A stretch of DNA of 29,377 nucleotides from a virus (IMGVR_UViG_3300047275_000100:1-29377), one strand, 5' to 3'. Shown: positions 1 to 29,377, counted from the stretch's first letter. Numbers and translations are program-made. Notes: a model not told the origin generated them from the sequence alone.

Positions 1-27
1 GTCCTCGTCATCATCGCCACGCGCTGA
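1..27 (+). CDS. 3' end of an upstream gene (partial, ...VLVIIATR*)
   Basis: Frame 1 is open to TGA at 25-27, followed by a GAGG RBS-like sequence and the next ATG at 35. Confidence 0.4.
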   Translation, partial: VLVIIATR

Positions 28-34
28 GGTTGGC

Positions 35-343
35 ATGCAGTACGCCGACCAAGGCCAAGGCCGCGTCATCCGCGACGCCCAGCTGTCACTGTTCGAGGCC
101 AGGGACGCTGTCTTCCTGGCCCGCTGCCGGGCACTAGCAGTCGAGATCGCCCGCCGACAGGGCACCGTCTGCATCAACGACATCCGCGCACAGATCCAGC
201 TGCCAGCGGAAATGCACCCGTCCGTCCTGGGCGCGGTGTTCAGGACAAAACAGTTCCAGGCCTGCGGGTACACCGAGGCCACCCATCCCCAGGCGCACGC
301 CCGCGTGGTGCGCGTCTATCAACTGACCAGCAACAAGGAGTAA
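35..343 (+). CDS. Hypothetical phage protein, possibly small winged-helix-like DNA-binding protein
   Basis: 102-aa ORF with GAGG upstream, packed 3 nt before the exonuclease gene. The segment VCINDIR...HPSVLGAVF...RVVRVY is wHTH-like. Confidence 0.7.
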   Translation: MQYADQGQGRVIRDAQLSLFEARDAVFLARCRALAVEIARRQGTVCINDIRAQIQLPAEMHPSVLGAVFRTKQFQACGYTEATHPQAHARVVRVYQLTSNKE

Positions 344-346
344 CCA

Positions 347-1309
347 ATGGTCAACAAAGTCACCCCAGACACCATGCTGTCAGCCAGCCGGCTGCCGAGC
401 GTGATGGGTATCAGCCGATACCGCACACCCAATGATGAGCTGGAGGCCAGCATCAGGGCGCTGCAGGGTATCGAGGTTGAGTTCGATCCGAATGAGGCCA
501 TGGAGTGGGGCAACACCTTGGAGCCGGTCATCCTGGGAGAGGCTGCCAGGCGCCTCGAGCTGGCGGATGTGGTCACCAGCTACCCCACCGCCCGGTTCCA
601 TGAGTCGCTGCCTCTGTGCTGCAGCCTGGACGGCACCGGCGATGGCCGTGGCCAGGTCATCCGCACCGACCCGGAGGCCGGCATCTATGTGGTCGGCCAG
701 GACAGCATCAGGTTGGACGGTATCGGGGCGCTCGAGGCCAAGCTGACGGCCATGGAACCAGAGGATCTGCCGCCCCTGTGGCGTGGCCCGATCCAGCTGC
801 AGGCCCAGATGGACATCATCCAGGCCAAGTGGGGCTCGATCGCCACCCTCTATAAGGGCACCGAGATGCGCGTGTTTTTGTTCGCGCCGCACGCCGATAC
901 CGTGGCCAGGATCAGCCAGGTGGCCCGTGACTTCCAGGCCCGGCTGGACAAGTGGAAGGCCACCGGCGAGCTGGACTACTACCCGCCAGCAGATGGCGAG
1001 CAGTGGACTGTGACACGCGGCGCCTACCCGGCCATTGAGGAGCCGGTCACCCTGAGCAGCGAGGCCGCCGCCCTGGCCGATCAGATCGCCTACTGGCGCC
1101 AGGTCAACAAGACCAATGAGGACTCGATCAAGAAGGCTGAGGAGGATCTCAAGAAGCTGATGGGCAAGGCCACCATCGGCATCGCCGGCAAGTGGCAGAT
1201 CAAGTGGCCGGTCAAGAATTACTCAGCCCAGCCCGCAAAGATGGTGCCGGCCAAGGAGGCATACACCATTCGGCAGTCCACCCTGTCTATCAAGGAGCTG
1301 AAGACATGA
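347..1309 (+). CDS. YqaJ-like viral recombinase exonuclease (lambda Exo/PD-(D/E)xK fold)
   Basis: Motifs LSASRLPSVMGISRYRTP, AMEWGNTLEP, CSLDG, EAK and QLQAQM. AAGGAG RBS at 335-340. Lies just upstream of a RecT-like gene. Confidence 0.88.
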   Translation: MVNKVTPDTMLSASRLPSVMGISRYRTPNDELEASIRALQGIEVEFDPNEAMEWGNTLEPVILGEAARRLELADVVTSYPTARFHESLPLCCSLDGTGDGRGQVIRTDPEAGIYVVGQDSIRLDGIGALEAKLTAMEPEDLPPLWRGPIQLQAQMDIIQAKWGSIATLYKGTEMRVFLFAPHADTVARISQVARDFQARLDKWKATGELDYYPPADGEQWTVTRGAYPAIEEPVTLSSEAAALADQIAYWRQVNKTNEDSIKKAEEDLKKLMGKATIGIAGKWQIKWPVKNYSAQPAKMVPAKEAYTIRQSTLSIKELKT

Positions 1310-1497
1310 ACATCCAGATGATGGACATGGACAGCCTGACGGCAGCGCACAAGCGTGCCGTGGACGCCGTCCGATTCAACATCCCCAAGTGTACTGAGCA
1401 GGACGCAGATGAAATCGTGACAGCGATCGTCGCCCTGGTCTTTGAAACCATGAAGCAATACTTACCAGGAGAAGGCAATGCAACTGACAACCACTAA
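1306..1497 (+). CDS. Small hypothetical protein (63 aa, MNIQMMDMDSL...)
   Basis: ATGA overlap with the exonuclease stop and AAGGAG upstream. It is the 3' part of track ORF 1192..1497. Confidence 0.7.
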   Translation: MNIQMMDMDSLTAAHKRAVDAVRFNIPKCTEQDADEIVTAIVALVFETMKQYLPGEGNATDNH

Positions 1498-2503
1498 CCG
1501 GCAGGGCTTCGCGCCCGCTACCATTACCGAAGCCATGGAGTTCAGCAAGATGCTGGCCGGCAGCACCATGGTTCCCAAGGCATACCAGGGCAAGCCCCAG
1601 GACATCATGGTCTGTGTGCAGTGGGGGATGGAGCTGGGCCTGGCACCGATGCAGGCGCTGCAGAACATCGCTGTGATCAACGGCAAGCCCAGCGTCTACG
1701 GTGACGCCATGATGGCGCTGGTGCAGGCAAGCCCCGTCTGCGAGGGCGTGGATGAAACTATTGAGGGTGAAGGCACCACCAACCCGGTGGCCGTCTGCAT
1801 CGCCAGGCGCAAAGGCAGGAACCCGGTGATCGTGCGGTTCAGCGTCGAGGATGCCAAGCGAGCAGGCCTGTGGGGCAAGCAAGGCCCGTGGCAGTCGTAT
1901 CCCAAAAGGATGCTGGCCATGCGGGCCAGGGGCTTCGCCCTGCGCGATGCCTTCCCTGATGTGCTGAAGGGTCTGATCACGGTCGAGGAGGCGCAGGATT
2001 TCCCCTCAGAGGCCGCGCCCCTGCCGGCCAAGGTCGCACCTCGTAACCCGCTGGACGCACTGCCGCCGGTCAAGGCCATCCCTGTGGAAACCAGCGATCC
2101 GGTGGTGATTGCCGAGGCCATGGCCGACACGGTCGAGCCGCCGCCTGTACCGGTAGAGGTGCTGCAGCAGCAGGCCGAGGAGGCCGGCCTCGAGGTGGTC
2201 GAGATTGAGGAAATCAGCGAGCCGCCCGAGCTGCCAGCGCCGGTGGGTTTCGCGCTGCTACTGCCTGGCAAGAATGAGCCGGTCAGCATCCACGACACGC
2301 TCGAGGAGTGGCAGGACGCCTATGAAGCCATGGCCGACAAGGTGGCCAGGGCAGGCAAGGTTCCAGCCCGTGAGCGCATGACCAAGCTCAAGGAGCTGCG
2401 AGAGGTCAACGATGCGACGATGAAGCGCATCGACACGGTGGTCAGGGTCAGACACACCGCCGCCTACAGCAAGCGGCTCAATGCGCTGGGGGCTGCCCAG
2501 TAG
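1478..2503 (+). CDS. recT: RecT-family single-strand annealing protein
   Basis: Motifs VPKAYQGKPQDI, GMELGLAPMQALQNIAVINGKP, DAKRAGLWGK, WQSYPKRML, ARGFALRDAFPDVLKG. A Pro/Glu-rich linker precedes a helical C-terminal domain. Confidence 0.88.
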   Translation: MQLTTTNRQGFAPATITEAMEFSKMLAGSTMVPKAYQGKPQDIMVCVQWGMELGLAPMQALQNIAVINGKPSVYGDAMMALVQASPVCEGVDETIEGEGTTNPVAVCIARRKGRNPVIVRFSVEDAKRAGLWGKQGPWQSYPKRMLAMRARGFALRDAFPDVLKGLITVEEAQDFPSEAAPLPAKVAPRNPLDALPPVKAIPVETSDPVVIAEAMADTVEPPPVPVEVLQQQAEEAGLEVVEIEEISEPPELPAPVGFALLLPGKNEPVSIHDTLEEWQDAYEAMADKVARAGKVPARERMTKLKELREVNDATMKRIDTVVRVRHTAAYSKRLNALGAAQ

Positions 2504-2975
2504 AGAGGAACAAGGCCCGCTCGTCGCGGCGCCGTTTGACAAGGCCGGGAAGCTCTTTGCCCCCGGCCTTTGTCCATTGGAGGAAGGCATCTGCTGCCTC
2601 CTCCCACTCGCCCCGCTGGATCTTCATGCGGATGGTGCTGCGCTGGAAGTTGCCAAGCCCTACGTTGAAAGAGAAGCTGACGCAAGCGTCGAAAGCACCT
2701 TGACGGCCAGCAAGAGCAGGAGCGAGTCGTAGTACACCGCGCTCAAACCCCTCAAGATCTTTAGCCAGGATGGCATCGACTTCTCCCATGGTCAGTATCC
2801 GATCCCAGCCAGCCGGGATGGGCAGGGTTTTGCGCTCCTCGAACGGTACCCGGATGTGGCCCTGATCAATGACATGGCCGACGCCGACCGTCCAGATCAG
2901 TGCCGGGCAGCGGTATGGTTTGACCCGCACCCCTTCGTGGTGCTTGATCATCTTGAGACAGGTGTCGCTGATCAT
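2478..2975 (-). CDS. Endolysin, phage lysozyme (GH24)
   Basis: HEG...PYRCPA...WTVGVGH catalytic region, FDACVSFSFNVGLGNF, and GLVKRRRDERALFL. Confidence 0.93.
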   Translation of the reverse strand: MISDTCLKMIKHHEGVRVKPYRCPALIWTVGVGHVIDQGHIRVPFEERKTLPIPAGWDRILTMGEVDAILAKDLEGFERGVLRLAPALAGRQGAFDACVSFSFNVGLGNFQRSTIRMKIQRGEWEEAADAFLQWTKAGGKELPGLVKRRRDERALFLSTGQPPAH

Positions 2976-3487
2976 TTCCCAAAGGCCCGGCCACCGAAGT
3001 GGAAGGCGATGATCGACGCGAACAGCGTGGCAGTCTCAGCATCCCACAGCATCTCTGCCAGCTTGTCGAACTCCACGCCGCGAGTCCAGCCGTACCAGAA
3101 CAAGCCGGCGTCAATGAACACCAGCAGGAAGAAGAACCCGTAGGTGATCACTGGCCGCACCGACGCACGCAGGTTTTTCATCCAGGTGCTGGTGCCCTCG
3201 TTCAGCGCCGTGTCATGCGCGTAGATGGCCTGCATCTCAGCCTGCTGCGCTTGCACCAGGGTCTGCTGCATCTGGCTCTCAGCCTGGGCCTGGATCTGGT
3301 CGAGCCTGATCTCCTCGATCCTGGCCTGGGCAGCGTAGCCACGCTCGAGCATCTGCAGCTCGCGCTCGGTCTGCATCTTGGCCAGCTCCAGCTCATGCGC
3401 TTTGTCCGATTTATCCTGGAAAAAATCCAAGATCTTGGGCAGGCCGCCCATCAGGAAGGAGACTACGGTCGAGAGAAGGGTCAGCAT
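2972..3487 (-). CDS. Putative holin (3TM GTA-holin-like)
   Basis: Start reassigned to MLTLLSTVV. N-terminal hydrophobic helix, coiled coil, W..NLRASVRPVITY, two further TM segments and C-terminal FHFGGRAFGK. ATGA overlap with the lysozyme gene. Confidence 0.7.
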   Translation of the reverse strand: MLTLLSTVVSFLMGGLPKILDFFQDKSDKAHELELAKMQTERELQMLERGYAAQARIEEIRLDQIQAQAESQMQQTLVQAQQAEMQAIYAHDTALNEGTSTWMKNLRASVRPVITYGFFFLLVFIDAGLFWYGWTRGVEFDKLAEMLWDAETATLFASIIAFHFGGRAFGK

Positions 3488-3488
3488 A

Positions 3489-3941
3489 TCAAACTCCAAA
3501 GTAACCAAAAGCCATGAGGCCAGAACCCAGCAGCCCCACACCGACGCTGGCCCAGAACAGCGGCATTGTCACGGCCAGGATGGCAGCCGTGGAAAGGACG
3601 ATGCCAAGCTGCAGCGCAGAGCCGGCATAGGTATAGAAGGGGCTGCGCTCCTTAGCTAGGTCGCGCTCCTCCTCGAGCTGGTGCGCCTTGGCCATGATGT
3701 CTTCCATGTCCATCTTCATGCGAGCGGCAGCATCAGCTCGGCCCGCTACATCGTAGACAACAGAGCGCACGTTCTTGGCCTGGTACCAGGCCCACATATT
3801 GTTTGCCTGGATGGTGTTGGTCAGCACCCTGCTTGAGTTGCTATTGCCCAGCATGGTGTTGATGGCCAGCAAGGCAGCGAACACCGTAACCGTGATTGCA
3901 GCACGGCGCTTGATGAGGATCTCAAGTTCTGACCTGGTCAT
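3489..3941 (-). CDS. Membrane protein, DUF4337-like
   Basis: TM helix AITVTVFAALLAI, motif ANNMWAWYQAKNVR, and C-terminal TM pair ALQLGIVLSTAAIL / LFWASVGVGLLGSGL. Confidence 0.72.
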   Translation of the reverse strand: MTRSELEILIKRRAAITVTVFAALLAINTMLGNSNSSRVLTNTIQANNMWAWYQAKNVRSVVYDVAGRADAAARMKMDMEDIMAKAHQLEEERDLAKERSPFYTYAGSALQLGIVLSTAAILAVTMPLFWASVGVGLLGSGLMAFGYFGV

Positions 3942-4047
3942 TCTTTCTTACCCACTTCACACATATCACTTGCCGAGAAAAAACATCACCGACCCACACC
4001 CATTTGGCGCACTCGTACTGGATGGCGGTGGCCAGCAAGAATGTCAT
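3922..4047 (-). CDS. Small Cys/Trp-rich peptide (41 aa, MTFLLATAIQYECAKWVWVGDVFSRQVICVKWVRKNDQVRT); not in ORF track
   Basis: Translated by hand. ATGA overlap with the stop of 4044..4517, GGAG RBS upstream, and it fills the gap to the next gene. Confidence 0.65.
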   Translation of the reverse strand: MTFLLATAIQYECAKWVWVGDVFSRQVICVKWVRKNDQVRT

Positions 4048-4517
4048 TGCTCCATCGCTGTCAGGATGAAGTAGACCGTGGCCGCTAACAAGGCGATGCA
4101 GAAAAACGAAGCGCCAAGGATGATCATGGTTTCTTCAACCTCTTTGTCGTGCCGTGCCTTGGCCTCTTTGCGCCTGCGCTCTGCCTTGGCTGCGTCGGCC
4201 TCCATCTGTTTGGCACGCTGGGTGATCCGCATCCAGACGTCCATCTTGTTCGATTGAAAAAAGAGCATCTTGACCTGCTCTTCAAACTCTCTGGCCTGCT
4301 CGAGCGCCATCTCCAGCTCTAAAGCCTTGCCAAGCGCGGAGCCTTTAAAGTCGCCCGTCTTCGCCTTCTCGACTACCTCAATGGCCTGCGCCTTAGCGTC
4401 GAAATACTTCCCCAGCACCGGCCCAAGACTCTGCACATCCTGGACAGTCGCAACCGCCTTCTTGACCAGGTTGACGGCGCTGCTTACAGCCGCCAGGGCG
4501 GTTATGGGGTCGATCAT
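4044..4517 (-). CDS. Hypothetical protein with coiled coil and C-terminal TM helix (MIDPITALAA...)
   Basis: 157-aa ORF tightly packed in the lysis region, with hydrophobic C-terminus IILGASFFCIALLAATVYFIL. Confidence 0.8.
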   Translation of the reverse strand: MIDPITALAAVSSAVNLVKKAVATVQDVQSLGPVLGKYFDAKAQAIEVVEKAKTGDFKGSALGKALELEMALEQAREFEEQVKMLFFQSNKMDVWMRITQRAKQMEADAAKAERRRKEAKARHDKEVEETMIILGASFFCIALLAATVYFILTAMEQ

Positions 4518-4518
4518 G

Positions 4519-4752
4519 TCAGCCGCCTTTAAAGTGTCCTGCCACCCAAGCCGCGAATGCGCCGACGCTGCTGGCGATAGTCATGCCCATCCAGAAGCCG
4601 CCTTTACCCTTATTTGCAAGAGCCAGCAGCTCCTCGATCTGGCGCTCCATCTTGTCGAGCTTCTTGTCAATGACCTCGAACCTGCGCTCGTAGTCCTGGA
4701 CGCGCTGCCACATCGCACCATACTTAATGGGATCGATCTCTGCCGGTTCCAT
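4519..4752 (-). CDS. Small coiled-coil protein with C-terminal TM helix (holin/antiholin-like architecture)
   Basis: 77 aa. Heptad segment IDKKLDKMERQIEELL, then NKGKGGFW and a TM helix. Confidence 0.75.
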   Translation of the reverse strand: MEPAEIDPIKYGAMWQRVQDYERRFEVIDKKLDKMERQIEELLALANKGKGGFWMGMTIASSVGAFAAWVAGHFKGG

Positions 4753-4756
4753 GATT

Positions 4757-4897
4757 TCATTCCGATGATTCTTGGAGTTGCTGTTCGGCCTGCTCTTTGA
4801 TCTTCAGAATCAGAGGCCAGGCACCTGATTTCGTTGGAAGCTCACCCAATACATTGATGATGTATTGGATTTCCTCTTTCGTCAGAGTCAGATTCAT
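4757..4897 (-). CDS. Small hypothetical protein (46 aa, MNLTLTKEEIQYIINVLGELPTKSGAWPLILKIKEQAEQQLQESSE); not in ORF track
   Basis: Translated by hand. ATGA overlap with the stop of 4894..5187, ending 4 nt before the next start. Confidence 0.7.
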   Translation of the reverse strand: MNLTLTKEEIQYIINVLGELPTKSGAWPLILKIKEQAEQQLQESSE

Positions 4898-5187
4898 GCC
4901 TGCCCCCAAGGAGTGCCGCTGGCTTGCTTAGGAGCTTTTTGGTCAGCGATCTGAGCAGCCAAAGCCGCCTCAGTCGCAGCCTTGTCCACGCTCTCCCAGA
5001 CCCACGCCAATACCTGCTGCTCGGTCAGGTTGGCATAAGGCACGGTGGGCTGCCCATCTGCCCAGCCGCAGGTGCTGTAGACGCTGGCGCTGTAGTCGCC
5101 ATCAACGGCAGTAGCACGCCAGTGCGCGGTGGTGACAAAGCCGTCAGAGGTGCGGCGGTCGAGATTGTCGATTGTCCAGGTGGTCAT
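4894..5187 (-). CDS. Tail-fibre-associated small protein (possible assembly chaperone)
   Basis: 97 aa directly after the tail fibre gene, AAGGA RBS, motif PYANLTEQQVLAWVW...GTPW typical of post-fibre genes. Confidence 0.75.
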   Translation of the reverse strand: MTTWTIDNLDRRTSDGFVTTAHWRATAVDGDYSASVYSTCGWADGQPTVPYANLTEQQVLAWVWESVDKAATEAALAAQIADQKAPKQASGTPWGQA

Positions 5188-5198
5188 GGTTTTTCCTT

Positions 5199-8100
5199 TC
5201 AGGGGTGAGATGCTTTGTAAGCGTCAAATTCTGCTTTGAGTTCTTTGATTGCCGCCACTAACAGCGGGATTACATCTGTGTATTGAACACTTAATTCATC
5301 TGGATTGCTTGAATCGACTGCTTCCGGCAAAACAGCTTGAACATCTTGGGCAATCAGGAAACTACGGCGTTTTCCTTCCTCATCAGTTTTATATTTACCG
5401 ATAACTGCGCGAAGTGTGGAAACTTTGTTTGCCGCATCACTGATTGGCTCAATAATGTCTTTTTTACGCTCGTCAGAAATTGTGCCCCAACTTGTCCCTC
5501 CATCTGCAAGCGTCACTCCTGTCGTACTTGCATTAACAATATAAAACTTGTTATCGGAACCTACAATTTGATTCCAATTCAAACCTGCCGTTGCATTGGG
5601 ATTTCGCATTCCAATCATGTCGCCACTGCTTTTTTGCAGTGTTAAAAGATTAGCTCCAATTTGTGTCGTCGTCCCCACCAGCAAATTCCCGCTAGAGTCG
5701 ATGCGGGCGCGTTCGGAGCCGCCTGTTTGAAAAGCAAGAACTCCAGAGCCACCAGTATTGGCGAAAGTGACGGTGTTGCTGCTGAATGTTGCGCGGAAGT
5801 TTGCGTCTACACCATTCTCCGCATTGATAAAGCGGACGTTACCGGGCGTGCCAAGATCAAGTCTTGCGGCTGGGCTCGTCGTCCCTATCCCCAGGTTGCC
5901 GGATGAGTCGATCCTAGCCACCTCCGCGCCGCCCTCTGCAAAAGCAATGGTGTCAGCGGCAGGGAAGAAGATACCTGTGTTGTCATCACCAAACCGAGTC
6001 AGGGCTGGCGCAGCCGCCGAGCCAGCAGCAAACTGGACATTCCCAGCAAAATAGTTCGCCGCCGTCCCGCTGGCGTAGATGTTCCACTTGTTCGTGCCAG
6101 AGGAAACCAGCGAGGTGATGCCGTAGTTGTTTGTGGCAGATGTTAAATCTGCAATGTACAAGCCATATTGATTGGTCGCTGATGACCCAGCGCCAAGACT
6201 TACGTTGTTACTTCTAATTCCATATACTGAGCCAACAGTAAACGATGCGGCTTCTGTACTGTTTGCAACCAAAAGACCGTAAAGTGTAGTTGCTGTTGAA
6301 TTAGCAGTGATGCCGGATTGGATAGCGGTCTGCGTTGTTTGTTGTAAACCGCTACTTCTAATGTAAGCGGCAATACTACTATTCGGGCTTCCCCCAATCG
6401 CCATATACCCATTCACCGTCACAGTGTCGGTGGAGGCATCGCCAAGGGTGGTGTTGCCTGTGATGTTGGCAGAGCCAGATACGGACAGGGCGTTTGTTGG
6501 CGAACTCGTCCCAATCCCCACGTTGCCGGCAGATGTGATACGCATACGATCGGACGAGTTCGTCCGAAACGCCATTGAGTTATCTGTATGGTCGTAAGTC
6601 AGCAGCCCAATATTCGCTGAAACCTCATCGCCAAACCGAATTTGACTTACACCAGCAGAGTTTGCAATCAATTCCAATCTGGCATCACCGCCAGCAAAGG
6701 TGCTTTCAATTTCTACCGAAGTATCTCCGGTTGATGAAGCAACATGAAGCGGAGCAGCAGGCGAACTCGTCCCTATCCCCAAACTCGTCCCATCAAAAGT
6801 CAGCGCACTCCCCGAGGTCAGGACTTTCGAGCCGTTGAGGTACGTCACGCCGTTGGCGGTGCCGCCTGACAGAGTTGGGTTTTGTGCCAGCGTGGTCGCG
6901 CCAGTAACAGACAGCGAAGTGACAGTTCCACCGACAGTGGATGCTGCCTGCCAGGTCGAGCCGTTGTACACACGCAGCTCATTAGCGCTGGTGTTGAAGT
7001 ACTGGTCGCCAGTGGTCAGCGCATTGCCGTCATTGTCAACGCTCGGGTCGCTAGACTTGGCACCTAAATAGATATCATCGAAGGCATCGAAACTGGCGGC
7101 GGCGGCGGCGGCAGATGCGGCGGCAGCGGTGGCACTGCTGGCCGCATTGGTTGCCTGAGTGGTAGCGATGCCGGCCTGGGTGGTCGCTGTGCTTGCAGAA
7201 GATGACGCACTGCTGGCGCTGTTGGCAGCATTGGTGGCGCTAGTTGATGCATTGCTTGCGCTAGTGCTTGCCGACGATGCAGAGTTTGACGCATTGGTAG
7301 CAGAAGTGCTTGCAGAGCTTGCACTATTTGCTGCGTTTGTCGCAGAGGTCGATGCGTTGCTGGCCTGGGTGCTTGCCGTAGATGCGGAGCTTGCAGCAGC
7401 CGATGCCGAGTTGGCAGCATTGGTGGCTGAGGTCGAAGCATTGCTGGCCTGCGTAGAAGCGGTGCTGGCAGATGATGCAGCATTGGTGGCCGAAGTGCTG
7501 GCAGCAGATGCTGAAGATGCAGCATTAGTGGCGCTGGTCGATGCAGCAGATGCGCTTGCTGCAGCAGCAGACGCTGAAGCACCAGCAGCTGCGGCATCAA
7601 CTAGCAAGAACCATTTCGCAGAGTCAGCATTAGTGCCAATAGGTTGAGATCCGCTGGAGGTATGCTGCGTAACGCATTGCCAGATATTGCTTGTGCTGGT
7701 GTCTTTGACAATGTCTCGGACGTAATACAGCGTGCCGCTCGCCCAGTTGCCACGGTTTGAGCCAATGAACTCCGCAGCATCTGGATTTCCGTTAGAGTCA
7801 AAAGAAAGAACTTTTCCAGCTCGTTCAGATGAACGGGGCAGGATCATATTGATGCTTGTTGGATCAGTCTGCGGCGCCTGGAGCGCACGCTGCAAACCCT
7901 CAGCATTCTGCTGCGCGAAGATGGTCTGCTGATCCATCTCGTCATTGACCGTGTTGGCGAAGAAGTCGCCGCCGGTCACAAAGTCGGTGGTGCGCTGGAT
8001 GGTGCGGTTACCAACGATGGCGATCTGCGTGGCCCCGGTTGGCGTGGCCACTAGAGTCACATAGCCAGTGCCGTTGCTATTGATTGTGACCGTGTAATCG

Positions 8101-8240
8101 GTGGTCAGCGTCAGCAGCGTGTCGTCCTTATAAACAGCAACGTCAGTAGCTGCCAGGATCTCAAAGCTGAAGCTATACGGGCCAGTGCCGCTTGCGGCCA
8201 GCACCACCCGGCGCGTGACGTTAGAAATTGGGATGGCCAT
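5199..8240 (-). CDS. Tail fibre protein with T7 gp17-like N-terminal anchor and C-terminal intramolecular chaperone (peptidase S74)
   Basis: N-terminal YSFSFEILAATDVAVY...DYTVT, CBM-like GNWASGTLY, Ala/Ser/Thr heptad stalk, repeated G(N/S)xGIGTxSP modules, then SDERKKDII...FLIAQDVQAVLPEAV...IPLLVAAIKEL. Confidence 0.9.
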   Translation of the reverse strand: MAIPISNVTRRVVLAASGTGPYSFSFEILAATDVAVYKDDTLLTLTTDYTVTINSNGTGYVTLVATPTGATQIAIVGNRTIQRTTDFVTGGDFFANTVNDEMDQQTIFAQQNAEGLQRALQAPQTDPTSINMILPRSSERAGKVLSFDSNGNPDAAEFIGSNRGNWASGTLYYVRDIVKDTSTSNIWQCVTQHTSSGSQPIGTNADSAKWFLLVDAAAAGASASAAAASASAASTSATNAASSASAASTSATNAASSASTASTQASNASTSATNAANSASAAASSASTASTQASNASTSATNAANSASSASTSATNASNSASSASTSASNASTSATNAANSASSASSSASTATTQAGIATTQATNAASSATAAAASAAAAAASFDAFDDIYLGAKSSDPSVDNDGNALTTGDQYFNTSANELRVYNGSTWQAASTVGGTVTSLSVTGATTLAQNPTLSGGTANGVTYLNGSKVLTSGSALTFDGTSLGIGTSSPAAPLHVASSTGDTSVEIESTFAGGDARLELIANSAGVSQIRFGDEVSANIGLLTYDHTDNSMAFRTNSSDRMRITSAGNVGIGTSSPTNALSVSGSANITGNTTLGDASTDTVTVNGYMAIGGSPNSSIAAYIRSSGLQQTTQTAIQSGITANSTATTLYGLLVANSTEAASFTVGSVYGIRSNNVSLGAGSSATNQYGLYIADLTSATNNYGITSLVSSGTNKWNIYASGTAANYFAGNVQFAAGSAAAPALTRFGDDNTGIFFPAADTIAFAEGGAEVARIDSSGNLGIGTTSPAARLDLGTPGNVRFINAENGVDANFRATFSSNTVTFANTGGSGVLAFQTGGSERARIDSSGNLLVGTTTQIGANLLTLQKSSGDMIGMRNPNATAGLNWNQIVGSDNKFYIVNASTTGVTLADGGTSWGTISDERKKDIIEPISDAANKVSTLRAVIGKYKTDEEGKRRSFLIAQDVQAVLPEAVDSSNPDELSVQYTDVIPLLVAAIKELKAEFDAYKASHP
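7095..7595 (-). repeat. Degenerate 21-bp/42-bp coding repeats for Ala/Ser/Thr heptads (ASTSATN, AASSASA, ASTQASN) of the fibre stalk
   Basis: Recurring GCAGCATTGGTGGC and related units on the + strand, with 7-residue periodicity in the translation. Confidence 0.85.
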
Positions 8241-8262
8241 GACTCAATCCTTCCTATTGAAA

Positions 8263-8290
8263 ATTGTACTTTCGGGCGCCTATTCGGCAA
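8263..8290 (-). promoter_or_regulatory. Putative sigma70-like promoter for the tail fibre/lysis genes (TTGCCG-N16-TACAAT)
   Basis: Read on the minus strand at the end of the 1031-aa gene and in the following gap, then an AGGAAGGA RBS and ATG at 8240. Confidence 0.45.
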
Positions 8291-11200
8291 CTGCCTCGCG
8301 CTGAATCTGTTGGTATTTCCTCTCAGCCAGCATCCGGTTGCGCTGGATCTGCTGATAGGCGTCTGGGTGCATCTGCTGGAATACGGGCGAATCTATGGCC
8401 ATGTCTCGGAATTCGCCCATGACAGACGACAGCTTATTGGCCACGCCCTCATAGGCGCCATTGGCCATCTGCTGGTTGAAGACAGGGTCGCTCAGAACTG
8501 CGGCCACCGCGCCATAGAAGTTCTTGCCATCAATGGCCAGGTTGTTCATCAGCACCAGCATGTTGCTGTATTCGGTATCGTTGAGCCTGATATTGGCGAC
8601 GGTGCGCTCGGGCTTGTTGAGCGGGAACTTCTGCCTGGCCTTGGCAATGTCCAGCAGCCGCTGCTCCACAGCGTCCAGGTCGCGCTCCTTCTTGTTGAAG
8701 GGGATGATGAAGGACAGGGCGTCAGGCTCTCCGGTCTTGACCTCCTCGCCCCAGAGGTTGCGGCTGGGCGGGATGCTCTCAGACAGCAGCGGGGTCTTGG
8801 CCACCCAGCTGCGGAACAGGAAATCGAAGTAGCGCTTCTCAGGCGGCAGGCTGGCGTCCAGCGTCACCTCGCGCTTGGTCGGATCCAGCACGTTTTCGAT
8901 CTGCCTGATCAGGCCACCGGCAGGCATTGGGATTGGCACCACGCCCGTGGTCATGCTCTGGGCTATGCCGCCAAAGAACTTATTGGCTGCGGCGTTGGCA
9001 GCCTCTCCCTTGGGATCGCGCTTGAGCTGCTCAATCATGTCGGTCAGGTTGGCCATGCCCTGCATGAAGGGCAGCTCGCCAATGTACTTAAATGGAAGCA
9101 GGGCAGAGTAGAGCAGCAGGTCGTGCCACTCGTCGTCGTCTTCCTTGCCGTAGACCGCGCCAATCTCGGCCAGGGTGGCTGCCATGCCCAGCATGCCGCC
9201 GATCGGCTCGAGGCCGGCATAGCTGCGGTAGATGCCCCGGCCATCCTCTGTCTCGCCAACCTTGATGGAGTAGGGCATCCAGCCGGTGGTTTCCTGGAGG
9301 AACTTGCGCCGGTTGGGATCAGTGGGGCCGGCCCCGGTGATCGTGCCATCCAGAGCCAGGTAGTAGCCAAAGCCCATGAATGCAGCGCCTTGGCTCATCT
9401 TGCCCAGCGCCATCTGGCGGCGGGCGCCACCAGCTGCCATGTCTGCGCGGATCTCATCCAGCGCAAAGTTGAGCAGCGGGGTGCGAGCCACCATTTGTTT
9501 CTGGGCGTTGATGACTGTCTTGATAAAGGGCGCCAGCACGGTGCCGACAGGGCCAGCACCCATGGCGTCGAGCTTGTTCCGCATGGACTGCAGCGCCTGG
9601 CCGAAGGCGCCCAGGTCGCTCTGCAGGGTGCCGTCCAGCACACCCTGGTTGACGCGGTCGAGGATCCTGGCGTCGGGCGCCGAGATCTGCATGGCCATGC
9701 CGTCCAGAGCGGTATCCACATCCACGCCATTGCGTATGGCAGTCAACGCATCGCGGGCTGCTAGGCGCCTGGTTTCCATCTGTGCGATCATGGCCTTGCC
9801 CATCTCGTCCACGGCCATCATGGCCCGGAAGGGCAAGCGCACCGCCTTGCCCAGGAAGTCCACGGCATGGGCCATGGGCGTGTTGGGATCTGCAAACAGC
9901 TTGGCCGACAAGGCAGGGTCTGGGGTCTTCTCGACATCCCGGCCCACCTTGTAGATCGGGGCATCATCCACAAAGGACTTGAGGCCGGCGCTCAACCCCT
10001 TGGGCAGCGAATAGAAGAAGTTGGCGATCTCGACAATGGCCTCGGTGGTGGTCACCGAATCGGCGCTATTGCTGCCGAAGATCGGGGTGATCACCTTGTC
10101 GGTGGCCCGGCCCACGGTCGAGGCAAAGGCAGTGTCGAAGCCACGGGCCAGGGATAGCACCATGTTGCCAAACAGCGCCCGCTCGGTGGTGGCCGTCGAG
10201 TACATGAGGCTGGACAGGTACATCTCCTTCCAGATTTTGCCGAGCTGCTGGGTGGTGGTGCCGGCCATCTCGGTGAAACGGGCCTGCTGGTCGAGCGTAA
10301 GTTTCTGGTAAGCCGCTGCCAGGTTCTTCATGTTGGCGCGGCCACCCATCTCGTTGAGCAGCGCGGTGATCTGATTGGGATCTGACAGCCCGCTGGTGCC
10401 GTCCACCGGCAGCCTGAATGAACGCAGGGCACGGGCAGTCTCGGTCTGCGCTGCCTTGAGCCGCATCTGGATGGCAGCATGGGTGGCCAACTGGTTGCGG
10501 AACTGCAGCAGCAGGTTGTCATCCTCGGTGCCGGCAGGCATCGAGCGGATCTTGGTGGACAGCTCGTCCAGCGACTTGGCCGATCGCACCAGCAGGTGCC
10601 GGGCGGCCAGCAGCTTTTCGGCGTTCAGGGTGTCACCGGCCCGCATCTGCAACAGCTCGGGCGCAATGTTGAGCCTGGCGGCCATGTCCTTGAGGGCATC
10701 GTCGCTAACCACCCCGCGCTTGGCAGCGTCGGTCTGCGTGGCAAAAGCCCGGCTGGTGGCGTCAATGATCCGGTCGATGTCCTCGGGCGCCTGGATATAG
10801 TTGAAGTTAAAGTCCACGCCGACCGCGGGCGCATCCACCCCGGTCAGGAATTTGTCGGCGTCCTCCGGGGTCACGGCCCGAATCATCACGCCAGGCACCT
10901 CGGGGCCGACCGGCTCTGGCACGGCGCCGGCAACGCCAACAGGCTGGGGCACAGCTGCCTGATCGACAGCCTGGATCGCTGTGGCCATCTCCTGCTGGGT
11001 AGCAGGCGGCAGGGGCTGTGGTGCGGCTGGTGGCTGGGCAGGCTGGCGGCGGGGTGCTACAGCCTTTCTGACGGCCTGCACGGCGCCTGGTGTAGCTTCC
11101 CTCTCGGCTGCCACGGCAGCGCCTTGTACGGCTTCCTGCGCGGCCTTGGCGCCAGCCTGGTCGGTGACCTGGGGGGTCACCCTGGTGCCCTGCCTGATGA

Positions 11201-11375
11201 TTTTGGCGGGCGTCAGGATCAGCTTGTCTACTAGGCCGGCAACCGGCTCGTACTGCTCGACGGTCTGCTTGGGAAGGATCTCGCCCAGCGGGTCATCTGA
11301 TGGCTGCTCTGGCTGCTCCGGGGTGGCCGGTAGCATGGAGTTGAGGCGATCGTTCAGCGGGGGGATGGCCATCAC
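8280..11375 (-). CDS. Large putative internal virion (ejection) protein, T7 gp16 positional equivalent
   Basis: 1031-aa helical, Ala-rich protein immediately before the tail fibre. Motifs PFIKTVIN, GTITGAGP, GWMPYSIKVG, SYAGLEP and RNLWGE resemble podovirus internal proteins. Confidence 0.7.
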   Translation of the reverse strand: MMAIPPLNDRLNSMLPATPEQPEQPSDDPLGEILPKQTVEQYEPVAGLVDKLILTPAKIIRQGTRVTPQVTDQAGAKAAQEAVQGAAVAAEREATPGAVQAVRKAVAPRRQPAQPPAAPQPLPPATQQEMATAIQAVDQAAVPQPVGVAGAVPEPVGPEVPGVMIRAVTPEDADKFLTGVDAPAVGVDFNFNYIQAPEDIDRIIDATSRAFATQTDAAKRGVVSDDALKDMAARLNIAPELLQMRAGDTLNAEKLLAARHLLVRSAKSLDELSTKIRSMPAGTEDDNLLLQFRNQLATHAAIQMRLKAAQTETARALRSFRLPVDGTSGLSDPNQITALLNEMGGRANMKNLAAAYQKLTLDQQARFTEMAGTTTQQLGKIWKEMYLSSLMYSTATTERALFGNMVLSLARGFDTAFASTVGRATDKVITPIFGSNSADSVTTTEAIVEIANFFYSLPKGLSAGLKSFVDDAPIYKVGRDVEKTPDPALSAKLFADPNTPMAHAVDFLGKAVRLPFRAMMAVDEMGKAMIAQMETRRLAARDALTAIRNGVDVDTALDGMAMQISAPDARILDRVNQGVLDGTLQSDLGAFGQALQSMRNKLDAMGAGPVGTVLAPFIKTVINAQKQMVARTPLLNFALDEIRADMAAGGARRQMALGKMSQGAAFMGFGYYLALDGTITGAGPTDPNRRKFLQETTGWMPYSIKVGETEDGRGIYRSYAGLEPIGGMLGMAATLAEIGAVYGKEDDDEWHDLLLYSALLPFKYIGELPFMQGMANLTDMIEQLKRDPKGEAANAAANKFFGGIAQSMTTGVVPIPMPAGGLIRQIENVLDPTKREVTLDASLPPEKRYFDFLFRSWVAKTPLLSESIPPSRNLWGEEVKTGEPDALSFIIPFNKKERDLDAVEQRLLDIAKARQKFPLNKPERTVANIRLNDTEYSNMLVLMNNLAIDGKNFYGAVAAVLSDPVFNQQMANGAYEGVANKLSSVMGEFRDMAIDSPVFQQMHPDAYQQIQRNRMLAERKYQQIQREAVAE

Positions 11376-13732
11376 TCAGCTCCTTGTTGCAGAGCTGCAC
11401 CGCCCCGCGTTACGCCTGACTGTTTTCCTGCTCGGGTTTGTCTTCCGGTTCGCTTGGATCCATCGGCAGCACCACTTTGGACAGCTCGCGGAACAGCGCC
11501 AGCGGATCCTGGGGCTGGGAGGGGGGTGCCGATTGCGGAGGCAAAGTCGTCGATGAGTTCACGGTTTACTCCTGGCCAGGTGTACCAAGGTTTCCCGAAG
11601 TACTGGTTGGGCTTGCCATCTGGCAGTGTGTCCCTACTGAAGAATTTTACTCCAGGGAAGTCGTCAGGAATCACCCCGTTTTTCTTTTCCATGACATGGT
11701 CAAACATCTCGTCCAGGTCGTTCTTGGTCATGGCCACTTTGTCGCCATTGGCTGTCTCGTAGACAAACCTATTGCCGCCCTCTGGCATGCGCTCGTAGGT
11801 AACGCCGAAGCCCCGCTCATGCGTGCGGCCTTCCCTGACCGGCACGTTGGCGAATGGCATGGCCGCGCCCTCGGCCTTCCTGACGATTGTCTCGAGGGTG
11901 GGGTGGGCCACCTCTTGGCCAGACGACAGCACCCAGCTCTCCCAGTGGTAGCGCCCAATGCTGGCCTTGTCGGGTCTGCCGACCGACTTGTACAGCTCCT
12001 GGATGCGGGTGGCCAGAGAACGCTCGAGCGCCTCGTAAGTGGCCAAACCTGGGCCACCGTCAAACAGGTGCGCCACATCGTCGTAGATCTTGTCGCCGCC
12101 AGCAAACAGGCGATTGATCTGGATACGGTCAAGCACCATCACATCCTCGCGGCCAGACACCAGCAGGGCAAAGGACAGCACCTTGTTCTTGATGCCAACG
12201 CCCTCGGCCAGGCCATAGAACTCGCGCCTGATCTGCGGGCCGGTCATCTCTGGGTTGGCAAACATGTCATGCAGCGCCTGCAGCTTGGTGCGGCCATCTG
12301 GCAGCTTCTCGCTCATCTTGGGCAGGAAGACGCTCAAGAAATCGTTTGCGTTGCTAGTAACCATCTTTCCGGGGCTGCCGGCAGGGATGGTCTGGCTGAT
12401 CATCTGCAGGCCAGCGTCAACATCAGCTTGGGTGTACTCGCCACGCACAGCCTTCTGGATGAGCGGCTGCATGGCCTCGGCCATGTCAAGGAAGCCAGAC
12501 TCATGCGGGTAAGCAGACGCCCGGCGCGAGAGCATGGCCCAGAACATCAGGGTGCCGGTGGTGTCTGCGTTGGCTGTGCCGTTGCGGTAGATGTTGCGGA
12601 ACTTGTCCACCACCGCAAAGCCGCGATCAGCCTCGTCAATTTGGGCCTTGCTCATGGAGCCAAACCAGCTCGACCACTTGCCCATGTCATTGGCGTTGTT
12701 GATCAGCCAGCTCGGCGGGATCGGCACCTCATTTGAGTTGTAGACATTGGCCATCATGGTGGCGAATGTTTCGTCTGATTTCAGCGGATCAGGGAAGGCA
12801 ACAGCCAAGTCATCAAGCCTGGTCGAAACATCCTGATAGTTGCCTGGATTGACCGCATTGGTGATGTTCTGGCCTTTGCCGTCAGGCGTGTATGAGCCTG
12901 TAACCGATACACGATATTGCGGCTCCAGCTCCAGGCGCTTTTCTTGGGTCACATTGCGGTTGATTCTGGCTGCACCAGTGTTGACCTTGGCAGCCGATTC
13001 AGTGGTCACCTGGCCATAGCGCTCGAGCGGCACAGCGGGGATCAGCAGCCCCTGGCGCTGCAGCATTTGGCCGGCCATCTCGCCAGCCTTGGGGGCCAGC
13101 GCCTTGGCGCCAGCTACAGCCGCCTTAACTGTCTTAACCTGGCCACCAGGTGCGACAACCTCGCCCATGCTTTCGTAGGGCACATTGCCGCCACCTACTG
13201 TTCCGACATTCTGGTCAAGCCACTTCTTGACCTCATCTGTCTTGGGCAACACGGTGCCGCTCTGTACTCCACGCAGGAAAGCATCCAGCTTGCCCTCCCC
13301 AGCACCACGGCTGAATATTTCCTTGATGCCGTATACCAGCGACTCCAAATCACCAGGCAAGCCAATGAACCCTTGCACAAGTCCCTTGCCAGTTGCAGCC
13401 AGCATGTCGGCCATGCCTTGCGCCGGCTCAGTAATGTCGCGCATGCTGGGCGGTCTGAGCGGAACACCGCCGCGTCCAACGCGCACACCAGGCCCGGCAT
13501 CTGTTGCCGTATCAGACGGGCCAGCAGCCAGCATCATGGGTCGGCCTAGCGGCATCATCTCGCCATATGGCGTGCGGTAGTAGACGGCCTGGCCATCGTC
13601 TATGTCCTCAGTGAACACCTCATCATCGTCACCATCAGACGCACGCTCGAGCAGCCCTTGCCGCACACCAGGCGTGGTGATGAACTCATCGGCCATGTAG
13701 ATGTCATCAATGGTGGGCTGCTTTGTTCTCAT
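11372..13732 (-). CDS. Putative internal virion protein carrying an HhH-GPD (Ogg2/EndoIII-like) DNA glycosylase domain
   Basis: 786 aa within the ejection-protein block. Motifs LMFWAMLSRRASA, IRREFYGLAEGVGIKNKVLSFALLVSGREDVMVLDRIQINRLF, and YEALE...YHWESW. Confidence 0.68.
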   Translation of the reverse strand: MRTKQPTIDDIYMADEFITTPGVRQGLLERASDGDDDEVFTEDIDDGQAVYYRTPYGEMMPLGRPMMLAAGPSDTATDAGPGVRVGRGGVPLRPPSMRDITEPAQGMADMLAATGKGLVQGFIGLPGDLESLVYGIKEIFSRGAGEGKLDAFLRGVQSGTVLPKTDEVKKWLDQNVGTVGGGNVPYESMGEVVAPGGQVKTVKAAVAGAKALAPKAGEMAGQMLQRQGLLIPAVPLERYGQVTTESAAKVNTGAARINRNVTQEKRLELEPQYRVSVTGSYTPDGKGQNITNAVNPGNYQDVSTRLDDLAVAFPDPLKSDETFATMMANVYNSNEVPIPPSWLINNANDMGKWSSWFGSMSKAQIDEADRGFAVVDKFRNIYRNGTANADTTGTLMFWAMLSRRASAYPHESGFLDMAEAMQPLIQKAVRGEYTQADVDAGLQMISQTIPAGSPGKMVTSNANDFLSVFLPKMSEKLPDGRTKLQALHDMFANPEMTGPQIRREFYGLAEGVGIKNKVLSFALLVSGREDVMVLDRIQINRLFAGGDKIYDDVAHLFDGGPGLATYEALERSLATRIQELYKSVGRPDKASIGRYHWESWVLSSGQEVAHPTLETIVRKAEGAAMPFANVPVREGRTHERGFGVTYERMPEGGNRFVYETANGDKVAMTKNDLDEMFDHVMEKKNGVIPDDFPGVKFFSRDTLPDGKPNQYFGKPWYTWPGVNRELIDDFASAIGTPLPAPGSAGAVPRAVQSGAADGSKRTGRQTRAGKQSGVTRGGAALQQGAE

Positions 13733-13734
13733 TA

Positions 13735-15498
13735 CTACTCTCCAGCCGGTTTGACGATTTTGGACTTGTTGTTTCTGTAGTCATTGATTGCGGCGCGGGC
13801 CGAGTTGATTACCGTTGGGCTGACCTTGCGCTTGACCGCAGTTGCAATAGCCGCCTCTACCGCAGCATCATTCGACAGATCGACGTCACGCAGCTCTGGC
13901 ACAGACAGCACAGCCTGCGCCTGGTTTGACTCAGCGGCCTTGGTGAATGCCTTGGACATGCCTGCGCCTGCCCGCTTGGCAAGCGCCTCGCCATACATGC
14001 GGATGTCAGATGCAGACGGCAGGTCACCACGCGCATTGAGCGGTGTACGTGAATAGGTGTACAGCTCGGTCACCAGCGTATTGCGGGTGGCCGTGGCCAT
14101 CTGCCGTGCATCCGCATCCTTCAGCTCAGGTGGCAGGTTCTCGGCCTGGATGCCAACTGCCATGCCGATCATCCTGACGCCATAGCTGATGTCGTCATTC
14201 GGGTTGGAGAGCTGCTGAAGCAGCTGCCTCTTGGTGGTGCGAGTCAGCGGTGCATTGATGATGTCGCTGGCCTGAGCAGTGCCTAGTGCAACACGCTGGG
14301 AGAGGCGAGCAAAGGCAGCCAGGTCGTCATTGGCCGGGCCGGTGGCACTGTCCGACTGCATGAAATCCCTGGCCTTCTTGATGGTTTCAGACGACACAGG
14401 CAGGCTTGTGAGCTGATCCCACAGTTGCCTTTGGAGGCGGGCATCGTTGGTTGCGTACATGCGGGCCAGGATGTTCTCGCCTTGTTGGTTTGAATCTACA
14501 AACCCCAGCTCGATGGCGTTCTTCCTGGCCGTGGCCGCCTTCATAAAGTCTTCCTCGACCCGCATCAGCGAGGCAAAGTCGTTCTTTAGTAGGTACTCGA
14601 CATGAGGCCGCAGCTTACCTGCCTCACCGATCTCGCCCTTCCGCAGCTTGGCAATGGCCTCCCTGGGGTTGCGTAGGTTGTCCTCAGTCAGCAGCGCCTT
14701 GGTCAGCGCATTGACTCTGGCATCGGTGAGCGCCTTCAGCACCTTGGCGCTGTACTGGCTCTGGATCTCTGGGTTGTTGGATGCAATAGCCTCTCGACCA
14801 ATGTTGACTCTGAAAACGTCGGCATATGCGGCAAAGTTTTCAGGATCGGTCGAGGCTGCGTTTTCCAGCAGCATCACCTCGTTGTCAAAATTGAAGTCGA
14901 ACTTGATGCGCCGCTGATTTAGCGCACGCTTCAGCTCTGAGTCGAGGGCCGATTTCAGCACAGTGCTGCCATGCGTTGACATGGTGGCCCTGAACTTGTA
15001 GCTGGCCTCCGGGTCAATCTGCGACAGCGACTTGCCCATGCCGTCGATCATGGTGTTGATCTTGGCCTGTACCTGCTCTGAGGTGGCCTGGCCCAGCTCG
15101 ACCTGGTTGAGGATCTTGACCAGTTCGCTGCGGCCTTCTGCCTCAAACTGGCTAGACAGCTCCAGGCTGCGGGCCTTGCGTACGGCCTGCTGGAAGACGC
15201 TTACTGGATTGCTGCCCAGATCGAGCTTGGACAGGTCGCCGTTTTTAGCGGCCTCGATCTGCTCCACCGTCAGCGGGTTCTGTGCAGCAAACTGCAGACC
15301 CTCACGCTGCCTGGACACCATCGCCTCTTGGAACAGGTTGGCGCTCATGCGATCCAGCGCCTCGGCCAGCTGGCCAGCACCCTGGGCCTCGACACGCGCT
15401 GCGATGGGCTGCACCTCTTGAATGCCCACGCGCTGCATAGGCATATTGCCAGGGCCAGCAATATTCACTCGGCCAGATTCGATGCGTCCTGTGGCCAT
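13735..15498 (-). CDS. Putative internal virion protein (T7 gp15 positional equivalent)
   Basis: 587-aa helical protein after the gp14-like gene. The N-terminal GQLAEALDRMS segment fits this class. Confidence 0.65.
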   Translation of the reverse strand: MATGRIESGRVNIAGPGNMPMQRVGIQEVQPIAARVEAQGAGQLAEALDRMSANLFQEAMVSRQREGLQFAAQNPLTVEQIEAAKNGDLSKLDLGSNPVSVFQQAVRKARSLELSSQFEAEGRSELVKILNQVELGQATSEQVQAKINTMIDGMGKSLSQIDPEASYKFRATMSTHGSTVLKSALDSELKRALNQRRIKFDFNFDNEVMLLENAASTDPENFAAYADVFRVNIGREAIASNNPEIQSQYSAKVLKALTDARVNALTKALLTEDNLRNPREAIAKLRKGEIGEAGKLRPHVEYLLKNDFASLMRVEEDFMKAATARKNAIELGFVDSNQQGENILARMYATNDARLQRQLWDQLTSLPVSSETIKKARDFMQSDSATGPANDDLAAFARLSQRVALGTAQASDIINAPLTRTTKRQLLQQLSNPNDDISYGVRMIGMAVGIQAENLPPELKDADARQMATATRNTLVTELYTYSRTPLNARGDLPSASDIRMYGEALAKRAGAGMSKAFTKAAESNQAQAVLSVPELRDVDLSNDAAVEAAIATAVKRKVSPTVINSARAAINDYRNNKSKIVKPAGE

Positions 15499-16166
15499 TA
15501 TGGTTGCCCCCTATCCATGCGAGCAAAGTCGCCCGTCGTCTTGGCTGGCGCTGGTGTTGTCGCCCCTGAGAATGGGTCTGCTTTAATAAAGTTGGTTACA
15601 CCACGCGCCAGTGTGTAGTTGGCCAGCATGCCTCCGGTGCTACGGGCAGCGGTAGCCGCGCCCTCGTACTGGCCAGCCTGGCGCTTGGCTTGGAACAGGT
15701 TGAGCGTGTTCTGCAGCTCAGTCGATTGCAGCAGCGCAGACGCATCCTCAAAGCCCAATACTCGGGCCGTCATAGCATTGAGATCAGCAATATCCACATC
15801 GCGCATGGTGGCCGCTACGTTTTCAAGCTGTACGTCCTGAATCGAACCAGTGCCAAGTGCCACGCCGCCAGCAGCAGCCCTGGCCCGCAGCGCAGCGTTG
15901 GTCTGCCTCATGTTCCGCAGCAGGGTGTTGCCGGCAATCTGCCAGTTGCGGGCCTCAGTCTCGGCCTTCTGCAGTATCCGACCGGCCTGCACCTCGGAAT
16001 AGGTCTGGTCGAGATCTGCACGCACCTGGGCGATGGCCAGGGTATCTCTGGCCTGCACCAGATATGAGGTCTGCTGCTGGATTGCTTGCGCCCTCTGAAA
16101 ACCAGCGGAGGCATAGCTTTCCAGCAGGCCACCAAACGCTTGAGCTTGTCCAAGTGTGATTGCCAT
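15498..16166 (-). CDS. Putative internal virion protein (T7 gp14-like)
   Basis: 222-aa Ala/Gln-rich protein with RARAAAGGVALGTGS motif, directly after the nozzle gene. Confidence 0.7.
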   Translation of the reverse strand: MAITLGQAQAFGGLLESYASAGFQRAQAIQQQTSYLVQARDTLAIAQVRADLDQTYSEVQAGRILQKAETEARNWQIAGNTLLRNMRQTNAALRARAAAGGVALGTGSIQDVQLENVAATMRDVDIADLNAMTARVLGFEDASALLQSTELQNTLNLFQAKRQAGQYEGAATAARSTGGMLANYTLARGVTNFIKADPFSGATTPAPAKTTGDFARMDRGQP

Positions 16167-16168
16167 GA

Positions 16169-18385
16169 TCAGTTCCCCGCATTGACCGCAACGCGGTAGT
16201 CAAGTCCCAGCAGCGTCATTTTGAGCGGCAGGGTCTGTGCCACTTCGATCGCCTGCTCACGGCTGTAGCCCAGCACGCCATTGACCCGTTTGATGCCTGT
16301 GAAGGTCGGCTCTGGGTCATCCAGTAGCGGGTTATCAAACAGGCGAAAGGCCACCGGCTGGTTGTTGATGGTCATGTGCTGTGTGTCCTTCAGCACGGCA
16401 TTGATCTCCACAATTCGCTTCTTGAATGCCACGCGGTTGCCGGTCTGCATTCTGATATCTACCGGCATGGTCTTGACATAGACGGTGATCGGCAGGCCTA
16501 CCTCATAGCTTGTGGTGCTGGCCCGGTCAAATGTGACAGAACCACCGCCGCTGACAGTTTCATTGCTCTGTGGCACACCATCGCATATGACATTCAGGCT
16601 CTTGCCAATGTGCGGCAGGCTGCTTGCGCTGGCTGCAGCCCCACCAGTAAAAGCGCAGTCGGTGTAGAGCGAGTCGCTGAACAGCTCGACAAAGTAGCGG
16701 TTGGTGCTGTTGAACGTGCGCTTCGTGACGCAGTAGATCTGGCTCACATCCACGCCGATATCAATGAAGCTGCCATCGGTTGTGAACTCGCTGGGGCTGG
16801 TGATATTCTGCGATCGCATCAGCGAGAAGACGGCCATGCTGCCGTCTGCCTCGTTGGTCATCATCAGCAGATCAGACTCATCTGTGCTGGCGGCCCGGCG
16901 CATAGCGATGCGCTGCGGGGTCTTGAGCAGGTGGCCAGACAGCAGAGAGATCCGCTGCGTGACATAGGTCGCCTGCGTGTCGGTAAACACAAACTCGTTG
17001 AGGCTCTTGCCCTGGCGCTGGATGTAGACCGAGCCTGACTCCACAGATTGCACGCGGGTGCCAGGCTTGATGCCGTTGCGGCTTACATTCTTAAAGGTGA
17101 ATGTCAGTGGGGTGATCGGGTCGCTGTTGCTTTGCGGCACGAAGAACTCGCCGCCAGTGGTAAACACTTGGAAGTCCCTCGAGCTGATGATGTCGGTGAT
17201 GACGTTCAGCTCATTGGTGTCGAGCGTCGCCTCGACCGCATCGTCGTCCAGGGACTCGCTAGGCACGAAGTCGAAGAACAGGCCGATCTTGCTGCCCCAG
17301 ATGGTAGATGGCCGTGACTTGGAGCCGCCAAAGTACAGGCGCCCTTCATGGAAAGTAACAGACCTTGGCCATCCCTTGGTGCTGCTCCAGACATCTTCGT
17401 AGCCATGCTCCAGCTCCCAGCTGCCCTCGGCAATGACTGAAGTGCTGAAGAACGGGTACTCGGTGACAGCGTTGACCACGGTCGCGCTGACGTACTGCAC
17501 GATCCTGGCGCGGCCTTGTGGCTGTGCATTGACGTACTGGTTGACCGAGTCGGTCGTCCAGCTGGTCAGGCTGTATGTGCTGGTGTTGTCAGGTGTGGTC
17601 GTCCATGCACGGTCAACGGTAGCCACCTTGGTAGAGCCGACGTAATCTTCGACGATGCGGATCTGGCCAGCGCCTGTGCCGCCAGTGATAGTGACATACA
17701 GACCGTTGTAGTAATCATTGGTCGAGCTTGCCGTTGACTTGAGCGTGATGGTCGTGCTGGTGCCGGCCTGTGCGGTGCCGGTGTCGTGCTTGGCGCTGGA
17801 CGCAGTAAGAGTGATATTTCCAGACACTGCCGACGGTGTCAGCGTGGCGGCCAGCTGGGTATGAAAGTCAATGTTGAATGCGTACTTTGGGATGCTGTCA
17901 AATGTGATGGTGGTGGCCGTCCAGCTTGAGTCAGATGCGCCGCGCACAATTTGCACCGGCTGCAGATCAGGATGCACCACGATCAAGGTGTCGGCAGACT
18001 GAGTCCAGCACATATCGTCCACCATGTCGCTGGTAATGCTGGTCGTCAGGTAGTTGTTGGCGCCGCCATTGATGGCCGTGACCACAGCACCGTTTTTGAT
18101 GACATACATGCGCTGGTGCGTGAAGCACAGCATGTAGCTGTCGGTCACCGAGAACTGGAATGGCACCAAACGCACGCCATTGGCCGCGCTTGCGGTGCTG
18201 GTGTTGGGCAGCTCCAGGATGTGCTTGAGGCCAGGCCGGCGGCGCAATCCACCCTGGGGCTGGATCAGGACGTTGGTGGCCTTGGCCAGGGCATTGTTGT
18301 ACTGCTCCAGCTCAACCCTAGCCCGCAGCAGCGGATCCAGCTCGCCGGTCGAGAAGTTGCTTTGGATGTCAACAAAGCGCGGCAT
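16169..18385 (-). CDS. Tail tubular protein B / nozzle (T7 gp12, P22 gp10-like)
   Basis: QSNFSTGELDP, NVLIQPQGGLRRRPG, RLVPFQFS, TQSADTLIVVHPD, GWPRSVTFHEGRLYFGG and VGLP motifs. Confidence 0.9.
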   Translation of the reverse strand: MPRFVDIQSNFSTGELDPLLRARVELEQYNNALAKATNVLIQPQGGLRRRPGLKHILELPNTSTASAANGVRLVPFQFSVTDSYMLCFTHQRMYVIKNGAVVTAINGGANNYLTTSITSDMVDDMCWTQSADTLIVVHPDLQPVQIVRGASDSSWTATTITFDSIPKYAFNIDFHTQLAATLTPSAVSGNITLTASSAKHDTGTAQAGTSTTITLKSTASSTNDYYNGLYVTITGGTGAGQIRIVEDYVGSTKVATVDRAWTTTPDNTSTYSLTSWTTDSVNQYVNAQPQGRARIVQYVSATVVNAVTEYPFFSTSVIAEGSWELEHGYEDVWSSTKGWPRSVTFHEGRLYFGGSKSRPSTIWGSKIGLFFDFVPSESLDDDAVEATLDTNELNVITDIISSRDFQVFTTGGEFFVPQSNSDPITPLTFTFKNVSRNGIKPGTRVQSVESGSVYIQRQGKSLNEFVFTDTQATYVTQRISLLSGHLLKTPQRIAMRRAASTDESDLLMMTNEADGSMAVFSLMRSQNITSPSEFTTDGSFIDIGVDVSQIYCVTKRTFNSTNRYFVELFSDSLYTDCAFTGGAAASASSLPHIGKSLNVICDGVPQSNETVSGGGSVTFDRASTTSYEVGLPITVYVKTMPVDIRMQTGNRVAFKKRIVEINAVLKDTQHMTINNQPVAFRLFDNPLLDDPEPTFTGIKRVNGVLGYSREQAIEVAQTLPLKMTLLGLDYRVAVNAGN

Positions 18386-18999
18386 CAGTACCTCGCCGTT
18401 ATAAGCGTATAGTCGTCGATCACTTTGATGGAGTTGTTGGCCCCATCAATCTGCGTGGCTTGCCTGAAGTAGCCGCCGCGCCCATTTTCTCCAGCCTCGC
18501 CCAGTGCCATGCGCCGCCAGAAGGCAGCCTTCTCGGCCTGCTCGGTAATCGGCTCTGCAATGTGCCAGGCCACCTGGTACTTGAGCAGCTGTACAAAGTA
18601 CTGCGGCATGGCGTACTCAGGGGTGCTGTACTGGTAGTCGATGTAGACTGCATCCAGGTTGGTCAGCACCTGGTCGCCCTGGATCTCCCACTCCTTGCGC
18701 GGGGTGGCGCCAACGGCTGCTGTGTCGTACACAGCGCGGGGACTGCCAAGGCGATCACCCGGCAGCTGGTATGCGTATTTCCAGACGCTGCCAGGCGCAG
18801 TGATCAGCCTGGCCAGCGCAATCTTCTTCATGCTGAAACTCCACGGGTACATCATCAGCGTGGAGTCTCGAATGTCGGGGTAGAGTCGATCGCAAACGCT
18901 GGACTCATCGGTGCCATCGTTGAAGGACGAAATTGCCTTCGCACCCAGCATCAGCAGGGCATCAGAGCAGATGGTGATCCCGGTGTCGCCTGCAGCCAT
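18385..18999 (-). CDS. Tail tubular protein A / adaptor (T7 gp11-like)
   Basis: ICSDALLMLGAKAISSF, YPWSFS and YAYQLPGD motifs, positioned between capsid and nozzle genes. Confidence 0.88.
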   Translation of the reverse strand: MAAGDTGITICSDALLMLGAKAISSFNDGTDESSVCDRLYPDIRDSTLMMYPWSFSMKKIALARLITAPGSVWKYAYQLPGDRLGSPRAVYDTAAVGATPRKEWEIQGDQVLTNLDAVYIDYQYSTPEYAMPQYFVQLLKYQVAWHIAEPITEQAEKAAFWRRMALGEAGENGRGGYFRQATQIDGANNSIKVIDDYTLITARY

Positions 19000-19013
19000 A
19001 TCGACCTCTTAAT

Positions 19014-19052
19014 GTGAGAAGGGCCAGCCCCCGATAGCTCAGTGGCTGGCCC
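19014..19052 (-). terminator. Stem-loop after the capsid/decoration genes (probably a leaky terminator or processing site)
   Basis: GGGCCAGCC (19021-19029) pairs with GGCTGGCCC (19044-19052). Only a weak UUCUC tail follows on the minus strand. Confidence 0.55.
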
Positions 19053-19068
19053 ATTCTGGGTTGGCGAA

Positions 19069-19347
19069 TCAATCGCTGTCAGTGTTCGACAGCGTGGTGC
19101 CGTCGGTCACATCCACCACGCCAGAAGCGTTGGACACCACATACACCAGGGTGACCACGGCGGTAGTGCCGGTCGAGGTCACACAGTGAATGATGTCGCC
19201 CACTTCCAGGGTGTTGGCCAGCGAGTTGAAGTAGCCGCTGGTGTTGACATCCGCAATCGCGTCGGTGGTCTTGTAACCATACATCGACGGTGCGTTGCCG
19301 CGCTTGGAAGCGCTGTAGGCGGTAAAGCCGTCTGCAGAGTAAGCCAT
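19069..19347 (-). CDS. Small virion protein downstream of the capsid gene (possible decoration protein)
   Basis: 92-aa beta-rich protein with AGGAGG RBS, cotranscribed with the MCP ahead of the stem-loop. Confidence 0.75.
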   Translation of the reverse strand: MAYSADGFTAYSASKRGNAPSMYGYKTTDAIADVNTSGYFNSLANTLEVGDIIHCVTSTGTTAVVTLVYVVSNASGVVDVTDGTTLSNTDSD

Positions 19348-19362
19348 TTTCAGACCCTCCTA

Positions 19363-20217
19363 TTAGGCTGCAGCCGCAGTGTCGCGGGCAGTGATCTTGA
19401 CGATACCCTCGGCGTCGATCGCCACAGCACCGGCAGAGAACAGGGCATTGACAAGCCAGCTGGTCTTCTCGGGGATGTAGTTGATCTCAGTGCGAGGAGC
19501 GATGCCTTCAGCGTAGCCGATAGCGTCACGGTGGAACGCATACAGGGTACGGTCAGACGAACCGTCGATGGGCAGACCACCTTCCGAGCGATCGCCCAAC
19601 ACATGGAACGTAAATCCCATGAACTGGTTGATCTCGCCCTGCACCAGTGCCTTGACGGTATTGAAGTCCGAGCTGGTGACCGAAGTCTGCTCGAGCATCG
19701 CGGCCAGGCTGTTGGCGTGGATGATGATGTTGCGGCCCTCAGCAGGCACGTTCTTGGTGTTGAGGATCTTGGCAGCCTCACGCAACTTGGCGATGTTCAT
19801 GTTGGTGTTTGAGCCACCAATAGAATTTGCCACGGTGCCAGTGCCAGACGCAGCATTGAGCGCATCGAGGATCATCTGATCCTGGCGACGGCCAATTGCA
19901 GCACCCACCACTTGGGCCAGCTCAGAACGCTCATCGAAGTTGACCTTCTGCTGCGAGAAGATGTCGCTGTACTCAGCGGCATTCCAATCGCCCAGCGTGC
20001 AGGTCACGGTGGAGAAACCGACGTTCATGGGAGTGACATCGGTCTGAGTCACGCGGGCAGTAGCCACACCGCGACCAACTTTGGGGAACTTGACAGTGGA
20101 GCCTTCGACACCACGACGCTGACGCACAGCACCCACCAGCATTGCTTTGCCCTGGTAGGCTTGCTTAACCTCAGCATCGAACAGAGTCACAAAGGCGTTC
20201 GAGAGAGAAACGCTCAT
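19363..20217 (-). CDS. Major capsid protein
   Basis: 284 aa after the scaffold gene, GAGGTG RBS. Motifs FDAEVKQAYQG, TVKFPKVG, AAIGRRQDQMIL and ALVQGEINQFMGFTF fit an HK97-fold podovirus MCP. Confidence 0.92.
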   Translation of the reverse strand: MSVSLSNAFVTLFDAEVKQAYQGKAMLVGAVRQRRGVEGSTVKFPKVGRGVATARVTQTDVTPMNVGFSTVTCTLGDWNAAEYSDIFSQQKVNFDERSELAQVVGAAIGRRQDQMILDALNAASGTGTVANSIGGSNTNMNIAKLREAAKILNTKNVPAEGRNIIIHANSLAAMLEQTSVTSSDFNTVKALVQGEINQFMGFTFHVLGDRSEGGLPIDGSSDRTLYAFHRDAIGYAEGIAPRTEINYIPEKTSWLVNALFSAGAVAIDAEGIVKITARDTAAAA

Positions 20218-20359
20218 TTGATCACCTCATTCGGTTGGTTAATTCAGGGGTTCTCGCGCTGGTAAGCCGCTGGTGCGGGCCTGTGCTTGCTGTTTGCGTC
20301 AGCCACTCGTCAGCATCTCGCTGCGGTCAGGGCCGGTTACCCGGTAAGCCATGTCGCTA

Positions 20360-20386
20360 ATTGTAGACAAAAACAACAGTTGTCAA
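20360..20386 (-). promoter_or_regulatory. Putative promoter for the major capsid gene (TTGACA-N15-TACAAT)
   Basis: Consensus -35 and near-consensus -10 directly after the scaffold terminator, but the spacer is short (15 bp). Confidence 0.55.
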
Positions 20387-20408
20387 TAGGGGCTGTTGCT
20401 TTCTGGAC

Positions 20409-20436
20409 AAAAAAACCCCGGCGCTCGGGCCGGGGT
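20409..20436 (-). terminator. Rho-independent terminator after the scaffold gene
   Basis: Minus strand reads ACCCCGGC-CCGAGC-GCCGGGGT followed by a T-run. Confidence 0.85.
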
Positions 20437-20476
20437 AAGGGCAACTGCCTGACGGCAGTGGAGGAGACACTCTCAA

Positions 20477-21244
20477 CTATTTGGCAAACTGGTCATACAT
20501 GCGCTCGACCTTTTGCCGGTATGCAGCGTCTGTCTTGTAGCGAGGATCGGCCACCATGGCATACAGCTCCTCTTTGGATGGTGCGCCTTCCAGTGGCGCC
20601 GACTCGATCGGCACCCGGCCCTCGTAGGCAGTGCGGATCTTGACCAGAGCCTGCAGCCCGCGGGCGGTGCCGCCCATGATCTTGAACTCCTCAAAGTCGT
20701 CTTTGCTCCAGACGCCCTTGTTGACCAGGCCGCGTGCCCAATCGACCATGCCGTTGACCACGGCATTGGCGTTGGGGCCGAGCTTGGCCATTTCGGCTGC
20801 TGGATCGACCATGTCGCCCTCGAGCATCTCTTTGGCGTTGGTCTGCAGTCGGTCTACCAGGTCGTCAAACTGGGCCTGGGACAGCCCGTTTTCCTTGGCC
20901 CAGCCAACCATGGTGCTGGCCATGGGGTTATCGCCGGCGCCGTCGCCAAACTTGCTGGTGTCGTACTTGCCATCAGCCGGGGCATTGTGGGCGCCCTTGC
21001 TGATCTTGCCGCGCAGGTCGCGCCAGGACTTGGCCAAGGATTCATAGTCAGCCTTGCCGTCCTTGACGAAATTCTCAGGCAGCCATTCTGGCGGCGCTTC
21101 TGGGGCAGCTGGCGATGCTGCAGCTGCAGCCCTGTGGGGGATTTCAGCCTTCTGCGGCTCTGCTGGTTTGCTGGGGTCTTCGATGGTGACAGAGTCCAAT
21201 AGGCCGGTGGACTCGCCGCCGGGTTGGTCGTTGGTGTCGCTCAT
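20477..21244 (-). CDS. Capsid scaffolding/assembly protein (T7 gp9-like)
   Basis: Acidic, Pro-rich N-terminus, PEWLPENF, and C-terminal DPRYKTDAAYRQKV. Lies between portal and MCP. Confidence 0.85.
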   Translation of the reverse strand: MSDTNDQPGGESTGLLDSVTIEDPSKPAEPQKAEIPHRAAAAASPAAPEAPPEWLPENFVKDGKADYESLAKSWRDLRGKISKGAHNAPADGKYDTSKFGDGAGDNPMASTMVGWAKENGLSQAQFDDLVDRLQTNAKEMLEGDMVDPAAEMAKLGPNANAVVNGMVDWARGLVNKGVWSKDDFEEFKIMGGTARGLQALVKIRTAYEGRVPIESAPLEGAPSKEELYAMVADPRYKTDAAYRQKVERMYDQFAK

Positions 21245-21507
21245 AGGTTCCTTGCTTGTGAAATCCGTGCTATCAAGTCCCGCACCACGCTCCGCTGCCC
21301 ATCGGCAAAGAAGGCATAGCTGGGATCAGTGCCCGGCACGGCAACGGGCACATCCACATACATCTCCTGCAACCAAGTCATCAGCTTCTGGCCATCATCA
21401 GTGCCAAACACCCGAAGGCACAGCCGCATCAGGTCTTCGCGTTTTTGCTTGACCTCGCGGATATCCTCGGCAACGTCTGCCCCATCCAGCTCGTCCCAGC
21501 CGCTCAT
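21241..21507 (-). CDS. Small head-module protein (BPP-1 Bbp19-like)
   Basis: RVFGTDDGQKLMTWL...FADGQRSVVRDL motif, located between portal and scaffold. Confidence 0.75.
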   Translation of the reverse strand: MSGWDELDGADVAEDIREVKQKREDLMRLCLRVFGTDDGQKLMTWLQEMYVDVPVAVPGTDPSYAFFADGQRSVVRDLIARISQARNL

Positions 21508-23111
21508 GCCATTGCTCCTTCAGGCGGTGCCATTGGTGCCTGGCCGGCCTGCTGCTGCATCACCATGGCCTGGGCAATGGCGGCCTGCTCTTGAGCATTC
21601 TTGGCCTCCTCCATTAACACGGCACGCTCTGCCTGGCTGTTTCGCACGGTCATTGGCACGCCCAGCTTCTCGCCCAGGTAGTCGGGGATCCGATCGGTCT
21701 TGAGCGCAAAGGCGCCATCGGCACCGAAGCCCTGCATCAGCTGGGCGTACTGCAGGATGGCCTGCACCTCGTCCATGGCCTGGGCCTGGGCCAGTGGCGC
21801 CTCTGGCACCACCTTGACCTCCAGGCCATTGACCCGCAGCGGCATGTCGATCAGGCCGCGCTCATCCATGACCTCAAGGATCTTGGCCACCAGCGGGATC
21901 ATGGTTTCGTTGATCAGGCGACCGAAGGCGCTGCCCAGGTTCTGGGACAGCTCCTTCATGCGCTCCACAATCTCGGTGGCTGAGCGGGCGCTCATGTTGT
22001 CAGGGGGCAGCGACTCGTCCAGCAGGATCCGTTTGACGTTCGAGCGTAGGTCATTGATGACCAGCTGGCTCACATTGAAGTCTCCAGCGCGGGGCAGGGC
22101 GGCTAGGGCCGGGCCTTGCGGGCCACCGTTGCGGGCCACCGGGATGATTGCGCCAGGTGCCAGCTTGACGGTGTTGGGGTTCAGCACCCCGTCATCTGCA
22201 GCTGTGTAGACACCGGACACGGCCAGGCTGGCGTTCTTGAGCAGCAGCTCGATCGTCTTGTTGAGGGTCTTGATGTCGGGCAGGGCAGTCAGCAGCGGGC
22301 CGCGCCCGTAGATCTCGCCGGCCACCTTCATGTAGCGGCTGATCACCCAGGGGCTGGACTTGCGGCGCCGATAAACGATCTCCTCTTTGCCGTGCTTGTA
22401 GATAACGTGGTAACAGTAATCGCCGCGCTTGGCGTCATAGACCGTGGCCTCGAGCAGCTCGACATCCTCGGTGGGCTTGTCCTGGATCAACCGGGCCAAC
22501 TGGCCCTCGATCTTGGCATCTGGCCACTGGCGCTGAATGCTCTCGCCCTTCATGCGGATCTTGCGGTAGACGTTGTCCACCTGGCCATTGGCCCCCTCCT
22601 CGTAGGTCACCAGGAACAGGGGCACCGGGATGAAGTTGATGGGGCTGACATCGTCGCCTGGTTGCACCATCATGCAGGCGGTGCCCACGGCCAGGTCGAG
22701 CAAAAACTCGCCCATGGCGATGTCGAAGTTGCTCTGCCGCAGCACGGTGAACATCTTCTCGCCGTAGACCTCCAGCACCGCCTTGGCGGTGTCCTTGCGG
22801 TCGGTCGGGATGTCGCTGCCAGCGTCCAGCCGTGCCCACTTGCGCTGGGGCGGGAAGACAGCAGACTGCAGCCGGTTGGCAAAGCGCTGGGTGCTGTTGA
22901 TGGCCGTCGAATCGAAGACCCGCGTCATCTTGTTCTTGCCCGTGTAGTTGCCCTCCCAGACACCGTATAGCTGGCGCTGGGGCAGGGCGAACTCGTAGGC
23001 GTCCATGTAGAGCGCCTGGAACTCGTCCTTCTTCTTCTGGGCAACGTCCTGGCGCTTGATGATCTGCTCTGGCGTCAAGCGCATGCCGCCGGTCTTGTCT
23101 TTGTATTCCAT
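21504..23111 (-). CDS. Portal / head-to-tail connector (podovirus type)
   Basis: FDSTAINST, SNFDIAMGEFLLDLAVGTA, GEIYGRGP, ALPDIKTLN and RSATEIVER motifs. Confidence 0.93.
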   Translation of the reverse strand: MEYKDKTGGMRLTPEQIIKRQDVAQKKKDEFQALYMDAYEFALPQRQLYGVWEGNYTGKNKMTRVFDSTAINSTQRFANRLQSAVFPPQRKWARLDAGSDIPTDRKDTAKAVLEVYGEKMFTVLRQSNFDIAMGEFLLDLAVGTACMMVQPGDDVSPINFIPVPLFLVTYEEGANGQVDNVYRKIRMKGESIQRQWPDAKIEGQLARLIQDKPTEDVELLEATVYDAKRGDYCYHVIYKHGKEEIVYRRRKSSPWVISRYMKVAGEIYGRGPLLTALPDIKTLNKTIELLLKNASLAVSGVYTAADDGVLNPNTVKLAPGAIIPVARNGGPQGPALAALPRAGDFNVSQLVINDLRSNVKRILLDESLPPDNMSARSATEIVERMKELSQNLGSAFGRLINETMIPLVAKILEVMDERGLIDMPLRVNGLEVKVVPEAPLAQAQAMDEVQAILQYAQLMQGFGADGAFALKTDRIPDYLGEKLGVPMTVRNSQAERAVLMEEAKNAQEQAAIAQAMVMQQQAGQAPMAPPEGAMA

Positions 23112-23116
23112 GATGC

Positions 23117-23440
23117 TCAGTCCTTCTCGGCGTTGTACTTGGCCAGCAGGTTGCGGCCTTTGGCGGCCAGGCGTGCGGCAGCAGCTGCGGTGCGAGGCGC
23201 AGGCTCACCCCATGCCCTGGCGGCCAGGGCCAGACGGGTCGGCTCGCCGTTGTCCTTGACCAGCGGGCCGCTTGGGTCGGTGTAGAAACGGGTCAGGAAA
23301 GATCCCTTGCGGCGGGCACGCTGGCCTGTGGGGCTGGACTCCTTGACACCAGGCTGCAGGTTCTTGCTCTCGCCTGTGCGCTCGTAGTGCCGCCGACCGG
23401 CCTCTGTCAGCCCACCGTCTGGATCTTTCAGCTTGCTCAT
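23117..23440 (-). CDS. Small basic protein (DUF6321-like)
   Basis: KDPDGGLTEAGR...NLQPGVK...RRKGSFLTRF...PTRLALAARAWG motif. Confidence 0.72.
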   Translation of the reverse strand: MSKLKDPDGGLTEAGRRHYERTGESKNLQPGVKESSPTGQRARRKGSFLTRFYTDPSGPLVKDNGEPTRLALAARAWGEPAPRTAAAAARLAAKGRNLLAKYNAEKD

Positions 23441-23607
23441 GATTTGTATTGATCCAGCATGGGGCGCTTCTTCTTGCGCGTCTTGGCAGACTCACTGAAG
23501 GCCTTGTCAGTAGGCGCACCAGGTGAACCAGGCTTTCGCATCTTTTCACCGCTGCCATCTTTGATGCGCTCTCGTTTAGCGTGGATGTTTGCGTACAAGC
23601 CGTTCAT
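23437..23607 (-). CDS. Small basic protein (56 aa, MNGLYANIHAKRERIKDGSGEKMRKPGSPGAPTDKAFSESAKTRKKKRPMLDQYKS); not in ORF track
   Basis: Translated by hand. ATGA overlaps at both ends and an AAGGAGG RBS. Confidence 0.8.
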   Translation of the reverse strand: MNGLYANIHAKRERIKDGSGEKMRKPGSPGAPTDKAFSESAKTRKKKRPMLDQYKS

Positions 23608-23774
23608 GTTGAAGCCTCCTTCATCAGGCCGCCCTTGCGGCGACTACGCGCTCGGCGCTGTTCTGACAATGCAATGGCAATGGCCTGCTTGCGAGAGGTG
23701 ACCTTCTGACCAGAGCTGGACTCGAGCTTTCCGGTCTTGTACTCATGCATGACCTTCTCGACCTTGTCTTTCAT
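23604..23774 (-). CDS. Small basic protein, DUF6496-like (56 aa, MKDKVEKVMHEYKTGKLESSSGQKVTSRKQAIAIALSEQRR...); not in ORF track
   Basis: Translated by hand. ATGA overlaps at both ends, AAGGAG RBS, and KVMHEYK.G.L.S / QAIAIALSE motif. Confidence 0.82.
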   Translation of the reverse strand: MKDKVEKVMHEYKTGKLESSSGQKVTSRKQAIAIALSEQRRARSRRKGGLMKEAST

Positions 23775-24565
23775 GGGTTCTCTCCTTGCAGCAATGGCCG
23801 CGCTGTTCTGCGCCTGGTCACGTTCAGACGCGATGCTCGGCGCTCACCGACCTCACGCTGGAATTGGCTCTCAAGCTCAACTCGCTTTTGAGCAAACTCT
23901 GTGTCATCGAATGGGGCAATGGTCGGAGCCTTTGGCATCTCCATCGCAAAAGGAGCCGGTTTTTCTGGTGCAATTGGTGCGGGGCCAGGCTCTGGCGTTG
24001 TTGGCCGTGGGACAAACGTATATATGTTGGTTCCTCGCTTGCCACTCTCTACAGGGGTAAGCACATAGTCATATCCATACTTTGAGGGGTTTTGAAGTAC
24101 ACCCTGTGCCCCATGCAGAGGGATCCTCTGTCCGGTAGTTGGATCATTGACAAAGAAATCGTAGATCTCATAGCTGCCCTGTTTGCCGACTTTTGCCTCA
24201 TAACTTCTTGCCGTTTTGTTTCTTGCGCCAGTAGCAATTTGTGCCAGTTCGCTTGCGAATGCCGACTCTTTCTGTGCATACGTTGCTGCCTCTTGTGCAA
24301 ACTTCTCAGACGCTTGTTGATATGGCGTGGCAATGTTTGCCGTGTACTCATCAAGCGCCGTTTTGTACTGGGCCATTGAAGCCTCAAACGGCGCCATCTG
24401 CTCTTGCATCCTGCGTGCATTCTCAGCGAATGCACGCTCATAGTCTGAAGTCATGGACTCGACTGATGTCGCATATTGCCTAGCCAGACGATCAATATCA
24501 GAGGTTCTGCGAGATGCCATCCTCGCCAATTGACGCTGCCTAAATTGAGGTAGTGTTGCCATCAC
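23771..24565 (-). CDS. Hypothetical protein (coiled coil, central globular insert, Arg-rich C-terminus); possible virion protein
   Basis: 264-aa ORF coupled by overlaps to both neighbours. Confidence 0.75.
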   Translation of the reverse strand: MMATLPQFRQRQLARMASRRTSDIDRLARQYATSVESMTSDYERAFAENARRMQEQMAPFEASMAQYKTALDEYTANIATPYQQASEKFAQEAATYAQKESAFASELAQIATGARNKTARSYEAKVGKQGSYEIYDFFVNDPTTGQRIPLHGAQGVLQNPSKYGYDYVLTPVESGKRGTNIYTFVPRPTTPEPGPAPIAPEKPAPFAMEMPKAPTIAPFDDTEFAQKRVELESQFQREVGERRASRLNVTRRRTARPLLQGENP

Positions 24566-25014
24566 TGCAACCTTGTTCCGCCTGAGTTCAGATTTATGCC
24601 GAGGCCCAGCTCGGCATCCATGCGCTCGCTGGAAAGCAGCGATCGCCGCCCGCCTCTGGTTCTGGCCCGCAGGGCAGAGGCCTCGGATGCAGCAGCCTTG
24701 CGGCGCTCCTCATCAGCTGCGGCCTGCACCTCTTTGGCTTTTTGCTCCATGGCCAGCTTGTTCTCCTCGTATGACTTTGACTGCAATTCAAACTGCTGGC
24801 GGGCAACATCTGCCTGCTGTTGCAAAGATGTGGCTTGCTCTGCATAAGCCTGTGTCTGTTTTGCAATCTCTGCTCGCATTGCAGCCTGGTCTGCAGCTTG
24901 CTGGCTTAGTGCTTGACTTTGCTGCTGTATCGCACGCGATTGCGCTTTTCTGGCTTGACTCGCCTGATAAGCAGCCGAGCCAATAATGGCAAATGCAATA
25001 AAGGGCATGGTCAA
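24562..25014 (-). CDS. Putative small virion protein (T7 gp7.3-like position and architecture)
   Basis: Hydrophobic N-terminus, Gln/Ala coiled coil, and C-terminal RARTRGGRRSLLS. Start is at 25014 or 25008. Confidence 0.7.
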   Translation of the reverse strand: MTMPFIAFAIIGSAAYQASQARKAQSRAIQQQSQALSQQAADQAAMRAEIAKQTQAYAEQATSLQQQADVARQQFELQSKSYEENKLAMEQKAKEVQAAADEERRKAAASEASALRARTRGGRRSLLSSERMDAELGLGINLNSGGTRLQ

Positions 25015-25391
25015 CCTCCAATCAAAACTTCATCTACCTTGTCTGGGTCTGTCTCATCAGTGGCATGGATACAGAACCAAACAGCGTCTTCGTGGGCAAC
25101 GATCCTGTGCTTGATGCCGGCCTTGATGGTGATGCAGGCCGGCGCCGTGTATTCAGTCACGCTGCCATCCAAGTCCACCGTCACGCGGCCTTTGGCCAGG
25201 ATGCTCAGGTGGTTGTAGCTGTGCGAGTGCTTGACCGCAAAGTGGTTGGCAGGCAGCGTCATCTGCTTGGCGTAGACGCCGGCAGCGAAGTGATGCACCA
25301 CACAAGGATCTGCGTCGATACTCATACCAATAGATTCTATTGGACTTTGGACGGCATGCAAGTCGTGCGATATCGCTGCGCTATCGCGCAC
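25011..25391 (-). CDS. Cupin-domain protein
   Basis: HHFAAGVYAKQM, HSHSYNHLSILAKG, IKAGIKHRI and WFCIH give a cupin His metal-binding motif. The start is uncertain (GTG 25391 or a downstream ATG). Confidence 0.8.
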   Translation of the reverse strand: MRDSAAISHDLHAVQSPIESIGMSIDADPCVVHHFAAGVYAKQMTLPANHFAVKHSHSYNHLSILAKGRVTVDLDGSVTEYTAPACITIKAGIKHRIVAHEDAVWFCIHATDETDPDKVDEVLIGG

Positions 25392-26943
25392 TAAAAATAT
25401 CGAAATCCTGTTGCATGATGACCGTCTGATTCATGGGCCTGCCCCCCAGGCTGGGGGTGCGGGTCATGCGGTTGTACTCGCCGCCTCCAAGCATGAGGTA
25501 GCCGAATGAGTCGCCAATGTGCGAATGCTCGTTCTTGTTGGGCGCATCGCGGAAACGCTCTTGACCTGCACCCACTGCCACCCTCTTAAAATGGTAGCCG
25601 CCGCCCAGTGCCTTGCGGAGGAGCTTGCATTGCCTGTTCACAATGAGGCCTGGCTTGCCGGCAATCAGCCGCTGCATGGGGGCTGCCGCAGCTTCTCGCC
25701 GCACCTTGAAGTCGTTGCTGGCGGTCGGTTGCGCCCGTAGCCCCAGCGTTCGCAGGAAGTCGAAGCTGGTCACCTCATAGATCGCATCCCTGGCCATGCC
25801 TGCTGGGTCGCCCCACAGCAGCACCTGGTGGTTTGGATACTGAGCGTTGAGCATGGCCAGCAGCTCCATGCCAAAGCGCTCGAGGCCCATGTCGAAGGTC
25901 ACGATCTCCTTGTGGATTAGCCACCGGCCATTGGGCAGCCGCTGGCCAATGGTGGCCGCCGGTGTCAGACCGAAGTCCAGGCCCACCTGGATCGGCACAG
26001 TTGGATCTACCTCGGTGTCACCGGACATGGTGCTGTCCTCGTACTCTGGCCAGACAGGCCGACCCTCTTGCACATAGGTGTACAGGCCGCCGGCATAGCA
26101 CCTGATCCAATCGAGGTTCTTACCGAGCAGCATCTGCGGGTAATAACCTGGGGGCAAGTTGTGGAGATTCTCTGCAGAAGGGTTGATCTTCCACCACTTG
26201 CCGGCAGAGAAGACATGGTCATTGGCCTCGGGGTTGTCGGGCAGGGAGTCGGGGTCGGCCTCCATGACGCCGCCTGGCTGCTTCCAGAACTTCCAGGCAT
26301 AGGGGCCGGTCATGCGCTCTTTCTCGGCCATGTTGTGCCACCAGTGGTCGTCATCCATGGGGTTGGTGTCCATCCAAATGCCGTGCCAGGTGGCGCCGCC
26401 GTCGCGCTTGGTAGGGTAGCGACCGACCCGGTGGGTCAGGCCGTCGATCACCGCCTTGGGCAGCTCGCGGGCCTCGTTGACCCAGGCGCCGGTCAGCTCG
26501 AGCGAGAGCAGCTTTCTGACATCCTTGGGCTGGTCGAGTGCCAGAAAGATGACCTCGCAGTCGATGCCGGCGGCATCCCCGCGGGCGGGCAGCCTGATGT
26601 GGTGAGTGATGGGTGGCGTCCATAGCATGGGGCCGAAGGTGGCCTCGGGGAACAGATCCAGCCAGGTCTTGATGGTGGTGGTCTTGAGCATGGGGTAGCT
26701 GTTTCGCACCACCGCCCACCTGGTGTAGCGGATGTTGTCGTGGGGGCTGGGCTTTTGCTGGATGGCCTTCTTGAAGATCTTGGCCGCGCAGCCGTAGCTC
26801 TTTCCAGACCCCACCGGCCCCATGATGCCTTGAACGAAGGCATTGCTCTGGAAGAAGTCATAGATGACGGGAGACTGAGAGAAGTCAAACCGCAGCCCGC
26901 CGGCACTGACCTCCTTGCTGCTCTGCTCCTTGGTCTTGCTCAT
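25381..26943 (-). CDS. terL: Terminase large subunit
   Basis: Walker A GPVGSGKS, Walker B AWVNEARE, coupling motif DTNP, nuclease GLDFGLTP and SHIGDSFGY. Start reassigned to MSKTKEQ (ATGA overlap). Confidence 0.95.
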   Translation of the reverse strand: MSKTKEQSSKEVSAGGLRFDFSQSPVIYDFFQSNAFVQGIMGPVGSGKSYGCAAKIFKKAIQQKPSPHDNIRYTRWAVVRNSYPMLKTTTIKTWLDLFPEATFGPMLWTPPITHHIRLPARGDAAGIDCEVIFLALDQPKDVRKLLSLELTGAWVNEARELPKAVIDGLTHRVGRYPTKRDGGATWHGIWMDTNPMDDDHWWHNMAEKERMTGPYAWKFWKQPGGVMEADPDSLPDNPEANDHVFSAGKWWKINPSAENLHNLPPGYYPQMLLGKNLDWIRCYAGGLYTYVQEGRPVWPEYEDSTMSGDTEVDPTVPIQVGLDFGLTPAATIGQRLPNGRWLIHKEIVTFDMGLERFGMELLAMLNAQYPNHQVLLWGDPAGMARDAIYEVTSFDFLRTLGLRAQPTASNDFKVRREAAAAPMQRLIAGKPGLIVNRQCKLLRKALGGGYHFKRVAVGAGQERFRDAPNKNEHSHIGDSFGYLMLGGGEYNRMTRTPSLGGRPMNQTVIMQQDFDIFSAR

Positions 26944-27251
26944 GCCTGCCCCCTTGCGCGGATGGCGGCGATGCAATCGTCAGCGCCAACAACATCAACG
27001 CTGTCGCAGTCACGAATGCACGCCTCGCGCTCGGACTCACGCACCTGCCATTCAAGCTCTTTCAGCAGGTCTTCGGTCGTATCACCGTGGCCGGTGGCGT
27101 AGCTGTGGTCAATCATCCACTGCGCCACCTTGTTGCGCTCGGCTGCGGCGACAAGTGCGGCGAAGCGTTCAAGAAAATCAGTCATGCCTTCCGCGTGGGA
27201 TTGTGAAATCCCAGCCTCCCGCGCCATGCGGATGATGTCGTCTCTGGTCAT
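26940..27251 (-). CDS. Hypothetical phage protein inserted between terS and terL
   Basis: 103 aa, MTRDDIIRMAREAG...LERFAALV...EREAC...AAIRARG, with ATGA overlaps on both sides. Confidence 0.78.
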   Translation of the reverse strand: MTRDDIIRMAREAGISQSHAEGMTDFLERFAALVAAAERNKVAQWMIDHSYATGHGDTTEDLLKELEWQVRESEREACIRDCDSVDVVGADDCIAAIRARGQA

Positions 27252-27676
27252 TGCTCTCCCCTCGGTGGCGGTGCCACCACATTCACATCTATCACACTAG
27301 GCTTGTCGTCCTGGTCAGGGTTGTCCAGCAAGCCAGACGCCTTGGCCAGCAGACGCAGCACGCCCACCTTGTCGTACAGCTCCACCTCGAGTGTGCTGTT
27401 GCCCTCCCGGTCAGTCTTGACCCGGATGTTCTTGATCGACTGCAATGCCGGCTCAGGGATGGCGCTGGAGGGCTTGACCCTCACAGTCCCAGACTCATCC
27501 CATTCCACAATGTCAGTGATCTTGGTATTGGCCAGGCACAGCAGCGCATAGGCAACCGCCTCACGGTTCTGCACAAGCGTGCTGCTGCGCTCCATCCTGC
27601 GCTCAATAGAACGCACACCACCCCAGTTCTTCAGGCTGGGGATCTGCTCACTCAGGCGAGACTTAGTCCTGGCCAT
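27248..27676 (-). CDS. terS: Terminase small subunit
   Basis: ITDIVEWDESGTVRVKPS...SIKNIRV...EVELYDKVGVLRLLAKASGL matches the terS oligomerisation region. Located upstream of terL. Confidence 0.8.
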   Translation of the reverse strand: MARTKSRLSEQIPSLKNWGGVRSIERRMERSSTLVQNREAVAYALLCLANTKITDIVEWDESGTVRVKPSSAIPEPALQSIKNIRVKTDREGNSTLEVELYDKVGVLRLLAKASGLLDNPDQDDKPSVIDVNVVAPPPRGEQ

Positions 27677-27942
27677 CAGAAGGGAATATCCTCATCGCCA
27701 CCAGGCTGAGGCTGGAAACCATCTGCCTTGGCCTGGCTGTGCTGGCTCACAGTCACCTGCTCACCCATGGACAAACTGAACCACGGCTCACCAGCCGCAG
27801 TCTTCTTCACCCACATACTGACGTAGTGCACCCGGCCATCAGGCAGCATCAGCTTGCCCTTGTACCCAGGATGCTTGTCAGTCGTCTTCTTGTCATTCTT
27901 GAACAGGCTCCCCTGTCCAGCTCTCATTTCGTAAGCCATCAC
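27676..27942 (-). CDS. Small ssDNA-binding-like protein
   Basis: GSLFKNDKK...HPGYKG beta-rich core and acidic C-terminal tail DEDIPF (SSB-Ct-like). AAAGGAG RBS. Confidence 0.65.
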   Translation of the reverse strand: MMAYEMRAGQGSLFKNDKKTTDKHPGYKGKLMLPDGRVHYVSMWVKKTAAGEPWFSLSMGEQVTVSQHSQAKADGFQPQPGGDEDIPF

Positions 27943-27997
27943 TAACTCCTTTCAAAACATTGTCATGGAAAAACGAGGGAAAATTGGTAACCACGTT

Positions 27998-28267
27998 TCA
28001 GCCGTTTTCAGGCCCAGTGGCTACCTCGGTATCAACTGCACCCTGATCGCCCGTCCCAGGACGGTAGAGAAGGTCTGCATTCACCATCGGGGAACCAACC
28101 CAGAACCCAGCTGAGTTCTTGGCCATGCCTTTGGCCAGCATCTGGTCGGCATTCAGGCAGCGCCTATCCACACCATGCTGACCCACCCGGTGCTTGTCGA
28201 AAGCAGCCGTGCTGTTGAAGTACTCGTCGCAACCAGGGCACTGGTTTCGGTCACCTGTCAGTCTCAT
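27998..28267 (-). CDS. Small zinc-binding protein (CxxC...FDKHR...C, FDXHR type)
   Basis: MRLTGDRNQCPGCDEYFNSTAAFDKHRVG...RRCL. Start placed at ATG 28267; the frame is open upstream to 28600. Confidence 0.72.
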   Translation of the reverse strand: MRLTGDRNQCPGCDEYFNSTAAFDKHRVGQHGVDRRCLNADQMLAKGMAKNSAGFWVGSPMVNADLLYRPGTGDQGAVDTEVATGPENG

Positions 28268-28596
28268 GGGGAAACCCTTTCCAAGAAAAGTGGGGGAAAA
28301 ATTGCGGGTGGCCCCCACTCGCACAAGCCAAGGGGGAGGGGGCAAAGGGTGCCTCCACGCGCCCGCTGACGCACGCGGTATCGCGCACGCGATGCGCTGG
28401 CGCGTATAGGACAGGCCGGCCGTCCCTTGGCATGGCCATGGCCCCCCCTGTCCAAAATCCATACGTTCGTCTGGGTTTCGTACAGATCGCGTAGAACGGC
28501 CTACAGGCGCTCGGACAGGCAGATGGCTACCTACCCCTTGCCCGTGCCCCGATCGCGTCTCCTGCGGCCCGCCAGATGCCTTGCCGAGGGTCTGGC

Positions 28597-29377
28597 TCAT
28601 GCCGTGTCCCGGTGCATCTGCAGGATGCCGTCAGCCAGCACCTGGGCAGTCGGCGTCAGTCCCTCGGCCTGGTAGATCGGCAGAAGGATGTCGAGGCTTT
28701 CAACAATCTGCTTTTCGTTCAAATTGCTTTTCGAGTTGCTTAGAACGTATATAACCTCCTTGTATATAACCTCTCTTTGTTCTGTGTTATTGGCAACCTC
28801 TGGAGGTAGCGATAAAGACCCCTCCAGGTTGCCTATGGAGGTGTCTGCAGGTTGCCTATGTGAGGCCATCTCATTGGCAACCTCTGGAGGTTGCGTATGG
28901 GAGCGCTTTGTACGCTTGGCCTGGGCGGCTTTGATCTCCTCTTTCATCTTTCTTGTTGTAACGGTTTCGTTGCCTGGTGGCATGGTTCTGCTCCTGGTTG
29001 GTGGTTGTCTGAGCGCCTGGCTGATGAGCTTGGCGATGCGTGCCTGGCCGGCTGGGTCTGGTGTCTGGTTGGCTTGTTCCTCCTGATCTCGTTTCATGCG
29101 TGGTGACCTGGTGTCTTCCTGGGCGCTGGTGATGGCGACCGCGTCCTCAGCTTTGATGCTGGGGTCGAATATCACCCGGACGGTATTGGTGCGCTCGCCC
29201 CGGAAGCCTTTGCTGACCACCTCGACGTAGCCTGTCTGGGTGAGCAGCTTCATCTGCTTGGTGACTGCCTGGCGGCTGATGCCCAGATCCTTGGCGAGCT
29301 TGTCCTGGCCGACCCAGGTGATGCCTGCCCGGTTGCAGTAGCTGCAGAGGACGATCAGGCAGCGCAGGGTGCCGCCA
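28597..29377 (-). CDS. Putative replication initiator with N-terminal HTH (lambda O-like architecture), 5'-partial
   Basis: Frame is open to the window edge: LRCLIVLCSYCNRAGITWVGQDKLAKDLGISRQAVTKQMKLLTQTGYV is a winged HTH. An internal DNA repeat cluster is present. Confidence 0.72.
   Translation of the reverse strand, partial: GGTLRCLIVLCSYCNRAGITWVGQDKLAKDLGISRQAVTKQMKLLTQTGYVEVVSKGFRGERTNTVRVIFDPSIKAEDAVAITSAQEDTRSPRMKRDQEEQANQTPDPAGQARIAKLISQALRQPPTRSRTMPPGNETVTTRKMKEEIKAAQAKRTKRSHTQPPEVANEMASHRQPADTSIGNLEGSLSLPPEVANNTEQREVIYKEVIYVLSNSKSNLNEKQIVESLDILLPIYQAEGLTPTAQVLADGILQMHRDTA
28700..28900. repeat. Iteron-like repeats with adjacent AT-rich tract; candidate replication origin
   Basis: ATTGGCAACCTCTGGAGGT x2 (28789-28807, 28873-28891), CAGGTTGCCTATG x2 (28825-28837, 28848-28860), GTATATAACCTC x2 (28747-28758, 28762-28773). 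Confidence 0.7.

Follow-up and report, generated by a model that had tools for sequence, protein, structure and literature searches.

An accessory gene in the internal-virion block of a small T7-like phage codes for a protein with a predicted Ogg2-like HhH-GPD glycosylase fold

The viral DNA analysed here (IMGVR_UViG_3300047275_000100:1-29377, 29,377 nt in full length, hereafter the window) carries, as an accessory fourth gene in the internal-virion block of a small T7-like phage, a 786 aa ORF whose product, P0001, has a conserved core for which an Ogg2-type HhH-GPD glycosylase fold is predicted, the Lys-Asp dyad of this core being invariant. Since the predicted fold is closest to Ogg2 and the catalytic Lys and Asp are invariant, P0001 is likely a DNA glycosylase/AP-lyase. 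The reading we favour as a whole, with a probability of about 0.55, is that of a bifunctional glycosylase/AP-lyase of the ejection block, packaged in the virion and delivered with the phage DNA.

Gene, neighbours and genomic slot

The ORF (nt 11372–13732, minus strand) gave the stop-free translation of 786 aa expected from the original prediction, and all the peptides quoted there were retrieved in place in P0001: LMFWAMLSRRASA at residues 395–407, IRREFYGL...INRLF at 501–543, YEALE at 566–570 and YHWESW at 595–600. The codons assigned to K517 and D535, with a spacing of 18 residues, were likewise confirmed. The gene is tightly packed in its operon: only 2 nt separate the end of the upstream gene from the ATG at 13732, and the overlap claimed with the downstream gene in the gp16 position does occur, the TGA stop (11374–11372) overlapping the start of that gene (GTG 11375 / ATG 11372). 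The block and its boundaries are as follows.

16169..18385, minus strand: tail tubular protein B, upstream block boundary (phrog_376, E 3e-122)
15498..16166, minus strand: p222, first gene of the internal block, in the gp14 position (by position and synteny)
13735..15498, minus strand: p587, upstream neighbour, long-helix protein in the gp15 position (AF2 model all-helical, pLDDT 78)
11372..13732, minus strand: whole gene for P0001, 786 aa, accessory protein of the internal-virion block with an Ogg2-like module (translation; position in 59/67 loci)
8280..11375, minus strand: p1031, downstream neighbour, internal virion protein in the gp16 position (phrog_6651 'internal virion protein', E 1e-22)
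5199..8240, minus strand: tail fiber, downstream block boundary (phrog_38058 and others; Peptidase_S74)

The position between tail tubular protein B and tail fiber, found in the window, is kept in 59 of 67 related viral loci, with the order tubA, tubB, (p222), p587, target gene, p1031, fiber. The 'gp16-like' label originally given to p1031 rests on its match with phrog_6651. The same protein matches gp24 and gp23 of MEP301, the closest cultured phage, gp23 being annotated as 'internal virion protein', and p587 is homologous to MEP301 gp26. The p587 model scored Z 5.8–7.5 against ejectosome proteins, not above generic helical proteins, and p222 had no Pfam or PHROG family match. The three genes p222, p587 and p1031 form a core common to the window phage and MEP301, which does not have the target gene and holds in its slot an unrelated ORF of 161 aa. 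No cultured phage was found with the gene, four tblastn queries having no match in 50,697 records; the related contigs derive from environmental metagenomes.

The slot is the one occupied in T7-type phages by gp14, gp15 and gp16, although no similarity to these core proteins was detectable in P0001 by PHROG and Pfam searches, and ejectosome proteins were absent among the structural matches of the model of residues 265–740. T7 gp16 offers a precedent, being an ejected core protein that bears an enzymatic domain, a lytic transglycosylase; the substrate there is peptidoglycan, whereas the predicted substrate of the target is DNA. Gene position, together with the polyvalent relatives described below, suggests that P0001 is packaged in the virion.

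A glycosylase/lyase that is genuine but unpackaged, acting late in the cytoplasm in repair or in the degradation of host DNA and only incidentally encoded in a structural operon, appears highly improbable to us. A phage-encoded bifunctional glycosylase/lyase is already exemplified by T4 endonuclease V (pyrimidine-dimer glycosylase/AP lyase), which has a different fold; the genes of this enzyme and of the other phage repair glycosylases lie with those for DNA metabolism, and their products are not known as virion cargo. Repair glycosylase genes are noted in passages on phage genomes (e.g., PMC5336643, PMC7824862), and the HhH-GPD gene of Sf3 (gp35, PMC5336643) is among those lying with DNA-metabolism genes. 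The accessory nature of the target gene, its variable slot and the existence of stand-alone viral proteins of ≈200 aa with the same fold are consistent with such a possibility. Against it stand the conserved position and the translational coupling with p1031, an apparently non-enzymatic N-terminal extension of ≈260 residues, which would be typical of cargo, and the repeated occurrence of the module in polyvalent proteins adjoining DNA-ejection genes.

Predicted fold and conservation of the Lys-Asp dyad

P0001 could be divided into the following segments.

12941..13732, minus strand: residues 1–264, variable Gly/Ala-rich N-terminal region (low conservation and many gaps in alignment A1)
11513..12940, minus strand: residues 265–740, conserved core, forming a single compact unit in the prediction (AF2 model; tblastn matches)
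11903..12709, minus strand: residues 342–610, HhH-GPD (Ogg2-like) glycosylase-fold domain (structural alignment, model residues 78–346)
12125..12241, minus strand: residues 498–536, helix-hairpin-helix, Gly-containing loop and Asp, the HhH-GPD signature (DSSP, hhalign)
12182..12184, minus strand: codon of K517, which corresponds to MjOgg K129 and is predicted to be the Schiff-base nucleophile (conservation, alignment)
12128..12130, minus strand: codon of D535, which corresponds to MjOgg D147 and is predicted to be the catalytic Asp (conservation, alignment)
11513..11902, minus strand: residues 611–740, conserved C-terminal alpha/beta subdomain, prolonging the chain beyond the Ogg2 end (AF2 model, alignment A1)
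11375..11512, minus strand: residues 741–786, basic low-complexity tail, in the closest relatives only (alignment A1)

The AlphaFold2 model of residues 265–740 (pLDDT 90.6, pTM 0.88) comprises an N-terminal subdomain, the Ogg2-like domain and the C-terminal alpha/beta subdomain; tblastn matches in the related loci, giant proteins included, cover approximately positions 1–476 of the core query. In Foldseek searches against the PDB the top seven matches were all Ogg2 enzymes (probability 0.99–1.00, TM by target 0.62–0.72), with E-values of only 0.014–0.14. Alignment with VIA-align returned Z 15.5 for Tm1821 (3n0u; rmsd 2.8 Å, 204/209 residues), Z 15.4 for the MjOgg-DNA complex (3knt; 205/207 residues), Z 14.8 for 3fhf and Z 14.2 for SsOgg (3fhg). 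A scan of 48,161 chains that did not depend on Foldseek again ranked Ogg2 first, followed at ranks 2–22 exclusively by members of the HhH-GPD superfamily (Z 9.8–5.7); the first unrelated row had Z 5.7 and rank 50 had Z 4.2. The model therefore has the two-lobed, all-alpha fold of this superfamily, in which the active site lies where the lobes meet, and the nearest relatives are those originally suggested.

The resemblance to Ogg2 (MjOgg 3FHF/3KNT, Tm1821 3N0U, SsOgg 3FHG) amounts to a near-whole-enzyme superposition of the predicted fold over 199–210 residues. EndoIII/Nth, MutY, OGG1, AlkA, MagIII, Mag1, AGOG and ROS1 share the superfamily fold but are more distant, none of these other enzymes exceeding Z 9.8 (trapped EndoIII, 1orn, Z 7.7). 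The preference for Ogg2 over Nth/MutY and the lack of an Fe-S cluster, both stated in the original prediction, were also upheld. The [4Fe-4S] loop of Nth and MutY is lacking in the phage protein, which has no Cys at all, and in Ogg2 as well; the A-domain of OGG1 appears to be lacking too, judging from the aligned ranges (3f0z 91–285, 8vx4 110–325). Some differences from Ogg2 were evident. Ogg2 is a compact stand-alone enzyme of ≈200–220 residues, encoded by a cellular repair gene, whereas the phage domain takes up residues 342–610 of 786 and belongs to a gene of a virion structural operon or to giant polyvalent proteins; moreover, the phage core is larger by one subdomain on the N-terminal side and by a conserved one of 130 residues on the C-terminal side. 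This last (residues 611–740) contains three strands (model residues 381–384, 390–395 and 401–404), helices and many residues invariant in A1; no fold match was identified for it, in structural searches that barely covered that part.

According to DSSP, the signature segment consists of helices at model residues 234–242 and 252–261 (498–506 and 516–525 in P0001), joined by a hairpin with G-x-G, then the loop 262–271 (S-G-R-x-D-V-x-V-L) and the helix 272–280, which is capped by D535. The segment 498–536 was placed by hhalign on the Ogg2 motif G-x-G-x-KEASHFLRN-x-G...D-R-H, with K517 on the Lys of KEASH and D535 on the Asp of I-(I/L)-D-R-H. Thus HhH, Gly loop and a Lys and an Asp 18 residues apart are in register in the two families, a register given by an hhalign match with P = 0.021, and the positions R502, G513, S520, L523, G527, R536, Y566, E570 and W597 are also shared. 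The corresponding MjOgg numbers, 129 and 147, were fixed by the 3knt and 3fhf alignments, 3knt being a K129Q entry with Gln at 129. Nth and OGG1, which are both bifunctional, share this Lys-Asp dyad.

At the primary sequence level the relation is much less apparent, with ≈13% identity between Ogg2 and the phage core. A first hhalign run of the phage family against Ogg2 found no homologous alignment; with 81 phage sequences, and an Ogg2 alignment validated by its matches to MjOgg (7.7e-78), Tm1821 (3.3e-64) and SsOgg (6.1e-54), the sole match was that on the HhH-GPD motif (probability 2.3%). No match to P0001 was found in Pfam (E ≤ 0.01), PHROGs and NCBIfam, nor by sequence and profile searches of the PDB; PF00730 and PF22175 had none in 22 members of A1 (E ≤ 1) and none, even sub-threshold, in 25 further representatives (E ≤ 10), and the PF00730 profile had none in the whole record. 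The nearest ESM Atlas cluster, a weak indication, was a viral 'putative HhH-GPD' group with PF22175 (Ogg-HhH) in 27% of its members. Sequence-level homology to Ogg2 may be regarded as marginal and, because no Pfam match reached the gathering threshold, family membership is claimed here at the fold and superfamily level only.

Both putative catalytic residues are invariant in three sets of homologous sequences (22/22, 43/43 and 309/309), the largest of which reaches down to ≈40% identity, so that the conservation on which the original prediction depended is indeed observed. R502, G513, S520, G527, D530, R536 and E567 are likewise present in 309/309, whereas the adjoining K515 varies (K 133, D 106, A 28 and others), which indicates a pattern beyond chance.

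These data bear on whether the module could be catalytically inert, with the HhH-GPD scaffold gripping the leading genome end within the ejectosome in a structural role. In favour of this, HhH motifs attach to the backbone of DNA irrespective of its sequence, T7 core proteins are known to contact DNA, and the gene is located among those of ejection proteins. We consider this quite unlikely, as the absolute conservation of the Lys, the Asp and about ten other polar residues in all 309 sequences is typical of an active site and the whole two-lobed glycosylase fold is retained, beyond the HhH alone. Furthermore, the MEP301 ejection block is built without the target gene, which is thus not a required structural part, and in other lineages the module travels with enzymatic effector domains. 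On the other hand, a shared fold is no proof of function, given that the superfamily includes non-glycosylases, such as the DUF2419 queuine-salvage enzymes (Z 8.8 and 8.3 with our model) and the 5-PmdU glycinyltransferase PaMx11 gp46 (Z 4.7).

The C-terminal lysine sensor and the possible substrate

Excision of 8-oxoG by Ogg2 relies, according to passages of PMC3397491, on a strictly conserved C-terminal lysine, the free carboxylate of which discriminates 8-oxoG from G; C-terminally truncated Ogg2 is described there as losing 8-oxoG excision and retaining AP-lyase activity. The lysine was terminal in 45/45 Ogg2 sequences. A median of 185 residues follows the W600 equivalent in the phage family, only 2 of 256 proteins ending within 12 residues of it, and the positions aligned to the lysine are occupied, in our reading of the alignments, by Gln or Ala/Ser. 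As judged from the sequences, the C-terminal-lysine sensor of Ogg2 is absent from the phage family.

A true 8-oxoguanine glycosylase, that is a functional Ogg2 orthologue clearing upon DNA entry the oxidative lesions suffered by the free virion in sunlit, oxic water, would account for the by far closest structural match, the conserved dyad and the environmental origin of the related contigs. It is nonetheless unlikely, the chain going on past the sensor position in 254/256 proteins and the sensor lysine being replaced. The 8-oxoG option of the original prediction is therefore weakened, and specificity for this base is doubtful because the free lysine sensor is absent. By analogy with truncated Ogg2, AP-lyase chemistry is plausible. 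The substrate is probably not recognised as in Ogg2, since the lysine carboxylate is absent and a conserved subdomain of 130 residues is found instead, which could act as a substitute sensor.

Under the favoured reading of a packaged glycosylase/AP-lyase, the DNA backbone would be bound through the HhH hairpin, and the nucleotide acted upon would flip into the pocket separating the two helical lobes; K517, activated by D535, would attack C1' and form a Schiff base, leading to base release and/or to a cut 3' of the abasic site by beta-elimination. Abasic sites or another damaged or modified base, on incoming phage or host DNA at the start of infection, could be the substrate, and the variable N-terminal ≈260 residues might direct the protein to the capsid core.

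Relatives in giant polyvalent proteins

In seven loci the module lies inside ORFs of 1,266–3,109 aa, three of which contain LPD38 (3/8 locus ORFs, E 1.5e-21 to 3.6e-36). Two ORFs upstream of the giant one, L059 and L060 have a gene for a 'DNA ejection protein' (phrog_4287); the L063 protein joins the module with a SAM methyltransferase domain (Methyltransf_23, 32.1 bits, cut-off 27), and in L059 a weak, sub-threshold methyltransferase match directly precedes it. These proteins resemble the polyvalent proteins of Iyer et al. 2017 (PMC5512222), with homologous modules in multi-domain proteins of 1,100–3,745 aa adjoining DNA-ejection genes. Polyvalent proteins are described in passages of PMC5512222 and PMC7824862 as injected with DNA, and the concept of enzymes delivered with the DNA in the earliest phase of infection (PMC5512222) would be shared; they carry many modules, whereas P0001 shows a single recognisable one. 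In the main text of PMC5512222 the terms glycosylase, Ogg and EndoIII-type domain have no occurrences, also among the nucleic-acid-acting domains, although the module could be one of the 40 LPDs left unnamed in that study.

Polyvalent proteins often carry nucleotide-targeting domains, as reported in passages of PMC7824862. This, as well as the methyltransferase matches and the similarity to DUF2419 and PaMx11 gp46, would fit an HhH-GPD scaffold with another chemistry, either base or nucleotide modification or exchange (thymidine-hypermodification transferase-like) or hydrolysis of free or signalling nucleotides (DUF2419-like), in line with the polyvalent theme of DNA protection or nucleotide-signal destruction. 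We hold it very unlikely, considering that the scores of both non-glycosylases are far under the 15.5 of Ogg2, that a Lys and an Asp at these Ogg2 positions are a hallmark of glycosylase/lyases and that no hypermodification pathway genes were seen within the window.

A glycosylase as phage-injected cargo was not found described in the literature searched. Extending the packaged glycosylase/AP-lyase reading to the whole family, we tentatively propose, as a possibility that we rate somewhat below even, a so far unrecognised class of injected DNA-targeting effectors, in which an Ogg2-derived glycosylase/lyase module would have dispensed with the 8-oxoG sensor and acquired another subdomain for recognition. 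Widespread in uncultured phages (356 representative clusters) as solo internal-virion cargo or as a polyvalent module, it might act on DNA during the very first seconds after infection begins, by clearing from the entering genome the lesions or abasic sites placed there by host defences or by the environment, or else by damaging DNA of the host that bears a host-specific base.

The module relatives range from 348 to 3,745 aa in length, with the module internal, and 101 of the best 150 of the 356 representative clusters are of at least 1,100 aa. Polyvalent hallmarks (ART-PolyVal, LPD22/23/37/38, InPase, RadC) were detected above the Pfam cut-offs in 10 of 18 giant proteins sampled, and a protein of 773 aa, P0188, combines ART-PolyVal with the module.

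The 786-aa gene and its genomic setting

Translation gave 786 open codons for the minus-strand ORF 11372-13732, encoding the protein here termed P0001. The original prediction had described this ORF, quoted peptides from it and placed the putative catalytic Lys (K517, codon 12182-12184) and Asp (D535, codon 12128-12130) 18 residues apart, and all of this was found as stated. P0001 contains 0 cysteines, in agreement with the proposed lack of an Fe-S cysteine cluster. The TAG stop of the upstream gene lies 2 nt ahead of the P0001 ATG, and the stop of P0001 (TGA) shares bases with the start (GTGATG) of the gene that follows. These genes are thus tightly coupled.

The record is linear, 29,377 bases in length, with an estimated completeness of 88% and a G+C content of 59%. 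Pfam and PHROGs searches identified a T7-like head-tail module on the minus strand of the window, composed as follows:

Large terminase, minus strand
Portal, minus strand (PF12236, E 2e-90)
Scaffold, minus strand
Capsid, minus strand (PF19821, E 3.6e-76)
Tail tubular A and tail tubular B, minus strand (phrog_394 and phrog_376)
Four internal-block genes of 222, 587, 786 and 1,031 aa, minus strand, between the tail tubular genes and the tail fiber
8280-11375, minus strand, the 1,031-aa member of this block, p1031 (phrog_6651 'internal virion protein', E 1e-22)
Tail fiber, minus strand, after the 1,031-aa gene

The remaining part of the window carries a lambdoid-style set (RecE-like exonuclease, RecT, SSB, O-like replication initiator and lysozyme), and no RNA polymerase, DNA polymerase or recognisable base-modification gene was seen in the window. 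The 587-aa protein of the internal block, p587, had been proposed to be gp15-like; its model aligned with ejectosome proteins (T7, PhiM1, cyanophage A4) at Z 5.8-7.5, no better than generic helical proteins.

The portal gene is flanked by two small minus-strand genes (21241-21507 and 23117-23440) that code for a DUF6321 protein and for a Bbp19-like phage protein (PF25181); the Bbp19-like gene points to kinship with BPP-1-type podoviruses. The gene directly downstream of that for the large terminase (25011-25391, minus strand) encodes a 126-aa protein with a cupin domain (PF07883, E 2e-8). PHROGs labelled 'short tail fiber protein' or 'tail fiber adhesin' match it as well (E 8e-24), its fold and terminase-side location being odd for a fiber protein.

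Predicted fold, catalytic residues and 8-oxoG sensor

An AlphaFold2 model of P0001 residues 265-740, obtained with a 43-sequence alignment as input, reached a mean pLDDT of 90.6 and a pTM of 0.88. When the PDB was searched with this core model, Foldseek returned nothing at E <= 0.001; the first seven places were taken by 8-oxoguanine glycosylases of the Ogg2 family, with E-values of 0.014-0.14, probabilities of 0.99-1.00 and TM-scores by target of 0.62-0.72, and EndoIII, MagIII, AGOG and MUTYH came next. VIA-align gave Z 15.5 with Tm1821 (rmsd 2.8 Å, 204/209 residues), 15.4 with MjOgg-DNA (205/207 residues) and 14.8 and 14.2 with two further Ogg2 structures, the next families reaching at most 8.5. 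When 48,161 representative chains were scanned without recourse to Foldseek, Ogg2 again ranked first and ranks 2-22 were all occupied by the HhH-GPD superfamily (Z 9.8-5.7); the first unrelated chain scored Z 5.7 and rank 50 Z 4.2, indicating that generic inflation of helical models was not operating. The part of the model that aligned, 78-346, equals P0001 residues 342-610, so the extent of the domain had been guessed correctly, and the proposed HhH-GPD/Ogg2-like nature is supported at the level of both fold and catalytic residues. The nearest ESM Atlas cluster, a viral 'putative HhH-GPD' group with PF22175 Ogg-HhH in 27% of its members, gives weak independent backing to the HhH-GPD assignment.

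The DUF2419 queuine-salvage enzymes 7ugk_A and 7u07_A scored Z 8.8 and 8.3 against the core model, level with classical glycosylases, a reminder that an HhH-GPD-type scaffold also serves nucleotide hydrolysis. We consider it quite improbable that P0001 carries a different chemistry on the same scaffold; its Lys-Asp pair aligns with that of Ogg2 (see below). In BFVD, stand-alone viral proteins of ~196-215 aa, all unannotated, have the fold of the core model, with probabilities of 0.99 for UPI001E74C6D0 and M1NWK4, 0.72 for G8EYE9 (Synechococcus phage S-CBP42) and 0.66 for a Salinibacter phage protein; these small proteins may be Ogg2-type enzymes of cultured phages.

P0001 had no match in Pfam, PHROGs or NCBIfam, and neither phmmer nor the family profile found a relative among PDB sequences, the best hit (E 0.31) being an unrelated Mycoplasma protein. 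A word-indexed search with residues 340-620 retrieved 253 relatives at E <= 0.001, the named ones all 'hypothetical', and an exhaustive search of 1.84 billion representatives located the module in 356 clusters (50% identity), 319 of these at E <= 1e-10; a search for shorter stand-alone forms gave mostly contig-end fragments. In the family alignment A1 the conserved core spans approximately residues 270-735 of P0001, the first ~260 residues being variable. K517 and D535, predicted to be conserved, were indeed present in 309/309 domain segments cut from the homologues collected, as were T392, W398, S402, E411, R502, G513, S520, G527, D530, R536 and E567, with K515, beside K517, variable. An inert structural module that only grips DNA comes second among the alternatives and appears unlikely; both presumed catalytic residues are invariant.

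For comparison with Ogg2 itself, genes were gathered from reference genomes by a back-translated motif and 45 of 57 full-length ORFs were aligned; this way of selecting them makes the motif residues invariant among the aligned sequences. The resulting profile was confirmed as Ogg2 by its hits to MjOgg (7.7e-78), Tm1821 (3.3e-64) and SsOgg (6.1e-54), and it assigned K129 of MjOgg, replaced by Gln in 3knt (K129Q), to the Lys of KEASHFLRN and D147 to the Asp of IIDRH. With the flank-laden, full-length family alignment A2, hhalign found no homologous alignment to Ogg2 (probability 0.3). Domain-only sequences produced a single match, on the HhH-GPD motif, at P = 0.17 with 36 sequences and again at P = 0.021 (probability 2.3%) with 81 non-redundant ones, and global mode gave no match between the phage family and Ogg2. 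Both domain-only alignments placed K517 on the Ogg2 Lys and D535 on the Ogg2 Asp, with R502, G513, S520, L523, G527 and R536 also matching, and a relaxed alignment added Y566/E570 (Ogg2 YxxxE) and W597 (Ogg2 Trp). The sequence evidence is thus marginal but in the correct register, and the Ogg2-like case is carried by predicted fold and conservation.

According to a review of OGG subfamilies (PMC3397491), the 8-oxoG sensor of Ogg2 is the carboxyl group of a strictly conserved C-terminal lysine, and C-terminally truncated Ogg2 keeps AP-lyase activity with loss of 8-oxoG activity. A C-terminal lysine ends 45/45 of the Ogg2 sequences aligned. In the phage family the chain extends a median of 185 residues past the W600 equivalent, only 2/256 proteins stopping within 12 residues of it, and where Ogg2 ends P0001 has a conserved alpha/beta subdomain (residues 611-740). 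Since the terminal-lysine sensor is missing and the chain continues, the phage family is not Ogg2 in the strict sense, and 8-oxoG is unlikely to be recognised in the canonical way unless the subdomain replaces the sensor. A true 8-oxoG repair enzyme, to which the fold and the catalytic residues would also be suited, is the foremost of the alternatives and still an unlikely one. Having lost the sensor and gained a conserved subdomain, the family is a natural experiment in HhH-GPD substrate change.

Accessory status and proposed delivery with the genome

Among cultured phages, Methylophilales phage MEP301 is the nearest (57% identity in tail tubular B); its host is an OM43-type strain of the Methylophilales. 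Its gp26 resembles p587 (E 1.5e-15), gp24 and gp23 resemble p1031 (E 3.9e-6 and 1.5e-30) and gp27 weakly resembles the 222-aa p222, whereas the position of P0001 holds only an unrelated 161-aa ORF. The three-protein core is thus shared, and the Ogg2-like protein appears to be an added cargo. By tblastn with P0001, the polyvalent-protein version and two further representatives, the module was absent from 50,697 GenBank phage records, of which 201 were matched by tail tubular B used as control; the cargo is so far known from uncultured phages only. Being common, yet unseen by Pfam, PHROGs and NCBIfam and absent from these GenBank phage records, the module represents a whole domain family now labelled 'hypothetical'.

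Among 67 related viral loci, 59 keep the order tubA, tubB (tail tubular A and B), (p222), p587, P0001 homologue, p1031, fiber; seven have the module within ORFs of 1,266-3,109 aa, and in one (L026) the neighbours are unrecognisable. We favour, with a probability of about 0.55, an accessory internal-virion protein with an Ogg2-derived HhH-GPD core and an intact Lys-Asp dyad. Such a protein would likely be a glycosylase/AP-lyase that enters the cell along with the genome, probably reading its substrate unlike Ogg2; activity, substrate and packaging are all what we infer for P0001. That the enzyme is real but stays unpackaged is the least probable of the alternatives; the gene sits inside the internal block in most loci.

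Packaged nucleic-acid-acting phage enzymes are few and include the N4 virion RNA polymerase, P1 DarB and the T4 proteins Alt and IP, all of which have shown something of how infection begins. If a DNA glycosylase/lyase is indeed delivered, it would add base-excision chemistry to this repertoire and would suggest that phages forestall host defences based on damage or on base modification or, alternatively, repair their genome ahead of any phage gene expression. In the literature searched, no DNA glycosylase was described as a phage internal virion or ejection protein, none of the HhH-GPD papers on phages concerned virion proteins, and those on polyvalent proteins of bacteriophages held nothing relevant on glycosylases.

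p1031 (8280-11375, minus strand) corresponds to two adjacent, slightly overlapping MEP301 genes (15664-18763), gp24 matching residues 286-461 and gp23 residues 507-942, and is a split or fused ejection protein. In the variable N-terminal region of P0001 (~residues 120-135, within 12941-13732, minus strand) a motif G-L-P-G-D-(L/V)-x-x-(L/I) recurs in A1, being present in P0001 and in P0014, P0075 and P0118, where it may act as a signal for processing or for targeting to the core.

The module in polyvalent proteins

Three points add to the original prediction: the Ogg2 sensor is lost, the gene is accessory, and the module is widespread in polyvalent proteins (giant multidomain phage proteins). 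Among the best 150 representative clusters, 101 were at least 1,100 aa and 19 at least 3,000 aa long. Polyvalent hallmarks above Pfam cut-offs (ART-PolyVal, LPD22, LPD23, LPD37, LPD38, InPase, RadC) were found in 10 of 18 giants scanned; one more had a sub-threshold ART and seven had no match. LPD38 was also detected in the giant ORFs of loci L059, L060 and L061 (E 1.5e-21 to 3.6e-36), with a sub-threshold ART-PolyVal match in L059, and phrog_4287 'DNA ejection protein' lies two ORFs upstream of the giant ORF in L059 and L060.

According to Iyer et al. 2017 (PMC5512222), polyvalent proteins are injected with the DNA in the earliest infection phase, and their nucleic-acid-acting domains comprise the methylase-helicase dyad, ParB-like DNases, RadC, SMS/RadA, primases/RNAPs, PBECR and 2H. 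'Glycosylase', 'Ogg' and 'endonuclease III' are absent from the main text of that article; the module could be an unnamed LPD of its supplementary domain tables.

The cluster representative P0188 (773 aa) joins an N-terminal ART-PolyVal ADP-ribosyltransferase domain (E 8.9e-11) to the Ogg2-like module and, in the same size class as P0001, is a minimal two-domain polyvalent protein. The giant ORFs L059:4462-13500, L060:4048-13377 and L061:5617-13545 code for 2,642-3,109 aa, and their C-terminal ~950 residues match PHROGs of unknown function with profiles of 2,100-3,900 positions (phrog_14770, 616, 10691, 18222 and 9854). Next after the L059 giant ORF comes a gene for an SbcD-like 'DNA repair exonuclease' (phrog_704). 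At L063:8005-11154 (plus strand), a 1,049-aa homologue in the tubB...p1031 slot has its Ogg2-like core followed C-terminally by a class-I SAM methyltransferase domain (Methyltransf_23 at residues 904-1007, scoring 32.1 bits where the cut-off is 27). In L059 a methyltransferase match that is weak and below threshold precedes the module directly. This hints that glycosylase-like and methyltransferase domains are paired to act on DNA.
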